Of a stretch of 58,500 nt of DNA, positions 1 to 58,500 are shown one piece after another. The notes below the pieces were generated by a model. That model worked only from the letters and a program-made list of their open reading frames with translations, was not told the origin of the DNA and ran no database searches. Every line of letters begins with the position of its first letter. Position 1 is the first letter of the stretch. The stretch is taken from assembly GCA_027322505.1 (NCBI GenBank), contig DAHVRJ010000074.1, positions 1 through 58,500 of the forward strand, read 5' to 3'. The DNA is from Demequinaceae bacterium. Its GTDB lineage: Bacteria; Actinomycetota; Actinomycetes; Actinomycetales; JAJYRW01. The position numbers were made by a program, and so were the translations under genes.

Positions 1-162
1 CGCCTCGGGGAGCGAGAAAGACTGCAAAAAGTCATTGCAGAGGCAGAAAGTCACGTGACAGCCGATTTCTCCCGATATCCCGAACTCGAAAACTTCGTCG
101 ACGACCGCATCGACTATCGACTGCGCGTCACCCGGGGAGCGTTTCGTAGGCGTCGCGAGTAG
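1..162 (+). CDS. 3' end of an unidentified CDS (partial, continues upstream of the window)
   Basis: Frame 1 is open from base 1 to TAG at 160-162 (RLGEREERLQKVIAEAESHVTADFSRYPELENFVDDRIDYRLRVTRGAFRRRRE*). No family recognised. Confidence 0.3.
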   Translation, partial: RLGERERLQKVIAEAESHVTADFSRYPELENFVDDRIDYRLRVTRGAFRRRRE

Positions 163-254
163 AAATTTGAGGATCTCACCCCGAAAATGAAGCGCCCCGG
201 CAGCGGGAGATCGCTTGGCTACAGTTAGGCGCTTTTCATCGAGTGGCCCTGGTA

Positions 255-296
255 GGGAAAATCCCCCGTTTACCGCAGTCGTACGGGGGATTTCCC
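255..296. terminator. GC-rich hairpin, candidate bidirectional terminator
   Basis: Inverted repeat GGGAAAATCCCCCGT (255-269) / ACGGGGGATTTCCC (283-296). It lies directly downstream of the minus-strand tRNA-Arg and downstream of the partial plus-strand CDS. A/T runs flank the stem. Confidence 0.5.
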
Positions 297-301
297 TTGT
301 G

Positions 302-374
<73 letters not shown>

Positions 375-490
375 AAACGCGTGTAAGCATATCGCTGCGC
401 ATCCGAAATATTACACTGCCTAACCGCCTCAAATCGCCGATAACGGCGCGGCATTTTGTGTCTTGACCCAGAAGTGGGCAATGTTAGACC

Positions 491-2074
491 ATGAGCATTT
501 CCGTTGCGCCCCGGGCGACAGCCGCGGTACAGCAGCGCGACGCGGCTGCCCAGGTGGAGCAAAAATTAAACACTTTGCGCTTTTTGCCCCACTGGGCCCA
601 GCGCGGACAAAAACTGCGCGATGAGCTTGTGATCATGTTTTCTGAACTCATAGCACCGCGCCTAGCTCAGGCAACTCGCCCGTTACTCGTCGTTATCGCG
701 GGCTCGACGGGCGCGGGAAAATCCACGCTATTGAATTCGGTTCTCGGCACAGAAGTCACCAAGGCCGGTGTCCTGCGCCCCACCACGCGCCGCCCCATTT
801 TGTTGCATAACCCCGCAGATGAAAACCCGGCCGGGCCCGCACTGGCAGCCGAGGTGGAACTGCGCAGCGCGCCCGAAGTGCCCCGCGGGCTGGCGCTGAT
901 TGATTCTCCCGATATTGATTCGATTCTCAAAGAAAACCGCGATCGGGCGCTCAAAGTATTAAGCGGCGCCGACCTGTGGTTGTTTGTCACGACCCCCACG
1001 CGTTACGGCGATGCGGTGCCCTGGGAAGTCCTCGAACAGGCCGCCGAGCGCGATGCGGCGATTGCCGTCGTCCTCAATCGCACCAGTGCGGAAGAAAAAC
1101 GCGACGTCAGGCTGGATCTTGCCCGGCAGCTGCGAGAAACAAAGTTAGGGACGGCGCCCCTCTTCGTGATCCCGGATGCCGGAGCGCATCACGGGCTACT
1201 GGATAGCGAAGCGGTCGAGCCGCTGCGCCGGTGGTTGTGGGCGCTGGCGGGAAGCTCACACGCGCGCATCGTGGAACAGCGGTCGCTGCGTGGTGCGCTA
1301 GCCAGCGTCTCACAGCCGCTTACGGAACTGGAAGATCTGCTCTATGACCAGGATCAAGCGCTGAAGGATTTGGCCCGGCGCGGCGCGGAGGCTGAAGATC
1401 AGGTACGTGATCGGGCGAAGCGGCCCTGGGCGGAAATCGAGCCGGCCGCCAGCAGTTTGGCAGACGCCTGGCGCGCCCACGCCGACACCTGGCACGTGCT
1501 GAACGTCTCGAGCGGGGAGCGGCTGAAAATTCGCCGCAAGGATCGCGCCGCCGTCGCCGCTGCGCTGGACGAAGTCGCTGCGGCGATCACAAAAGAACTT
1601 CAGAACCTGGCACGTAATCAGTACAAACTACTCAATGGCGCCATTTTAAAGGCGGTCGCCGAAGTAGAATTGGAAGAAGAGTGGACGCAGGCCGCCCAAG
1701 AACCCGACGTGAAATCCGATCGTTTTGATAAATGGAAAACGACCGTGGAGGAAACCGCGGCGGAATGGGAGCGTGACCGCAGCAAAAAATTACGGCGCGC
1801 CCAAACCCGGGCACTGGGGGCTGGCCACACCGCCATATTGCTGCAGGCCGGCGCAATGGGCATCCGGGGTGCGCGCGCGCTGGTAGGCACCGTTTTTGGC
1901 GAACCTGGCGTTGAAACGGCGACGACACTCGGCGAGAAATTACAAACCGTCCAGGGTGAGGTAACCGACCAGGTGGTGGCCGCCGTCCAAAATCAATTGG
2001 TCCCACTGCTGCCGATGCGAAAGAGTGGGCAACAACTAGCAAAAGCCACCCGACGGCTTCAGGAGGTTCGATGA
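491..2074 (+). CDS. Large P-loop GTPase, dynamin-like (soluble partner of a pair)
   Basis: 527 aa. Walker A GSTGAGKSTLLNSVLG, followed by RPTTRRP, LIDSPD and VLNRT G-motif-like elements. The C-terminal half looks long and helical. A 4-nt ATGA overlap with the next gene suggests translational coupling. Confidence 0.6.
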   Translation: MSISVAPRATAAVQQRDAAAQVEQKLNTLRFLPHWAQRGQKLRDELVIMFSELIAPRLAQATRPLLVVIAGSTGAGKSTLLNSVLGTEVTKAGVLRPTTRRPILLHNPADENPAGPALAAEVELRSAPEVPRGLALIDSPDIDSILKENRDRALKVLSGADLWLFVTTPTRYGDAVPWEVLEQAAERDAAIAVVLNRTSAEEKRDVRLDLARQLRETKLGTAPLFVIPDAGAHHGLLDSEAVEPLRRWLWALAGSSHARIVEQRSLRGALASVSQPLTELEDLLYDQDQALKDLARRGAEAEDQVRDRAKRPWAEIEPAASSLADAWRAHADTWHVLNVSSGERLKIRRKDRAAVAAALDEVAAAITKELQNLARNQYKLLNGAILKAVAEVELEEEWTQAAQEPDVKSDRFDKWKTTVEETAAEWERDRSKKLRRAQTRALGAGHTAILLQAGAMGIRGARALVGTVFGEPGVETATTLGEKLQTVQGEVTDQVVAAVQNQLVPLLPMRKSGQQLAKATRRLQEVR

Positions 2075-3720
2075 GCACCGACCCGCAGGCACAGCGATCT
2101 TCCACCCTCTTGACGGAGCGCTTCGTTGCGGTTGAACGAGCCGCAGTCCAGGCGGGGGAGCGAATCCCAGTTGAGGCATCAAGCCAATTGCATGAACATC
2201 TTGATGCGATTCGGGATCGCCTGGCCGTGGGCGTTGACTACACGGTTGTGGCGCTGGTTGGGGGAACCGGTAGTGGCAAGTCATCACTGTTTAACGTGCT
2301 TACCGGAATCGACTTTGCCGATGTGGGCGTGAAGCGGCCCACCACCTCCCAACCCCTGGCATGCGTGTGGGGCAACTCGGCCGATGAGCTTTTGGACCAC
2401 CTGGGAATCGCCGCAGAAAATCGATACACACGCGAGTCTGAACTTGACGTCGGCACGGAAGAGGAACTGCGCGGACTGGTTTTGGTGGACGTGCCCGATC
2501 ACGACTCGGTGGCGGAGCATCATCGCGAGTATGTGGACCAAATTGTTCCGCGAGCCGACGTGCTCATTTGGGTACTAGACCCGCAAAAATACGCAGACGC
2601 TGCCGTCCATACCCGCTATCTGCAAGAATTAGGCGGCCATGAACGCTCACTGATGGTGGTATTGAACAAAATAGACACCATTCCCGAAGTTGCCGTCCCC
2701 TCACTTCTCTCCGACATCAAACGACTGCTTACCGAAGACGGCCTCGATGATGTGCCCGTGGAGGCGGTTTCGACCTTCACTTCGGAGGGGATCGCCGGGC
2801 TGCGTGACGTATTGGCGCGCCTGACACAAACCCGGTCTGCCGCCGCAGTGCGAGCCGCCGTCGACCTGCGCGCTGTGGGCGATTTGCTGGCGCCCACGGT
2901 TGCAGAAGGGGAACCGAAGCGCGATGACCTTCCTATTTCGGCGGCCGCGGCGACTTTGGCGGAAGCGGGCGATGCGCTTGCCTTGCAGGCCCGGATGCGC
3001 GATGCCCTCCTCGAGGTGGACGACCGCGGTGGTTTGCCCGAAATTTCAGATGAACACCCAATCGATGCCGAACTGGTTGAGTCAGCGCGCGAAAAAATCA
3101 TCACACCGGCACAGGAGGGATTGCCCCAGTTGTGGGCGCAGTCCGTTGCCGCAGCAGTTCCCCTAGCGGACGATCTGGGCACGAGTTTACGTTCAGCACT
3201 CCAAGCAGTGCCGCTGCCAGAGCCACCGCGAAAGTTGCGCCGCGCCCGGGTTTTCTTCTCGTTTTTATTTACGCTGCTCTTTCTTATCGGCGCCGGCTGG
3301 GCGGCGTGGCTGGCCATCGCTCCGGCTAGCGCGCCCGCCGCGCCGCAGTGGCACATTCCTTATCTAACCGATCAGCTCGCGAAATGGGATCTTGCCCAAA
3401 TCGTCATCCCGGTCATTTTGGCGGTCATCAGTTTGCTGCTCCTCTTGCTGAGTTTGGCGATTTTTGCCCGGCAGTTGCGGAAGGTTCGGGATGAACGCTC
3501 GCGTGACTATGGGGAGGGGCTGCGCGCGGCAGCGGCATCGCTGGTGGGTGAGCGGATCGTTGGGCCGATTGTTACTGTGCACCACTCCCATCGCGAGGTG
3601 CGCGAAGCCATCACCGGGGTGCAAGCCGAACTTGCGGGCAAGCGCCCAAGTGAGGTTGTGCATGAATCAAATACTGAGACCACCGCCAATGATCGCGCCA
3701 CTGATTTAGAGCGTAATTAG
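2071..3720 (+). CDS. Large P-loop GTPase, dynamin-like, with a C-terminal transmembrane hairpin
   Basis: 549 aa. Motifs GGTGSGKSSLFNVLTG, KRPTT, LVDVPD and LNKID. Two hydrophobic helices lie near the C-terminus (FFSFLFTLLFLIGAGWAAWLAI and IVIPVILAVISLLLLLLSLAIFA). From memory, a soluble plus membrane-anchored pair resembles DynA/DynB-type operons of actinobacteria. Confidence 0.6.
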   Translation: MSTDPQAQRSSTLLTERFVAVERAAVQAGERIPVEASSQLHEHLDAIRDRLAVGVDYTVVALVGGTGSGKSSLFNVLTGIDFADVGVKRPTTSQPLACVWGNSADELLDHLGIAAENRYTRESELDVGTEEELRGLVLVDVPDHDSVAEHHREYVDQIVPRADVLIWVLDPQKYADAAVHTRYLQELGGHERSLMVVLNKIDTIPEVAVPSLLSDIKRLLTEDGLDDVPVEAVSTFTSEGIAGLRDVLARLTQTRSAAAVRAAVDLRAVGDLLAPTVAEGEPKRDDLPISAAAATLAEAGDALALQARMRDALLEVDDRGGLPEISDEHPIDAELVESAREKIITPAQEGLPQLWAQSVAAAVPLADDLGTSLRSALQAVPLPEPPRKLRRARVFFSFLFTLLFLIGAGWAAWLAIAPASAPAAPQWHIPYLTDQLAKWDLAQIVIPVILAVISLLLLLLSLAIFARQLRKVRDERSRDYGEGLRAAAASLVGERIVGPIVTVHHSHREVREAITGVQAELAGKRPSEVVHESNTETTANDRATDLERN

Positions 3721-4038
3721 CCACGTAATTGCGAAGAAGATCCCAGTGATCCCGAGGATCCCGAAGAACCAGGCGATCCAGAAGATCCCGAAGGCCCAAG
3801 TGACCCGGGGCGCCCGGAAAACCCGGGCACTCCACGGGATCCAAACAACCCGAACGACCCAAACGATCCCACGGAACCAGGCAACCCCGGTGACGGAGGA
3901 GCGGGAGAAAATAATGCGGGCACTAACGAAAGCACACTGCCGCATACCGGTGCGGGTCTGGCTGCGCTAGCCGCTGCGGCTGCGCTTCTTGTGATCTCCG
4001 GTTTGGTACTGGTCAAGATGCTTCGCCGACGCGCCTAA
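3721..4038 (+). pseudogene. Orphan C-terminal fragment of an LPXTG cell-wall-anchored surface protein
   Basis: A 105-codon open frame starts right after the TAG at 3718-3720, in the same frame as the GTPase. It has a Pro/Asp/Glu/Asn-rich spacer (EDPSDPEDPEEPGDPEDPEGPSDPG...NPNDPNDPTEPGNPGDGG), then LPHTG (3937-3951), a hydrophobic helix (AGLAALAAAAALLVISGLVLV) and a KMLRRRA tail, with TAA at 4036-4038. No ATG, GTG or TTG lies upstream of the sorting signal and there is no signal peptide. Confidence 0.6.
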
Positions 4039-4074
4039 CGATGCTAGATTGAAGCGAAATATCTAGATCACGAT

Positions 4075-4122
4075 GGACAGGCGTCTCTGTTGCTTTTAAA
4101 CAGCGGGGGTCCTTTTCGTTTT
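4075..4122 (+). terminator. Candidate intrinsic terminator
   Basis: An imperfect hairpin (GGAC...CTGTT-loop-AACAG...GTCC) is followed by TTTTCGTTTT at 4113-4122. It is downstream of the GTPase pair and the LPXTG fragment. Confidence 0.4.
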
Positions 4123-4210
4123 ACACAGCGCCGGCCACCGGTTGGCGCATTTGCCCACGGTCAACATTCGCTTGCCTTATCGCGCGAACCTTGGCTCCGG
4201 ATTGATCCCT

Positions 4211-4256
4211 AGACCGATTACTGAATGTTCCCCAGTCCGATCACTGAATGATCCCC
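4211..4256. repeat. 23-bp tandem direct repeat (2 copies, 20/23 identical)
   Basis: AGACCGATTACTGAATGTTCCCC (4211-4233) and AGTCCGATCACTGAATGATCCCC (4234-4256). The repeat lies 120-165 nt upstream of the ssb-like start codon. Confidence 0.8.
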
Positions 4257-4376
4257 CGCTTGACGTCGTAGGCACCTTTCCACGGCTTTAATGACCGGCG
4301 ATTTTCTCATCCCGGGTAGCAGCACAAAGTGGTTTCTTAACGGATCGGTATCGAGCCAATCCAGGTAAGGAGAACC

Positions 4377-4910
4377 ATGAGTGAAACATTTATGACCGTT
4401 CGGGGCCGGGTCGCGCATAAACCGGAGTTGCACCAAAAAGAAGGCCGCGCGCCTATGACCGTATTTCGCGTTGGCGTAAACCCGCGCTATTTTGACCGAG
4501 GAAAAGGGGAGTGGGTCGACGGGCGCACCGAGTGGTACTCGGTCATGTCGTTCGGCAATCTGGCCCGCAATACCGCTTTTTCCGTTAATAAGGGCGATCC
4601 CGTCATTGTTTATGGGCGTTTCCGTACATCAGAGTGGCAGCCCAAAGAGGGCGGTCCACCGCGACTCTCGCTCGAGATCATCGCCAGTTCTATCGGCCAT
4701 GATCTGCGTTTAGGAAGCACCAATTACGCACGCACGCGCTATGAAAGTGAGCATATTGCTGAATTGGAGAGGCAGCCGCTGCAAAAGGCTGATGTGGAAT
4801 CTGTAGAAGCTGACGTCGGAAACACTATAGATGAAGAGCACGAAGCAAATGAAGGGCATGAAGATCAGGCAAGTGACGACTCAAAAATGACGATCGCTGA
4901 AAGTTATTAG
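4377..4910 (+). CDS. Single-stranded DNA-binding protein paralogue (SsbB / Rv2478c-like)
   Basis: 177 aa. OB-fold SSB-like N-terminal 115 aa (TVRGRVAHKPEL..., EWYSVMSFGNLARN, GDPVIVYGRFRTSEW, LEIIASSIGHDL). The C-terminal tail is acidic but ends in TIAESY rather than a DDDIPF-type tip. A strong SD (AAGGAG) precedes the ATG. Confidence 0.6.
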   Translation: MSETFMTVRGRVAHKPELHQKEGRAPMTVFRVGVNPRYFDRGKGEWVDGRTEWYSVMSFGNLARNTAFSVNKGDPVIVYGRFRTSEWQPKEGGPPRLSLEIIASSIGHDLRLGSTNYARTRYESEHIAELERQPLQKADVESVEADVGNTIDEEHEANEGHEDQASDDSKMTIAESY

Positions 4911-4944
4911 TCGTGTTCCCGATTTAATATAGAAAATATACGGC

Positions 4945-4980
4945 GATGGATGGAGCAGAAGTCTTTCTACTCCATCCATC
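4945..4980. terminator. Bidirectional terminator hairpin between convergent genes
   Basis: Perfect 11-bp arms GATGGATGGAG (4945-4955) / CTCCATCCATC (4970-4980), between the ssb-like gene (+) and the glycoside-hydrolase-like gene (-). Confidence 0.6.
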
Positions 4981-4987
4981 TACGGCT

Positions 4988-7285
4988 CTATTTAACGAAA
5001 ACAGTGATCGGTTCGCTGCGAGTTATCCCGTTATCGTTAATAAATTCCGCCACGTACGTATAGTGCCCTGAGGCTCGCTGAGGAACCTGCGTCTGCACGG
5101 TCTGGTGTTGGGGGGTTGCCTCATCGAGAGTAGTTTTTTCGATATAGGCTCCATTTTCCAAAAGCCTAAATTCAGAAGCATTTGTTCCCCACCATAAATT
5201 TGCGGTGATCGTGAAGTCGGATGTGCCACTCCAGTTATCGTGACTTAATACGGGTTGACCGGGGTGAGCATCCGCTACGGTGACGGTCAGCGGATCAGTA
5301 ACCGTTGTGCCCTCAGAATTCGTCAACACAGCCTGGTAGGCGTATTCGCCATTGGGACGATTTTCAAAATCGAAGTCTAATGACTGAGGCAGGGGACCAT
5401 TTGGCGTAAGATCTCTAGTGTCTACAACGGAACCATTTTCCAGCAGTGTGATCTTGCTGGCATTTGCGCCCCAGTTCAAGTCCGCCTTCACTGAATAGTT
5501 TCCATCATGCTGTCCAATTAACCACCCGCTGGTTGAGGTGAGACGCATCTCACCGGGTAGCGCAATTTCCGTATCAGTATCTAGGTCTTGATTATGCAGA
5601 CACTCAACGCGTTCCAACGCTGTGGGCGAGAAGCGGAACCAGTCAAATGAAGCCGCTATTTCGGTGGCCTCGGTATCACCCATAAAAGCGTAAGGTCCGA
5701 TGTGCGTGAATCCTGCATTCTGGACATCAATATCGCGACCATAATTTTCAAACGTCTCACCATCATAGGAAACGCTTGCTTTGATCGTTGAGCCATCATT
5801 TGTTAGACGAAGCCACAGCGTCGTTGCTCCGGCGACTTTTGGAGCACCGGAATCCTGGCGGTTATTGCCATCGCGGTGGTATACGAGTTCAACAGTTGGT
5901 CCAGGTGTTGCTCTCCCCAGATCAAACTTTGCATAGTGACTATCGCTTGCATAAAGCAATAATCCGGCCTGCTGGAACCGCTCAGTTGCATCAATATTGA
6001 CCTTTGTTGTCACTTCCCACGGTTCATCGGGTAATTCTTGTTGAATTAGCGGCGCACCTGCGACACCTGCAGCATACGTCGGGATGTGCAGTGCTCCGTC
6101 ATCTAAGAAGTGGCGCGCGTCTTCCGCCCGGAGGGTGCGATGCCAGACGTCGGTTGACAGCTCAGCAGTGTCAAATTCATCGCTGCCGGAAGCTGAGCAG
6201 TGGGCATTAAGCGGATCCGTGGGATCAGGGGCGAAGATGTTGCCTTCTTGAACGGGTTTAGCGGGAAAACCGTCTTTCGCGAAGGCGATCGTTGCTCCTA
6301 GCCGATCTCCGGCTTCATAAAATAGGTATGTCTGCCCATCATGTGTAACTATCTCGGGCGCAGCAACCCTGCCCGTATCAGCACCAACACCGCTCGAGCT
6401 GTGGAGCAGTAAAGGTTCCTCGCCCACATTTCGCAGTGTTTGATCAATTGTGCGGGCGTATATTGAGCCACTTGAGGCGTGATAGGTGACGTATAAAGTG
6501 CCGTTCCATTCCCATAGGTTGGCGCTGGAAACGTTCTGACCTTCTACCTGCCCGGGTTCAACGACATAGCCAGGCACAACTTCCCAGTTTTCTCCGTCTA
6601 GAGATTCAGCAAGCCGAATCCGCCGGATGTCATCCCGCTCATTGGCCATGTAAAACATGCCGTACTGATAAGGAGAATCCGGATTCGGATGCTCGAACAC
6701 ACGTGCATAACTTGTTTCGGTGACCTCGGCGCCGCTCATGCTGTTTTCTAAGGCTGTTCCGCCATAACTGAAGTGGATGCCATCTGAACTTGTAGCCCAG
6801 CGGGTGTGTGAATTTTCGCCATGGAAATAAAGATAAACTTCTTCTTCGGATTCCATCCAAATCGTCTCTGGTGTGGAGACGTGTGAAACATCGAAATGTG
6901 GCTCCCACTTGCTGGGAATAATAGGGTTATCTTCATACTCGGTCCACGGACCGTCGAGGCTATCTGAATACATTAGTGATATGCCACCGGGGGGATCATG
7001 TGGCGCGTAATATAAGTACCATTCACCCAAAGGATCATCAAGATAATACCCAGCGTGGAAGATGCTTGGAAAAATATATTCATTAGTCGGGTTGAATGAC
7101 ATTGACGATTTGTCAGTGACTATTTCTTGGAATCCAAAATTTGGCCAGCCATCCGGCACCTCTTCGGCCTGCGCATGTGCTTGGGGGACATCGCTTGCCG
7201 TGACGAGGCCGATTGCTAGTAGCAAGGCAAGGAGCATCCGCGCAACAGTACGCGGATTCCTTGTGGCTCCTTGGTCGATCATCAT
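4988..7285 (-). CDS. Secreted multidomain glycoside-hydrolase-like protein (beta-propeller GH43/32/117-like + ConA-like/DUF1349-like + two ChiA_N-like FnIII-type modules)
   Basis: 765 aa. N-terminal signal peptide (RMLLALLLAIGLVTASDVPQAHAQA). The N-terminal 330 aa or so have repeated blade-like segments (WYLYYAPHD, VYLYFHG, YGMFYMAN, LYVTYHA, TYLFYEA). The middle part is a concanavalin-like region. The C-terminus carries two tandem repeats (ADLNWGANASKITLLENGSVV and ANLWWGTNASEFRLLENGAYI) resembling the N-terminal domain of chitinase A. No LPXTG motif. Confidence 0.55.
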   Translation of the reverse strand: MMIDQGATRNPRTVARMLLALLLAIGLVTASDVPQAHAQAEEVPDGWPNFGFQEIVTDKSSMSFNPTNEYIFPSIFHAGYYLDDPLGEWYLYYAPHDPPGGISLMYSDSLDGPWTEYEDNPIIPSKWEPHFDVSHVSTPETIWMESEEEVYLYFHGENSHTRWATSSDGIHFSYGGTALENSMSGAEVTETSYARVFEHPNPDSPYQYGMFYMANERDDIRRIRLAESLDGENWEVVPGYVVEPGQVEGQNVSSANLWEWNGTLYVTYHASSGSIYARTIDQTLRNVGEEPLLLHSSSGVGADTGRVAAPEIVTHDGQTYLFYEAGDRLGATIAFAKDGFPAKPVQEGNIFAPDPTDPLNAHCSASGSDEFDTAELSTDVWHRTLRAEDARHFLDDGALHIPTYAAGVAGAPLIQQELPDEPWEVTTKVNIDATERFQQAGLLLYASDSHYAKFDLGRATPGPTVELVYHRDGNNRQDSGAPKVAGATTLWLRLTNDGSTIKASVSYDGETFENYGRDIDVQNAGFTHIGPYAFMGDTEATEIAASFDWFRFSPTALERVECLHNQDLDTDTEIALPGEMRLTSTSGWLIGQHDGNYSVKADLNWGANASKITLLENGSVVDTRDLTPNGPLPQSLDFDFENRPNGEYAYQAVLTNSEGTTVTDPLTVTVADAHPGQPVLSHDNWSGTSDFTITANLWWGTNASEFRLLENGAYIEKTTLDEATPQHQTVQTQVPQRASGHYTYVAEFINDNGITRSEPITVFVK

Positions 7286-7350
7286 TGACCGCTCACTTTC
7301 TCATCGAAGTTGACAAACAGTGCAAGAGGGTGTGTAAACTCTAAACCGTT

Positions 7351-7370
7351 CTGATAATACGTATGATCAG
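7351..7370. promoter_or_regulatory. Candidate LacI-family operator
   Basis: 20-bp palindrome CTGATAATACGTATGATCAG with 9 of 10 symmetric pairs and a central CG. It lies in the divergent intergenic region between the GH gene (-) and the LacI gene (+). Confidence 0.45.
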
Positions 7371-7461
7371 TGGTTAAGTCACTAGATTAGCCTCTGGTTG
7401 ACCAAATTTCAATGGAAGAGGGCGGCACGCTGGCGTGCCGGATTGGTGGTGGTCTGTAAAT

Positions 7462-8505
7462 ATGAGCACGCCGCGCAGGCTGACCCAGCGCAAGATCGCT
7501 GAGTTGGCAAACGTTAGTCAGTCAACGGTTTCGTTGGTCGTGAATAACAAGGAAGGTTCCTCTGCGCGGATCCCACCAGAAACACGGGAGCGTGTCCTGA
7601 AGGTGCTGCAGGAGCATGGCTATGTCGCGGATCCTGCCGCACGCAGCTTGGCCGGTGTTGCCAATAAATTGATCGGTGTTTTTACATATGAGGCCGCTTT
7701 TCCTGCAGAGACTCGTGACTTTTATTCAGAGTTATTAACCGGGGTAGAAGCTCAGGCAGAGATTCTTGGTTACGACTTATTAATGTTCACTTCAGCGCCG
7801 GTACAAGATGGTCGCAGAGAGTTATTTCACCCTACTAATCGACTGCGACTTGCTGATGGCTGTTTATTACTGGGTCTCGAAATTGAAAGCGCTGATCTAG
7901 AGCGCTTAGTTTCCGGAGACTATCCATTTGTCGCAGTTGGCCGCCGTGATACTCAAAATGTGCCATATGTTGGCGCTAACTACGTCGATGGCGTTGTTCA
8001 ACTAGTCGAAAAAGCATGGAAGTTAGGTCATCGTAAGTTCTTGCTACTGCATCGAGATACGGAGGCAGAATCCGTTGCAGATCGTATACGTGGCTTCGTA
8101 CGTGGTATGTCTGAAATGGACCCGAGCATCCTTAGGCAGACGCCGATCTCGGTTGCAGCGCGAACTTCACAGGACTTGTGGAGCCAGGTTGTATCCAGCG
8201 GTGCAAGCGTCGTTTTTGCTGAGGACCCAGCGCACGCCTCTTTGATCTATCGAGAAGCTATTAAAAACTCGGTTGATGTGCCCCGCGAGTTGTCAATCGT
8301 TACCCTGGCAGATCCCTCGACACTGTTCGAGAACGATCCAGATTTTACAAGGCTAAGCCCACCGCGCCAAAAACTTGGAGCCGAGTCCTTGACGCTGTTG
8401 GCAAAAATCCTCATCTCCGGAATTCCTAAAAACACCGCTGACTATCAACTGTTGCTTCCCTGTGAATTGGTTTCTGGAAAAACTCTGGTTGCTGCTCGAG
8501 TTTGA
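7462..8505 (+). CDS. LacI-family transcriptional regulator
   Basis: HTH motif TQRKIAELANVSQSTVSLVVNNK, followed by a periplasmic-binding-protein-like sugar-binding fold. The ATG at 7462 is preferred over the ORF-track start at 7435. Confidence 0.85.
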   Translation: MSTPRRLTQRKIAELANVSQSTVSLVVNNKEGSSARIPPETRERVLKVLQEHGYVADPAARSLAGVANKLIGVFTYEAAFPAETRDFYSELLTGVEAQAEILGYDLLMFTSAPVQDGRRELFHPTNRLRLADGCLLLGLEIESADLERLVSGDYPFVAVGRRDTQNVPYVGANYVDGVVQLVEKAWKLGHRKFLLLHRDTEAESVADRIRGFVRGMSEMDPSILRQTPISVAARTSQDLWSQVVSSGASVVFAEDPAHASLIYREAIKNSVDVPRELSIVTLADPSTLFENDPDFTRLSPPRQKLGAESLTLLAKILISGIPKNTADYQLLLPCELVSGKTLVAARV

Positions 8506-8525
8506 TAACTACCGAAAGGAAATAG

Positions 8526-10196
8526 ATGAGTAAGCATTCGCTGCGCTCGACTCCGAACCCAAACATTTACTTACAAGGGCGCGGTTCTAGTGAGCTGTAT
8601 TGCGACGTTTTGGTTGTTGGTGGTGGGCTCGGGGGTGTCGGGGCGGCTTTGGCTCTGGCTGAATCGGGGCGCAAGGTTATTTTGACCGAAGAATACGAGT
8701 GGCTAGGTGGGCAATTAACGAGTCAAGCTGTACCGCTCGATGAGCACTCCTGGATTGAACATTTTGGATGCACCAATCGCTATCGACGATTACGCGATAG
8801 TTTGCGTCTTTATTACAAGAACAATTATCCGTTAACGCTTGCGGCCCAGGCCGATCCCTATTTGAATCCCGGAAACGGCCTAGTTAGTAAAATCTGCGTT
8901 GAGCCCAAGGTTGCCGCCGCAACTATCGAGTCGATGCTCGCGCCCTATGAATCGAGCGGCCGCCTGTTAGTGCTTAAGCCAAGTGTCCCGGTAGCTGCCA
9001 CGATGGATGGCGACCGAATCGCCTCTGTCACAGTTAAGTCAAAGATTAGTGGCGAGACCTTCGTTATCAGGTCAGAATACGTGTTGGATGCTACGGAACT
9101 CGGTGATGTCTTGCCGATCGTTGAAGCCGAGTACGTCACTGGTTTCGAGGCTCAAAGCGATACGGGCGAGCCGAGTGCTCCATTAGAAGCGCAACCAAAC
9201 AACCAGCAAGCTTTTAGCTGGTGTTTTGCAATCGATCACATCGAGGGCGAAAACTTCGTTATTCCCGAACCCGAAGACTATTCATATTGGCGTACAAAGC
9301 AGCCCAATTATTGGGGTGCGCCCATGCTGTCGCTTACCGGTCCAGATCCCCGCACTCTCGAAACTCTCACGCGGACGTTTACACCTAATCCAGCAGACGA
9401 TGTGTTGCGTGATGCGGACCAGGCTAAGGATCCCGGGGATCGTGAACTGTGGAAATTCCGCAGAATTATTGATCGAAGCAATTTTCTACCAGGCACCTAT
9501 CAAAGCGACATCGTGCTGGTGAACTGGCCCATGATCGATTATTTGGATGGGCCGCTAGTCGGCTGTGAGCAAGCGGAGCGTCAGCAGCATGAGCGCGCTG
9601 CGCGGCGGCAGTCTTTGTCAATGCTTTATTGGTTGCAAACTGAAGCTCCCCGACCCGATGGAGGGCAAGGTTTCCCCGGCTTGCGATTGCGCAGTGATAT
9701 CACTCAGGGACCGGATGGCTTAGCAATGGCACCTTATATACGGGAATCACGTCGCCTTAAAACCGTTGCGACAGTGACCGAGAACGATCTGTCTATCTCG
9801 CTCGCCGGCGATGCCGCTCCTTATGTGGTGAGCGATTCCGTTGGTGTGGGCATGTACCGGATCGACCTGCATCCATCCACCGGTGGCGATAACTATCTCG
9901 ATGTTCCAAGCAGGCCCTTTGAGATCCCGCTGGGACTGTTGATACCGCAAAGAATTAGCAACCTCCTAGCGGCCGGAAAAAATATTGGCTCAACGCATAT
10001 AACTAACGGTGCATTTCGCCTGCATCCCACTGAGTGGAATATCGGTGAGAGCGCAGGAATGCTTGCCCACTATTGCTTGGACAACGATCTGTCACCCCAT
10101 GACGTCTATGAAAACAAGGCCTCGTTGCGGCAATACCAACAAACACTAATTAAGTCCGGCGTGGAGCTGCACTGGCCAGAGGTTAAAGGTTACTAG
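8526..10196 (+). CDS. FAD-dependent oxidoreductase (FAD_oxidored family), function unknown
   Basis: 556 aa. Rossmann dinucleotide motif VLVVGGGLGGVGAALALAESGRKVILTEE. SD GAAAGGA upstream. Co-oriented with the ABC importer genes. Confidence 0.7.
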   Translation: MSKHSLRSTPNPNIYLQGRGSSELYCDVLVVGGGLGGVGAALALAESGRKVILTEEYEWLGGQLTSQAVPLDEHSWIEHFGCTNRYRRLRDSLRLYYKNNYPLTLAAQADPYLNPGNGLVSKICVEPKVAAATIESMLAPYESSGRLLVLKPSVPVAATMDGDRIASVTVKSKISGETFVIRSEYVLDATELGDVLPIVEAEYVTGFEAQSDTGEPSAPLEAQPNNQQAFSWCFAIDHIEGENFVIPEPEDYSYWRTKQPNYWGAPMLSLTGPDPRTLETLTRTFTPNPADDVLRDADQAKDPGDRELWKFRRIIDRSNFLPGTYQSDIVLVNWPMIDYLDGPLVGCEQAERQQHERAARRQSLSMLYWLQTEAPRPDGGQGFPGLRLRSDITQGPDGLAMAPYIRESRRLKTVATVTENDLSISLAGDAAPYVVSDSVGVGMYRIDLHPSTGGDNYLDVPSRPFEIPLGLLIPQRISNLLAAGKNIGSTHITNGAFRLHPTEWNIGESAGMLAHYCLDNDLSPHDVYENKASLRQYQQTLIKSGVELHWPEVKGY

Positions 10197-10207
10197 AAAG
10201 GAAAAAA

Positions 10208-11509
10208 ATGAAATCAACAAAGAAGTTGAAATCGGCTGGCGTCTTGGTGGGCACGACGCTCTTGGCGGCCAGCTGTGCTTCTGGTTCGGGTTCTTCGGAT
10301 GAGCCGGAAGCTGATTCGATTGACCTGCGTATGACCGTCTGGACATCCGCGGATGCACACTTGGATTTGTTCCAGGGAATCGCTGATGCCTATATGGAAA
10401 CGCATCCGGAAATTAGTTCGATAAAGTTTGACCCCCTTCCGTTCGACGACTACACGTCGACATTGACGACGCAGATCGCAGGTGGCAGCCCGCCGGATTT
10501 AGCGTGGATATTCGATGACACAGCCCCGGATTTCGTGCAAAGCGGTGCGCTGGTTCCGCTCAATGATGTTCTCGAGTCCACGGATGGTTATGAATTCCAC
10601 GACTTGAATGAGAAAGCATTGGAGTTGTGGAAAGACGACACAGAGATACTGGCATATCCGTTCAGTACCTCGCCGTTTGTGACGTTCGTTAATGAAGACC
10701 TGCTCGAGGAAAGCGGTTTGCCCAATTCCGAAGAAATGGTTTCCAGTGGCGATTGGACTTGGGAAAAGGTTAGTGCAGCCGGATCGAAGGTTAAGGAAGA
10801 AACCGGAAAAAACGGGTTCATCATCAGAGACTTCGAGTACTTGGATTGGGTTTATCTAAGCACGGTTTGGAACGGATGGGGTGCCAGCCCGTGGGATGAA
10901 GCTGGAACCACTTGTACTTTTGACAGTCCAGAAATGGTTTCTGCCTTCGAGTTCTTGCACGATGCTGCCTTCGAAAGCAATTCGATGCCAGGGCCGGGCA
11001 CGACTGCTGACTTTTTCGCGGGCGATGCCGCATTTACGGTGACCCAAATTTCTCGCGCATCGGAGCTTCCTGAAGACGGCTTCAACTGGGAACTGCTATC
11101 TCTTCCACATGGCCCCGAAGGTGAATATTCGGTTACCGGACAGGCCGGCCTGGGCGTTTTGACGGCAAGCAAGAACGAGGACGCGGCCGCCGAATTCCTC
11201 GCCTTCTTCACCAATCCCGAGAATGCGGAAGAACTAGCAGAATTCTTCCCGCCGCCGCGTGAATCACTTCTGACTGCAGAAGTACTGTCGGAATCTAATC
11301 CCCGATTGAGCCCGGAGCAGATCGAGTCGGTGGTTGTCCCGGGAATCGAAACCGGCGAGGTGCGTCCGGGGCACTCGAATAATCAAGAAATAAGTCAGAA
11401 GGTCCGCGCGTCCCTTGATGACCTATGGAAAAACAACGCCGACATTGAAGAAATATTAGGCGCTACCTGTGCATCTATCGAAACATATTTGAAGGATGCA
11501 GAATCGTGA
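10208..11509 (+). CDS. Sugar ABC transporter substrate-binding lipoprotein
   Basis: 433 aa. Lipobox LLAASC after a basic N-terminus. Looks like family 1 extracellular solute-binding protein. Confidence 0.8.
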   Translation: MKSTKKLKSAGVLVGTTLLAASCASGSGSSDEPEADSIDLRMTVWTSADAHLDLFQGIADAYMETHPEISSIKFDPLPFDDYTSTLTTQIAGGSPPDLAWIFDDTAPDFVQSGALVPLNDVLESTDGYEFHDLNEKALELWKDDTEILAYPFSTSPFVTFVNEDLLEESGLPNSEEMVSSGDWTWEKVSAAGSKVKEETGKNGFIIRDFEYLDWVYLSTVWNGWGASPWDEAGTTCTFDSPEMVSAFEFLHDAAFESNSMPGPGTTADFFAGDAAFTVTQISRASELPEDGFNWELLSLPHGPEGEYSVTGQAGLGVLTASKNEDAAAEFLAFFTNPENAEELAEFFPPPRESLLTAEVLSESNPRLSPEQIESVVVPGIETGEVRPGHSNNQEISQKVRASLDDLWKNNADIEEILGATCASIETYLKDAES

Positions 11510-12450
11510 GTACGAACCTGTCCCCCAACCGCTCGCGGCGGGTGGGGGACACCCTTCCTAAGAAAAAGCGTTTTACGTATCAGACGCGGGACGCGCTTAC
11601 CGGCTATGTATTCATAGCCCCCCAGGTACTGGGAATAGCACTTTTTGTGTTGGTTCCTCTAGGTCTAATTTTTTATTACTCGTTCCATGAGTGGAACGTA
11701 TTAGCTAATGACTTCAGCTTCGTCGGGATAGACAACTTCAAAAAGTTCCTGAACGACCCCGACATGAATACCGTGCTGCGAAATACAGGAGTCTTTTCAC
11801 TCGGCCTAGTTATCTTCAACTTGTCGTTGGCGTTATTCCTCGCAGTAATGCTGAACCGCAAAATACGTGGAACGGCGTTCTTCCGTACAGTCTTCTTCTC
11901 CCCAGTTGTAATTTCGCTAGTAGCCTGGACGATCGTTTGGGGCTTCTTACTCCAAGATAATGGAGGTATTAATGCCCTTTTGAGCATGATGGGCATAGAC
12001 GGCCCAAACTGGCTACGAGAAGGTTGGGGAGCGATGATATCGGTGATCGTCGTTCAGGTGTTTAAGAACGTTGGGCTAAATATGGTTTTGTTCCTCTCGG
12101 CACTGCAGGGTGTGCCGACGGAACTGTACGAAGCAGCAGCGCTAGATGGAGCGAATCGGCGCAAGATCTTCAGTAAAATGACCGTGCCGCTTATATCGCC
12201 GATGATTCTTTTAACCTCGATCATCACCATTGTTGGATCTTTGCAAGTTTATGCACAAGTTGCCGTCTTAACACAGGGCGGCCCCGGCATGTCGACGACG
12301 GTGCTGGTCTATTACATAGTTCAGCAATCGTTCGATTTCCACCAACTAGGCTACGGCTCCCTTTTAGCGATAATACTCTTTCTAATTGTTTTGGTTCTTA
12401 CGGTAGTTCAGTGGCAGATGCGTAAGCGATGGGTGCATTATGAGCAATAG
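11506..12450 (+). CDS. Sugar ABC transporter permease (MalF/UgpA-like)
   Basis: 314 aa, multi-TM, with an EAA-type loop (LYEAAALDGANRRKIFSKMTVPL). The start overlaps the upstream stop. Confidence 0.85.
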   Translation: MSTNLSPNRSRRVGDTLPKKKRFTYQTRDALTGYVFIAPQVLGIALFVLVPLGLIFYYSFHEWNVLANDFSFVGIDNFKKFLNDPDMNTVLRNTGVFSLGLVIFNLSLALFLAVMLNRKIRGTAFFRTVFFSPVVISLVAWTIVWGFLLQDNGGINALLSMMGIDGPNWLREGWGAMISVIVVQVFKNVGLNMVLFLSALQGVPTELYEAAALDGANRRKIFSKMTVPLISPMILLTSIITIVGSLQVYAQVAVLTQGGPGMSTTVLVYYIVQQSFDFHQLGYGSLLAIILFLIVLVLTVVQWQMRKRWVHYEQ

Positions 12451-13378
12451 TGATTTGGCGGTCCCAATTGATTTAGATGTTGATGCGCCCGCTGGTCCAC
12501 CCGAGGCCGGCAAAACAAGGTCGGTGAAGGGTGAAACGAAAACGCGTCGCCCCATCTGGCCTCGGATTGCGTTTTACGTTTCCTTGTCAGTATTGGCTCT
12601 TCCTTTTGTGATGCCGACCTGGTGGATGATTACGTCATCATTGAAGCCGCTAAGCGAAATCTTTGCATACCCACCGACCTTATGGCCCTCTGAGCCCACA
12701 TTGGATGCATATCGTGAAGCGTTTATAGTGCAGCCATTCGCAAGGCAATACTTTAACAGTGTCTACATCGCTGCGCTTGTCACGCTCGGTACGATGATCT
12801 TTTCATCATTGGCCGGATATGCGTTTGCGCGCATACGCTTTAAAGGTCAAAACTTCTTATTTTTGGTTGTTCTTATCGGCTTATTGATACCGAGCGAAGT
12901 CACAATCATTCCATTGTTCAAGATGTTTAATGAATGGGGAATGATTGATACGCATTGGCCGTTAATACTAGCAACTACGTTCGGAGCGCCAAGTGTGTTA
13001 GCAACCTTCATCATGCGACAATTCTTCATTACCCTGCCGATAGAATTAGAGGAAGCGGCACGTCTTGATGGCCTCGGCCGCTGGCGAACATGGTTTCTGA
13101 TAGCCATGCCGCTTTCCCGGAGTGCATTGGCCGCTGTGGCCATTTTCACGTTTCAGCATGTGTGGAATCTGTATTTGGAACCGACAGTGTTTTTACAGTC
13201 GCCAGAAATGTTCACCGTGCCACAGGCATTAACCAGATTCACCGACGCTTATGGCGGCGAGATGTGGAATATTCAACTGGCTGCGGGCTCTATGACGGTA
13301 ATTCCGATACTTGTTATCTTCGTGTTGGCTCAAAGGCAGTTCATCCAGGGGCTGGCCCAAACCGGGCTTAAGGGATAA
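12440..13378 (+). CDS. Sugar ABC transporter permease (MalG/UgpE-like)
   Basis: 312 aa, multi-TM, with an EAA loop (LEEAARLDGLGRWRTWFLIAMPL). No ATPase gene is present in the locus. Confidence 0.85.
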   Translation: MSNSDLAVPIDLDVDAPAGPPEAGKTRSVKGETKTRRPIWPRIAFYVSLSVLALPFVMPTWWMITSSLKPLSEIFAYPPTLWPSEPTLDAYREAFIVQPFARQYFNSVYIAALVTLGTMIFSSLAGYAFARIRFKGQNFLFLVVLIGLLIPSEVTIIPLFKMFNEWGMIDTHWPLILATTFGAPSVLATFIMRQFFITLPIELEEAARLDGLGRWRTWFLIAMPLSRSALAAVAIFTFQHVWNLYLEPTVFLQSPEMFTVPQALTRFTDAYGGEMWNIQLAAGSMTVIPILVIFVLAQRQFIQGLAQTGLKG

Positions 13379-13465
13379 CTGCGCTGCGCTTAACGGTTCG
13401 CGGTCATGCTACGCCGGGAATGTAGTGTTGGACGGCAGGCCTTAGGCTTATTTCTCGACATGCCT

Positions 13466-13489
13466 GGCCGCTACGTCCGCGTAGCGGCC
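13466..13489. terminator. Perfect 10-bp hairpin after the ABC operon
   Basis: GGCCGCTACG-TCCG-CGTAGCGGCC. There is no clear U-tract, so terminator function is uncertain. Confidence 0.35.
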
Positions 13490-13567
13490 ATCAATCCGTG
13501 TGGTGCGGTATAAGTTTTGCGGTATAAGTTTTAACGAAGTGATTCGCACCCCAACCTGAGACGAGGA

Positions 13568-15253
13568 ATGTTGGCTGAGTTCATCTACACCATGTACAAA
13601 GCGCGCAAGGCGCACGGCGACAAGGTGATCCTTGATGACGTCACCATGAGTTTTTATCCCGGTGCCAAGATTGGCTTGGTGGGCCCAAATGGGGCGGGAA
13701 AGTCCACGATTTTGAAGATCATGGCGGGCCTTGACGAGGCCTCAAACGGTGAAGCGCGCTTAAGTCCGGGCTATAGCGTCGGAATTCTGGAACAAGAACC
13801 GCCCCTAAATGAAGACAAGACGGTTTTGGGCAACGTGGAAGAGGGCGTGGCCGACATCAAGGCCAAAGTCGACCGCTTCAACGAAATCTCTGGCCTCATG
13901 GCCGAGCCCGATGCCGACTTTGATGCCCTCATGGAAGAGATGGGGCAACTACAAGAGGCAATAGATGCCGCTGATGCTTGGGACCTTGACGCGCAACTGC
14001 AACAGGCAATGGACGCACTGCGCTGCCCACCCTCAGATATGGATGTCAAAGTCTTATCCGGGGGAGAGCGCCGCCGCGTAGCGCTATGCAAGCTCCTATT
14101 AGAGCAGCCAGACTTGCTCTTGCTTGACGAGCCCACTAACCACCTGGACGCCGAATCCGTCCTCTGGCTGGAACAGCACCTGGGCAAGTATCCCGGCGCC
14201 GTTATCGCCGTAACACACGACCGCTACTTCTTAGATCACGTCGCGGAATGGATCGGCGAGGTGGACCGCGGCCGACTCCACGCCTATGAGGGCAACTACT
14301 CCACCTACCTGGAGAAAAAGCAGGAACGCCTGCAAATCCAGGGCAAAAAAGACGCCAAACTCGCTAAGCGACTGGCCGATGAGTTGGAGTGGGTGCGCTC
14401 GAGCGCCAAGGGCCGGCAGAGTAAGTCACGGGCCCGACTCGAACGGTACGAAGAAATGGCCGCCGAGGCTGAGCGCACTCGCAAGCTCGACTTCGATGAG
14501 ATTCAAATCCCGCCCGGCCCGCGCCTGGGCTCGGTAGTAATCGAGGCCAGTGACATTAAGAAGGGCTTTGGGGATCGCGTCCTCATTGACGGCCTCTCTT
14601 TCACGCTGCCGCCCAACGGCATCGTGGGCATCATCGGCCCTAACGGTGTCGGAAAGACCACGCTGTTTAAGACCATGGTGGGACTAGAGTCCCTCGATGA
14701 GGGCGATCTCAAAATCGGCGAAACCGTAAAGATTTCCTACGTCGACCAGACCCGAGCCGGCATTGACCCAGAAGAGTCGGTGTGGCAGGTGGTATCCGAC
14801 GGGCTCGACTACATTCACGTTGGCAACGTGGAGATGCCCTCGCGCGCATATGTCAGCGCTTTCGGCTTCAAGGGCCACGATCAACAAAAGCCGGCCGGCG
14901 TGCTTTCCGGTGGGGAGCGCAACCGCTTGAACCTCGCGCTAACCCTCAAGCAGGGGGGAAACTTACTCCTGCTGGATGAGCCGACAAACGACCTCGACGT
15001 CGAAACCCTGGGCTCGCTTGAAAACGCCCTGCTGGAATTCCCGGGTTGCGCGGTAGTTACCTCGCACGACCGGTGGTTCCTCGACCGCGTCGCAACCCAC
15101 ATCCTGGCGTGGGAAGGAACTGAGGAGGACCCGGCCCAGTGGTACTGGTTTGAGGGTAACTTCGCTGCCTATGAGGAAAATAAAGTCGAACGCCTCGGAC
15201 CGGAGGCGGCCCGGCCCCACCGTGTCACTTACCGCAAACTAACCCGCAGCTAA
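13568..15253 (+). CDS. ettA: Energy-dependent translational throttle protein EttA (ABC-F ATPase)
   Basis: 561 aa. The N-terminus (AEFIYTMYKARKAHGDKVILDDVTMSFYPGAKIGLVGPNGAGKST) is typical of EttA. Two ABC cassettes with LSGGERRRVAL and LSGGERNRLNL signatures. Confidence 0.9.
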   Translation: MLAEFIYTMYKARKAHGDKVILDDVTMSFYPGAKIGLVGPNGAGKSTILKIMAGLDEASNGEARLSPGYSVGILEQEPPLNEDKTVLGNVEEGVADIKAKVDRFNEISGLMAEPDADFDALMEEMGQLQEAIDAADAWDLDAQLQQAMDALRCPPSDMDVKVLSGGERRRVALCKLLLEQPDLLLLDEPTNHLDAESVLWLEQHLGKYPGAVIAVTHDRYFLDHVAEWIGEVDRGRLHAYEGNYSTYLEKKQERLQIQGKKDAKLAKRLADELEWVRSSAKGRQSKSRARLERYEEMAAEAERTRKLDFDEIQIPPGPRLGSVVIEASDIKKGFGDRVLIDGLSFTLPPNGIVGIIGPNGVGKTTLFKTMVGLESLDEGDLKIGETVKISYVDQTRAGIDPEESVWQVVSDGLDYIHVGNVEMPSRAYVSAFGFKGHDQQKPAGVLSGGERNRLNLALTLKQGGNLLLLDEPTNDLDVETLGSLENALLEFPGCAVVTSHDRWFLDRVATHILAWEGTEEDPAQWYWFEGNFAAYEENKVERLGPEAARPHRVTYRKLTRS

Positions 15254-15714
15254 TGACCGAAAAACTCACGGTTCCCATCACGCTGCGCTGGTCGGACATC
15301 GACGCATACAGCCACGTGAACAATGCGGAACTCCTGCGCATCTTGGAGGAAGCCCGGATCCATGCCTTCTGGGCTTCCTCCGATCCGGACCGACCGGCAA
15401 CGGCAATTTTGGACGCGACACCCGGCTCCGAAACCGCCACCCTGATTGCGCGCCTTGAAATTGAGTATTTACGGCAAATTCCCTATCAGCGCCAACCCGT
15501 GCAAATCAGCATGTGGATTAGCCACCTGGGTGGGGCGAGCCTCGATCTGTGCTATGAGGTGGGCAATCACGCGGGAACTGAAAAATATGCCCACGCCCTA
15601 ACCACAATTGTCATGGCCGACGCGCGGACGCAAAAACCGCGGCGCATTACGGCTGAAGAGCGAGCAGTGTGGGAACCACTTCTGGGGCCCGCTCCGAAGT
15701 TCCGCCGCCGCTAG
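15253..15714 (+). CDS. Acyl-CoA thioesterase, hotdog fold (YbgC/4HBT-like)
   Basis: 153 aa. Typical start LRWSDIDAYSHVNNAELLRILEEAR. 1-nt TAATG overlap with ettA. Confidence 0.7.
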   Translation: MTEKLTVPITLRWSDIDAYSHVNNAELLRILEEARIHAFWASSDPDRPATAILDATPGSETATLIARLEIEYLRQIPYQRQPVQISMWISHLGGASLDLCYEVGNHAGTEKYAHALTTIVMADARTQKPRRITAEERAVWEPLLGPAPKFRRR

Positions 15715-15780
15715 GTTCAGAACTAGCCGCCGCTCGCGCCCATTCCGCCGCGCTCGCGCCTTCCTACTGCTCGCGCACTC

Positions 15781-16707
15781 CTACCGCGCCCGCACCATGC
15801 CTTCTTGCGCAATGGTCGCCACCAGGTCTCCGTCTTGGGTGAAGACCTTCGCCGTACCTAAGCCGCGACCACCCCCGGCCGAAGGTGAATCCTGTAAATA
15901 CAGCAACCACTGATCCACCCGGGCGGGGCGATGCCACCACATGGCGTGGTCCAAACTCGCAATTGACGTCCCGGGTGAGGTCCAACTCAGCGAGTGTCGG
16001 CGCAAAATTGGCTCCAACATGACGTGGTCGCAGGAGTAGGCCAACAGCGCAGCGTGCAGCAGTTTGTCATCGGGCAGGTCTGCTCGGCAGCGCATCCACA
16101 AAGACTGCGCCTCAGCAGCTTGCGGATCCGGCTCTAGCCACAGCGGCGGCGAAATGTGACGGACCTCAAAGGGAACCTCACGCACCCAATACTGAGCCGC
16201 CGGATGATCAATGGGGCCCAGCAGGTCAATTACGCTCTGCGCCTCTTCGGGCCCCGGAACATCGGGCATGGCTAATTCGTGACTAAAGCCCTCCTGCTGT
16301 TCTTGAAAAGAAGCGATCATCGACAAAATTGGTCTGTCATATTGCAAGGCGTGTGTCCGGCGCGCCGAAAACGAGCGCCCATCGCGCAGTCGCTCCACCG
16401 CGAGCCGGGAGGGCGTATCTACTTCGCCAGGTCGCAAAAAATAGCCGTGCATTGAGTGGGGCAGCCGGCCCTCGGGCACGGTTTTACCCGCAGCCAAAAG
16501 CGCCTGCGCTAGCGTGTGCCCGCCAAAGATTCGACCCGATGGATGGGGAAGATTCGCGCCGCTAAAGACGTTTTCTTGCCCCGAAACGGGCGTCAAACTA
16601 AGCGCGGCCAACAACCGATCAACGGCAGCATAAGTCCTAGTCACAAGTCCTATTTGACCAGATAACCCGGCCGGCCCTACCCCCTCGCCCCGGTCACAGG
16701 GCAACAT
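15781..16707 (-). CDS. tesB: Acyl-CoA thioesterase II
   Basis: TesB-like double hotdog (GRIFGGHTLAQALLAA, LHSMHGYFLRPG, SLDHAMWWHRP). The start is uncertain: ATG at 16707 or GTG at 16644. The ORF-track start at 16794 is probably too long. Confidence 0.75.
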   Translation of the reverse strand: MLPCDRGEGVGPAGLSGQIGLVTRTYAAVDRLLAALSLTPVSGQENVFSGANLPHPSGRIFGGHTLAQALLAAGKTVPEGRLPHSMHGYFLRPGEVDTPSRLAVERLRDGRSFSARRTHALQYDRPILSMIASFQEQQEGFSHELAMPDVPGPEEAQSVIDLLGPIDHPAAQYWVREVPFEVRHISPPLWLEPDPQAAEAQSLWMRCRADLPDDKLLHAALLAYSCDHVMLEPILRRHSLSWTSPGTSIASLDHAMWWHRPARVDQWLLYLQDSPSAGGGRGLGTAKVFTQDGDLVATIAQEGMVRAR

Positions 16708-16713
16708 GGAGGC

Positions 16714-17394
16714 GTGCTTTCCACCCCCATGACTCCTTTCGAATCCGGCCAACCCAGCCAATCTCTGCACCTGGCCGGGCCCAATGTTTGGCAAGATTTA
16801 AAAACTTTCATCGGGCGGGCCCGGCGCGTCGACGGCGGGGGAGCGGTACATCTCAGCGCCCCCAAATCCCGCGCCATTTTGGCTGCGTGGGTCGCAATTT
16901 TGGACGGCGTGGCTGGCACCGTGTTAGGAATGCGCACCTTTGAGCTAACTCATCCAGGCGAAGTTGAAGCGACCGTCTATCTAGCCGGAGTCGCAGATCG
17001 GCTTGCGCGTGAAGTGAACCTGCTGCACTCCGAGTTGGGAATTCCTCCCGTGATTGCCGCTGCCAATTGGGCACGGGATCTTCCGCCGACTTCGAACTGG
17101 GAACCGGTGGGCAAGATTGATGCGGAAGAAGTGATTGCGGCGGCGCGGGCGGGCGCTGATGAACTGGCCGAAAGCACTCCGCAGGTCCCAGGAATGCCCA
17201 TGGTTACCGCGCTGCGTAACCGAATTTGGTTCACGCCGATGCTCCCCGGTGTGCCCACGGGTGCCGCATTTGGGCTCGATGTTTTGGGGTTCATTCACCC
17301 CGATGATGAAGTTGCGGTTTATCGCTCTGGCACCTGGTTTCGCCTCAGTACGCGGGCCGGACACGTAGTGGCTCGGATGGCCGCTGACTCTTAA
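16714..17394 (+). CDS. Hypothetical protein
   Basis: 226-aa ORF with coding-like composition and no recognised motif. Its end overlaps glbO convergently by 4 nt. Confidence 0.45.
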   Translation: MLSTPMTPFESGQPSQSLHLAGPNVWQDLKTFIGRARRVDGGGAVHLSAPKSRAILAAWVAILDGVAGTVLGMRTFELTHPGEVEATVYLAGVADRLAREVNLLHSELGIPPVIAAANWARDLPPTSNWEPVGKIDAEEVIAAARAGADELAESTPQVPGMPMVTALRNRIWFTPMLPGVPTGAAFGLDVLGFIHPDDEVAVYRSGTWFRLSTRAGHVVARMAADS

Positions 17395-17810
17395 TCCGGT
17401 GCGTTGACAAGTGAGTGGGCGGCACGTTCCAAATAATCCCAAAGCTGCGCTTCATGGACCGGCGATAACTTAAGCGCCTGCACACCGGCCCGCATGTGTT
17501 TTAACCACCGATCTCGCGCATCGGTATTGATGGTGTAGGGCTGGTGCCGCATCCGCAACCGCGGGTGCCCGCGGGTTTCGGAATAGGTGGTGGGACCGCC
17601 CCAGTACTGCTCTAAAAATAATTGCAGCCGCTCGGCTGCGGGGCCCAGGTCTTCTTCGGGGTACATTTCCCGCATCACCGGGTCATGTGCAACACCCTCG
17701 TAGAAAATGCGCACGAGTTTTTCAAAGGCAGCATGCCCGCCGATCGCCTCGAAGAAAGAGTCAGGTCGGGCGGCTTTGGAGGATCCGGGGGCGGAATTAG
17801 CAGTTGTCAC
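17391..17810 (-). CDS. glbO: Group II truncated haemoglobin
   Basis: 139 aa. FFEAIGGHAAFEKLVRIFYEGVAHDPVMREMYPEEDL...FLEQYWGGPTTYSETRGHPRLRMRH is characteristic of trHbO. Confidence 0.85.
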   Translation of the reverse strand: MTTANSAPGSSKAARPDSFFEAIGGHAAFEKLVRIFYEGVAHDPVMREMYPEEDLGPAAERLQLFLEQYWGGPTTYSETRGHPRLRMRHQPYTINTDARDRWLKHMRAGVQALKLSPVHEAQLWDYLERAAHSLVNAPD

Positions 17811-17901
17811 AGTTGCTAGTGTCGCATAGCAGATTCTGGGAAAATGAGGGTTGGGGCATACGATGTCTGCCAGGCCCCGGTTGGAATGAAAGGTTGGTGG
17901 G

Positions 17902-18156
17902 ATGGAGCAGCGAGTTATCGTTTCGGTAGCTGATGGGCTCCACGCACGGTCCGCCGCGGAATTTGTGCAACTAGCAGCCGATCAACCGGCTATCGTTTTT
18001 ATTAGCGCAAACAACTCTGACCGGGTGGAAACCACTTCCATCTTGGCGGTCATGAATCTGGGAATTTCCGAGGGCGATGAGGTAATTTTAAGCTCTGATG
18101 GCAATGACGCGGACGAAGCAATTAGTGCGCTGGCAGATTTTCTTACCAATCGCTAA
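17902..18156 (+). CDS. ptsH: PTS phosphocarrier protein HPr
   Basis: 84 aa. His-15 context GLHARSA and Ser-46-like region TTSILAVMNLG. Confidence 0.8.
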   Translation: MEQRVIVSVADGLHARSAAEFVQLAADQPAIVFISANNSDRVETTSILAVMNLGISEGDEVILSSDGNDADEAISALADFLTNR

Positions 18157-18206
18157 TCCAGGCTAGGATTTTAACTAAGACAGCAGGCATAGATTTAGGA
18201 GAGGCA

Positions 18207-18437
18207 ATGAGCAAAGCACAGGATTTCATTTCTGCTCTTGGAGGCGCCCAGAACATTGTCGATCTTGAACCATGCATCACGCGCCTGCGCGTCCAGGTGG
18301 CAGATCCCGCCCACGTTAACGATGACGAATTAAAGGCAAAGGGCGCCTTTGGTGTCGTGCATTCTGGCCGCATCGTCCAAGTAGTTGTCGGCCCCGAGGC
18401 CGATGATTTGGCTGCCGCGATGCAGGACCTGCGTTGA
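18207..18437 (+). CDS. PTS EIIB component, glucose/N-acetylglucosamine family (stand-alone)
   Basis: 76 aa. Active-site Cys context LEPCITRLRVQV. Confidence 0.8.
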   Translation: MSKAQDFISALGGAQNIVDLEPCITRLRVQVADPAHVNDDELKAKGAFGVVHSGRIVQVVVGPEADDLAAAMQDLR

Positions 18438-18916
18438 CCCTGACAGTTCTCGCGCCGGTGCCCGGCGTGGTTGTTGCACTCGATGAGGTACCTGATCCCA
18501 TCTTTTCTGATGGCATGGTGGGCCCCGGAGTTGCCGTGGACCCACCCGCAGGACCCACTGATGGAGAAATTGATGCAGTAGCGCCCATCGCGGGTACGGT
18601 GACTTCCGTCCACGCGCACGCCTTCGTCATCACCAGTAATGATCCTGACCATGGGCAGCGAGCGGTGCTAGTGCATCTGGGTCTCGATACCGTCCAACTC
18701 CAGGGCGACGGTTTTGCCCTGCACGTCAATCAGGGCGATGAGGTCGTCGCCGGCCAGGTCCTGGTCTCATGGGACCCAAACGACGTGGAGGCATCTGGCC
18801 GGCACGCGATCTGTCCGGTGATTGCACTGGAAGCATTTGCAGAAGAAGTCGAAAGCGTAGCCGAAATTGGAGCAATGATTGACGCGGGCGCTCCGCTATT
18901 CCAGCTCGAGTCTTAG
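18434..18916 (+). CDS. crr: PTS EIIA component, glucose family (stand-alone)
   Basis: 160 aa. Motifs GMVGPGVAVDP, HAFVI and VLVHLGLDTVQLQGDGF are typical of EIIA-Glc. The TTG start overlaps the EIIB stop. Confidence 0.8.
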   Translation: MTLTVLAPVPGVVVALDEVPDPIFSDGMVGPGVAVDPPAGPTDGEIDAVAPIAGTVTSVHAHAFVITSNDPDHGQRAVLVHLGLDTVQLQGDGFALHVNQGDEVVAGQVLVSWDPNDVEASGRHAICPVIALEAFAEEVESVAEIGAMIDAGAPLFQLES

Positions 18917-18977
18917 GCTCCTTGTTCCCTAATTTCTAAGAGACAGCAAGAGCATCAGCATTGCTGCTAGCACCAAA

Positions 18978-19928
18978 TTAATCGCCTTGGCCTTGGGATT
19001 CGACCCGAAGCTGGGTCTTTGCCAGCGCGATCCCATTAGTATCGAACGCGATTTTCGCGCGGCGGCGCAGCTCGCGCCCCACGGCCCACTGCATACCCGG
19101 CGTGGTCTTCGCAATGAGCCGGATGAGCGCGCCTTCAGCATCCAAATCCTCCACCCCGGTTATCTCGGGAGCTTCAAGGATCTCTGCGCTCCAATCATCT
19201 TCGGCGGCCAGGGTAGTCCCAACTTCTAACAGGACATCCTCGGCCTTCTCCAGGTCGGCGTGGTAGTCAATTTTGATATCGCACATCACACGTGCCCACA
19301 TCTGCGTCATATTGCCCACCCGCAGTACCTCACCGTTTCGTACGTACCACAGCGTGCCGTTATATTCGCGGATCCGCGTCACCCGCAGCCCCACTGCCTC
19401 TACTGATCCCGAGACTTCGCCCAGGTCAACAACGTCTCCCACCCCGTACTGGTCCTCGGCCATCATGAAGATTCCGGATAAGAAGTCTTTCACCAGCGCC
19501 TGGGCGCCAAAACCGAGTGCCACACCAACAATTCCCGCAGATGCCAGCAAGGGCGCCACTGACACGCCCAGTTCCGCTAAGACCATCAGGATGACAACGG
19601 TAGAAATCAAAAGCGCAGAGGTTGAGCGCATAACGGAACCCAGCGTGCGGGCGCGCTGGGCGCGACGCTGAACTGCCGCAGGATTAGACGCTCGCAAAGC
19701 CTTGGAAAGCTCCGTTGGCGCCAATCGGGAAAGGCGGCGTTTGCGGCCGCGACTTTCCCCAGTAGCCACCCGCTCTTCCACGCGATTAATCACTATGCGC
19801 AGCAGGCCCACGACGAGAAAACCGCCCAGAATAATGCAGGCGATGCGCAGGGGAGCGCCCAACAAGAACTCCAGAAAGTCCCCGCCGGCTTCGGTCACTG
19901 TCTCGGTGGTTGATTCCGCGATATTCAC
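18978..19928 (-). CDS. Mechanosensitive ion channel, MscS family
   Basis: 316 aa. TM helices followed by the conserved beta domain (FMMAEDQYGVGDVVDLGEVSGSVEAVGLRVTRIREYNGTLWYVRNGEV). Confidence 0.85.
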   Translation of the reverse strand: MNIAESTTETVTEAGGDFLEFLLGAPLRIACIILGGFLVVGLLRIVINRVEERVATGESRGRKRRLSRLAPTELSKALRASNPAAVQRRAQRARTLGSVMRSTSALLISTVVILMVLAELGVSVAPLLASAGIVGVALGFGAQALVKDFLSGIFMMAEDQYGVGDVVDLGEVSGSVEAVGLRVTRIREYNGTLWYVRNGEVLRVGNMTQMWARVMCDIKIDYHADLEKAEDVLLEVGTTLAAEDDWSAEILEAPEITGVEDLDAEGALIRLIAKTTPGMQWAVGRELRRRAKIAFDTNGIALAKTQLRVESQGQGD

Positions 19929-20029
19929 AGCAGCCAGGTTAACCTGCCAACGCGCTCAAAGAGAGTTTTGCCCACGCAATGCGGCATTCGTCTGGCAAAA
20001 TGGCTGCAAAGAGCAAATGAAGAGGCGAA

Positions 20030-21811
20030 GTGAGGTTGTGGATGACCAGCGGGGAGCAGCGCCACGTGGAACCCGAACTAGAAGCGTGGCGCGAGACCGT
20101 ACCACCTTGCACAGTCGTCCCATCCGGCACTAGCCAGCAAATAGCGGTACACATTCCCCACGGTGACGAGGTGGTAGTAAAGCTAACCGCCATTCGTGCC
20201 CCACACGTCGAAGCCGCGCAATGCGACGCCGACTCAGCAATTGGGCTGCGTCAACTTGATGTGTGGCATGAACCGCAGGAATTAGACGGCGCACTCATTG
20301 GCCGCGCCACCTTTGAAATTCCCGACCATCTGGAGTCGGGTTATTACCGGCTCGAACTCATCAGTGATAACCGCGCCGCTAACGGCCTCGTGTTGATCAC
20401 CCCACAAGCAATTTATGGGGATTTTAAAGGCTGGGGCCTTGCGCTGGATCTCGCCACCGTTCGCTCCAAGCGCTCTTGGGGAATCGGCGACCTGGCAGAC
20501 TTAGGCGAACTCGCTGTTTTATCCGCCGGCTGGGGCAGTGACTATGCCTACGTGCGCCCCCAAGCACTGTCGCACTTGCGCTTTCCCGGCGAAGGCCTTG
20601 CACCGGCGGATTTCTTAGCACAAGAAGTGCGCAACCGATACTTGCCGGCCGTGCTGCTTCGCATTGAAGAAATCCCCGAACTGGCTTACCTTACGGCGCC
20701 TGATCGCGCGCTAATTGAATGGGAAGCCGAAGAGTTCCACAAAATTAACGCCAGCGCGGACGCCATTGATACCCCCACAATTGCGCGAGCCAAAACCGCG
20801 GCGCTGCAACTCATTGATTCCGTTGCACTTTCACCCGCGCGCCAAGCCGAATTCGACGCCTTTGTTGCGCGCGAAGGACGCCGGCTGGCAGATTTCGCCC
20901 TGTGGGCGGCGATTGCCGAAAATTGTCATCAAACCGACACGGATTGGCCCGAAGACGCTCAGACGCCGGAGGCTTTTGGTGCTCGACGCGCTGGGGATGA
21001 ACTCGCCAATCAGATTGAACAGCAAAAACGACGGCAGTGGTACATCGCCCAGCAACTCGAACGGGCCCATCAACGCATGCGCGCGGCCGGAGCCCGCATT
21101 GGCCTGATCCGACATGAAAGCCGGGACGCCACCGATTCAGACCTAACACAACAGGCGGATTGGTTTCGAAGTGTTGCCACCGGCGCGGGGGCAGTCGTGG
21201 CGCAGGTTCAGGCCCCGATCCAAGATTTGCCCGCGCTCCTTTCCGTAACCGCGATTGAAGCCGAACGCACCAAGACCGGGGTGATCCTCGACGTCCAAAA
21301 TGAACAGGAAGCAGCCGCAGCCCGGCAACTTAACCTTCCAACCACAACGCAGCTGTGGCGTGAGGACCAGGGCCAGCGCGCACTCAATACGGAAAGCTTT
21401 GCGCCGCAAGAGCTGCTAGAGATTGCCACTCCGCTGGATATGCCGTTGGCGGCCTACTTGACGGAGGACTTTCTCGAAGCCTTAACCGAGGACTTCAGTG
21501 ATCATGAGCAGGAAGAACTGCGGCGCGATGCCGCGAATGCGCATGACAATCTGGTGCAGGTTTTAGCTGACGCCGGCCTATTGGAGGCAGAATTCTCGCA
21601 GCGCTCGCTGATTGAGGCGTTGCATGCTTGGGCGGTACGCCAGCCTCCTCGGTTCACAACACTGCGCCTGCGTGACGTGGTGGGCCAGCGAGAATGGCCC
21701 GGCAGCGATAACGAGAAATTATGGCCCCTGCGCGATGCTTTTGGGGCGGTCGTAGTGGTGGACGAACTGTCGGAAATGCCCGCGCTGCGCTCCCTACTGC
21801 GCCGGCTCTAG
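20030..21811 (+). CDS. 4-alpha-glucanotransferase (MalQ)-like protein, apparently catalytically degenerate
   Basis: 593 aa. The MalQ hallmark SKRSWGIGDLADLGEL is present. Regions where I expect RIDH, AEDLG and THD read differently (AVVAQVQA, GVILDVQ, TPLDMP). The start is uncertain: GTG at 20030 or ATG at 20042. Confidence 0.5.
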   Translation: MRLWMTSGEQRHVEPELEAWRETVPPCTVVPSGTSQQIAVHIPHGDEVVVKLTAIRAPHVEAAQCDADSAIGLRQLDVWHEPQELDGALIGRATFEIPDHLESGYYRLELISDNRAANGLVLITPQAIYGDFKGWGLALDLATVRSKRSWGIGDLADLGELAVLSAGWGSDYAYVRPQALSHLRFPGEGLAPADFLAQEVRNRYLPAVLLRIEEIPELAYLTAPDRALIEWEAEEFHKINASADAIDTPTIARAKTAALQLIDSVALSPARQAEFDAFVAREGRRLADFALWAAIAENCHQTDTDWPEDAQTPEAFGARRAGDELANQIEQQKRRQWYIAQQLERAHQRMRAAGARIGLIRHESRDATDSDLTQQADWFRSVATGAGAVVAQVQAPIQDLPALLSVTAIEAERTKTGVILDVQNEQEAAAARQLNLPTTTQLWREDQGQRALNTESFAPQELLEIATPLDMPLAAYLTEDFLEALTEDFSDHEQEELRRDAANAHDNLVQVLADAGLLEAEFSQRSLIEALHAWAVRQPPRFTTLRLRDVVGQREWPGSDNEKLWPLRDAFGAVVVVDELSEMPALRSLLRRL

Positions 21812-21888
21812 ACACGGACGCGAGGGGCTAGGCACGCTGGAAAACGGGCGCCTTTCCCTCTAACGGGGAAGTCTGAGATTATGACGCC

Positions 21889-22503
21889 ATGACAAAACCG
21901 ACTGCAGAATTTTGGTTTGACCCGCAATGCCCGTGGGCCTGGATGACCTCTCGCTGGATGGAAGAGGTCACTAAGGTCCGCGATATCAACGTGGAATGGC
22001 ACGTGATGTCCCTGGCCGTCCTTAATGAGGGGCGCGATCTGCCAGCCGATTATCGTGCCTCGATGGACAAGGCCTGGGGCCCGGTGCGCGTGATCATCGC
22101 CGCCCAAGAGCTCCACGGACGCCAGTATGTGAAGCAGCTCTACGATGCGATCGGTACGCGGTACCACCCACAGGGCCGGCGCAAGAGTGAGCCGCATGAT
22201 GAAATCGTAAAAGAGGCACTTGAAGAGGTGGGCCTGCCTACGGATTTGATGAAGTACTACGACTCCGATGAGTTTGATCCGCAATTGCGCGCAAGCCACA
22301 GCCGCGGTATCAACCTCGTGGGGGAGGACGTCGGTACGCCCATTGTGGCTTTTGAAGGCACGGCGTTCTTCGGTCCGGTCGTCACCCCGGCACCAAAGGG
22401 TGAGGACGCTGGAAAACTTTGGGACGGTTGCCTGTTGGTTGGCCAGACGCCGGGCTTTTATGAATTGAAGCGCACGCGCCAGGCAGACCCAGACTTTTCT
22501 TAA
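21889..22503 (+). CDS. DsbA-like thioredoxin-fold oxidoreductase (Rv2466c-like)
   Basis: 204 aa. FWFDPQCPWAWMTSRWMEEV, VGEDVGTPIVAF and FFGPVVTPAP...GKLWD. The active-site position reads CPWA, a single Cys. Confidence 0.7.
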   Translation: MTKPTAEFWFDPQCPWAWMTSRWMEEVTKVRDINVEWHVMSLAVLNEGRDLPADYRASMDKAWGPVRVIIAAQELHGRQYVKQLYDAIGTRYHPQGRRKSEPHDEIVKEALEEVGLPTDLMKYYDSDEFDPQLRASHSRGINLVGEDVGTPIVAFEGTAFFGPVVTPAPKGEDAGKLWDGCLLVGQTPGFYELKRTRQADPDFS

Positions 22504-22655
22504 GTCGAAACGCGGCACTGGAGCGCGCCTTTAGCCTGCTGAAGATGTTCGCACCTTCGAAATGTCAGCACTGATGCACTGGGCGCTACCGCCACATGCC
22601 GGTAGCGCCCAGTCGTGTTCCAGATGAAAGTTCGAGCCTGGCAGAATGCCAAGTT

Positions 22656-23102
22656 ATGCGCATTCATATTGGAACCGATCACGCCGGATTTGAAATTAAG
22701 AACCGGATTGTCGACCACCTGAAAGCCGCCGGGCACGACGTTGTCGACCACGGCGCTCATGAATACGACGCGGAAGATGACTATCCGCCGTTTTGCTTCG
22801 CGGTCGGCGAGGCGGTGGTTGCCGAAGAGGGCACTTTGGGTGTAGTTATTGGCGGCTCGGGCAATGGGGAGCAAATAGCGGCAAATAAGGTGGCGGGTGT
22901 GCGCGCTGCCCTGGTGTGGAACACGGAAACAGCCAAACTCGCGCGCCAGCACAATGATGCAAATGTTGTTTCCATTGGGGCGCGCCAGCACGATGAGGCC
23001 ACCATGCTCGAACTGATTGAAACCTTCATTGCTGAGCCGTTTAGTGAAGCCGAACGCCACGCGCGTCGCATCCGGCTCATGGCTGAATACGAGGCGAAGT
23101 AG
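22656..23102 (+). CDS. rpiB: Ribose-5-phosphate isomerase B
   Basis: MRIHIGTDHAGFEIKNRIVDHLKAAGHDVVDHG and GSGNGEQIAANKVAGVRAA. The ATG at 22656 is preferred over the ORF-track start at 22596. Confidence 0.9.
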   Translation: MRIHIGTDHAGFEIKNRIVDHLKAAGHDVVDHGAHEYDAEDDYPPFCFAVGEAVVAEEGTLGVVIGGSGNGEQIAANKVAGVRAALVWNTETAKLARQHNDANVVSIGARQHDEATMLELIETFIAEPFSEAERHARRIRLMAEYEAK

Positions 23103-23172
23103 ACCACGCGCGCTGATGACCGCGCGCTGGTGCCAGCGGGCTAACTGCGGGCAGCCGCAGCCGACCAGGGGG

Positions 23173-23820
23173 CTAGCTCACGAGCACCAAAACTCCGCCA
23201 GCCACCGCAAAAATCGCTCCGGCAAGGAACCCGGATGTGAGCAGCGTGTTTTGGGGCTGTTCCTCCACCGCGTTGACCATGCGGCGAACCGCAAGCAGCG
23301 CTACAGCAGCGCGCGCGGTCAAAGTCACGAGAACCAAAATGGGCATTACGACCAAGATCAGCGTCAATCCAAAGTTGCGCAGCAGCGCCGCGCCCACGCG
23401 CAGCGCAACCGTTTTGGGGTCAGTAAGCCCGGAGGCTTTGAACTGCTGACGCATGTGTTCATCAGAACTGCGCGTAGCGGTAGCAACAACGACGGCCAGG
23501 TGAACAATTTCCGCGCCGGCCCAACCGGTGGCAAAAAGCAGACCAACTAGAACTGCTCCGTCCGGCGCGGTCGTGGCGGTGAGCGTGAAGACGCCCGAGG
23601 CGCTAACCGCAATGACCCACCACAGGGCGGCAAAGCGCACCGGTTCGTCAACTACGCCACTTAAAATTGCGTCAAGTGGGGCGCGAACCTGCGCTAGCCG
23701 CTCGGGCGTGCCGTATTTACGCTGATAGCGCGCCGTAACTGCCCACGTGAAAACGGCGCGCAGCAGGAGCGCAATCAGCCAGGCACCGATACCCAGCAAA
23801 GTAGCGATCACGAAAACCAT
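23173..23820 (-). CDS. Hypothetical integral membrane protein
   Basis: 215 aa with about six hydrophobic segments and no recognised family. Confidence 0.5.
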   Translation of the reverse strand: MVFVIATLLGIGAWLIALLLRAVFTWAVTARYQRKYGTPERLAQVRAPLDAILSGVVDEPVRFAALWWVIAVSASGVFTLTATTAPDGAVLVGLLFATGWAGAEIVHLAVVVATATRSSDEHMRQQFKASGLTDPKTVALRVGAALLRNFGLTLILVVMPILVLVTLTARAAVALLAVRRMVNAVEEQPQNTLLTSGFLAGAIFAVAGGVLVLVS

Positions 23821-23833
23821 GGCGCACGCTCAC

Positions 23834-24463
23834 TTAAATATAGATGGCAGGATCAGCGTATTCATCGTATTTTTCCGCGGGACGCTCACGCACGCGACCG
23901 GGAACGCCCACGACTACCGTGTGGGCGGGGACGTCTTTAACCACCACCGCATTGGCGCCAATCTGAGCGCCGTCTCCGATAGTTACCGGCCCCAGGACAC
24001 GCGCCCCGGTGCCCAGCACCACGCCGTTGCCAACGGTGGGGTGTCGTTTGCCGCGCGACATGCTACGACCCCCAAGCGTCACTGCGTGGTAAAGCAAAAC
24101 ATCGTCCCCAACTTCGGCGGTTTCCCCAATGACCACGCCCATTCCGTGGTCAATGAAAACTCGTTTACCAAGCTGGGCAGCGGGGTGAATTTCAATTCCA
24201 GTAAGTGCCCGGTTTAGGTGCGAAAATACGCGAGCCGCTAGCCGTAGGCCCGGTTTGCGCCACATCCGGTGCGCCATGCGATGCAACCACAGGGCGTGCA
24301 GACCGGGGTAGGCCAAAACCACCTCGGCGGTCGATCGGACGGCCGGGTCGCGTTCTTTCGCGGCCCTAACGTCATCTCGGAACCTATTTCGGGCATCGCG
24401 CAACAGCGCGCCGAGGCCGGAGCTTCGACGCGCTGTGCGCAAACGATGAGGAGTCATTAACAC
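23834..24463 (-). CDS. cysE: Serine O-acetyltransferase
   Basis: 209 aa. Hexapeptide-repeat left-handed beta-helix ([44 protein letters not shown]). Confidence 0.9.
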
Positions 24464-24468
24464 CGCAG

Positions 24469-25401
24469 TTAGTCAACCAGATCTGCAAAAAGATCAGTGG
24501 ACAGGTACCGCTCCCCGAATGAGGGTACAACCGCGACGATCAACTTGCCCGCGTTTTCTTCCCGCCGGGCCAGCTGATTTGCCGCCCAAATTGCCGCCCC
24601 GGAGGAAATGCCTACCAAAAGACCCTCCTCGCGCGCGGCGCGGCGAGCAAACTCGAAGGACTTGTCAGTGGGCGCATCGAAGACCTCATCGTAAATATCC
24701 GTGTCGAGAATTTCCGGTACGAAGTTTGCGCCCAGGCCCTGAATTTTGTGGGGCCCGGGTTCACCGCCGGTCAAAATTGGAGAATCGGCAGGTTCTACGG
24801 CCACAATTTGGACGCCGGGCTTGCGTTCTTTTAGAACACGGCCCACGCCGGTGATGGTTCCACCGGTTCCAATTCCGGCCACAACGATGTCAACTTCGCC
24901 GTCGGTGTCCGCCCAAATCTCTTCAGCCGTGGTCTTGGCATGAATGCGTGGGTTAGCTTTGTTGGCGAACTGGCGGGCGATCACGCCACCGCGCTCGGCC
25001 GCAATTTCTTCCGCCTTTTCTACCGCGCCCTTCATTCCGCCCGCAGCTGGGGTCAAAACCAGTTCGGCACCGTAGGCGCGCAGCAAAATGCGGCGCTCCT
25101 TGGAGGCGGATTCCGGCATCGTGAATACGGCCTTATAACCGCGCGCCGCCGCCACCATGGCCAGCGCAATGCCGGTGTTCCCAGAAGTCGCTTCCACGAT
25201 CGTGCCGCCCGGTTTTAGATCACCGGCCTCCACTGCTGCGTCAATGATGGCTACGCCGATGCGATCTTTCACGCTTTTGGCGGGGTTGTAGTACTCAAGT
25301 TTGACTGCGACGGTGCCCGGGGCGCCCTCGGTGATCCGGTTTAAACGGACCAGCGGGGTGCGACCAACCAACTGGGTGACGTCGTCGTAGATCTTTGCCA
25401 T
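24469..25401 (-). CDS. cysK: Cysteine synthase A (O-acetylserine sulfhydrylase)
   Basis: 310 aa. [15 protein letters not shown] (PLP lysine), [12 protein letters not shown] and [10 protein letters not shown]. Confidence 0.92.
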
Positions 25402-25487
25402 GGGTCTCCTTGTAGTTTTTGGTACCCGCTTATTGCGTAGGCCGTACTTAGCCTAACGATCTTCGCGCGGTAAAACATTCCTAAAGG

Positions 25488-25579
25488 GCGTCCAACTCGC
25501 AGCAACTGCTTGCGACCCCCGTCGAGCAGTTTGATTCATTCAGACCCCCGTTTGAATAAATCGACTGCGAGTTGGACGC
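25488..25579. repeat. 15-bp perfect inverted repeat enclosing a 62-nt structured spacer
   Basis: GCGTCCAACTCGCAG (25488-25502) / CTGCGAGTTGGACGC (25565-25579). The spacer contains a nested hairpin (minus-strand reading ACTGCT-CGAC-GGGG-GTCG-CA-AGCAGT) and a duplicated ACGGGGGTC. It lies between the CoA-binding-protein gene and cysK. Confidence 0.7.
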
Positions 25580-25617
25580 ATCCTCACGAGATCCAACTGC
25601 CGTTGTGGGCCGTCTGC

Positions 25618-26097
25618 CTACGTTAGTTGGCGTCGTGAGGAGATCACGCCGGTGTTGAAACCGGCAAGATTTAAGCCGCCGTGGAAGCGGGCGTGTTCGA
25701 TCTTTAGACAGCGATCCATAATCACGTTCAGCCCGCTTTGCGTACCGATCCGGGCGGCCTCGTCATTCCAGCTACCGAGTTGAATCCACAGCGTTTGTGC
25801 ACCAATCTTCGCCGCGTCTTGGGCGACCTGTGGAAGGTCATCGTGGCGTCGAAAAACATCCACCAGATCGGGTACCTCCGGCAGCGCCGCTAAGTCCGGA
25901 TACACCGCTTGCCCCAAAATTTCGGTGGCGCGCGGATTTATCAGGTAGACGCGGTAAGGGGAGGACGAGAGTAGATACGTGGCGACGAAGTAGCTGGCGC
26001 GCGCGGGGTTTGTTGAGGCTCCCACAATCGCCACCGACTTAGTTTGCTGCAGTATTTCCAACCGGCGAGCAGCGGTGGGCTGGATCCAAGGGCTCAT
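25618..26097 (-). CDS. CoA-binding domain protein (YccU/YneT-like)
   Basis: KSVAIVGASTNPARASYFVATYLL and a Rossmann-like CoA_binding fold. The ATG at 26097-26095 overlaps the metY TGA (ATGA), which is preferred over the ORF-track start at 26142. Confidence 0.7.
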   Translation of the reverse strand: MSPWIQPTAARRLEILQQTKSVAIVGASTNPARASYFVATYLLSSSPYRVYLINPRATEILGQAVYPDLAALPEVPDLVDVFRRHDDLPQVAQDAAKIGAQTLWIQLGSWNDEAARIGTQSGLNVIMDRCLKIEHARFHGGLNLAGFNTGVISSRRQLT

Positions 26098-27434
26098 TTG
26101 GTGCCTCCTGTTGCCGCCGTGAGGGCTTGGTCGATGTCCCATAAAATGTCGGAAACATCCTCCAGGCCGACGGAGATTCGCACGAGGTCTTCAGTCGCGC
26201 CGGCAGCTTCGAGTTGCTCAGTGGTCAGTTGTTGATGCGTCGTCGAAGCCGGATGCAAAATTAGTGTTTTCGCATCACCAATATTGGCTACGTGTGAGGC
26301 CAATTGCAGCGACTCAATGAACTTGCGCCCGGTTTCGCGGGCGTTTACGCCGCCTGCCAGCCGGAAACCGAATACCGAACCCGGGCCGGCGGGGAAGTAC
26401 TTTTGCGCGCGGTCATGATGGGGGTGGTCTGTCAAGCCCGCCCAGTTCACCGCGGCCACGCGCGGGTCATCGGCAAGCCAGTTAGCGATCGTGTGCGCAT
26501 TTTTAATGTGCTCATCCATGCGCTGGGGCAGAGTTTCAACTCCTTGCAGCAGCAAAAATGCGGAGTGGGGGGAAAGGCTTGGCCCGATATCGCGCAACTG
26601 CTCGGAGCGCAGCCGGGTCAAGAAGCCGTATTCACCGAAGTTTTGCCACCAACTTAAGCCGTTATAAGAGGGCACGGGCTCGGTCAGGAGCGGGAATTTG
26701 CCGTTGCCCCAGTCAAACGTGCCCGCTTCGACCACGACACCGCCGATGGTCGTCCCGTGCCCGCCCAGGAACTTGGTCGCGGAGTGAATCACAATGTCGG
26801 CGCCGTGTTCCAGGGGGCGGTGTAGGTAAGGAGTGGCAAGCGTCGCATCGACAACAAGCGGAATGTTCGCGCCGTGGGCCACTTCAGCCAGCCCCGCAAT
26901 ATCGGCGATCTCGCCGGAGGGATTCGCGATCGATTCAACATAAATTGCTTTGGTGCGCTCGTTAATAGCCGCCGCGTAGTCCGCCGGATCAGAGCTGGAA
27001 ACAAACGTGGTTTCCACCCCGAACCGGCGCAGCGTCACGTCAAGTTGGGTAACTGTTCCGCCGTATAGGCCGCCAGCTGCCACGATGTGGTCTCCTGCGC
27101 CGGCTAGTGAGGCAAACGTGATGAATTCGGCCGACATGCCCGAGGCGGTTGCAACAGCCCCGATCCCGCCTTCCAAGGCGGCTACGCGCTCTTCAAAAGC
27201 GGAGACCGTGGGATTTCCGATACGCGAATAGATCGAACCGTATTTTTGGAGCGCGAAAAGGTTGGCGGCATCTGACGTGTCGGAAAAAACGAAACTTGTT
27301 GACTGGTAGATAGGAACCGCGCGCGCTCCCACTGTCGGATCGGGCACGCTTCCGGCATGGAGAGCTCGGGTGCGAAACCCAAATTCGCGATCGGCACTAG
27401 TTGGCGCAGCGCCGGGAGCAGAATGTGTAGCCAT
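26094..27434 (-). CDS. metY: O-acetylhomoserine sulfhydrylase (aminocarboxypropyltransferase)
   Basis: 446 aa. Cys/Met-metabolism PLP enzyme (VVDATLATPYLHRPLEHGADIVIHSATKFLGGHGT). Confidence 0.9.
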   Translation of the reverse strand: MATHSAPGAAPTSADREFGFRTRALHAGSVPDPTVGARAVPIYQSTSFVFSDTSDAANLFALQKYGSIYSRIGNPTVSAFEERVAALEGGIGAVATASGMSAEFITFASLAGAGDHIVAAGGLYGGTVTQLDVTLRRFGVETTFVSSSDPADYAAAINERTKAIYVESIANPSGEIADIAGLAEVAHGANIPLVVDATLATPYLHRPLEHGADIVIHSATKFLGGHGTTIGGVVVEAGTFDWGNGKFPLLTEPVPSYNGLSWWQNFGEYGFLTRLRSEQLRDIGPSLSPHSAFLLLQGVETLPQRMDEHIKNAHTIANWLADDPRVAAVNWAGLTDHPHHDRAQKYFPAGPGSVFGFRLAGGVNARETGRKFIESLQLASHVANIGDAKTLILHPASTTHQQLTTEQLEAAGATEDLVRISVGLEDVSDILWDIDQALTAATGGTK

Positions 27435-27442
27435 GGGGGTCC

Positions 27443-29461
27443 TTAGGTTTGAGATATGAGTTGATGCTGGCGCGCGGCCTGGGCGGCATGCGCGAGCGAC
27501 TGAGAAGACTGCAGCGATGAGAGGTCTCCCGGCTCCTGGCCAGTAAAGAGTTCTCCCAGTACGCGGCGCAGAATTTTTCCAGACCGGGTGCGGGGCAAAT
27601 CCGGAGTTAAAACAACTGCCGACGGCCGCGCGACGGGGCCAATTGTTCGCGCCACGTGCTCACGCAGTTCCTGACTTAAAGCCGCTTGCTCGGACGCGTT
27701 GAGCTGCGCCGCGGAAGCCTGCGGAATTACAAACGCAACCAGTGCTTGGCCCGTTAGCTCATCAGGCACCCCCGTTACGCCGGCTTCTACCACGCGGGGG
27801 TGGGCGACCAAACTGGATTCAATTTCGGCAGACGATAGGCGATGGCCAGAAATATTTAGGACGTCGTCGAATCGCCCCAGAACTGTTATGTCACCCTCGC
27901 TATCGCGCCGGCCGGCATCCCCAGCCACGTAGTAACCGTGCTTGGCATATTCCGCCCAGTAGGAGTTGAGGTAGCGCTCGGGGTCTTGCCACACGGTGCG
28001 GGCCATCCCCGGCCACGGGTGAGTTATTGCCACCTTGCCCGTGACACCGGGTGCCACTTCGGCGCCGGCATCATCAACAATTTTCACGTCCAACCCGGGC
28101 AGCGGCCGGCCTGCTGCACCGGGTTTTCCAAGGGACTGGCCCGGGAGGTTCGCCAATATCGTGGCGCCGGTTTCGGACTGCCACCACGTGTCGATCACGG
28201 GGGCGCTCCCGCCGCCAATATTGGTTTGAAACCATTCCCACACCGCGGGATTTATGGGCTCTCCTACCGACCCCAAAAGGCGTACCGAAGACAGGTCATA
28301 TGCTCCCAGGTCCAGTTTTCCGTCCCTGTGCCAAGAGATCAGCGAGCGAATCAGCGTGGGCGCGGTGTAGTACGTCGTGACGCCGTAGCGCTCGATAATT
28401 TCCAGGTGGCGGCCCGGATGTGGGGTGTCGGGAGTGCCCTCGTAAATGACCGAGGTGATCCCGTTTAGGAGCGGCCCGTACAGCACGAACGTGTGAGCTG
28501 TAACCCACGCCAGATCCGCGGTAGACCAGTGCACATCTGCCACCCAATCCGCTTTCCCGACCGGTGTGGCGTTGAAATGAGCCCACTGGGCATAGGCGGC
28601 GTGCGTGAGATAGCCCCCGGTGGTGTGCACCAGTCCTTTGGGCCGTCCCGTCGTGCCGGATGTGTACATGATGAACAGTGGATGTTCAGCTGGAAAACTG
28701 CGCGCTGCATGCACCGTTGACGCGGCATCGACCGTCTCATGCCACCACACATCCTGCTGGTCATTCCATGGGATTTGCCCCCGGGCGTATGTTTCCTCGC
28801 CCGTGCGCCGGACCACTATCACCTTCTCCACGTGGTCCAAACCCGCCACGGCCCGATCTACCGTCTCCTTCACGGGTGTGGCCCTGCCGCGCCGGAACTG
28901 TCCATCGGAGGTAATCACGGCCTTGGCTTGGGTGTCAGCGACACGAAAGCGCAGCGCCTCTTGAGAAAACCCGCCGAACACCAGTGAGTGCACGGCTCCG
29001 ATTCGTGCCAGAGCCAGCGTGGCAATGATGGTTTCCAAGATGACCGGAAGATACAAAATGACCCGATCTCCGGCCGTTATGCCCAGTTCTGTAAAGGCAT
29101 TGGCCGCGCGCGCCACTTCATCTTGTAACTGCTGATAGGTCAGCGTCCGCCGATCGCCCGGTTCGCCCTCGAAGTAATAGGCGACTTGATCTCCACGTCC
29201 CCCTGCGACGTGACGATCAACGCAGTTGACGGCGGCGTTTAATTGGCCACCGACGAACCACTTGGCTTCCGGGATGCTCAGCGGACCGTCCCAGTCGCCC
29301 CGGCGCAGCGGCTGGGGCGGATTCCATTCCAAGGCCGTATGCCAGGGCGCATCCCAGTGCAATCGAGCGGCCTGCTGTTCCCACCAACCGGTGGGATCGG
29401 CCGCCGCAATCGCGTAACTGGCGGCCGTCTCATTGGCGTAGGGGGCAAAAATTGTTGTCAT
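27443..29461 (-). CDS. acs: Acetyl-CoA synthetase (AMP-forming)
   Basis: About 672 aa. IMYTSGTTGRPKG, WWQSETG, YYVAGDAGRRDSEGDITVLGRFDDVLNISGHRL and PRTRSGKILRR. The ATG at 29461 forms an ATGA overlap with the permease stop. An alternative ATG lies at 29467. Confidence 0.9.
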   Translation of the reverse strand: MTTIFAPYANETAASYAIAAADPTGWWEQQAARLHWDAPWHTALEWNPPQPLRRGDWDGPLSIPEAKWFVGGQLNAAVNCVDRHVAGGRGDQVAYYFEGEPGDRRTLTYQQLQDEVARAANAFTELGITAGDRVILYLPVILETIIATLALARIGAVHSLVFGGFSQEALRFRVADTQAKAVITSDGQFRRGRATPVKETVDRAVAGLDHVEKVIVVRRTGEETYARGQIPWNDQQDVWWHETVDAASTVHAARSFPAEHPLFIMYTSGTTGRPKGLVHTTGGYLTHAAYAQWAHFNATPVGKADWVADVHWSTADLAWVTAHTFVLYGPLLNGITSVIYEGTPDTPHPGRHLEIIERYGVTTYYTAPTLIRSLISWHRDGKLDLGAYDLSSVRLLGSVGEPINPAVWEWFQTNIGGGSAPVIDTWWQSETGATILANLPGQSLGKPGAAGRPLPGLDVKIVDDAGAEVAPGVTGKVAITHPWPGMARTVWQDPERYLNSYWAEYAKHGYYVAGDAGRRDSEGDITVLGRFDDVLNISGHRLSSAEIESSLVAHPRVVEAGVTGVPDELTGQALVAFVIPQASAAQLNASEQAALSQELREHVARTIGPVARPSAVVLTPDLPRTRSGKILRRVLGELFTGQEPGDLSSLQSSQSLAHAAQAARQHQLISQT

Positions 29462-30360
29462 GCCCATCTCCGTAAGACTCGCTTCTCGCCATGCCCCACG
29501 AGCGAATCGGTCGCTTTGCCCAAAAGAGCAAGTAAGACTATGGCCAGTAAGAGTCGGTCTACGCGCCCATTGTTTTGCGAATCAGTAAGTAAGAAGCCCA
29601 GGCCCACCGAGGACGCAATTAGTTCGGCGGCAACCAAAAAGAGCCAGGCTTGGGCCAGAGCCAGGCGCAGCCCGCTGACGAGCGGGGGAGTGGCGGCTGG
29701 CAAATAGATGGAGCGCAACAGGGCCAATCCCTTTAGGCCGTACGTGCGACCAACCTCGATGAGTTGTCGATCGACATGGCGCAAAGCCGATGCCAGCGTC
29801 GTATAGACGGGGAAGAACGCGCCGATGGCTATGAGCGTTATTTTTGATTCTTCGCCAATCTTCAACCACAGAATTAGCAGCGGTACCCACGCCAGTGATG
29901 GCACTGCGCGCAGCGCGCCAATGGACGGAGCTAAAAATGAGCGAGACAGCGGCGACAGGCCCACTAGGGCTCCCAGCGCCAGGCCCGCAGCGGCCCCGAA
30001 GACAAATCCGAGCAACACGCGCTGGGTGGAAATCGCAATGTGTCCCAGCAACTCTCCGCGCTGCTGCAGGTCAATCAGGGCTTCCCAAACCGCGGCCGGA
30101 GTCGACAACTGGTAGGAGGGAATCAGCCCCGTGGTGGTCACAAAGTGCCAGGCCACCAACACGATAATTGGCAGGGCAGCTCCGGCAACCCAGTGCCATT
30201 TTTGAACGCGCTTTTTGGAACGTGGGCCCCTGCCGCTCCTCGGAGTGGAGGCGGGGAGTGATGCACTTGCGGTAGCCGCAGTTTCTGTCCCGACCCCGGC
30301 ACCCGCCTTGTCTTGTGGACCAGCGGGAGAGACGCCGTCCTTAATCAGTGTTTTTGTCAT
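29458..30360 (-). CDS. ABC transporter permease, NitT/TauT (sulfonate/taurine/nitrate) family
   Basis: 300 aa, multi-TM BPD_transp_1 permease of the SsuC/TauC type. Confidence 0.8.
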   Translation of the reverse strand: MTKTLIKDGVSPAGPQDKAGAGVGTETAATASASLPASTPRSGRGPRSKKRVQKWHWVAGAALPIIVLVAWHFVTTTGLIPSYQLSTPAAVWEALIDLQQRGELLGHIAISTQRVLLGFVFGAAAGLALGALVGLSPLSRSFLAPSIGALRAVPSLAWVPLLILWLKIGEESKITLIAIGAFFPVYTTLASALRHVDRQLIEVGRTYGLKGLALLRSIYLPAATPPLVSGLRLALAQAWLFLVAAELIASSVGLGFLLTDSQNNGRVDRLLLAIVLLALLGKATDSLVGHGEKRVLRRWA

Positions 30361-30362
30361 TT

Positions 30363-31382
30363 TTACTGGTCCTTGTAACGGTCAGAATTTGCTTGCGAGG
30401 CAAAGGTGGGATCAAAGAGCTGGTCGACGGCCCCGTCAATGGTTGCTTGATCGCCAACATCACCGGTTTCGATGAAGATTGGGCCGACTACTTCGAGGAC
30501 TTCGCGCTGGATTTCGCCCGGTACGGGGTCAATATCAAGGCCGGTGCGCTCGAGTACCAACTCGGCAACGTCTAATTCCAGGCCGGCATAGTCGGCAAGA
30601 ATTTCCGCAAGTTCATCGGGGTTTTCATCGGCCCACTGGCGGGCATGCTCATAAGCATCGACGACGGCCTGGGCTAGTTCGGGCTGGTCTTCTAAGAAGG
30701 CTTCACGGGCGTTGAGGAACCCCCAGGTGTTGAAGTCGATATTGCGGTAGAAAAGTTCGGCATCCCAGTCTTTTTCGACCCCGGCCGTGATCGGGTCAAG
30801 GCCGGACCAGGCATCAACGGAGCCATTTTTTAGCGCCGCGGCACCATCAGCGTGCTGGAGGTTTTGCACCTCCACTTCTGTTGGCTCCAGACCGGCTTCG
30901 GCCAGCGCCTGGACTAAGAAGAAGTACGGATCGGTGCCCTTCGTGGCGGCAACGGTCTTGCCAGCGAGGTCAGAAATTTCAGTGATTTGGGAATCGGGTC
31001 CGACCACCAGCGCGGCCCATTCGGGCTGGCTGTAGAGCGAAATTGTTTTTATCGGAGTGCCATTGGCCCGGTTCAATAGTGCGGCCGAGCCGGCAGTGGA
31101 GCCGATATCGAGGGTTTCGGATCGCAGCCCCTCATTGGCTTTATTCGATCCCGCCGACTGCACCCAGGTGACCTCGACGTCTGCCAGTTCTTCTTCGAGC
31201 CAGCCTTTTTCTTTAATAACCAGGCTCAGCGGGTTGTAGGTAGCAAAATCGATTGTCAGGGTTTTGCTACCGGAATCGGTGGGCGATGTGGCCTCGCTTT
31301 CGCCGGCAATGCAGCCGCTTAGCAGCAGGGTTCCGGCAGCGGAAAGAGCAATAATTTTTTGTGAAAAATGGGTAATAGACAT
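30363..31382 (-). CDS. ABC transporter substrate-binding lipoprotein, NMT1/SsuA-like
   Basis: Lipobox LLLSGC. SD GGAG lies 8 nt upstream of the ATG at 31382, which is preferred over 31433. SsuA/TauA-like periplasmic binding fold. Confidence 0.75.
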   Translation of the reverse strand: MSITHFSQKIIALSAAGTLLLSGCIAGESEATSPTDSGSKTLTIDFATYNPLSLVIKEKGWLEEELADVEVTWVQSAGSNKANEGLRSETLDIGSTAGSAALLNRANGTPIKTISLYSQPEWAALVVGPDSQITEISDLAGKTVAATKGTDPYFFLVQALAEAGLEPTEVEVQNLQHADGAAALKNGSVDAWSGLDPITAGVEKDWDAELFYRNIDFNTWGFLNAREAFLEDQPELAQAVVDAYEHARQWADENPDELAEILADYAGLELDVAELVLERTGLDIDPVPGEIQREVLEVVGPIFIETGDVGDQATIDGAVDQLFDPTFASQANSDRYKDQ

Positions 31383-31446
31383 GGGAAACTCCAGGTTTTT
31401 GGGTAAGAAGGGGTAGGGAAAGGGCTTGAACATAGCCCGCGGGTTG

Positions 31447-32316
31447 TTAGCAGTCGCGGTGGCCGACGCCCAACTCTGCCAGCAGTTCGCCGCGTAACTG
31501 CGCTAATTCAGCGCTGGCCCGACTCCGGGGGCGCGGGGCTGTGACCTGCACCTCCCGGGTGATCGTCGCGCCCGGCAGGTCGGTATCGGTGTGCCCCAAA
31601 ACGATGACGCGATCGGCCAGTTGCAGCGCCTCATCAACATCGTGGGTTACCAACAGCACGGTGGTGGGCGACTGCTGATGAATATCCACCAGAAGGTCTT
31701 GCATCCGCAGGCGGGTGAGCGCGTCGAGAGCGCCGAATGGCTCATCGAGGAGTAGGACCCCGGGTTCGCGGGCGAGTGCGCGGGCCAAGGAGGCGCGCTG
31801 GGCCATGCCACCAGAAATCTCGCGGGGACGATGGTCTGCGAAATCGCGCAAACCCACCACGTCTAGCAGGTCATTGACGCGCGCCGTGGCCGTCTTCTTA
31901 TTCGTGCCCAGCGGTAGACCCAGGGCCACGTTGGAAGCAATTGTGCGCCAGGGCAAGAGTCGCGACTCTTGGAAGGCTACCGCCGCGCGGCTGTTGATCC
32001 CGGTAACCGGATACGAACCGATATGCACCTGCCCGGTTGTTGGGGTATCCAGCCCCGCGGCTATGCGCAAGAGCGTGGACTTGCCACAACCGGAAGCCCC
32101 CAGGAGCGCAACGATTTCTCCGGGCGCGATTTCGTAGGTGACATCGCGCAATACGGTGTGCGCGGTGGCGCGGTCGGTAAAGGTTCGGCCCACGTGTTCG
32201 AAACGGAGTTTTTGGGCAGGGGACTGGTCGGCGGCGGAAATATCGGTGCTGCAGGGGCTAAAGGCCGTGTCAGTGTCAGTTTTAGCGGCGGGTTCTGTCG
32301 CCGTTAATGTGGTCAT
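31447..32316 (-). CDS. ABC transporter ATP-binding protein, NitT/TauT family (SsuB/TauB-like)
   Basis: Walker A GASGCGKSTLLR, signature ISGGMAQRASLARAL and Walker B LLLDEPFGALD. The start is uncertain: ATG at 32316 or TTG at 32367. Confidence 0.85.
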   Translation of the reverse strand: MTTLTATEPAAKTDTDTAFSPCSTDISAADQSPAQKLRFEHVGRTFTDRATAHTVLRDVTYEIAPGEIVALLGASGCGKSTLLRIAAGLDTPTTGQVHIGSYPVTGINSRAAVAFQESRLLPWRTIASNVALGLPLGTNKKTATARVNDLLDVVGLRDFADHRPREISGGMAQRASLARALAREPGVLLLDEPFGALDALTRLRMQDLLVDIHQQSPTTVLLVTHDVDEALQLADRVIVLGHTDTDLPGATITREVQVTAPRPRSRASAELAQLRGELLAELGVGHRDC

Positions 32317-32511
32317 TTTGCTGCTTTCAGGTTGGGGCACAGCGCGGTGGATGGCGCCATGGCACAAATTTTCTGGGGCTTACCCAAAGCGCGTGCAACT
32401 ATGCACCGGCGCTGGGTGATCTCCCGGGGATGCGTAGACCTGAAAGCGGTTAAACGCCTCGGCCTGACCTGCCACTTCTTGGCAGCGGCCTAAATGGTGT
32501 TCCGCGGCGTT

Positions 32512-32646
32512 TTAGTGGCTGTCGCGCATGCCCGGGCAGAGCATGCTGAAACACATTCGACAGCTGATGGCCGCGAGTTGGAACTCCGGTTTGGTAAGCG
32601 CAGCGGGGACGGCGAGATGATCGCAGTGCAAGACTTGCGCGTTCAT
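32512..32646 (-). CDS. Unannotated 44-aa Cys/Met-rich small ORF (candidate leader peptide or small metal-binding protein)
   Basis: ATG at 32646-32644 is preceded by GAGAAGGGGAAGAGC (SD-like GGGGA). The translation is MNAQVLHCDHLAVPAALTKPEFQLAAISCRMCFSMLCPGMRDSH, with TAA at 32514-32512. It is below the ORF-track length cutoff. It lies 144-195 nt upstream of the ABC ATPase gene. Confidence 0.35.
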   Translation of the reverse strand: MNAQVLHCDHLAVPAALTKPEFQLAAISCRMCFSMLCPGMRDSH

Positions 32647-32831
32647 GCTCTTCCCCTTCTCTCGTTACGCTGATGCGCTTGATGTGATGCGCTCATGCTT
32701 TTGTGAATCGGTATAGCAACTTAGCGTGTAACAGCTACCGGGGGCAAGCCAGGGTCGGCCTAAGTGATCGAATGCGTCAATCCGTCGCCGCGAGTCGCAA
32801 GGCTTTCGAGCACGAGGTGCCGCATTGGAAT

Positions 32832-32905
32832 TGGAGCGGGTGACGGGAATCGAACCCGCACCGCCAGTTTGGAAGACTGGAGTTCTACCATTGAACTACA
32901 CCCGC
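32832..32905 (-). tRNA. tRNA-Gly (anticodon UCC)
   Basis: The reverse complement reads GCGGGTGTAGTTCAATGGTAGAACTCCAGTCTTCCAAACTGGCGGTGCGGGTTCGATTCCCGTCACCCGCTCCA. Anticodon loop CT-TCC-AA. CCA is encoded. Confidence 0.92.
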
Positions 32906-33240
32906 GTGGGCTGAAAATTATCAGCCAAAAACTGAAAACATCAGCGCGGCGAAACATTACCAGGCGGGGCACAGGGCAGTGCAACTCGGTGCCCACTTTG
33001 TTTGTATCTTTTGCGCTCTTTGGCCCGGCCTTCCGCGTCTTTATTGGGTGCCATGTTCGTCAGATGCGCCCCGTCCTAACTGAAGGCCTTGGCCCGGCAG
33101 AGCTGGCTCAGGTGCAGCGTTGGGCCCTCGCAATTGCCTCCGGTGGGTTTCAGTGGGTAATGTTACTCGCTGGCGTAACTCGCCACAGCCGGGCGCGTGC
33201 ACGTGATTGAGCGCTGGGCAGTAGACTCATCGTTCGTGAA

Positions 33241-33316
33241 CGGGGCGTAGCGTAGTGGCCAGCGCGCCTGCTTTGGGAGCAGGAGATCGGGAGTTCAAAT
33301 CTCCCCGCCCCGACCA
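33241..33316 (+). tRNA. tRNA-Pro (anticodon UGG)
   Basis: CGGGGCGTAGCGTAGTGGCCAGCGCGCCTGCTTTGGGAGCAGGAGATCGGGAGTTCAAATCTCCCCGCCCCGACCA. Acceptor stem CGGGGCG/CGCCCCG. Anticodon stem-loop CCTGC-TTTGGGA-GCAGG. CCA is encoded. Confidence 0.92.
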
Positions 33317-33369
33317 ATGGGCTTTTGGTCAGTTAAATATTTTGCCGCCAACCTGATGGAGAAACTGAA

Positions 33370-34734
33370 GTGAAGAGCGCTGTCGAGACTCTGGACTCAA
33401 CGCGGGTCAAACTCGCCGTAGAGGTGACATTCGAAGAGCTTGCCCCCGTAATTGACCAGGCTCTTGCGCACATTGGTGAGCAAATCCAGGTGCCGGGTTT
33501 CCGCAAAGGGAAGGTGCCCGGTCGCATTGTGGAACAGCGCGTGGGACGAGCGGCAGTTTTAGAACACGCCATCAATGACGGCATGCCCGATTTTTATCGC
33601 CAGGCAATTGAGCAAAACGACCTGCGGCCCCTCGGTCAGCCGGAAATTGAAGTAACGAAGGTTCCAGAAACTACGGATGCGGAAGACACTTTGGAATTCA
33701 CCGCCGAAGTGGATGTTCGTCCCGAACTTCAGCTGCCGGACTGGGAAGACATCACAGTCACCGTCAATGATGTGGACGTTAGTGATGAGGCCGTCCAAAA
33801 GCGGCTGGACACCCTGCGGGAGCGCTTCGGGTCTCTGGTGGGCGTAGATCGTCCTGCAGCCGATGGCGATTTTGTTGTCATCGACTTAAAGGGCGAAGCC
33901 AACGGCGAAGAAATCGACAATGTTTCGGGCGTTTCCTACCAAATTGGCTCCGGCAACATGCTCGAAGGCCTTGATGAAGCACTCATCGGTCTCTCCGATG
34001 GCGAGACCACGACCTTTGAGGCCCCGCTTGCTGGTGGCCCACAGGCAGGTGAAGTGGCACAGATCACGGTCACGGCGCAATCAGTTAAGGAGCGCGACCT
34101 TCCACCTGCCGATGACGATTTTGCGCAACTGGCCTCCGAGTTCGACACGCTCGATGAATTGATGGCAGATCTGCGCGAAGAAGTGGCGCGGGAAAGTGGC
34201 AATGAACAGGCAGTTGAAGCTCGTGACAACCTCTTAGAGGCCATTGTCGAAAAGGTCGACGTGCCCGTGCCTCCGCGCATGGTTGAAGAAGAGGTTCATC
34301 GCCACCTCGAAAGCGAGGGACGCCTGGACGACGATGAGCACCGCACCGAGGTGCAGGAATCGACGCAGAACGCCTTTGAGCGCCAGATCCTGTTGGATTA
34401 CATCGCGGAAAAGCTTTCCGTTGAAGTTACGCAGCAGGAACTCATTGAATTTATGGTCAATGCTGCCGGCCGCATGGGCACCGACCCCAACGAGTTCATT
34501 CAGTCCCTTGATACCCAGGGCCAAATCCCAGCCGTCGTGGGCGAGGTAGCGCGCAATAAGGCGCTTTCGCGGGCGCTGCGCTACGTCAAGGTTGTCGACG
34601 AGTCGGGCGAGAATGTCGATTTGACTGAATTCATTGGCTCCGATGAGGAGGATGCCGCCGCGGCTGCGGAGGCAGAAGCAGCAGCTGAGCAGGCTGACGG
34701 CGCGGATGAAAATGGTGCTGAAACCGGCAACTAG
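33370..34734 (+). CDS. tig: Trigger factor
   Basis: 454 aa. Typical start VKSAVETLDSTRVKLAVEVTFEEL and the motif IQVPGFRKGKVPGRIVEQR. Acidic C-terminal tail. GTG start with GGAG upstream. Confidence 0.92.
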   Translation: MKSAVETLDSTRVKLAVEVTFEELAPVIDQALAHIGEQIQVPGFRKGKVPGRIVEQRVGRAAVLEHAINDGMPDFYRQAIEQNDLRPLGQPEIEVTKVPETTDAEDTLEFTAEVDVRPELQLPDWEDITVTVNDVDVSDEAVQKRLDTLRERFGSLVGVDRPAADGDFVVIDLKGEANGEEIDNVSGVSYQIGSGNMLEGLDEALIGLSDGETTTFEAPLAGGPQAGEVAQITVTAQSVKERDLPPADDDFAQLASEFDTLDELMADLREEVARESGNEQAVEARDNLLEAIVEKVDVPVPPRMVEEEVHRHLESEGRLDDDEHRTEVQESTQNAFERQILLDYIAEKLSVEVTQQELIEFMVNAAGRMGTDPNEFIQSLDTQGQIPAVVGEVARNKALSRALRYVKVVDESGENVDLTEFIGSDEEDAAAAAEAEAAAEQADGADENGAETGN

Positions 34735-34782
34735 TCTGCAGCTGGCAGCTATTTAAGCTTTTAAGCGCGATTTCGCGGGTGA

Positions 34783-34823
34783 GCGGTCACTTTCCGAAAC
34801 ATGGAAAGTGACCGCTTTCTTTG
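34783..34823 (+). terminator. Intrinsic terminator of tig
   Basis: Perfect 13-bp stem GCGGTCACTTTCC / GGAAAGTGACCGC with a 7-nt loop, followed by TTTCTTTG. Confidence 0.8.
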
Positions 34824-35010
34824 TCCCCTGGGGAGCCAGATTGAAGGCGTCACTGCGCCAACAGCGAAACGAAGCCGATATGCGTGCTGTTTGTCAGCCC
34901 GGCGGGTTAGAGTCGTCTTGGCAGTTGAACTTCTAGTGCTGTTGAAAATCATCGGCACCCAGGTGAAGTTCGACGAGATTTTTACTCAAGAAACCGGGAG
35001 CGATTGTCAC

Positions 35011-35634
35011 GTGAGTCAGAAAAGCCCCGCCACTGCGCGAAGCGATAAGGATTCCAACCTGGGTCTCAATGACCATATTTTTAACCGTTTGCTGCGGGAG
35101 CGCATCATTTGGTTGGGGTCCGAAGTACGAGACGAAAACGCCAACGCCATCTGTGCCCAGATGATGCTTTTGGCAGCCGAAGACCCGGATAAAGACATTT
35201 GGCTTTACATCAACTCACCGGGTGGCTCGGTCACTGCCGGAATGGCGATTTACGACACGATGCAATACGTCCAGCCCGATGTGGCGACCGTTGCGATGGG
35301 CTTGGCTGCCTCGATGGGGCAGTTCTTGTTGTCCTCCGGCACGCCGGGCAAGCGGTATGCCACTCCCCATGCGCGCATCATGATGCACCAGCCCTCCGGT
35401 GGTATCGGTGGTAGTGCCACCGATGTGCGTATTGCAGCGGAACTGATTTTGCACATGAAGAAGGTCATGACGGAAATCACGGCTGAACAAACCGGAAAGA
35501 GCGTCGAACAGATCACGACGGACGCCGACCGGGACCGCTGGTTCACCGCAGACGAGGCTTTGGATTACGGCTTCATTGACCAGGTAGTAACGCACTCCCG
35601 CTCCGTAGCAGGCGGCGGCGGTACGAGCGCTTAA
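35011..35634 (+). CDS. clpP1: ATP-dependent Clp protease proteolytic subunit 1
   Basis: [64 protein letters not shown], catalytic Ser in AASMG and MMHQPSGG. The GTG at 35011 is preferred. The ORF-track start at 34801 adds a non-homologous 70-aa extension. Confidence 0.9.
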
Positions 35635-35677
35635 GTGAATCTAGTTTTTTATCGCCCCCGCTTTAACAGGAGCTAAA

Positions 35678-36373
35678 GTGACGACCGAACGTAATAAACC
35701 CGCACACTCGCTTCCCGCATATCTGAAAAATCAGGGCGGGGTAGCGTACCCATTTGGCGCACCCAACTCGCGCTACATTTTGCCGCAGTTCGAAGAGCGC
35801 ACTGCTTATGGTTTTAAGCGCCAAGATCCCTATGCGAAACTCTTTGAGGATCGAATTATCTTCTTAGGCGTTCAGATTGACGATGCCTCAGCTGACGACG
35901 TCATGGCGCAACTGCTGGTTTTGGAGTCGATGGATCCGGATCGCGACATCACCGTTTACATCAACTCACCCGGTGGCTCCATGACCGCGCTGACTGCGAT
36001 TTACGACACCATGCAATACATTCGCCCCCATGTGCAGACGGTGTGCCTGGGGCAGGCTGCTTCCGCTGCCGCGGTGCTACTAGCGGCCGGAACACCCGGT
36101 AAACGCCTCGCGCTGCCCAACTCGCGCGTCATGATCCATCAGCCCTCAATTCAGGGCGGCTTTGGCCAGGCATCTGATATAGAGATCCAAGCCAATGAAA
36201 TCGTGCGTATCCGGGAATGGCTCGAAAATACCCTGGCGCATCACACCAAGCGAAACGCCGAAGAAATTCGAGCCGACATTGAGCGTGACAAGATCCTGAC
36301 GGCCGAAGAAGCCCTGGAATATGGGCTGGTCGACCAGGTCTTGGAAAGCCGGAAGTCACCGCTGGAGGGGTAG
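35678..36373 (+). CDS. clpP2: ATP-dependent Clp protease proteolytic subunit 2
   Basis: 231 aa. [66 protein letters not shown] and MIHQPS. Confidence 0.9.
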
Positions 36374-36553
36374 GGCTTTAAAAGCCGAAGCGCAGAGACC
36401 GAACTAAAATTGTTGCCAAGTCCTCGGCGGGTACAGATGACGTTGAGGCTTGGGTGCCGTAGCGTTCATGCAACAGTCCTCGAATGAGGGTTTAAGTCCG
36501 ATCCATCTGGACGGTAGTGGCCAGTTCACTGCCTTAAGAGAGGTGTTAGGTCA

Positions 36554-37825
36554 GTGGCACGGATACAAGATGGTGCCGATCTGCTGAAATGCTCTTTTTG
36601 CGGAAAGAGCCAAAAGCAAGTGCGTCGGCTCATCGCGGGTCCGGCGGTGTACATCTGTGATGAGTGCATCGAACTTTGCAATGAGATTGTTGAAGAGGAA
36701 CTGCGCGAAGCCGAAGAAACTGGCCTAACGGACTTGCCCAAACCGAAGGAAATTTTCGAGTTTCTGCAGGAATACGTCATCGGGCAGGACGAGGCCAAGC
36801 GCTCGCTAGCGGTTGCGGTCTATAACCACTACAAGCGCGTCCAAGCTCAGGAGCGACGCGCCAGCAGTGATGAAGAAGTCGACATAGCAAAATCCAATAT
36901 TTTGCTGGTTGGCCCCACCGGCTGCGGCAAGACGTATCTGGCTCAGACACTTGCCCGGATGCTTAATGTTCCCTTTGCGCTGGTTGACGCTACCGCGCTG
37001 ACTGAGGCCGGCTACGTGGGTGAAGATGTTGAAAACATCCTATTAAAACTCATCCAGGCCGCTGATAATGACATTGCGAAAGCGGAAACGGGCATTATCT
37101 ATATCGACGAGATCGATAAGGTCGCCCGCAAGGCTGAAAACCCCTCAATTACGCGCGATGTTTCGGGTGAGGGCGTGCAGCAGGCCCTGCTGAAAATCTT
37201 GGAGGGCACGGTCGCATCTGTGCCACCGCAGGGGGGCCGTAAGCACCCGCACCAAGAGTTTACGAATATCGACACCACCAATGTGCTATTCATTGTCGCC
37301 GGCGCCTTCGCGGGATTGGAAGAAATTGTGTCCTCCCGCGCCGGACGCGGCGGCATTGGATTTGGTGCCAGCCTGGCTGAAGCCGATAACGAAGAGATCT
37401 TCAACGACGTGCGACCCGAAGATCTTTTGAAGTTTGGTTTAATACCGGAATTTATTGGGCGCCTGCCCGTAATCACGGCTGTTAACCATCTGGATCGTGC
37501 CGCTTTGGTGGAGATTTTGACCGAGCCGAAGAATGCGCTGGTCAAGCAGTATGCCGCGATGTTCGAGCTGGACGGCGTGGAGTTGGAGTTCACGACCGAG
37601 GCGGTCGAGGCGGTAGCCGATCAGGCATTAATGCGCGGGACCGGCGCCCGCGGGCTGCGCGCGATTATGGAAGAGGTCTTGCAGCCCGTCATGTTCGAAG
37701 TCCCGAGCAGAGACGATATTGCCCGTGTGGTGGTAACCGAAGAGGTTGTGCTGAATAATGTGGCTCCCACCCTGGTGCCGCACGCGGAAGATGACGGCGT
37801 CGAAGCGGAAGAGAAAACCGCCTAG
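36554..37825 (+). CDS. clpX: ATP-dependent Clp protease ATP-binding subunit ClpX
   Basis: 423 aa. Zinc ribbon [11 protein letters not shown]...[10 protein letters not shown], Walker [18 protein letters not shown] and GARGLR. Confidence 0.95.
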
Positions 37826-37893
37826 CATTTTCGACTCGCACCTCCGGTAATCGTGTTCCACAGTGGAGTAGGAGCCATGAGACAGGAGGAATA

Positions 37894-39084
37894 ATGCAGC
37901 TTGACTGGATCAAACCCCTCATCGGAATTCCTGGTCCGTTCGCTACCGTCTATTTAGATGCCACACGTGGTGACGAATCGGGTTACCGCGAAGTGATGAA
38001 TCGCTGGCAGGGCTTGAAACGCTCCCTGATTAATCAGCACACGCCCGAAGACGTACTGAACCTACTCGAAGATCGCATTTCTCAAGCCACCCACGCCACG
38101 GGGCAAGTGGGACGCTTTTTGATTGTCGGCCGCGGTGAAGTGCTAGTAGACCGCGTAATGAAGACCCCGCCGCTAAAAGATGAGGCGATTTACGCCGGCG
38201 CCCCGGCATTGCGCGCCGCAGCCGCGGCAACTGATGATCAAGTCAATTACTTTCTAGTTGAGATTAACCGCATGGGGGCGGACGTCAAGACACCCGATCC
38301 CCAAAACCCCTTCGGTCCGCTTGAGATTTACGCCCAAATCGCCGGTGAACACGACGTCGTGCACAAGGTCCGCGGTGGCGGGTTTCACCACGGAAGGCTG
38401 CAAAATCGCGCTCAAGATTCATGGGAACGAAACGCAGACTACATCGCTAACCATCTCGATGAACTCGTCACTACCGACCGGCCCGAACTACTGATTCTCA
38501 GTGGCGATGTGCGAGCTGTCGGACTCGTTGAAGAGCGCCTGGGGGAACCAGCGCGCAAGATCTCCACCCAGCTTCCCGGAGGTGGCCGCAATGAGAGCGG
38601 TGAAGATGCTCATTTCCACCAGCAGTTGGAATCAGCGCTGGATGACTACCGCCAGAAACGGCGGGGCAGCGTGATCGCCCGCTTTGAACAAGAGCTCGGT
38701 AGAGACGAGGCGGCCGTTACGGGCCAAGCGGATGTATTGCAGGCCCTTCAGCGCGGTCAGGTATCAGAACTGCTCCTGCAGGGGGATGGTTCCAGCTCGC
38801 CGGAACCGGAGGCTTCCCTGTGGATCGGCCAGGGGGCGCTAGAGGTAGCTGACTCCGAATCCGAAGTGCGCGAACTTAGTGATACCGCCGAGGAGCTCTC
38901 AGCCGACATCGCACTTTTGCGCGCCGCAGTGGGACAAGATGCCGGGGTCACTTTCGTAAATGACTCCCTCACCCTTCCTGGCGGGGTTGGCGCGCTGCTG
39001 CGCTGGAAAGACGCCGCCACGCCAGATGAAAATGTTCTGTCCTTTAGCGACGATTCCCAGCGCTTGCGCGCCGAGCCGTACTAG
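37894..39084 (+). CDS. eRF1-like / Vms1-like (baeRF-type, Rv2629-like) hypothetical protein
   Basis: 396 aa. N-terminal PFATVYLDATRGDESG and central HKVRGGGFHHGRLQNRAQDSWERNADYIANHL. From memory these resemble the bacterial archaeo-eukaryotic release-factor-like family. Strong SD AGGAGG. Confidence 0.5.
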   Translation: MQLDWIKPLIGIPGPFATVYLDATRGDESGYREVMNRWQGLKRSLINQHTPEDVLNLLEDRISQATHATGQVGRFLIVGRGEVLVDRVMKTPPLKDEAIYAGAPALRAAAAATDDQVNYFLVEINRMGADVKTPDPQNPFGPLEIYAQIAGEHDVVHKVRGGGFHHGRLQNRAQDSWERNADYIANHLDELVTTDRPELLILSGDVRAVGLVEERLGEPARKISTQLPGGGRNESGEDAHFHQQLESALDDYRQKRRGSVIARFEQELGRDEAAVTGQADVLQALQRGQVSELLLQGDGSSSPEPEASLWIGQGALEVADSESEVRELSDTAEELSADIALLRAAVGQDAGVTFVNDSLTLPGGVGALLRWKDAATPDENVLSFSDDSQRLRAEPY

Positions 39085-39146
39085 CCCCCGGCACTTGCGC
39101 GCCCAGCCGTACTAGCCCCCGGCACCTGCGCGCCCAGCCGTATTAG
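39064..39146. repeat. 31-bp tandem repeat, about 2.7 copies, spanning a stop codon
   Basis: TTGCGCGCCGAGCCGTACTAGCCCCCGGCAC, TTGCGCGCCCAGCCGTACTAGCCCCCGGCAC and CTGCGCGCCCAGCCGTATTAG. Copy 1 contains the stop of the 37894-39084 CDS. The last copy abuts the valS stop. Confidence 0.85.
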
Positions 39147-41785
39147 TCTCGGCGCCGCTTTGCCGGAGGCTCTCCCAGTTCGGAAGCGATGATGGCTGGC
39201 TCATCAAAATCGCCTGCGACTAATTGCAGCTCTTCTACGTGCCCGGCGGCCGCCAAGTCCGAAGCGATTGCTTCAATAGCCGAAAGCTGCGCCGCTGGGA
39301 TGGCAAGTTCGGCCCTGATGAGCGGCGTACGCATCGAAACCTTCGCTTCGGACTTCGTCCGGCGCAACTCAGCCAAAGCCGCACCAGCCACCGGCAACAC
39401 GGCCGGGTTACTATTGATGGCAGCGGCGCGCAGTACATCTGAAGTGGGCCAGGGTGCCTTGTGAATGGACCCCACCCGCCACCATGACCACACTTCTTCT
39501 GTGGCGAAGGGCAAAAATGGCGCAAAGAGTCGCAGCAGCACATCGAGTGCAAGAACGAGGGCGGCACGAGCCGACTCCGACTCGGTGCCTTCCGCCCCAT
39601 AGGCCCGATCTTTAACGAGTTCCAAGTAGTCGTCACAAAACGCCCAAAAGAGCGATTCGGTTAGCTCGAGCGCCCGCGTGTGGTCATAACGCTCGAAAGA
39701 CGCGCCCGCCTCATCAACAACATGAGCCAGGGCAGCGAGCATGGTGCGATCCAGCGGGTTCGTCACCAGGGACGGATCGGCAACCTGTTCCGTCGCCCCA
39801 AGCGGCGTAATTTCATCGCCCAAAGCTCGCTGGAGCACAAACTTCGAGGCATTTAAAATCTTGATGGCCAGGCGCCGTCCGATCTTCATCTGGTCTTCTT
39901 CAAAGACCGCATCGGTACCAAGCCGCGCTGAGGCGGCCCAATAGCGCACCGCATCGGAGCCGTGCTGTTTCACCAGCCCCATCGGCGTAATGACGTTCCC
40001 CTTGGACTTCGACATCTTTTTGCGGTCCCGGTCCAGCATCCAGCCGCTAATGGTGGTGTGCTTCCACGGCAGATGACCGTGTTCGAGCTGTGAACGCAAC
40101 AGAGTTGAGAACAACCAGGTGCGAATGATGTCTTGCCCCTGGGGCCGCAAGTCCATTGGGAAAACCCGTTCAAATAGGTCCGGATCAGCGATCCACCCCG
40201 ACACAATTTGCGGTGTGAGCGACGAGGTCGCCCATGTGTCCATAACGTCTGGATCGCCGATGAATCCGCCGGGTTTGCCGCGGTCAGCCTCTGAGAAACC
40301 AGCTGGGCAGTCCACCGAGGGATCAATCGGCAATTGCGACTCGTCGGGAACAAGCGGATCGTCGTACTGCGGATTGCCCGCATCGTCGAGGCGGTACCAC
40401 ACGGGGAAGGGCACACCAAAGAAGCGCTGGCGAGAAACAAGCCAGTCGCCGTTTAAGCCCTCCACCCAGTTCTCATAGCGCACCTTCATAAAGTCGGGGT
40501 GCCAGTCCAGTTCCAAGCCGCGCTCCAGCAACGTTTCGCGCAAACCCGGTGCGCCTTCGGGCCGCCCACTATTGCGGATGTACCACTGGCGCGTGGTGAC
40601 AATCTCCAGCGGGCGATCACCCTTTTCAAAGAATTTCACCGCGTGGGTAATCGCCTCCGGCTCGCCAATCAGATCGCCGGACTCGCGCAGTAATTCGACC
40701 ATTGCCTCCCGGGCAGAAAACACCGTCTTGCCCGCTAATTTTGCATAGGCTTCCTGGGCGGCGGCGTTTTCGAGTCCGGCCGGAGCCTCAGCGATAAACC
40801 GGCCATCCCAGCCCAGTACCGTGCGCGTCGGCAGATCTAATTCGCGCCACCAAATCACGTCAGTGACATCACCGAACGTACAGATCATGGCGATCCCGGT
40901 GCCCTTATCCGGTTCTGCAAGCCGGTGGGCAACAACGGGAACCTCAACGCCGAATACCGGCGAGGTCACAGTTTTACCAAACAGGTCCTGATAGCGCTCA
41001 TCATCGGGATGGGCCACGAGCGCGACGCAGGCGGGCAGCAACTCCGGGCGCGTAGTTTCGATCTCAATTGGCGTATCGCCGGCTGCCTTAAACGTCAACT
41101 TATGGAACGCCCCGGGCCGCTCCCGATCCTCCAACTCGGCCTGGGCAACCGCGGTGCGAAATGTAATGTCCCACATCGTGGGAGCCTGCGCCTGATAGGC
41201 CTCGCCGCGGGCCAAATTGCGCAAAAATGCCTGCTGGGAAACGGCTTGTGCGCGCGCATCAATGGTCTGGTACGTATATGACCAGTCCACGCTCACGCCC
41301 AGACGCCGCCATAGTTCTTCAAATTTCTTTTCGTCTTCTTCTGCTAACTTTTCGCACAGCTCGACGAAGTTACGGCGCGAGACCGGGACCTGATCAGCAG
41401 GCCGGACCGTCTTTTCCCCACTGTGGGGCGGCACAAAATCAGCGTCATAGGGCAGGGAAGGATCACAGCGAATCCCAAAATAATTTTGCACCCGACGCTC
41501 AGTCGGCAGGCCATTGTCATCCCAGCCCATGGGGTAGTACACCGATTTGCCCAGCATGCGCTGGTAGCGGGCAATCACATCGGTGTGCGTATACGAAAAC
41601 ACGTGCCCCACGTGCAGTGAGCCGGAAACCGTGGGCGGGGGAGTGTCAATTGAGTAGATTTGCTCCCGGGTAGCAGTGCGGTCGAAATCATAGGTGCCCT
41701 GCTGGCTCCAGCGGGCGTCCCAAGTTTCTTCCAGACCGTCCAAAGTGGGTTTATTAGGAACAGCACGGGGTTGCAGATCGCTCAT
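39143..41785 (-). CDS. valS: Valine--tRNA ligase
   Basis: 880 aa. HVGH (HIGH) motif in PPPTVSGSLHVGHVFSY, and KMSKSKGN. Confidence 0.95.
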   Translation of the reverse strand: MSDLQPRAVPNKPTLDGLEETWDARWSQQGTYDFDRTATREQIYSIDTPPPTVSGSLHVGHVFSYTHTDVIARYQRMLGKSVYYPMGWDDNGLPTERRVQNYFGIRCDPSLPYDADFVPPHSGEKTVRPADQVPVSRRNFVELCEKLAEEDEKKFEELWRRLGVSVDWSYTYQTIDARAQAVSQQAFLRNLARGEAYQAQAPTMWDITFRTAVAQAELEDRERPGAFHKLTFKAAGDTPIEIETTRPELLPACVALVAHPDDERYQDLFGKTVTSPVFGVEVPVVAHRLAEPDKGTGIAMICTFGDVTDVIWWRELDLPTRTVLGWDGRFIAEAPAGLENAAAQEAYAKLAGKTVFSAREAMVELLRESGDLIGEPEAITHAVKFFEKGDRPLEIVTTRQWYIRNSGRPEGAPGLRETLLERGLELDWHPDFMKVRYENWVEGLNGDWLVSRQRFFGVPFPVWYRLDDAGNPQYDDPLVPDESQLPIDPSVDCPAGFSEADRGKPGGFIGDPDVMDTWATSSLTPQIVSGWIADPDLFERVFPMDLRPQGQDIIRTWLFSTLLRSQLEHGHLPWKHTTISGWMLDRDRKKMSKSKGNVITPMGLVKQHGSDAVRYWAASARLGTDAVFEEDQMKIGRRLAIKILNASKFVLQRALGDEITPLGATEQVADPSLVTNPLDRTMLAALAHVVDEAGASFERYDHTRALELTESLFWAFCDDYLELVKDRAYGAEGTESESARAALVLALDVLLRLFAPFLPFATEEVWSWWRVGSIHKAPWPTSDVLRAAAINSNPAVLPVAGAALAELRRTKSEAKVSMRTPLIRAELAIPAAQLSAIEAIASDLAAAGHVEELQLVAGDFDEPAIIASELGEPPAKRRRD

Positions 41786-41886
41786 GGTTACCTATCTTCC
41801 CAGATGCCACTTAGGCTGATGCGTGATGGTTATCGTTGCGCTAGCGCGCTAACGAGTTTAAAGCGCTCGACGCCCTAGGAGTGTAA

Positions 41887-42666
41887 ATGTCTTTAGGTAC
41901 TGACTTAAACATCACTGGAGAAAAACGCGCGGTCGTTACGGGAGCGTCTTCGGGAATTGGTGCAGCGACCGTGACGCGACTGCGTGCCGCCGATTGGGAT
42001 GTTATCGCTGTTGCCCGCCGCGAGGACCGCCTTAAGGAATTGCAGGAACGCACCGGGGCAGTACCGCTGGCCTGTGACATTACAATTGCGGACGACGTCG
42101 CGCGCCTTAGCGAATTCGTCGCCGAGCGCGGGGTACTTCACGCGCTGGTTAACAACGCGGGCGGTGCCTTCGGTCAAGAACCAGTCGCGGAAGCCGACAT
42201 CGACAAGTGGCAGCAGATGTATGACGTCAACGTGATCGGAACGCTGCGCATCACGCGGGAGTTGTTGCCGCAACTGCGCGCTAGTAACGCTGGTGACGTC
42301 GTCATGGTGACCTCGACCGCTGCCCATGACACCTACCCGGGCGGGGGCGGCTATGTGGCGGCTAAGCACGCCGAGCGAATCATCGCCAACACGCTACGCC
42401 AAGAATTAGTAGGCGAGCCGGTGCGCATTATGGAGGTTGCTCCGGGAATGGTGATGACCGAGGAGTTTTCCCTCACCCGTTTCGCGGGCGATCAACAACG
42501 CGCGGAGGCTGTATATGAGGGAGTAGCCGAGCCGCTTGTCGCGGACGACATTGCCGAAGTGATTGAGTTCATGCTCTCCCGGCCCCATCACGTTAACCTC
42601 GACAGCGTGATTGTCCGTCCCCGCGCTCAGGCGACGAACACGCTTGTTGCCCGCGCCGATTCATAA
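41887..42666 (+). CDS. SDR-family oxidoreductase
   Basis: 259 aa. TGASSGIGAA, NNAG and Y-x3-K (YVAAKHA). Confidence 0.85.
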   Translation: MSLGTDLNITGEKRAVVTGASSGIGAATVTRLRAADWDVIAVARREDRLKELQERTGAVPLACDITIADDVARLSEFVAERGVLHALVNNAGGAFGQEPVAEADIDKWQQMYDVNVIGTLRITRELLPQLRASNAGDVVMVTSTAAHDTYPGGGGYVAAKHAERIIANTLRQELVGEPVRIMEVAPGMVMTEEFSLTRFAGDQQRAEAVYEGVAEPLVADDIAEVIEFMLSRPHHVNLDSVIVRPRAQATNTLVARADS

Positions 42667-42785
42667 ATTGGCTGACGCAAATCCATAAAAGCCACTTGCG
42701 CTAAAAGCTCTACTGTGTCATTATCTTTTTCATGCACATTACAATTTCTATGCTTCGCAACGACCAGGTTTCTGCCTGCGCCGAT

Positions 42786-42827
42786 ATGCGAATGCGAATG
42801 TGCATGATGTGCCGCTCGAACTTCTAA
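42786..42827 (+). CDS. Candidate leader micro-ORF rich in Met/Cys codons (MRMRMCMMCRSNF)
   Basis: ATG CGA ATG CGA ATG TGC ATG ATG TGC CGC TCG AAC TTC TAA. An in-frame ATG at 42750 would give the 25-aa product MLRNDQVSACADMRMRMCMMCRSNF. The stop lies 188 nt upstream of the FMN reductase ATG. No convincing SD was seen. Confidence 0.4.
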   Translation: MRMRMCMMCRSNF

Positions 42828-43015
42828 TAGTTCCCGGCCTCCTCCAGCGCCACCTTGTATTAACAAGTTGACCCCAATGTTTGGCGCAGAGTTTTCTCTC
42901 CCCAGCAGCTAACTGAAGTTCTTTTCAGAATCATCGCTGCGCATTAATGCGACCCCCACCTCAGTAATTTATCCTGCCTTTGAAGTTTATTGAGGCGCAG
43001 ATATAGGGAAGCAAA

Positions 43016-43573
43016 ATGTCATCCATCGTTCTAATTGGGGGATCGCCTTCTCCCACCTCACGCAGTTCAGTCGTCCTGGATCAGGTCGCCACCCAGATCA
43101 AACTCGCAGGATTTGAAGTCGAGCGCATTGAAGTGCGCGATATTGATCCTGCCGCTTTACTGTTCGCTGACTTTGGCCACCCAGACGTGCTAGCTGCCGG
43201 GGAAAAGATTGAGCGTGCATCAGCGGTGGTGCTAGCAACGCCGGTATATAAGGCATCGTATTCGGGGGTGCTCAAATCACTCCTTGATCTGCTTGCACGC
43301 GACGCGTTCCACAATAAACCGATTCTGCCCATTGCGACGGGCGGAACAATCGCGCACCTACTGTCAATTGACTACGCGCTGCGTCCCGTTCTCTATGCAC
43401 TGTGTGCGGAAAAGGTATTAGCGGGCCGATTTATTCTCGATAAAGACGTTTCTACGATTGCTCCCAATGTTGGCATCGAAGATGCAGAAGCGTGGGATGC
43501 GTTGGAGGCTCAAATTGCCACGCTATGCGATGAGGTGACGCATCTCAATCAGCGAGAACTAGCGGCTGTTTAG
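43016..43573 (+). CDS. ssuE: NADPH-dependent FMN reductase (SsuE-like)
   Basis: 185 aa. IVLIGGSPSPTSRSS, ATPVYKASYSGVLKSLLDLL and IATGGTIAHLL. SD AGGGAAG. Confidence 0.7.
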   Translation: MSSIVLIGGSPSPTSRSSVVLDQVATQIKLAGFEVERIEVRDIDPAALLFADFGHPDVLAAGEKIERASAVVLATPVYKASYSGVLKSLLDLLARDAFHNKPILPIATGGTIAHLLSIDYALRPVLYALCAEKVLAGRFILDKDVSTIAPNVGIEDAEAWDALEAQIATLCDEVTHLNQRELAAV

Positions 43574-43668
43574 CCGCTTCTAGGTCCTAATAAATAACAA
43601 CATTGCACGAAGCCCTACTTTTGGGCGCCCAAATAACACTCATTTTGAATTTCAATTAGGGGACACTT

Positions 43669-45105
43669 GTGTCTAAACAAATTCGCGTAAACGGTTTTGA
43701 AATGGCCACACCGGGCCACATTAATCACGGACTGTGGCGGCTGCCGGGGAATCGGCGGGTCGACTACAACAAGTTGGACTATTGGATCGAGCTGGCGCGC
43801 GTGGCCGAGAGGGGACTCTTCGACGCAATTTTCCTAGCAGATGTGGTCGGCACGTACGGGACCTATAAGGGCTCGCGGCGCCCGGCGTTGAAGGCGGGCA
43901 TGCAGGTGCCCAACATCGATCCTAGTTATGTAATTCCGGCGATGGCTGCCGTGACCGAACATCTCGCGTTCGCGGTTACCGGCACGACCACATATGAACC
44001 GCCTTTTGGTTGGGCACGGCGGCTATCGACCCTCGATCATCTGACCAACGGCCGTTTCGCTTGGAACGTCGTAACTGGTTATCTCCCGGATGCTGCTGCA
44101 AACTACGGCTTGAGCGCGCAAATTAAACACGACGATCGCTACGAGATTGCTGACGAATACCTCGAGGTCATTTACCGCTTACTGGAGCTGTCGTGGGACG
44201 AAGACGCCGTTGTTAAGGACGGCGCCAGCCACCTCTATTCTGACCCGGACCGGGTGCATGAAATTGGCTATGAGGGTCGACATTTCAAGGTGGCGGGTCC
44301 TCATCTGTCCGAACCTTCGGTTCAGCGCACTCCGGTTATCTACCAGGCGGGGACTTCCTCGCGCGGCAAGGCGTTTGCTGCCCGCCACGCCGAGGGTGTC
44401 TTCTTACTACCGCGCGATGATCAGCAGGCACAGGAAGAGATTGCCGACCTTCGCCGCCTCGCGGTCGAAGAGGGAAGGCAAGCAGAAGATGTTAAGGCCT
44501 TCCTGGGCGTCGAAATTGTCACCGGGCACAGCACCGATGAGGTTAATGCGAAGGTGCAAGTTCTTGCAGATAACCGCGATATCGAGGGGCATCTCGTGTT
44601 GTTCTCCGGCTGGGCGGGAATTGACCTGTCGGGTGACGACACCGATAAATACCTTGAATACAAAGCCGGCGATGCGATGCAGACATTTGAGCGCATGTGG
44701 TCAGAGGGTGAGGACCGCAAGAAGGTGGGCGAACTTGTCGAGCACCTATCGCATCCAGCAAATGACAAGTTGTTCATTGCTGGAACGCCTGACCAGGTGG
44801 CTGACCGCCTCATAGGTCTGATTGACGGAACCGACGCTGATGGAATCAATCTCGTCCAGCACCTATCCCCGGGCACCTTTGAAGACTTCTCGAATCTCGT
44901 TGTGCCCGAACTGCAGCGCCGCGGCCGCTACCGCACCGCCTACACCCCGGGCGAAACGCTCCGGGAACGCTTGCACGGCTCCGGAGCACGTCCGCTTCCC
45001 GGTCACCCAGCTGCTGCTTATGCGCAGGAGCGTGAGCTGCGCCAGGCGCAGCGTGGAACAAACGGTCAAGTAACCAACCCAAACAGTGAATTCGCATCGG
45101 TTTAA
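43669..45105 (+). CDS. LLM-class flavin-dependent monooxygenase, NtaA/SnaA/DszA(SoxA) family
   Basis: 478 aa. FEMATPGHINHGLWRLPGN, AIFLADVVG, LDHLTNGRFAWNVVTGY and IYQAGTSSRGKAFAARHAEGVF. GTG start. Confidence 0.8.
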   Translation: MSKQIRVNGFEMATPGHINHGLWRLPGNRRVDYNKLDYWIELARVAERGLFDAIFLADVVGTYGTYKGSRRPALKAGMQVPNIDPSYVIPAMAAVTEHLAFAVTGTTTYEPPFGWARRLSTLDHLTNGRFAWNVVTGYLPDAAANYGLSAQIKHDDRYEIADEYLEVIYRLLELSWDEDAVVKDGASHLYSDPDRVHEIGYEGRHFKVAGPHLSEPSVQRTPVIYQAGTSSRGKAFAARHAEGVFLLPRDDQQAQEEIADLRRLAVEEGRQAEDVKAFLGVEIVTGHSTDEVNAKVQVLADNRDIEGHLVLFSGWAGIDLSGDDTDKYLEYKAGDAMQTFERMWSEGEDRKKVGELVEHLSHPANDKLFIAGTPDQVADRLIGLIDGTDADGINLVQHLSPGTFEDFSNLVVPELQRRGRYRTAYTPGETLRERLHGSGARPLPGHPAAAYAQERELRQAQRGTNGQVTNPNSEFASV

Positions 45106-45115
45106 GGAGTAAGAA

Positions 45116-45583
45116 ATGACTGCAACATTTACCGAAGCTCAACCCCAGATTGTTACCTTCAACACCGTCGGTACCTATCGCGGGAATCTGCGTACTGACG
45201 TGGCAGCACGCCAATTTCAAGTTGGAGTAGCTGAACCCGAAGAACTGGGCGGCGACGACTCCGCCCCCAACCCGATGGAGTTACTCCTGGCGGGCCTCGA
45301 TGGCTGCCTGGCTGTTGTAGCGGACGTGGTTGCAGCTGAGTATGACGCGAAGATCAAGTCGCTCTCGTTAACTACGGACGCTGACCTCGACGCACGCGGG
45401 TTCCTGGGCACGGCAGACATCAACCCTTATTTCCAGGCAGTGCGCACGAACGTGGAGATCGACATTGATTTGCCGCGTGAACAGTTCGTGGAGTACACCG
45501 AAACCGTATTGCGCCGCTGCCCAGCAGCCACGCTCATCTTGGCCGCTAAAGTGCAATTTGAGATCGCCTGGAGGCAGATTTGA
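45116..45583 (+). CDS. OsmC-family protein
   Basis: 155 aa. GGDDSAPNPMELLLAGLDGCLA and C-terminal RRCPAA are typical of the OsmC/Ohr fold. Confidence 0.7.
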   Translation: MTATFTEAQPQIVTFNTVGTYRGNLRTDVAARQFQVGVAEPEELGGDDSAPNPMELLLAGLDGCLAVVADVVAAEYDAKIKSLSLTTDADLDARGFLGTADINPYFQAVRTNVEIDIDLPREQFVEYTETVLRRCPAATLILAAKVQFEIAWRQI

Positions 45584-45786
45584 ACGTGCTTAGCGTGTGA
45601 GCTTAGGAGCGCCTAGCGCATCGGAACCCACACACTAATCAAAGCCGGTCTCGCTAAGGCATCCACAGGGCGAAGAATGATGGGGAAAGGGTTCTGACGT
45701 GGACGCGTTCTGGTTAATTGCCGCAACAGGGTTAAACTAGTCCCGGCACTGACCCGGCAATCACCGGCGAGCCATCCAGAAGAACG

Positions 45787-45993
45787 AGAGCGGCGTCGTC
45801 CAAAATCAACGAGCTCGCTCTTAAGTAGAACTGGACGGTTGGGCCCGAGAAAGTCCTTTTAAGCGGTTCGCGCGCCGAGACCGGCACGCAACAAGCGGGG
45901 TGGTACCGCGGCAATCCGCCACCAGGCGGGCTGTCGTCCTCGCGGCAAGCACGGCTTGGCGGCCGGCATACCAGCCAAGCCTAATCCGCAGGA
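45787..45993 (+). promoter_or_regulatory. T-box leader (tRNA-Ile sensing) of ileS
   Basis: The conserved T-box sequence GCGGGGTGGTACCGCGG lies at 45895-45911, with UGGU to pair with the ACCA end. A short stem I candidate spans 45787-45821 with a 9-nt loop CCAAAAUCA, placing AUC (Ile) at 45805-45807 followed by A. An 8-bp hairpin GGCTTGGC/GCCAAGCC lies just upstream of SD GCAGGAG. ACCACCC at 46000-46006, beside the ATG, is complementary to GGGTGGT in the T-box. Confidence 0.75.
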
Positions 45994-46005
45994 GTGTCAC
46001 CACCC

Positions 46006-49000
46006 ATGGCCTATCCGATGCACCGGTCCCAGGCAGTCCCCGCATCCCCGGATCTGCCCGGAATTGAAAGCGACGTCCTTGCTTACTGGCAAGCCGACGA
46101 TACCTTCCAAGCCTCGATCGATCAGCGCCCCGCGGGCGAAAATGGGAGTAACGAGTTCGTCTTTTATGACGGGCCACCTTTCGCAAACGGGCTGCCGCAC
46201 TATGGGCACCTGCTAACCGGTTACGCCAAAGACGTGGTTCCGCGCTATCAGACCATGCGCGGGCGCAAAGTTGAGCGCCGTTTCGGGTGGGATACGCACG
46301 GCCTGCCGGCTGAACTCTCGGCCGAAGAGGACCTGGGGATTACCGATAAGTCGCAGATCGAAGAAATGGGCATCGCCAAGTTCAATGAGGCCTGCCGCAC
46401 TTCGGTGCTGCGCTACTCCCAAGAGTGGGAGGAATACGTCACGCGCCAGGCGCGCTGGGTCGATTTCGAAAATGACTATAAGACCTTCGACGTCACATTC
46501 ATGGAATCGGTCATCTGGGCCTTTAAGCAGCTCTACGACAAGGGCCTGGCCTATGAGGGCTACCGGGTGCTTCCGTACTGCTGGCGCGATGAAACACCGC
46601 TTTCAAATCACGAACTGCGCATGGATGATGACGTCTATGCTTCGCGCCAAGACCCCTCACTGACCGTTGGTCTGCGGTTGGAAACGGGCGAACTGGTGCT
46701 GGTTTGGACCACCACGCCGTGGACCTTGCCTTCGAACCTGGCACTCGCGGTGGGGCCAGACGTCGACTATGTTGCCGTCACCCCCGAGGCCGGCTCGCCA
46801 TTTGCTGAAACTCACCCCGACGAGCAGGTGATTTTAGCGCGCGCGCTGCTGGGTGCCTACGCCCGCGAACTGGGGGAAGAGCCCCAAATTGTGAAGACGA
46901 TGAAGGGCAGTGACCTGGTGGGCCTGTCATATAGCCCACCATTTGCGTATTTTGCGGGCCACGAAAACGCCCACCGCGTTCTGGCTGGCGACTTTGTCTC
47001 CACGGAGGACGGCACCGGGATTGTGCACCTGGCACCCGCCTTTGGTGAAGAAGACATGGAGGTGTGTGCCGCCGCCGACATCCAGCCCGTCGTGCCGGTC
47101 AACTCCAAGGGGCAATTCACCACCGAGGTGCCTGACTACGCCAGTGTGCAGGTGTTTGAGGCCAATAGGGCCATCATCGCCGACCTAAAAAACGCGACCG
47201 GCCCCATCGCGGAGATCACGTCCGATCAGCGCCCGGTAGTCCTGCGGCATGAAACTTATGAGCACTCCTACCCGCACTGCTGGCGCTGTCGCAATCCGCT
47301 GATCTACAAGGCCGTCTCCAGCTGGTTCGTCCGTGTCACCGAGTTCAAAGACCGCATGGTCGAACTCAACGAGGAAATCTCGTGGACGCCCGAGCACATC
47401 AAACACGGTCAGTTCGGAAAATGGCTCGAAAACGCCCGCGACTGGTCAATTTCACGCAACCGCTACTGGGGCACGCCGATTCCGGTTTGGGTCTCCGATA
47501 ATCCCGAATACCCGCGCATTGACGTCTACGGCTCCCTAGCCGAAATTAAGGCCGATTTTGGGCGGCTGCCACTGAACGGCGCGGGCGACCCCGACCTGCA
47601 CCGGCCCTACATCGACGAACTGACACGGCCCAACCCGGATGACCCCACAGGGCAATCCACGATGCGCCGCATCACAGACGTGCTCGACGTGTGGTTCGAC
47701 TCCGGGGCGATGCCCTTCGCCCAGGTGCACTACCCGTTCGACAACTCTGACTGGTTCGAACACCACTACCCGGGCGACTTCATCGTCGAATACATCGGCC
47801 AAACCCGCGGCTGGTTCTACACCCTGCACATTTTGGCTACCGCACTATTCGACCGGCCGGCATTTCGCACCTGCATCTCCCACGGCATCGTGCTGGGTAA
47901 CGACGGGCGCAAAGCATCGAAGTCGCTGCGCAACTACCCCGACCCGATGGAAATGTTCAACAAGTACGGCTCGGACGCGGTGCGGTGGTCCCTAATGAGT
48001 TCACCGGTGCTGCGCGGGGGAAACCTCGTGGTCGCCGAGGAATCAATTAGGGACGGCGTCCGGCAAGTTTTGCTGCCCCTGTGGTCTACGTATTACTTCT
48101 TTTCGCTCTATGCCGATGCGGCCAACGGCGGTAAGGGCCTGACCACCAAGGGCGTAAACGCTGACACGGAACTGGCTCAAATGGACCGCTATGTCCTGGC
48201 GCGCACGCGCGTGCTGGTGGAGAAAGTCACCGCCGATATGGACGCCTATGACATTACGGGCGCCTCGGCCGCGGTGCGCGAACATCTTGACCTGCTGACG
48301 AACTGGTACGTGCGCACCCAGCGCGACCGCTTCTGGAACGAGGACCAGGCGGCTTTCGACACGCTCTACACCTCTTTGGAGATCCTCACGCGCGTCATGG
48401 CGCCGCTGGCCCCGATGATCACGGAAGAGGTATGGCGCGGGTTGACGGGGGGCCGTTCCATTCACCTGACCGATTGGCCCTCAGTTGCGCCCGGCGGCGC
48501 GGAAGCGGCAGTTTTGGCACCCGACGTTGAACTGGTCACCGCGATGGACACCGTGCGAGAGGTGTGCACCGCGGCACTGGGGCTGCGCAAGGCCCACCAA
48601 ATTCGGGTGCGTCAACCTCTTGGGCGGGTGCGAGTGGCGCTACCAGAACCGGAGCGCGCCGCAGATCTGCGCGATCTTTCGGACCTAATTGCCCACGAGG
48701 TCAACCTGAAGGAAGTTGATGTCCTAGTCCTGGATGAAGAATCCTACGGCGACCTCGGTGTTGAAAAGCGCTTGGCAGTTAACGCCCGCGCTGCCGGGCC
48801 GCGGCTGGGTAAGGATGTCCAAACGGTAATCCGCGCTGCCAAAGCGGGCGATTGGGAGCTGCGACCCGGCGCGGGGGCAGACGGCGCAGACCAGGCAATC
48901 GTGGGGGGAGTGGAACTCCTTTCCAATGAGTTCACCACCACGCTCACCGTCCGGGAGCAAGACAGCGCAGAGCTGGCCGCCACGACGCTGCCCGGGGGCG

Positions 49001-49272
49001 GAATTGTGCTGCTCGACCTGGCGATCAACGATGAACTGCGCGCCGAAGGTTATGCCCGGGACGTAGTTCGAGCGATTCAAGAAGAACGCCGGGCGACCAA
49101 TTTGGACGTGAGCGACCGCATTCGCGCCTGGGTGGAAGTCCCGGGTGATCAAGCAGCCGGCGTCGAGGCCCACCGCAACTTCATTGCGGCCGAAACACTC
49201 GCCTTGGAGCTGACCATCGAGGTCGCACCCACCCAAGACACCCACGTGCGGGTAGAAAAGATCGACTCGTGA
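46006..49272 (+). CDS. ileS: Isoleucine--tRNA ligase (type 2, long actinobacterial form)
   Basis: [17 protein letters not shown] (HIGH-type), [11 protein letters not shown] and KASKS at the KMSKS position. The ATG at 46006, 12 nt after AGGAG, is preferred over the GTG at 45994. Confidence 0.93.
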
Positions 49273-50687
49273 ATCAAAATGGAGTAGTGCCCAATGAGGG
49301 CGCTGAAGAGCCGAGTGAGCCGGTAGCGCCCGAGGAAACCGCGGCCGAAAAAGAACGTGCCGTCGAGATCTATCGCGCGTTACTCTCCCGCGCGCCGGAA
49401 AACCAGATTGAACCCGATCTGGACCGCATGCGCATGATCAGCGACCTCACGGGGGAGCCGCAGCGCGCCCAACCGATCATCCACTTAACGGGTACGAACG
49501 GGAAAACCTCCACCGCGCGCATGATCGAGGCGCTGCTGCGCGAGTTGAACCTGCGAACGGGGCGCTACACCTCCCCGCATCTATCCGATGTGCGCGAGCG
49601 CATCGCCATCGACGGCGCGGCCATAACCGCGGCCAAATTCGCCGAGGTGTGGGATGACCTCCAGCCCTACCTAGCAATCGTTGATGAGCAATCCGAAGCA
49701 AGCGGGGGCCCGCGCCTGACCTATTTCGAAACACTCACCGCGATGGCTTACGCCGCTTTTTCCGACGCGCCCGTCGACGTCGGAATCGTCGAAGTAGGCA
49801 TGGGCGGAAAGTGGGATGCAACAAACATCGCCGATGCGCAAGTTGCCGTAATCGCCCCGATTGCTCGAGATCACGAAAAATGGTTGGGCCACTCCCTAAC
49901 CGAAATTGCCCACGAGAAAGCCGGCATCATCAAACCCGATTCCACCGTGATCATGGCTCAGCAGCGCGAAGAAGTTGCGGAAATACTGCTCGTCGCGGCG
50001 GCGGAAGCCGGCGCCCGGGTAATCCAAGAGGGCGTTGATATCGCGGTTTTAGACCGCCAGGTAGCCGTTGGTGGCCAATTGCTGACCCTGCAAACGCCCG
50101 CTGGCATCTACGAGGGAATTTTCTTACCACTTTTGGGTGCACATCAAGCCCATAACGCGCTGGTTGCGCTCGCCGCGGTAGAGCAGTTCATTGGCTCGGG
50201 CGGAGCGCTGGCCGGTGATGTGGTGGAGCGGGCCCTGGGGGAGGTTTCGTCCCCCGGCCGGTTTGAACTGCTGCGATCCAGCCCGACCATAATCGTGGAC
50301 GCGGCCCATAACGCAGCCGGTGCCAGCGCGCTGGGTGCGACGCTCGAAGAAGTGTTTAACTTCGAGCGCACCGTCGCCATTGTCGGCATGCTGGACGATA
50401 AGGCGGCGGAAGCGTTTTTATCAGAGCTAGAACCGGTAATTAGTGATGTGGTTATTACTGAACCCGCTTCGCCCCGGGCACTGCCGCTCGAAGAACTGGC
50501 CGAGATTGCCCGCGATGTATTCGATGAAGACCGGGTGCACGTAGCCGCGCGCCTGGATGACGCAGTTGATCAGGCCGCTACCCTGGCTGAGACCCATGAG
50601 GGACCCCTGGGTGGCGGCGTGGTCATCACCGGATCAATCGTCCTGGTGGCCCACGCTCGCATTTTGCTTGGCAGAGAGGAAGCCTAG
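49269..50687 (+). CDS. folC: Bifunctional folylpolyglutamate synthase / dihydrofolate synthase
   Basis: 472 aa. [27 protein letters not shown] and Mur-ligase domains. GTGA overlap with ileS. Confidence 0.88.
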
Positions 50688-51073
50688 TGTCGGCAGACGC
50701 GCCAACTAGCGGCGAACAAGTGACCAAACCCCAGCGCCCCGCCCGCAAAATGTTCGCCACCGCGACGCTGACCCTGGAAGCACTCGTGCTGTTTTTCGCC
50801 ATGCTGGTGGCGCACGGTCTGGCCGACTTACCGCGCGTGGTCGTGTGGCCAGTGGGCTCGATCTTGGCGCTCCTGTGCTTGCTCATTGTTGGAACCCTGC
50901 GGTTCGAATGGGGGTACTGGCTGGGCTGGGGCGTGCAAGTCCCAGTGCTCGTGGCCGCAATCTGGCTACCCGCGATGGCCATAATCGCGGTCGTGTTCAT
51001 AGCTATTTGGTGGTGGGGCGAGCACGCGGGTAAGAAAATCGACCGGGAACGCGCTGAGCGGCAACTAACGTAG
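50687..51073 (+). CDS. Small integral membrane protein (DUF4233-like, Rv2446c position)
   Basis: 128 aa with 3-4 TM helices. It occupies the conserved position between folC and ndk. Confidence 0.6.
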   Translation: MSADAPTSGEQVTKPQRPARKMFATATLTLEALVLFFAMLVAHGLADLPRVVVWPVGSILALLCLLIVGTLRFEWGYWLGWGVQVPVLVAAIWLPAMAIIAVVFIAIWWWGEHAGKKIDRERAERQLT

Positions 51074-51160
51074 CGGAAATCAAATCAAAATCGACAAGCG
51101 CAGTTTTTAACAAGCGTAGGTAAACGAATAAATGAGTAGGAAAAGGTAGGCTCCTCGTCC

Positions 51161-51604
51161 ATGACACAGGTAAATGGCCGGATCGAACGCACTTTGGTTC
51201 TCATCAAGCCCGATGGCGTAAAGCGGGCGCTCATTGGCGAAATTCTGCGGCGTATTGAAGCAAAGGGATACGCAATTTCGGCACTGGAAATGCGCACGGC
51301 AAACGGCCAGACGCTAAAAACGCACTACGAGGAACACGTGGGTAAGCCCTTCTTCGACCCGCTAGTAAATTTCATGTCCTCCGGGCCGCTAGTTGCTGCC
51401 GTGGTGGAGGGCCAGCGCGTTATTTCCTCGTTTCGCACCCTGGCTGGGGCCACAGATCCGGTTGCTGCTGCACCGGGAACCATCCGCGGCGACCTCGCGC
51501 GCGACTGGGGATTAGATGTTGTGCATAACCTCGTACACGGATCAGATTCGGTAGAATCAGCCGAGCGGGAAATCGCATTGTGGTTTCCCCACTTGGCTAA
51601 CTAG
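51161..51604 (+). CDS. ndk: Nucleoside-diphosphate kinase
   Basis: 147 aa. [27 protein letters not shown] and NLVHGSDS (active-site His). Confidence 0.93.
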
Positions 51605-51628
51605 TTCATAGGAGAACTGGGCGAAACA

Positions 51629-54600
51629 GTGCATTTAAAGACGCTAACTCTGCGCGGATTTAAGTCGTTTGCCTCGGCGACGACTTTAGATTTCGAGCCG
51701 GGGATCACCTGCGTCGTAGGGCCGAACGGTTCCGGTAAATCCAACGTCGTTGACGCCCTAGCCTGGGTGCTGGGGGAGCAGGGGGCAAAGTCCCTGCGCG
51801 GCGGAAAAATGGAAGACGTAATCTTCGCCGGAACCTCCGGTAGGGCGCCGCTGGGGCGCGCCGAAGTGGCAGTAACCATCGACAACTCCGATGGAAAATT
51901 GCCAATTGACTACCGCGAGGTGACCCTGTCCCGCACCCTGTTTCGCAACGGCGGGTCGGAGTATGCCATCAACGGCTCCCCGGTGCGCCTGCTGGATATT
52001 CAAGAACTTCTGTCCGACTCCGGAATCGGACGCGAAATGCACGTCATCATCGGCCAGGGCCAACTCGACGGCGTCTTGCATGCCACGCCCGAAGAGCGCC
52101 GCGGCTTTATTGAGGAGGCCGCCGGCGTACTCAAACACCGCAAGCGCAAAGAAAAGGCGCTGCGCAAATTGGATGCGATGCAGGGAAACCTCACCCGGCT
52201 GACAGATCTCATCAGCGAAATCCGGCGCCAACTGGGCCCGCTGGGCAAACAAGCCGAGGTCGCCCGCCGGGCCCAAGTAATCCAACACCAATTGCGCGAT
52301 GCCGGCGCCCGGCTGCTGGCAGATGATTACGCGCAATTAAGCGCCAGCTTCGAACAAGACACCGCCGATGAGCGCGCGGCAAAAGAACGGCAAAGCACTG
52401 TTGAAGCAGCCCTAAATCAGCAGCGCGAAGAATTGACGGAAGTCGAAGAGTCCGCGGCCCAGATAGCGCGCCAACACGCCCAAGCCAACGAACTGTACTA
52501 CCGCATCTCGAGCTTGCGCGAACGGATGCGAGCCACGATTTCCCTGGCTACGGAACGCTCCCGCCTATTGGGAACCAGCGAGTTGGAACAGGACGACCAC
52601 CGCGATATTGAACAACTCGAACTTCAATTACAGCGCGTGAACGCGACACTGAAAGAACTCGAAAGTGAAGTTGCCGGGGCGAAAGAAAAACTCACGGCGG
52701 CAGAAGCGGCGCGCAAGAGCGCTGAAGTAGAAGTGGAAGTAGAACAAACCCGCATCGCCGAACTGCATCGCATCGCGGCCGACCGCCGGGAAGGTCTGGC
52801 CCGACTAACGGGCGCCGTGGGGGAGCAGCGATCCCGAGTTGAGGCAACGGAAGCGGAAATTGGGCGCCTCCAAGAGCGACTGAGCGAGGTAGAAAAGCGA
52901 CGCTCCAGCGCGCAACTGGAATTCACGTCCTTAGAAACTACCGTCGCCGGGGTGGAAGAGGGCGAAGAAGACCTCGACGCCGAATACGAACGCGCCGCCG
53001 CTGCCCAGCAGCAAGAAACTGCCGAACTACAAAAACTCGAAGAACAACAAACGGCTGCCAACACTGATCGGGCGCGCTGGCAAGCCCGCAAAGAAGCCCT
53101 GAGCATGTCGCTGCAACGCAAAGACGGCACCGGAGCGCTTTTGGAACTGGCCCACGAGATGCCCGCAATCCAAGGCTCCGTAGCAGCGCTGCTGACGATC
53201 GAACCGGGCTCGGAAAACGCTATCGCCGCCGCGCTGGGCCCACTGGCGGAGGCGGTGGCCGTGCGCGATCTGGGTGGCGCAATAGATGGCATCCGGCGCT
53301 TACGCGACGATGATGCCGGGCGCGCTGAATTCTTAATCGGCACACCGCAGGGCCCAACTCCAGCCGACTGGCAAGCACCCGCTGATTTGCCCACCGGGGT
53401 TTTTCCGGCCCGATCGGTCGTGTCTGCTCCACCCCAACTCCAGCAAGCGATAGCCAAAGCACTTACCGCGGTGGTCATCGTCCCGGATTTGGTGACCGCC
53501 CAGCAGGTCTTATCCGCCCATCCAGATTTGATCGCCGCCACAGTTGACGGAGACTTGCTCTCCGGGGCCCATGCCGCTGGTGGCGCCCACGGTTCCCCGT
53601 CTGTTTTGGAACTGCAAGCCGCATATGACGAAGCCGTTGCGCAGTTTGATGACGCGGTCCAGCGCAGTGACCAGGCAGCCTTCGCGCTGCAAAGCGCGCG
53701 CGAACGCCAGGCCCAAGCTGCGCAGCGGGCCGAAAAACTCCTAGAACAGCTGCACCAATCGGACGCCAAATTCGCTGCCGTTGCTGAACAGTTGGGAACT
53801 TTGGGCTCGCAAGTGCGTGCCGCGCAAGCGGAGTCAGAGCGAATTACCGACCATATTTCAACGGCACGCGAGCGACTTGAAGCGGAACAGCAAGAACTTA
53901 CCGACCGTCTTGGCCGACTGCAGCGCATTGAAAAAGAAGACGAGGACGCACCCACTCAAACGGTGGACGAATCGCATTTAGAAACGCTTAGTGCGCGGGC
54001 GGCAGAAAAACGGGGTGCGGAAATGGATGCGCGACTGGCCCTGCGCACCGCAGAAGAACGCCACCGCGCCCAGCAAGGACGCCAAAAATCACTCAACCGA
54101 ACAATTATTACCGAGCGTGAAGCACGTCAGCGGGCCATTGAGCGCGCCCGTAAACGCCAAAAGCAGGCGGAAACTGCGCAGATGATCTCCGAGGCCGGCA
54201 CCGCAGTTCTGGCTCAAATTGACCGGGCACTCCAGCGGGCGGCAGATGAACGGGAGCAGTTGGCAACCCAGCGCGCCGGAAGCGATGAACGCATCACACA
54301 ACTGCGCAAGCAGATCGACGAATACAGCACCGAACTGACAAAGCTGACTGACGCCGTCCACAGGGATGAAGTTGCTCGCACCCAGCAGCGCCTCCAGATT
54401 GAACAGCTAGAACAGCGGGCGCTGGAGGAATACGGCATGCCACCGGATGACCTGCTTGCCCAGTACGGTCCCGATATTTTGGTTCCGGCAGACCCGGTGC
54501 CGATGTTGGATGCCGATGAACAACCTGAGCCGGCGCCCTATGTGCGCGCCGAACAGGAGAAGCGTTTGCGCAAGGCCAAGCGGGCAATGTCGCTGCTGGG

Positions 54601-55210
54601 GCGAGTGAACCCACTGGCGCTGGAAGAATTTTCCGCCCTGGAAGAGCGCCACAAGTTTTTAAATGAACAGCTCGAAGACCTGAAGAAGTCCCGCGAAGAC
54701 CTTTTGGCGATTGTCTCCGAAATTGATCAGCGCGTGGAAAAAGTCTTTGCCGAAGCCTTTGCCGATACCGCCGACCAGTTCGAGGGCGTCTTCGCCCGCC
54801 TGTTCCCCGGCGGGGAGGGGAAATTGGTGTTGACGGATCCAGACAACCTGCTCACTTCGGGCATTGAGGTGGAGGCGCGGCCGGCGGGTAAAAAGGTCAA
54901 GCGCCTCTCGCTGCTATCGGGTGGGGAGCGCTCGTTGACGGCGGTGGCGATTTTGGTGGCAATTTTTAAAGCCCGCCCCAGCCCCTTCTACGTTTTAGAC
55001 GAAGTTGAGGCCGCCCTGGATGATGTTAACCTGGGGCGCCTGCTGGAACTGTTCCGTGAGCTGCAGGAAAACAGCCAACTAATTGTGATCACGCACCAAA
55101 AACGCACCATGGAGATCGCTGATGCACTCTATGGCGTCACGATGCGTGGCGACGGTGTCACAACCGTCATTTCTCAGCGGTTATCGGAGCAGGCCCCGGC
55201 CCAGACATAG
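51629..55210 (+). CDS. smc: Chromosome segregation protein SMC
   Basis: 1193 aa. N-terminal LKTLTLRGFKSFA...VVGPNGSGKSNVVDA, long coiled coils, a hinge, and C-terminal LSGGERSLTAVA...FYVLDEVEAALD. Confidence 0.95.
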   Translation: MHLKTLTLRGFKSFASATTLDFEPGITCVVGPNGSGKSNVVDALAWVLGEQGAKSLRGGKMEDVIFAGTSGRAPLGRAEVAVTIDNSDGKLPIDYREVTLSRTLFRNGGSEYAINGSPVRLLDIQELLSDSGIGREMHVIIGQGQLDGVLHATPEERRGFIEEAAGVLKHRKRKEKALRKLDAMQGNLTRLTDLISEIRRQLGPLGKQAEVARRAQVIQHQLRDAGARLLADDYAQLSASFEQDTADERAAKERQSTVEAALNQQREELTEVEESAAQIARQHAQANELYYRISSLRERMRATISLATERSRLLGTSELEQDDHRDIEQLELQLQRVNATLKELESEVAGAKEKLTAAEAARKSAEVEVEVEQTRIAELHRIAADRREGLARLTGAVGEQRSRVEATEAEIGRLQERLSEVEKRRSSAQLEFTSLETTVAGVEEGEEDLDAEYERAAAAQQQETAELQKLEEQQTAANTDRARWQARKEALSMSLQRKDGTGALLELAHEMPAIQGSVAALLTIEPGSENAIAAALGPLAEAVAVRDLGGAIDGIRRLRDDDAGRAEFLIGTPQGPTPADWQAPADLPTGVFPARSVVSAPPQLQQAIAKALTAVVIVPDLVTAQQVLSAHPDLIAATVDGDLLSGAHAAGGAHGSPSVLELQAAYDEAVAQFDDAVQRSDQAAFALQSARERQAQAAQRAEKLLEQLHQSDAKFAAVAEQLGTLGSQVRAAQAESERITDHISTARERLEAEQQELTDRLGRLQRIEKEDEDAPTQTVDESHLETLSARAAEKRGAEMDARLALRTAEERHRAQQGRQKSLNRTIITEREARQRAIERARKRQKQAETAQMISEAGTAVLAQIDRALQRAADEREQLATQRAGSDERITQLRKQIDEYSTELTKLTDAVHRDEVARTQQRLQIEQLEQRALEEYGMPPDDLLAQYGPDILVPADPVPMLDADEQPEPAPYVRAEQEKRLRKAKRAMSLLGRVNPLALEEFSALEERHKFLNEQLEDLKKSREDLLAIVSEIDQRVEKVFAEAFADTADQFEGVFARLFPGGEGKLVLTDPDNLLTSGIEVEARPAGKKVKRLSLLSGGERSLTAVAILVAIFKARPSPFYVLDEVEAALDDVNLGRLLELFRELQENSQLIVITHQKRTMEIADALYGVTMRGDGVTTVISQRLSEQAPAQT

Positions 55211-55319
55211 GCGCGTGGCCTAGCCCAGGTGGGAACAAGGCAAGAAGGGCACGCCGCCGCAGCAGTGTTTAAAGTAGATACTAAATTTCTTTTTCGAACT
55301 GAAAGTTGCTAGGGACGCC

Positions 55320-56531
55320 GTGGAAAACTGGTGGATCTTTTTAGTCATTGGGGCGATCATCGTCGTCGCCCTCACGCTTCTGACTTTAAGTGTGCGCGCG
55401 CGTAAAACCCGCGATGAAATACGTGCCCGGACCGCGCCGCAGACCACTACGCATCCACCGCAGCGGCCAAGTGCCCCCACCGCGCCAGCGGCGGAAGGAA
55501 CGATTACCGAACCGGAAGTTTCCCCCGAAGTAAAACCGGCCCGCGAGCCGCAGGTCACCACTGCCCCGGAGCCAGCGGTTGAGACCCCCGCTCCGGCGGC
55601 CGGCCGGCTGGTGCGCCTGCGGGCGCGGCTGGCCCGCTCGGGTTCACCACTGGGTTCGACGCTGCTGCGAATTTTATCCCGTGATCAGCTCAGTGAAGAC
55701 GACTGGGAAGAGATCGAAGAATCCCTTTTAGTTGCCGATGTGGGAACCGCCCCCGCCATGGAACTTGTGGATCGGCTGCGCGACGAAGTGCGCGTACAAG
55801 GTGTCTCCGATCCCGCCGCCGTGCGCCAGCTCCTGCGTGATGAACTGATTCGGCTGGTGGACCCCACCCTGGATCGGTCCCTGGACTTGGAACCGGATGC
55901 GAGCGCCAAGGACGGCGCCCCGGCAACCATCTTGATGGTCGGTGTGAACGGAACGGGCAAAACCACCACGGTGGGGAAACTCGCGCGCGTTTTGGTCGCC
56001 GAGGGCAAGAAACCGCTGCTGGGGGCGGCAGACACGTTCCGCGCTGCTGCGGCGGAGCAGTTAACGACTTGGGGACGGCGGGTGGGAGTTGAGACGGTTC
56101 GCTCCGACCGCGAGGGTGCTGATCCGGCATCGGTGGCATTTGATGCGGTGGATCGCGGCGCTGCGCAGGGCGTCGATGTTGTACTAGTGGACACCGCGGG
56201 CCGGTTGCAAAATAAGGCCGACCTGATGGCGGAACTGAGTAAAATTAAACGGGCCGCATCGCGCAAGGGGCCGGTAAACGAGGTTTTGCTGGTCCTTGAC
56301 GCCACAACGGGACAAAACGGTCTAGTCCAGGCCCGGGTCTTCGCCGAAGCAGTCGACATCACCGGGGTGGTCCTTACCAAACTCGATGGCACTGCCAAGG
56401 GCGGAATCGTCATTGCGGTGCAGCGGGAAATGGGTGTACCGGTCAAATTGGTGGGACTGGGCGAGGGACCCGATGACCTGGCGCCCTTTGAAGTTGAGGC
56501 CTTCGTCGACGGTATTCTGGGCGAGGACTAA
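55320..56531 (+). CDS. ftsY: Signal recognition particle receptor FtsY
   Basis: 403 aa. N-terminal TM helix plus a Pro/Ala-rich linker. NG domain with GVNGTGKTTT, DTAGRL and TKLDGTAKGG. Confidence 0.93.
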   Translation: MENWWIFLVIGAIIVVALTLLTLSVRARKTRDEIRARTAPQTTTHPPQRPSAPTAPAAEGTITEPEVSPEVKPAREPQVTTAPEPAVETPAPAAGRLVRLRARLARSGSPLGSTLLRILSRDQLSEDDWEEIEESLLVADVGTAPAMELVDRLRDEVRVQGVSDPAAVRQLLRDELIRLVDPTLDRSLDLEPDASAKDGAPATILMVGVNGTGKTTTVGKLARVLVAEGKKPLLGAADTFRAAAAEQLTTWGRRVGVETVRSDREGADPASVAFDAVDRGAAQGVDVVLVDTAGRLQNKADLMAELSKIKRAASRKGPVNEVLLVLDATTGQNGLVQARVFAEAVDITGVVLTKLDGTAKGGIVIAVQREMGVPVKLVGLGEGPDDLAPFEVEAFVDGILGED

Positions 56532-56562
56532 ATTATTTTCGACCAAGGGACGTGCAACGTAA

Positions 56563-58161
56563 GTGTTTGCTAGCCTCTCCGATCGCCTCGCGAATACCTT
56601 TAAATCGCTGCGAGGCAAGGGCCTGCTGTCGCAAGCAGATGTGGACGGTACCGTCCGGGAAATTCGCCGCGCCCTCTTAGACGCCGACGTCGCGGTACCC
56701 GTGGTGCGCCAATTTGCGGCGGCAGTGCGGGAGCGCGCGCTGTCCACGGAAGTATCCGCCGCGCTAAACCCGGCGCAGCAGGTAGTCAAAATTGTGCACG
56801 ACGAGCTCGTGCAGATTCTTGGCGGTGAGCAGCGCGAGCTGCACCTTGCTAAGCGCCCACCCACGGTAATCATGCTGGCGGGCCTGCAGGGAGCCGGTAA
56901 AACGACGCTGGCCGGAAAACTGGGCAAGCACCTGCGCGAAAAAGGCCATACCCCGGTACTGGTTGCAGCAGACCTGCAGCGGCCAAACGCGGTCACCCAA
57001 TTACAAGTGGTAGCCGAACGCGCCGGCGTTCCGGCTTTCGCGCCACACCCCGGGGCCTCGGAGGATGGCGAGCAGCCCGATGCCGGTCCCGGCGATCCGG
57101 TAGCGGTGGCGCAAGACTCGATTGAGTTTGCAAAAGACAAACTGCACGACGTTGTCATCGTCGACACCGCGGGCCGGCTCGGCGTGGATACCGAAATGAT
57201 GCAGCAGGCCGCAAACATTCGGGACGCGGTAGCGCCCGATGAGGTTTTGTTTGTCATCGACGCCATGACGGGGCAAGACGCGGTGACCACAGCCCAGGCC
57301 TTTGCCGATGGGGTGGGAATTACGGGCGTTGTGCTGTCCAAACTGGATGGAGACGCGCGCGGCGGTGCGGCCCTATCTGTTGCCTCCGTCACGCAGCGGC
57401 CGATCCTATTTGCTTCAACCGGTGAAGCGCTGAAGGACTTCGAGGTATTCCACCCTGACCGCATCGCCTCACGCATCTTGGATATGGGTGACATGCTCAC
57501 CCTCATTGAGCAGGCCGAAAAGGCATTTGATGCCGAACAGGCCGAGGCAATGGCGCAAAAGATGGAGTCCGGCGCCGGTTTAACGCTCGAGGACTTCTTA
57601 CAACAGCTTCAAGCTGTGAAACAAATGGGCTCCATGAAGAAGCTGCTGGGCATGATGCCCGGCATGGCTGAAGCCCGCGAGCAACTCGACAACTTCGATG
57701 ACCGCGATGTGGACCGCATCGAGGCAATTGTGCGTTCCATGACCCCGGCGGAGCGCAACAACCCGAAAATATTAAACGGCTCGCGGCGCTCGCGCATTGC
57801 CCGCGGTTCGGGAACAACAGTGACCGAGGTCAACCAGCTCATTCAGCGGTTTGAAGCGGCGCAAACAATGATGAAGCAAATGAACCGCGGCGGGGGCGGG
57901 ATGCCGGGTATGCCCGGGATGCCGGGGGCGCCGGGCATGGGCTTTGGCAAGAAATCACGCGGCCGCACTCCGCCCAAGAGCAAGAAGCGTAAAAAGGGCC
58001 GGTCCGGTAATCCGGCCAAGCGCGCCCAGCAGGAACGCGAAGCAGCCATGCGGGAAGCCCAGGGTGGCGCCGCCCCCGGATCCGCCTTCGGTATTGGTGA
58101 GACAAAACCGACCGAAAAAGATGTTGAAATCCCCCCGGGTTTGGATAAGTTTTTACGATGA
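56563..58161 (+). CDS. ffh: Signal recognition particle protein Ffh
   Basis: 532 aa. GLQGAGKTT, DTAGRL and SKLDGDARGG, a Met-rich M domain, and a basic Gly/Pro/Lys-rich tail. Confidence 0.95.
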   Translation: MFASLSDRLANTFKSLRGKGLLSQADVDGTVREIRRALLDADVAVPVVRQFAAAVRERALSTEVSAALNPAQQVVKIVHDELVQILGGEQRELHLAKRPPTVIMLAGLQGAGKTTLAGKLGKHLREKGHTPVLVAADLQRPNAVTQLQVVAERAGVPAFAPHPGASEDGEQPDAGPGDPVAVAQDSIEFAKDKLHDVVIVDTAGRLGVDTEMMQQAANIRDAVAPDEVLFVIDAMTGQDAVTTAQAFADGVGITGVVLSKLDGDARGGAALSVASVTQRPILFASTGEALKDFEVFHPDRIASRILDMGDMLTLIEQAEKAFDAEQAEAMAQKMESGAGLTLEDFLQQLQAVKQMGSMKKLLGMMPGMAEAREQLDNFDDRDVDRIEAIVRSMTPAERNNPKILNGSRRSRIARGSGTTVTEVNQLIQRFEAAQTMMKQMNRGGGGMPGMPGMPGAPGMGFGKKSRGRTPPKSKKRKKGRSGNPAKRAQQEREAAMREAQGGAAPGSAFGIGETKPTEKDVEIPPGLDKFLR

Positions 58162-58500
58162 CCCTGCATCTGACCGGTCCCGTTTATGACGCTGCTGGCC
58201 AGTTTCGGCCGGAAGCCTGGGTGGTGGACGGTCGGATTACCTACCACGATCCCGGCGGGGTGACGCAAACGGTTTCCGGGTGGGTGCTGCCCGGGTTGGT
58301 GGATGTGCACTGCCACATTGGCTTGGACGCCAACGGTCCGGTGAGCGCCGAAATTGCCGAAGCGCAGGCAATTGCTAACCGGGATAGTGGCGTGCTCTTG
58401 GCCCGCGATGCCGGTGTGCCATCTGACACATTTTGGATGGATGAGCGCGCTGATCTTCCCGCTATAGTTCGCTCGGGCCAGCACCTGGCGCGTCCTAAAC
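58158..58500 (+). CDS. Amidohydrolase-family metal-dependent hydrolase (5' part, continues beyond the window)
   Basis: The ATG at 58158 overlaps the ffh TGA (ATGA). The translation begins MTLHLTGPVYDAAGQFRPEAWVVDGRITYHD...VLPGLVDVHCHIG, which contains an HxH metal-binding motif. The frame is open to the end of the window. It is not in the ORF track because there is no stop. Confidence 0.65.
   Translation, partial: MTLHLTGPVYDAAGQFRPEAWVVDGRITYHDPGGVTQTVSGWVLPGLVDVHCHIGLDANGPVSAEIAEAQAIANRDSGVLLARDAGVPSDTFWMDERADLPAIVRSGQHLARPK

Follow-up and report, generated by a model that had tools for sequence, protein, structure and literature searches.

On balance, we read a short cysteine-rich open reading frame (ORF) and the 195-nt structured leader that follows it as a probable ribosome-mediated, cysteine-responsive translational attenuator of an ssu-like ABC/acs/metY/cysK/cysE operon; this reading draws on sequence comparison and on RNA fold modelling. 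The element lies on the minus strand of a 58,500-nt stretch of DNA from a Demequinaceae bacterium (contig DAHVRJ010000074.1, here called the window), and all features below are on that strand. Alignment with related uncultured actinobacteria indicates that the ORF is real and conserved in them.

The ORF (32512..32646) runs from an ATG at 32646 to a TAA stop codon at 32514–32512, has 44 codons plus the stop, and translates as MNAQVLHCDHLAVPAALTKPEFQLAAISCRMCFSMLCPGMRDSH; both ORF and translation are exactly as the original prediction gave them. Its Cys codons are C8 (32625–32623), C29 (32562–32560), C32 (32553–32551) and C37 (32538–32536), and the GGGGA reported ahead of it is seen as part of a Shine–Dalgarno (SD)-like AAGGGGA (32652..32658), 5 nt 5′ of the ATG. 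The mechanical ABC ATPase ORF begins with a TTG (32367) 144 nt beyond the stop, and the ATG at 32316 follows at 195 nt; both distances agree with those given earlier, and the leader ORF is co-oriented with the cluster. Because 17 ORFs of at least 20 aa overlap the same 540-nt region in the mechanical ORF listing, the mere existence of a 44-codon ORF in this DNA of 58–60% G+C is not significant. Its Cys/Met content is unusual: at least three Cys and at least three Met within 12 residues occur in only 2 of the 739 mechanical ORFs of 20–80 aa in the window, this one and the ORF holding 42786–42827, each of which reads in the same direction as the sulfur-acquisition genes immediately downstream of it. 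No protein homologue of the 44-aa peptide was found among 5.8 billion called proteins, a result that is uninformative since the ORF is left uncalled even in contig L081, which is 96% related. A search of the window for a further copy of the leader core found none.

The downstream genes form an eight-gene minus-strand cluster by Pfam: ABC ATPase, NMT1/SsuA-type binding protein, permease, acs-like AMP-binding enzyme, Cys_Met_Meta_PP (metY-like), CoA_binding_2, PALP (cysK-like) and hexapeptide/SATase_N (cysE-like), so that the predicted ABC-acs-metY-cysK-cysE gene content is borne out. The ATPase gene (31447..32316; ABC_tran) is first in the operon and is given the conserved start ATG 32316 and not the mechanical TTG 32367; this ATG is kept in all relatives, in a conserved AAUGAC with indels upstream of it. 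The rest of the operon (23834..31433) has the same gene order in L081 and L082. Homologues of the binding protein are named aliphatic sulfonate binding proteins in their source records, and an exact-protein look-up found the window's own binding protein not to be on record. The leader ORF lies between a tRNA-Gly(UCC) gene (32905–32832) and the first cluster gene; Pfam content and conserved synteny together place it upstream of cysteine/sulfur metabolism genes.

The whole leader recurs in at least six metagenomic lineages whose ATPases are 70–91% identical to that of the window (91% in L081, about 77–78% in L084/L178, L085/L180, L179, L083/L185 and L186, and 70–73% in L086/L168, L082 and L164). 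These relatives are metagenomic contigs from soil, compost and manure, closer relatives having been seen only in metagenomes, and the family is confined, as far as seen, to one uncultured Micrococcales-like lineage. Wherever the relatives' contigs reach far enough, tig is followed by tRNA-Gly, then by the leader (promoter and small ORF) and the ABC operon. The proposed check for homologues and synteny thus came out in favour of the ORF, which is present with its SD, start position and length in at least six lineages and always between tRNA-Gly and the ssu-like ABC/cys operon. In all lineages the aligned start has an SD-like purine block ahead of it, which is GAAGGGGA or GAGGGGA where the start is ATG and GGGAGG where it is GTG. 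The ORF is 44 codons long in the window, L081, L084/L178, L180 and L179 and 41 codons long in L086 and L082, an in-frame difference, and indels are numerous in the 5′ UTR and in the leader beyond the ORF.

Between the window and L084, codons 1–28 carry 15, 10 and 12 substitutions at codon positions 1, 2 and 3 (16 non-synonymous and 3 synonymous codon changes), and only three codons differ in codons 29–44. The even spread of N-terminal substitutions over codon positions argues that the N-terminal product is not under selection, and in these alignments a variable N-terminus followed by 16 near-invariant C-terminal codons is the pattern expected of a leader peptide. The comparison of Cys/Met positions that accompanied the original prediction agrees: conservation is far higher at the Cys positions and in the C-terminal third than in the rest of the peptide. 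The openness of the N-terminal frame is itself not significant, with P about 0.5 in each lineage and most of the other frames likewise open, so the long form of the ORF rests on its conserved SD, its start and the in-frame lengths.

The conserved peptide core R-M-C-F-S-M-L-C-P-G-M-R (32524..32559; RMCCRMLCPGMR, RMCCCMLCPGMR or RMCCCMLSPGMR in relatives) coincides with a peak of metagenome depth and follows the pattern RMC[C/F][C/R/S]ML[C/S]PGMR, nearly invariant across lineages. By lineage, the core reads SCRMCFSMLCPGMRDSH in the window and L081, ACRMCCRMLCPGMRDSH in L084 and L180, ASRMCCCMLCPGMRDSH in L179, MQRMCCCMLSPGMRERH in L086 and MQRMCCCMLSPGMRELR in L082. Adjacent Cys codons are present as CC in L084/L180 (MCCR) and as CCC in L179, L086 and L082 (MCCC); the second Cys position of the core shows a single synonymous TGC/TGT difference. 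This comparison of lineages indicates that the ancestral core probably held a CC or CCC run and that the window copy lost the adjacency (TGT-TTC-AGC). The window leader reads C-R-M-C-F-S-M-L-C, and since it has no two adjacent Cys codons this copy may sense cysteine weakly or not at all. An internal start may give a 14- or 17-codon peptide; a leaderless start at the internal ATG (32556) was rejected as the default, no TANNNT being seen at the right distance when the sequence was read. One metagenomic contig (run X17) has only the 35-nt H1/A core (below) in common with the family and reads RMWQLRQSML, without a Cys run in that frame. In some Logan contigs the tRNA-Gly appears to be joined directly to the Cys core; we take these joints to be alignment artefacts and not deletions, because the contigs' own upstream sequence shows diverged L084, L085 and L086 types.

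A promoter-like element lies upstream of the ORF, with a putative −35 hexamer TTGCCC (32742..32747) and a putative −10 hexamer TAAGTT (32718..32723, of the form TANNNT) separated by an 18-nt spacer. The distance from TTGC to the −10 is the same, without gaps, in the window, L081, L084, L179, L086, L082 and L180, and CGCTA[A/G/C]GTT is present in all lineages with upstream sequence. The −10 lies 72 nt upstream of the ATG, and the predicted transcription start (about 32712–32710) gives a predicted 5′ UTR of about 65 nt. The conserved hexamers are sub-consensus, and a strict consensus promoter scan returned nothing. The original prediction had named an operon promoter downstream of 32512 as evidence against itself; in the aligned lineages the one promoter-like element that is conserved precedes the ORF, and nothing comparable was found downstream of 32512. 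From this promoter position we infer that the leader would be co-transcribed with the sulfur operon. No RNA runs holding the leader locus were found.

Two 15-nt blocks, A CCCGGGCATGCGCGA in the last ORF codons and B ACGCATCCCCGGGAG about 100 nt downstream, are invariant across a family whose flanking genes differ by 22–30% in protein. Segment 1 (GCAUGCUC, 32539..32546; invariant in 8 of 8 sequences) is the 5′ arm of a hairpin, H1, in which it pairs with 32533–32526 (GGGCAUGC) at −11.4 kcal/mol; RNAalifold also predicts this hairpin. Segment 2, or A (UCUGCCCGGGCAUGCG, 32525..32540), lies within the last eight sense codons, is invariant in all sequences, and could pair either with segment 1 (as H1) or with segment 3, or B (CGCAUCCCCGGGAGA, 32420..32434), which is complementary to it, is invariant in 10 of 10 sequences and also lies at a peak of metagenome depth. 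The predicted A:B duplex has 14 bp and −24.8 to −27.8 kcal/mol, a strength equalled by 0.8% of 2000 shuffles, and neither block was found (≤2 mismatches) in more than 150 other fetched loci, nearly all of them from Micrococcales. Two of the three Met codons of the core are the AUGs of the two GCAUGC stem arms of H1/A, a conserved hairpin, so that RNA constraint accounts for the Met enrichment of the peptide more simply than Met sensing does; the enrichment is probably a by-product of these arms.

Immediately 5′ of B lies segment C, an anti-SD GCUUUCAGGU (32438..32447) complementary to segment 4, or D (ACCUGAAAGC, 32323..32332), which ends 6 nt ahead of the ATPase AUG and includes that gene's SD-like GAAAG. 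An alignment-free comparison recovers the C:D duplex in 9 of 9 lineages, with energies of −11.8 to −19.1 kcal/mol, and in 6 of the 9 lineages 98% or more of shuffles gave a weaker duplex. C:D appears also in the RNAalifold consensus; L164 keeps it as ACCUUCGGUCU : AGACCCAAGGC, with five pairs changed on both sides. Four further helices are predicted around these segments. The 5′ arm of P2′, AAACGCC (32506..32512), overlaps the last two stop-codon bases and pairs with GGCGUUU at 32458–32452 (RNAalifold; 92% of cells paired across the family, one pair changed on both sides). Hairpin P2 (CUGCCA ... UGGCAG, 32469..32485) is 87.5% paired in the aligned register and is replaced by CUCGU/GCGAG in L086 and L082. 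In the “ON” fold of constrained minimum free energy (MFE) calculations segment C is sequestered by hairpin P3 (AGGCCGAGGCG ... CGCUUU..GGUCU, 32436..32465), for which the family as a whole shows 91% pairing, and hairpin P4 (CCCAGCGCCGGUGCA UAGU UGCACGCGCUUUGGG, 32383..32416) is part of both folds described below, with 7 of 13 pairs changed on both sides. Most covariation falls in P4, which is common to both folds, and C:D and P2 also covary; because A, B and H1 are invariant, the key switch helices are without covariation support. A scan for intrinsic or U-tract terminator-like sites in 32200–32950 found none, and P4 is followed by UAAGCCCC.

The leader can be folded in two ways. In the window the OFF fold (H1, P2′, P2, C:D and P4) has −65.0 kcal/mol and the ON fold (A:B, GCCACU:AGUGGC, P3 and P4) has −62.1 kcal/mol; in the latter P3 captures C and D is left free. 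Both folds are 87–88% paired across the family, versus 25–47% for slid controls. When folding was constrained by a ribosome footprint at the first Cys codons, the MFE structure was the ON fold and the probability that the stretch from SD to AUG is unpaired was 0.48–0.82; with the footprint at the stop codon this value was 0.22–0.44. With the footprint at the stop codon or at C37 the MFE structure shows the SD-masking C:D helix, except for L179 at the stop. This footprint effect on SD accessibility holds in the window, L081, L084, L085/L180 and L179, and the constrained folds of L086 and L082 gave no change in SD accessibility with the footprint. C:D would mask the downstream SD without a direct role of the Cys codons, and its relief by a stalled ribosome is a modelled effect that is absent in L086 and L082. 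Since nested-only folding forbids the crossing helices A:B and C:D from standing together, their predicted exclusivity could be an artefact, and a pseudoknot that holds both, with the opposite switch logic, is possible. The exact pairings and the direction of the switch given here are putative.

The attenuator would operate as follows: transcription would begin at the conserved promoter about 65 nt upstream of the ORF, and ribosomes would load at the leader SD and translate the ORF. With ample Cys-tRNA a ribosome would pass the Cys codons and reach the stop, the local hairpin H1 (1:2) and P2′/P2 would form behind it, and C would pair with D and bury GAAAG and the bases up to the ATPase AUG, so that the operon would be poorly translated. 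When Cys-tRNA is scarce the ribosome would stall at the Cys codons (C32 to C34 in relatives) and cover segment 1 and not segment 2; A would then form its 14 bp with B, the leader would refold, P3 would capture C, and the freed SD would allow the operon to be translated. Translation of the ORF, ribosome stalling and a translational output are presumed steps of this scheme. Since no intrinsic terminator is present, the expected read-out would be SD sequestration and not the short terminated transcripts that the original prediction proposed to look for; the interpretation offered there is otherwise supported in substance (conserved ORF, Cys core, upstream promoter).

The same lack of an intrinsic terminator suits a related mechanism, which we regard as rather unlikely, in which the same leader ORF senses Cys-tRNA and the output is Rho-dependent premature termination in the 195-nt untranslated leader in place of SD masking. 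That leader is long and contains slightly more C (0.32) than G (0.28), and Rho-dependent termination has been proposed for terminator-less actinobacterial Cys leaders (PMC1262725), but the leader is highly structured, the C/G ratio reaches only 1.4 in its best 78-nt segment, and the best-supported long-range helix ends at the ATPase SD/AUG, which points to translational control. Rho termination and SD masking could coexist.

The 15-nt invariant blocks, the several covarying hairpins and the SD-sequestering helix could also belong to an RNA switch that binds a ligand or a protein, for example a sulfur-metabolite riboswitch of a kind not yet described, with the ORF incidental to it; nucleotide conservation that crosses reading frames in the N-terminal part (ACCGRAGTT) would fit this, as would the SAM-I-like riboswitch that precedes the orthologous operon in Arthrobacter. 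We consider it unlikely. Rfam returned no family at gathering threshold, nor any at E ≤ 10 on 32250–32850, SAM riboswitches included; the SD and start position are kept, the length differences are in frame, a synonymous change falls within the Cys run, and the invariant block inside the ORF lies exactly where a terminating ribosome would sit.

The orthologous loci were surveyed by a binding-protein genome scan, which gave 80 Micrococcales loci at 58–71% identity; the ATPase gene is directly upstream of the binding-protein gene in 78 of the 80, that is, in all whose contig reaches far enough. None of these 80 loci has a window-type leader. In about 55 Arthrobacter-type loci a SAM-I-like element precedes the orthologous ATPase gene; it scores 37.4 bits (E 4.9e-7), and an 87-nt insertion keeps it under the 44.4-bit gathering score. 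Cellulomonas-type loci have other conserved Cys-rich small ORFs (sORFs) before the operon. Cys-rich sORFs upstream of the ATPase gene show no general enrichment in 141 loci, mostly Micrococcales (33 forward versus 25 reverse). Recurrent Arthrobacter “PGPMEYPYDCCPVLLRA” ORFs were rejected as candidates, being probably translations around the 3′ part of the SAM-I-like riboswitch (coordinates not compared). With a SAM-I-like element, other Cys sORFs or the window-type leader in the same place, the front end of this operon is evolutionarily fluid and always related to sulfur amino acids.

It is very unlikely that the ORF encodes a functional small Cys/His-rich protein, metal-binding or redox. The original prediction had given a small zinc- or metal-binding protein as an alternative, and HCxH and CRMC motifs are present in the window, L084 and L180. 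But L179 has HRNR in place of HCxH, L086 and L082 have no such motif, and CRMC becomes SRMC or QRMC; L179 and L086/L082 have thus lost the HCxH and CxxC ligands, and this failure of conservation argues against a metal-binding protein. The N-terminus, with its evenly spread substitutions, evolves almost neutrally, the called proteins hold no homologue, and the conserved part of the peptide coincides with RNA stems. That it is a chance ORF in a conserved promoter/operator bound by a sulfur-responsive transcription factor, which the abundance of mechanical ORFs in the region and the non-significant openness of the frame would allow, is just as improbable given conservation that continues about 330 nt past the promoter-like element with covarying RNA helices, SD and start, and a Cys/Met composition shared by only two of the window's ORFs, both before sulfur operons.

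The attenuator reading has precedents among actinobacterial Cys leader peptides. The same attenuation logic was shown experimentally for Ms5788A of M. smegmatis; there the SD is paired with the Cys codons themselves, and at least two consecutive Cys codons define the mycobacterial attenuators; polycysteine leaderless sORFs form a mycobacterial “Cys ribulon” that includes one before the M. tuberculosis cysK-cysE operon (Canestrari et al. 2020, bioRxiv 10.1101/834739 / Mol Microbiol 114:93). Terminator-less Cys leader peptides were predicted for cys operons of Mycobacterium and P. acnes and for cbs of B. longum (Seliverstov et al. 2005, PMC1262725). Like Ms5788A, the leader described here is an unannotated short ORF with Cys codons near its C-terminus, immediately upstream of a cysteine/sulfur operon, with no terminator, an RNA duplex predicted to mask the next gene's SD, and several loci per genome. 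Unlike the leaderless Ms5788A it is SD-led, with an SD-like block before the start in all lineages and the −10 well upstream of the ATG, and it has a predicted 5′ UTR, 41–44 codons and a variable N-terminal spacer. Its Cys codons are not paired with the SD, and a four-segment relay (H1, A:B, P3, C:D) is predicted instead; the window copy has no consecutive Cys codons, whereas L084/L180 (CC) and L179/L086/L082 (CCC) have the two or more seen in mycobacteria. The candidates of Seliverstov et al. share the short ORF, the Cys codons near the stop, the position upstream of cys genes and the lack of a terminator hairpin; the present leader differs from them in its uncultured Micrococcales-like lineage, in an ssu-like ABC importer as first gene, and in conserved alternative RNA structures, none of which were found for those candidates.

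In its modelled form the leader also resembles the trp/his/ilv attenuators, with four segments, regulatory codons next to segment 1 and pairings 1:2, 2:3 and 3:4; in silico, H1, A:B and C:D/P3 are conserved and the two folds are nearly iso-energetic. It differs from those systems in that the 3:4 element is an SD-masking helix spanning 100 nt, with no U-tract terminator, and in having few regulatory codons. The SAM-I (S-box) riboswitch, RF00162, controls the orthologous ABC operon from the same position in Arthrobacter-type relatives, but the window leader matches no SAM model and would sense tRNA charging, not SAM. From these sequence and fold comparisons we regard the leader as most likely a new sequence family of an already known kind of regulator, the actinobacterial Cys leader peptides, that would differ in its SD-led start and helix relay.

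Cys-sensing leader peptides have been demonstrated so far only in mycobacteria, where they are leaderless. The attenuator, if correctly read, would be ribosome-based Cys sensing in a distant, uncultured Micrococcales-like lineage by an SD-led ORF, with a trp-attenuator-like relay that ends in SD masking, and orthologous sulfur operons would then have swapped a SAM riboswitch, different Cys leader ORFs and the window-type element. Gene callers miss such regulators: this peptide has no match among billions of called proteins, yet soil, compost and manure metagenomes contain its DNA element in abundance. The leader would be a compact natural two-state RNA that is open to clear compensatory-mutation experiments.

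The window holds a second Cys-rich sORF (42732/42786–42827, ..MRMRMCMMCRSNF), before ssuE-like and luciferase-like monooxygenase genes. We offer only as a rather doubtful extension that the two sORFs belong to an SD-led “Cys ribulon” outside mycobacteria, of at least two operons (ABC-acs-metY-cysK-cysE, and ssuE/ssuD-like from 43016), each with its own Cys/Met-rich leader ORF sharing R-M-C; the leader at 32646 would have replaced an Arthrobacter-type SAM-I riboswitch and would integrate Cys-tRNA and Met-tRNA charging through three invariant Met codons and a pseudoknotted two-state RNA. A 9-mer, CGAATGTGY, is common to both sORFs, but not significantly so (39 of 100 shuffles). The original prediction gave the first ORF added weight because it recurs with the micro-ORF at 42786–42827, and that argument is strengthened in that the micro-ORF, too, is conserved in diverged relatives: it lies in a 52-nt block (42754–42805) with no listed differences in relatives apart from one contig that differs at a single base, and the relatives' flanks of this block differ by about 10%, with indels.

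The depth of Logan contigs in the soil metagenome run X15 rises from ~25 to 480–570 at 32418–32441 and 32514–32561, exactly over two blocks of the leader, B and A respectively, where A is the RNA segment in the last codons of the 44-codon minus-strand ORF and B is its complement downstream; these peaks indicate that the two invariant blocks are common to many co-occurring relatives. A 347-nt Logan contig from the manure metagenome run X17 resembles the window only in the 35-nt core (32513–32547) that is shared by A and H1, the hairpin alternative that uses A, and its flanks are unlike the window's on either side. Upstream of the core this contig reads ..GRMWQLRQSML.., and the Cys run is absent from this frame. 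The contig may represent a paralogous leader at a different locus, or it may come from a divergent lineage. The ABC ATPase gene that follows the leader starts at ATG 32316 (minus strand), which is conserved in all relatives, and the mechanical ORF begins at TTG 32367; the 51 nt between them are non-coding leader, in which the relatives carry indels.

Orthologous ABC operons elsewhere have other elements at this position. At the Cellulomonas-type loci (L063, L069 and L078; L005, L009, L020 and L034; L046, L051 and L153/L154) other conserved Cys-rich sORFs lie 5′ of the ATPase gene, for example those that end in LMCRCCRGCSMQPCTGTR, AAMCRCCSCCSMQPCTGPR and MPASCRCCRRSASCPRACAA, each followed by the stop codon. 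These may be independent Cys leader peptides, or they may have arisen by chance in 70% G+C DNA. At L010 (4897–5070) and ~55 other Arthrobacter-type loci (for example L056:4806, L016:4948 and L001:4814) a SAM-I-like riboswitch whose P3 holds an 87-nt insertion stands in front of the ssu-like operon; this riboswitch scores 37.4 bits (E = 4.9e-7), short of Rfam's gathering score (44.4), and would therefore be overlooked by standard annotation.

The window contains a second Cys/Met-rich sORF on the plus strand (42732–42827, MHITISMLRNDQVSACADMRMRMCMMCRSNF; a shorter form of 13 codons, MRMRMCMMCRSNF, starts at 42786). A gap of 188 nt separates the sORF from a downstream gene for an ssuE-like FMN reductase (43016–43573), which is followed by one for a luciferase-like monooxygenase (43669–45105). 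Within this sORF the block 42754–42805 has no listed differences in metagenomic relatives, apart from a single-base change in one contig, and its flanks in the same relatives show ~10% divergence and several indels; the relatives' version of the sORF runs on into another C-terminus, ..CRAILEI and then the stop codon.

Elsewhere in the window, G+C content at ~4000–14000 is 0.51, compared with 0.58–0.62 in the remainder. This stretch carries genes for an SSB, a GH43-like glycosidase, a LacI-type regulator, an FAD-dependent oxidoreductase and a sugar ABC transporter, and may be a carbohydrate-use island gained horizontally beside a tRNA-Arg gene (301–374). Between clpX and valS, a plus-strand gene (37894–39084) encodes a bacterial archaeo-eukaryotic release factor domain (baeRF_family2, also acVLRF1).

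Follow-up and report, generated by a model that had tools for sequence, protein, structure and literature searches.

A conserved Met/Cys-codon short ORF and a structured leader RNA upstream of an actinobacterial ssuE/monooxygenase/osmC operon: a candidate sulfur-responsive attenuator

The operon and the short ORF in its upstream gap

The window, a stretch of 58,500 nucleotides from a Demequinaceae bacterium (contig DAHVRJ010000074.1) that was analysed as a whole, contained an operon for an SsuE-type FMN reductase, an NtaA/DmoA-family FMNH2-dependent monooxygenase (LLM) and an OsmC-like protein (Table 1). The host was an actinobacterium: its IleRS was 70-73% identical to the Cellulomonas and Actinotalea proteins. 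The operon would provide sulfite from organosulfur compounds by means of proteins that are themselves sulfur-poor, the internal Met plus Cys contents of SsuE and LLM being 1.1% and 0.84%, respectively, against a window average of 1.8% (Met, 1.4%; Cys, 0.4%). The ssu operons are usually under transcription factors (CysB/Cbl in E. coli; SsuR/CysR in Corynebacterium), and Pfam annotation revealed no regulator gene adjacent to the operon in the window. Rfam 15 at gathering scores detected three tRNAs and nothing else over the whole window; at E up to 10 between 41500 and 44000, snoZ206 (E 0.4) was matched inside the upstream SDR gene. An antisense ORF (42627-42866) was rejected, its open frame not being retained in relatives.

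The intergenic gap upstream of ssuE was 349 nt (42667-43015), with 188 nt between the stop codon of a short ORF and the ssuE ATG. An earlier note had described a micro-ORF at 42786-42827 (the nine sensor codons of Table 1, then CGC TCG AAC TTC TAA) and its possible extension to an in-frame ATG at 42750. Both were present; however, ATG 42750 was not conserved in the leaders of relatives, and the conserved start was ATG 42732, 54 nt upstream of 42786. In the clade of relatives to which the window belongs (the window clade), the distance from the ATGCAY start to the ATGCGA core was exactly 54 nt in 7/7 lineages with zero indels, whereas indels were abundant in the leader downstream. Met or Cys occupied seven of the first nine codons of the micro-ORF, as the note had pointed out, and this was the sole such case among approximately 90,000 stop-free nine-residue windows in six frames: the runners-up held six (three windows) or five (five windows), most of them overlapping the same short ORF, and the maximum in 20 shuffles of the window was at most five in 19 and six in one. 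Met plus Cys made up 32% of the short ORF, compared with the window-gene average of 1.8%.

Within the sensor run, ATGCGAATGCGAATGTGCAT showed no variation across the window clade, and both Arg codons were the minor codon CGA in all of its lineages. The Cys residues, at codons 16, 24 and 27, were never adjacent; Cys16 (TGT in L005, TGC in the others) and His2 were retained in the clade. The variable sites of the short ORF were spread evenly over the codon positions (12/10/13) with no third-position bias, which suggests weak coding constraint inside the window clade. Gene callers had annotated the short ORF in two relatives (L001 and L013), and phmmer with the 31-residue peptide against 1.84 billion protein representatives returned one relative only.

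A candidate sigma-70-type promoter preceded the short ORF. It scored under the threshold of a generic promoter scan, and the same layout was found in the alignment of 7/7 full-length window-clade leaders: TTGC(G/A)N, 17 nt, TGN-CA(T/C)(T/G)AT, 6-8 nt, ATGCAY. No Shine-Dalgarno (SD) sequence was present upstream of ATG 42732. Because this ATG lies only 7 nt past the conserved extended -10 box, the short ORF is probably leaderless; leaderless mRNAs are common in the actinobacterial phylum.

Table 1. Features of the leader region and operon in the window
Feature	Position	Strand	Basis or remarks
Candidate sigma-70-type promoter	42696-42724	+	-35 TTGCGC 42696-42701; 17-nt spacer; TGT-extended -10 CATTAT 42719-42724
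Short ORF (leader peptide)	42732-42827	+	31 codons + TAA; stop 42825-42827; product MHITISMLRNDQVSACADMRMRMCMMCRSNF
Predicted 5'-terminal hairpin, built from the short ORF	42732-42805	+	RNAalifold, RNAfold, inverted repeat; outer, AUGCACAUU (42732-42740) with AAUGUGCAU (42797-42805); middle, UUCGCA (42754-42759) with UGCGAA (42787-42792); apical stem, 42765-42769 with 42774-42778
Sensor run M R M R M C M M C	42786-42812	+	ATG CGA ATG CGA ATG TGC ATG ATG TGC; codons 19-27 of the short ORF
Predicted hairpin P0	42818-42833	+	Fold; GAACU/AGUUC; short-ORF stop codon in loop
Structured domain Pa/P1	42842-42891	+	Covariance model R1, covariation; Pa outer, CUC 42842-42844 with GAG 42889-42891; Pa inner, GCGCCA 42847-42852 with UGGCGC 42882-42887; P1, CUUGU 42854-42858 with ACAAG 42863-42867
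Box 1, UUGACCCCAA	42868-42877	+	Conserved; enclosed by the Pa/P1 domain
Predicted P2, C run, Pb, P3	42888-42940	+	Per-sequence folds; P2, AGAG 42888-42891 with CUCU 42896-42899; C run 42900-42903; Pb, GCAGC 42905-42909 with GCUGC 42936-42940; P3, 42913-42918 with 42923-42928
Box 2, AAUGCGACCCCCA, candidate anti-SD	42946-42958	+	Most conserved element downstream of the short ORF
Predicted P4 hairpin + G(G/U)CGCA	42959-43000	+	Per-sequence folds; P4, CCUCAGUAA 42959-42967 with UUAUUGAGG 42987-42995; G(G/U)CGCA 42994-42999
Shine-Dalgarno AGGGAAG + ssuE ATG	43005-43018	+	SD 43005-43011; ATG 43016
Operon SsuE / monooxygenase / OsmC-like	43016-45583	+	Pfam, NCBIfam
SsuE-type FMN reductase	43016-43573	+	NCBIfam TIGR03567, 195 bits (cutoff 164)
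NtaA/DmoA-family FMNH2-dependent monooxygenase (LLM)	43669-45105	+	TIGR03860, 472 (cutoff 280)
OsmC-like protein	45116-45583	+	Pfam

The leader RNA from the 5' end to the ssuE Shine-Dalgarno sequence

RNAfold of the window leader gave -86.4 kcal/mol (z = -3.65). The predicted 5' hairpin, underlain by a perfect 11-nt inverted repeat, would bury the leaderless start codon; because its pairs are invariant, it offers no covariation test. Its 3' strand coincides with the invariant block that includes both CGA codons, and the conservation of this block could therefore be structural. The sole Rfam match in the leader (E up to 10, 41500-44000) was potC on the minus strand, at 28.7 bits (gathering score 44), which corresponds to the predicted 5' hairpin read backwards. 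Hairpins equivalent to P0, of other sequence and overlapping the stop codon, were found by eye in L001, L005, L012 and L009.

Between the short ORF and ssuE, the window-clade leaders (n = 8) had a C-rich, structured leader of 188 nt with no terminator and one domain with strong covariation support; the C/G ratio was 1.4-1.6 in all members. This domain, Pa/P1, had 83% of its cells paired, compared with 41-48% when the partners were slid, and 10/16 pairs showed both-sided changes, a number reached by 0/500 shuffles. The covariance model R1 built on Pa/P1 matched the window clade only, and not the clades with another platform that retain the short ORF. The earlier note had proposed that GGCGCAG (42883 and 42994) and CTGCGC (42937) form alternative helices in front of AGGGAAG (43005), with the palindrome CGCATTAATGCG (42940) as a further part. 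All of these sequences occur at these positions; however, the alternative helices were not conserved in relatives, the first GGCGCAG instead pairs with the upstream GCGCC(A) (42847-42852) in Pa with compensatory changes, and the palindrome and second GGCGCAG were confined to the closest subclade of the window. GGCGCAG was common: the window contained 27 copies, and 18.7 +/- 4.3 were expected. AATGCG, thought to occur twice in the micro-ORF, was found there once only (42791); it is ATGCGA that occurs twice (42786 and 42792), and again at 42947.

The same P2, Pb and P3 helices appeared in per-sequence folds of six main-clade leaders. Pb varied through G-U wobbles only, and subclades differed in P3 (CUGAA/UUCAG or AAGC/GCUU). 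Pb/P3 and P4 were predicted from per-sequence folds and inspection, RNAalifold on MAFFT alignments giving Pa and the 5' hairpin only. In box 2, CGACCCCCA was unchanged in 8/8 leaders. Folds of the window, L111 and L016 leaders pair the CCC of box 2 with the GGG of the SD and its UGC with GCA, and L006 has UAC with GUA, a compensatory change; support for this pairing consists of invariant bases and this one compensatory change. Box 2 also repeats part of the sensor region in direct orientation (copies at 42776-42791 and 42937-42952), and its UGCG (42948-42951) is able to pair with G(G/U)CGCA, the pairing UGCGA(C)/(G)UCGCA being perfect in L001, L005 and L012. The SD form AGGG(G)AA was conserved in the alignment, and the ssuE SD was 16-50% unpaired in partition function calculations.

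The short ORF and its read-out in relatives

Relatives were drawn from the nine nearest SsuE protein clusters (94-60% identity) and four more at 49-54%; all compared loci were metagenomic, and a search of species-genome contigs with the SsuE protein found no close relative, the lineage being known from metagenomes only. An in-frame Met/Cys-rich short ORF was found upstream of every SsuE relative down to 49% identity. This yielded 13 distinct leaders, grouped in three clades, in which Met and Cys (and Arg) codons alternate. In the 500 nt upstream of other ssuE loci (n = 76; 39-53% identity, other lineages), at least five Met/Cys in nine residues were found in 0/76, and other Met/Cys-rich windows in the 415 kb of loci were discarded as off-frame readings of genes (ABC ATPase, SsuC). 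Operon synteny was retained in L001-L017, with an extra DszC/SfnB-like gene in L009.

The run was MRMRMC(M/I) in the window clade, CMCMCMCGM in L013, CMCMCRM in L017, and MCRCMC, MCMCM or MCICMC in L190-L194; its Cys codon was TGC in the window clade and TGT in L190-L194. The short ORF persisted across changes of flanking genes, Cys codon and expression platform, and, judged from these comparisons, the conserved feature is codon identity and not one nucleotide sequence. Outside the Met/Cys run, peptide sequence and length (28-36 residues) drifted freely, and no leader/core organisation of the peptide was conserved among relatives. L192 and L194 differed at 2/2/9 sites in codon positions 1/2/3, with six synonymous and five non-synonymous codon changes over 24 codons, a clear coding signature. 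L194 has AAGGAG 8 nt ahead of the short-ORF ATG, an SD-led and not a leaderless layout.

These comparisons bear on an RNA-only explanation, in which a 5' stem-loop and structured leader (riboswitch-like, protein-binding or an mRNA stabiliser) would be the functional element, and the ORF with its Met/Cys codons would be incidental to the self-complementarity of AUGCACAU...AUGUGCAU and UUCGCA...UGCGAA. Several observations fit: the invariant nucleotides match the predicted hairpin strands, both Arg codons are CGA in all lineages with no third-position bias, and the leader combines genuine covariation with two invariant C-rich boxes and, further downstream, a repeat of a short-ORF segment; folding models also gave no ribosome-dependent switch (see below). 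Distant relatives, however, keep in-frame Met/Cys codons with start and stop even though nucleotide sequence, Cys codon and downstream RNA all differ, and their coding signature (L192/L194), the SD of L194 and the lack of model R1 in clades that still have the short ORF also argue against it. In the window clade itself, the loop region of the predicted hairpin was free of indels over 54 nt, and Rfam offered no family, just the sub-threshold wrong-strand potC match. We regard the RNA-only explanation as unlikely.

The read-out differed between clades. A single strong hairpin with a U-run lay between the short ORF and ssuE in 6/6 distant leaders (the terminator-bearing group L013, L017 and L190-L194), whereas 0/8 window-clade leaders had an intrinsic terminator in a gapped-stem scan. 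A generic terminator scan likewise returned none in the window clade, but only the gapped-stem scan was informative, because the generic one failed to detect the genuine terminators of L013 and L194. In L013 and L017, approximately 45 nt separate the terminator from ssuE, and ssuE must therefore be transcribed through it. In L190-L194, where the short ORF has its own promoter, 110-130 nt of AT-rich sequence lie between terminator and ssuE and could hold a promoter for ssuE itself. Short-ORF segments of L017 and L193 were complementary to terminator arms, providing candidate antiterminator pairings; equilibrium folds of the terminator-bearing relatives mostly retained the terminator.

Folding with a modelled ribosome gave no support to the suggestion that stalling exposes the ssuE SD. 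A ribosome constrained on the Met/Cys codons produced no SD opening: it freed the 5' strand of the 5' hairpin and P0 only, and left Pa/P1, box 2 and the SD unaltered. With a 30-nt footprint at several codons of seven sequences, partition functions revealed no consistent change in SD opening. RNAduplex found no conserved long-range partner for the freed 5' strand or the sensor tract, and no conserved duplex of sensor tract and SD was found; in the consensus fold, the partner of the tract was the 5' end of the mRNA.

The distribution of terminators also weighs on a stand-alone small protein, by which the Met/Cys-rich peptide of 28-36 residues would act in trans (metal- or redox-active, or as a partner of the monooxygenase). 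A conserved and probably translated short ORF, called by gene callers in L001 and L013 and retaining Cys16 and His2, is compatible with such a role, as are its own promoter in L190-L194 and the SD, terminator and room for a second promoter in L194. This explanation is nevertheless quite improbable, given the drift of sequence and length outside the Met/Cys run, the single phmmer relative, the occurrence of the same motif ahead of the unrelated metNIQ operon (see below), and the read-through needed for ssuE in L013 and L017. Very improbable is a DNA operator, with ATGCGA ATGCGA ATGTGC and the inverted repeat TCATGCACATT/AATGTGCATGA bound by a sulfur-responsive transcription factor: such factors are usual for ssu operons, and there is a perfect 11-bp inverted repeat around +1 and +66 with an invariant 20-bp block, but 56 bp separate the two arms, the block falls within an ORF that preserves its frame (+55 to +74), distant clades retain the amino-acid composition while losing the DNA motif, and no regulator gene is adjacent in the window. 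A RiPP precursor with a Cys/Met-rich core modified by the flavin monooxygenase system, suggested by the position of a short Cys-rich peptide gene right before those for a flavin reductase and an LLM monooxygenase, is scarcely credible, since no maturation, protease, export or immunity genes are recognisable at the locus, the first gene is an SsuE equivalog, no leader/core organisation is conserved, metNIQ is preceded by the same motif, and terminators separate the short ORF from the enzymes in relatives.

A proposed ribosome-read sulfur sensor and its known counterparts

We favor, with moderate confidence, a ribosome-mediated attenuator that senses Met and Cys and controls the ssuE/LLM/osmC operon. 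The 349-nt gap would comprise a promoter and the 281-nt 5' leader of the operon mRNA, with a probable transcription start on, or adjacent to, the A of ATG 42732, and a leaderless 31-codon leader peptide would be the first product of the transcript. Codons 19-27 together with Cys16 may form the sensor: scarce Met-tRNA or Cys-tRNA would pause the ribosome at these codons, and with ample supply it would reach the stop codon and depart. The position of the ribosome would then turn the operon on or off, in distant relatives through the intrinsic terminator just past the short ORF. In the window clade, this terminator would have been swapped for the C-rich, G-poor leader with P0, Pa/P1 and UUGACCCCAA, P2, Pb/P3, AAUGCGACCCCCA and P4; the step controlled here would most likely be the initiation of translation, limited when box 2 covers the G-rich SD AGGGAAG. 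Alternatively, Rho could terminate transcription within the leader, or the stalled ribosome could shield the mRNA. Sequence comparison shows that the short ORF and its Met/Cys codons are conserved, that Pa/P1 forms a structure, and which leaders bear terminators; a leaderless start, translation, stalling, the direction of regulation and the working of the platform are inferred. The core of the idea put forward in the earlier note, a sulfur-sensing leader peptide read through Met/Cys codons, is thus retained, the short ORF being conserved to 49% SsuE identity, while its pairing details and start codon are not.

A more elaborate version, which we consider doubtful, is a composite two-input switch made of a leaderless short ORF that hides its own start and a new structured RNA in place of the ancestral terminator. 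Pairing of the Met/Cys/Arg sensor codons with the 5'-terminal start codon would limit sensing to essentially a single co-transcriptional round on each transcript, and the RNA parts (Pa/P1, two invariant GACCCC boxes and CUGCGC-N-AUGCGA as a downstream decoy of the sensor) would bind a sulfur metabolite or protein.

The attenuator reading would place under an apparently ribosome-read leader peptide a class of sulfonate- and sulfone-type monooxygenase operons for which control by transcription factors (CysB/Cbl, SsuR, CysR) is the textbook case. One homologous sensor with two read-outs, an intrinsic terminator or a terminator-less structured leader, makes these loci a natural series for the exchange of expression platforms, and the locus contributes an unannotated gene with good support as well as a conserved RNA domain that is new. 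Short ORFs of this type are almost never annotated, as the single relative among 1.84 billion protein representatives illustrates, and a search for Met/Cys/Arg runs could reveal many hidden sulfur-responsive regulators.

Classical attenuators (trpL, hisL, leuL and ilvL; uORFC-8-2 of Rhodobacterales cysS, PMC8632094) likewise have a short ORF with codons for the regulated amino acid, and their full anatomy including an intrinsic terminator is found in L013, L017 and L190-L194, but not in the window clade, which has no terminator. They differ in using a homopolymeric run, whereas here two amino acids would be sensed by means of alternating codons, and in controlling a biosynthetic pathway or tRNA synthetase, whereas catabolic, scavenging genes follow here. 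Like tnaC, mgtL and the ermC leader (Rho or stability control), the window leader has a long untranslated stretch, is richer in C than in G and is free of an intrinsic terminator. By analogy, stalling of a ribosome close to the 5' end could conceivably block Rho or a 5'-to-3' exonuclease; unlike these systems, the window leader has no rut site abutting the stall site and no known conserved arrest-peptide motif.

The earlier note had named no characterised Met/Cys leader of ssu-type genes; related systems do exist. Mycobacterial polycysteine leaderless sORFs (e.g., Ms5788A/Rv0815A and Rv2334A; criterion, at least two consecutive Cys codons) have been experimentally shown to be Cys-responsive attenuators (Canestrari et al. 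2020, bioRxiv 10.1101/834739). The window short ORF resembles them as an actinobacterial, unannotated, probably leaderless first cistron of approximately 30 codons, with sensor codons near the 3' end, then a leader of approximately 100-190 nt without a terminator, sulfur/cysteine-metabolism genes downstream and the ribosome as the proposed sensor. In contrast to them, it has no consecutive Cys codons, Met, Cys (and Arg) alternating instead; its putative target is an ssuE/NtaA-DmoA monooxygenase operon; and the case for it is made by sequence comparison. In Ms5788A, the partner of the Cys tract is the SD region of the following gene, whereas the window tract is predicted to pair with its own 5' end including the start codon. 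The mycobacterial cysteine 'ribulon' would thereby be extended to a mixed Met and Cys sensor, to organosulfur scavenging and to uncultured lineages.

The second counterpart is metL of Streptomyces lividans TK24, a leaderless ORF of 29 codons that ends in GARCMCRRMCAF and precedes metNIQ (Droste et al. 2021, PMC8079986, Table 4). Its annotation came from transcription start data, and Met-dependent control was proposed for it; hairpins are found downstream, a typical Rho-independent terminator is not (PMC8079986). The end of the window peptide, MRMRMCMMCRSNF, and that of metL, RCMCRRMCAF, share Met/Cys/Arg near the C-terminus and a final F; the window likewise has no Rho-independent terminator downstream, its leaderless start is probable, and the target genes of both acquire a sulfur amino acid. 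On the other hand, metL precedes methionine import (metNIQ) and the window ORF organosulfur oxidation (SsuE, NtaA/DmoA LLM, OsmC), and Pa/P1 with the C-rich boxes is known from the window clade. In a broader and equally doubtful reading, Met/Cys/Arg-alternating leader peptides could form a sulfur 'ribulon' in Actinobacteria and beyond that covers ssuE-LLM scavenging and metNIQ import. A genome scan with ATGCGNATGCGNATGTGYAT returned 92 loci, of which approximately 90 were set aside as chance matches or microsatellites; the two kept, from two Nonomuraea species, were short ORFs with the MRMRMC motif, ending in MRMRMCMGCQAR and located approximately 160 nt (stop to metN GTG) upstream of metN-metI-metQ, and this ending joins the metL and window types at the sequence level.

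Composition and conservation of the sORF

A conserved, unannotated leader-peptide gene (sORF) with a probable Met/Cys sensor precedes the sulfur-scavenging operon, and the central idea of the earlier note, a Met/Cys-sensing leader peptide ahead of sulfur genes, holds, since both the sORF and its run were conserved across clades. The micro-ORF (ATG CGA ATG CGA ATG TGC ATG ATG TGC CGC TCG AAC TTC TAA) was found as described, as were the intergenic gap of 349 nt and the 188 nt between the stop codon and the ssuE ATG. The run is beyond chance: 7 Met/Cys per 9 residues occurred only here in six frames of the 58.5-kb window, and shuffling of the whole window gave a maximum of ≤5 (6 in one shuffle only). 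Met+Cys content was 32% in the sORF, 1.1% in SsuE, 0.84% in the LLM monooxygenase, and 1.8% on average in the window, the genes of which use Met and Cys codons at 1.4% and 0.4%, respectively. ATGCGA is present twice inside the micro-ORF and a third time at 42947; AATGCG, previously counted twice there, has a single copy (42791).

Seventeen syntenic metagenomic loci were collected via the SsuE protein, and four more via an alignment scan. Among the nearest relatives (the window clade; 7 independent lineages, SsuE identity 94-66%), all members open the frame with an ATGCAY at a fixed distance of 54 nt from the ATGCGA core; in the window this is the ATG at 42732, resulting in the peptide MHITISMLRNDQVSACADMRMRMCMMCRSNF. 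The in-frame ATG at 42750, the extended start suggested earlier, was not conserved among relatives. No SD was found before the sORF start in the window clade, in which the promoter layout was kept: TTGC(G/A)N, 17 nt, TGN-CA(T/C)(T/G)AT, 6-8 nt, and ATG. Leaderless mRNAs are common in Actinobacteria, and a leaderless sORF mRNA would fit both this promoter-to-ATG layout and the absent SD. An antisense ORF (42627-42866) was not conserved in relatives.

Window-clade leaders showed an overall identity of only 48-84% with many indels, and their sORFs contained none. The block ATGCGAATGCGAATGTGCAT was invariant, as were residues M1, H2, R9, Q12, V13, A15, C16, and M19-R-M-R-M-C24, with synonymous changes at H2, V13, C16, and R28, while the other positions and the peptide length (28 or 31 residues) drifted. 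The main rival explanation is that the block is conserved as an RNA element only: the invariant bases of the clade fall on hairpin strands, CGA, a minor codon (10% of Arg codons), encodes both Arg residues, and substitutions in this clade showed no third-position bias (12, 10, and 13 at codon positions 1, 2, and 3). However, the run itself was kept across clades, with Met/Cys codons of different nucleotides. In L013 and L017, distant loci with ~60% identical SsuE and different upstream genes, the sORFs read MHFPHATIARPNTCMCMCMCGM... and ...NVLACMCMCRM..., respectively. In L190, L192, L193, and L194 (SsuE identity 49-54%; LemA/DUF2207 upstream and two LLM genes downstream), the runs were ...GMAMCRCMCPAQG..., ...RSAMCMCMPPAR..., ...VTMCICMCPAQG..., and ...RSAMCMCMQPAR..., respectively, and the Cys codon was TGT, not TGC. 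Furthermore, L192 and L194 differed at 2, 2, and 9 sites of codon positions 1, 2, and 3 (6 synonymous and 5 non-synonymous codon changes), and L194 carries AAGGAG 8 nt before the sORF ATG; this coding signature and SD also argue against an RNA-only element, and the substitution pattern clearly points to coding selection in the L190-L194 subgroup. Outside the window clade, the sORF is retained while nearly all else differs. It is less likely that the region is a DNA operator, or that it encodes a RiPP precursor or a small protein acting in trans.

In a control set of 76 further ssuE loci drawn from many phyla (39-53% identity), no such sORF was present ≤500 nt upstream. Other Met/Cys-rich stretches in 415 kb of loci were few, and resulted from reading ABC-ATPase and SsuC genes out of frame. 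A conserved AT-rich box of ~30 nt, (C)TATTCTTTACTAAATT(A/G)ATCAACAAT, at ~2600-2640 of L190 and at equivalent sites in L192, L193, and L194, directly precedes the TTGAC(C/G) -35 of the sORF promoter; since this box is likely a transcription-factor site, these operons may combine factor control and attenuation.

Features of the sORF region and its neighborhood in the window
Feature	Position	Strand	Remark
baeRF_family2/acVLRF1 (release-factor-like) protein	37894-39084	+	396 aa; adjoins ValRS-like gene
ValRS-like gene	39143-41785	opposite	upstream of sORF
SDR gene		same as sORF	upstream of sORF
Candidate promoter	-35 42696-42701; -10 42719-42724	+	conserved layout; below generic-scan threshold
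sORF	42732-42827	+	micro-ORF 42786-42827
CTGCGCCGATATGCGA	42776-42791		sORF segment
GCGCC(A)	42847-42852		partner of first GGCGCAG
GGCGCAG	42883 and 42994		first copy, 3' strand of Pa
CTGCGC	42937		
CTGCGCATTAATGCGA	42937-42952		downstream repeat of CTGCGCCGATATGCGA
Palindrome	42940		
Box 2, AAUGCGACCCCCA	42946-42958		invariant
SD (AGGGAAG)	43005		
FMN reductase SsuE	ATG 43016	+	first gene downstream of sORF; NCBIfam SsuE equivalog, 195 bits (cutoff 164)
NtaA/DmoA-family FMNH2 monooxygenase			downstream of sORF; 478 aa; 472 bits (cutoff 280)
OsmC-like protein			downstream of sORF
T-box match	45740-45944	+	24.6 bits (gathering score 93), E 0.0016

Leader RNA and read-out

The structured leader RNA accompanying the window-clade sORF is new. 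No Rfam family covers it, and a potC match on the minus strand (28.7 bits) was below the gathering score and corresponded to the 5' hairpin in reverse reading. The window leader folded with -86.4 kcal/mol (z = -3.65). The sORF is predicted to fold, in agreement with an inverted repeat, into a 5'-terminal hairpin, in which the start codon and next bases (AUGCACAUU) would base-pair with AAUGUGCAU in the Met-Cys-Met codons, and UUCGCA with UGCGAA in the Met-Arg codons; since all pairs are invariant, structural and coding constraints are inseparable here. A small predicted hairpin (P0) holds the sORF stop codon in its loop. Further downstream, hairpin P1 and the box UUGACCCCAA lie within a long-range helix, Pa. 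A Pa/P1 covariance model matched every window-clade leader and no other sequence, 83% of the alignment cells were paired (41-48% with slid partners), and 10 of the 16 pairs changed on both sides, which was reached by none of 500 shuffles. The elements of the GGCGCAG/CTGCGC switch proposed earlier were all present (Table), but the switch does not hold up. The first GGCGCAG forms the 3' strand of Pa, with GCGCC(A) as its partner; the 7-mer is unremarkable (27 copies in the window; 18.7 ± 4.3 expected).

Predicted helices P2, Pb/P3, and P4 recurred in per-sequence folds, with sequences differing between subclades. The CCC of box 2 may pair with GGG of the SD, and its UGC with GCA after the SD; in L006, the latter two read UAC and GUA, one compensatory change. 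In an alternative pairing, which is perfect in L001, L005, and L012, UGCGA(C) of box 2 would bind (G)UCGCA, directly ahead of the SD. The sORF segment CTGCGCCGATATGCGA recurs 161 nt further on as CTGCGCATTAATGCGA, right before CCCCCA, and L005 carries the same C-to-T change in both copies (CTGTG); the second copy resembles a sensor-region decoy.

Sequence comparison supports the sensor part well: the feature kept across clades, platforms, and operons is a probably translated stretch of codons for Met and Cys (plus Arg). A gapped-stem scan for a strong hairpin followed by a U-run after the sORF detected exactly one in six of six distant leaders and none in eight of eight window-clade leaders. 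In L013 and L017, the terminator lies only ~45 nt from ssuE, and the gene must therefore be reached by read-through, as in a classical attenuator. The 3' part of the sORF contains segments complementary to terminator arms in L017 and L193; equilibrium folds, which are not informative on kinetics, mostly retained the terminator. In the window clade, constrained folding with a 30-nt ribosome footprint on codons 19-25 or the stop codon altered only the predicted 5' hairpin and P0; Pa/P1, box 2, and the SD showed no ribosome-dependent change (SD 16-50% unpaired in all states), and the freed 5' strand has no conserved long-range partner. Kinetic control of SD masking via box 2 would be the favored read-out. 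Alternatives would be mRNA protection by a stalled ribosome, or termination by Rho within the leader, a G-poor region with a C/G of 1.4-1.6 in all members. From gene function and the sulfur-poor SsuE and LLM proteins, we infer that Met/Cys shortage would induce the operon.

Related leader peptides

When species genomes were scanned for the motif, most of the matches were due to chance. Two Nonomuraea species (L028 ~2010-2060 (+); L076, reverse strand) carry the sORF (V)NEMRMRMCMGCQAR*, the stop codon of which lies ~160 nt upstream of the metN-metI-metQ start, in a C-rich leader that lacks a terminator and contains GCGTCCCCCAACGC and a GGGGAAA SD. This is probably a homologue of metL, the annotated leaderless peptide MSTTSDRTPATEATTTPGARCMCRRMCAF* preceding metNIQ in S. 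lividans (Droste et al. 2021, PMC8079986, Table 4), where hairpins follow and a typical terminator is absent (PMC8079986). The window sORF shares its sensor composition and terminator-less, probably leaderless layout with metL, but precedes a different operon (ssuE type, not metNIQ).

The window element would work like a leader-peptide attenuator, and the closest known system is that of the mycobacterial polycysteine leaderless sORFs, in which translational attenuation in response to Cys was proved with mutants of the start codon, frameshifts, and compensatory changes (10.1101/834739). However, two defining features of that system, consecutive Cys codons and pairing of the sensor tract with the SD, are absent from the window sORF. 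Cys-run leader peptides were predicted earlier (Seliverstov 2005, PMC1262725), including a cysS uORF (PMC8632094); no published leader peptide or sORF before ssuE or sulfonate monooxygenase genes was found in a non-exhaustive literature search. The present case would extend sulfur sensing by the ribosome to ssu-type genes and to codon runs that mix Met and Cys, and offers homologous leaders with exchanged expression platforms.

Operon and neighboring genes

A scan of species genomes with SsuE revealed no close relative, and the neighboring IleRS showed 70-73% identity to those of Cellulomonas and Actinotalea, without a closer match. The IleRS identities point to an uncultured host of Micrococcales type within the actinobacteria. 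The 410-nt gap upstream of ileS contains a full-length, sub-threshold T-box match (Table) holding GGTGGTACCGCG, which fits the atypical ileS T-boxes regulating translation described in Actinobacteria (PMC1262725). Sulfur amino acids were very scarce across the 30 long ORFs of the window (14,853 codons; Cys 0.4%, Met 1.4%); internal Met is absent from SsuE, and Cys from the 478-aa monooxygenase. In the L009 subclade, the operon is extended by a DszC/SfnB-like gene (L009 5757-6558 (+)) of the acyl-CoA-dehydrogenase family, a sulfur-acquisition oxidoreductase, which adds weight to assigning the operon to organosulfur use.
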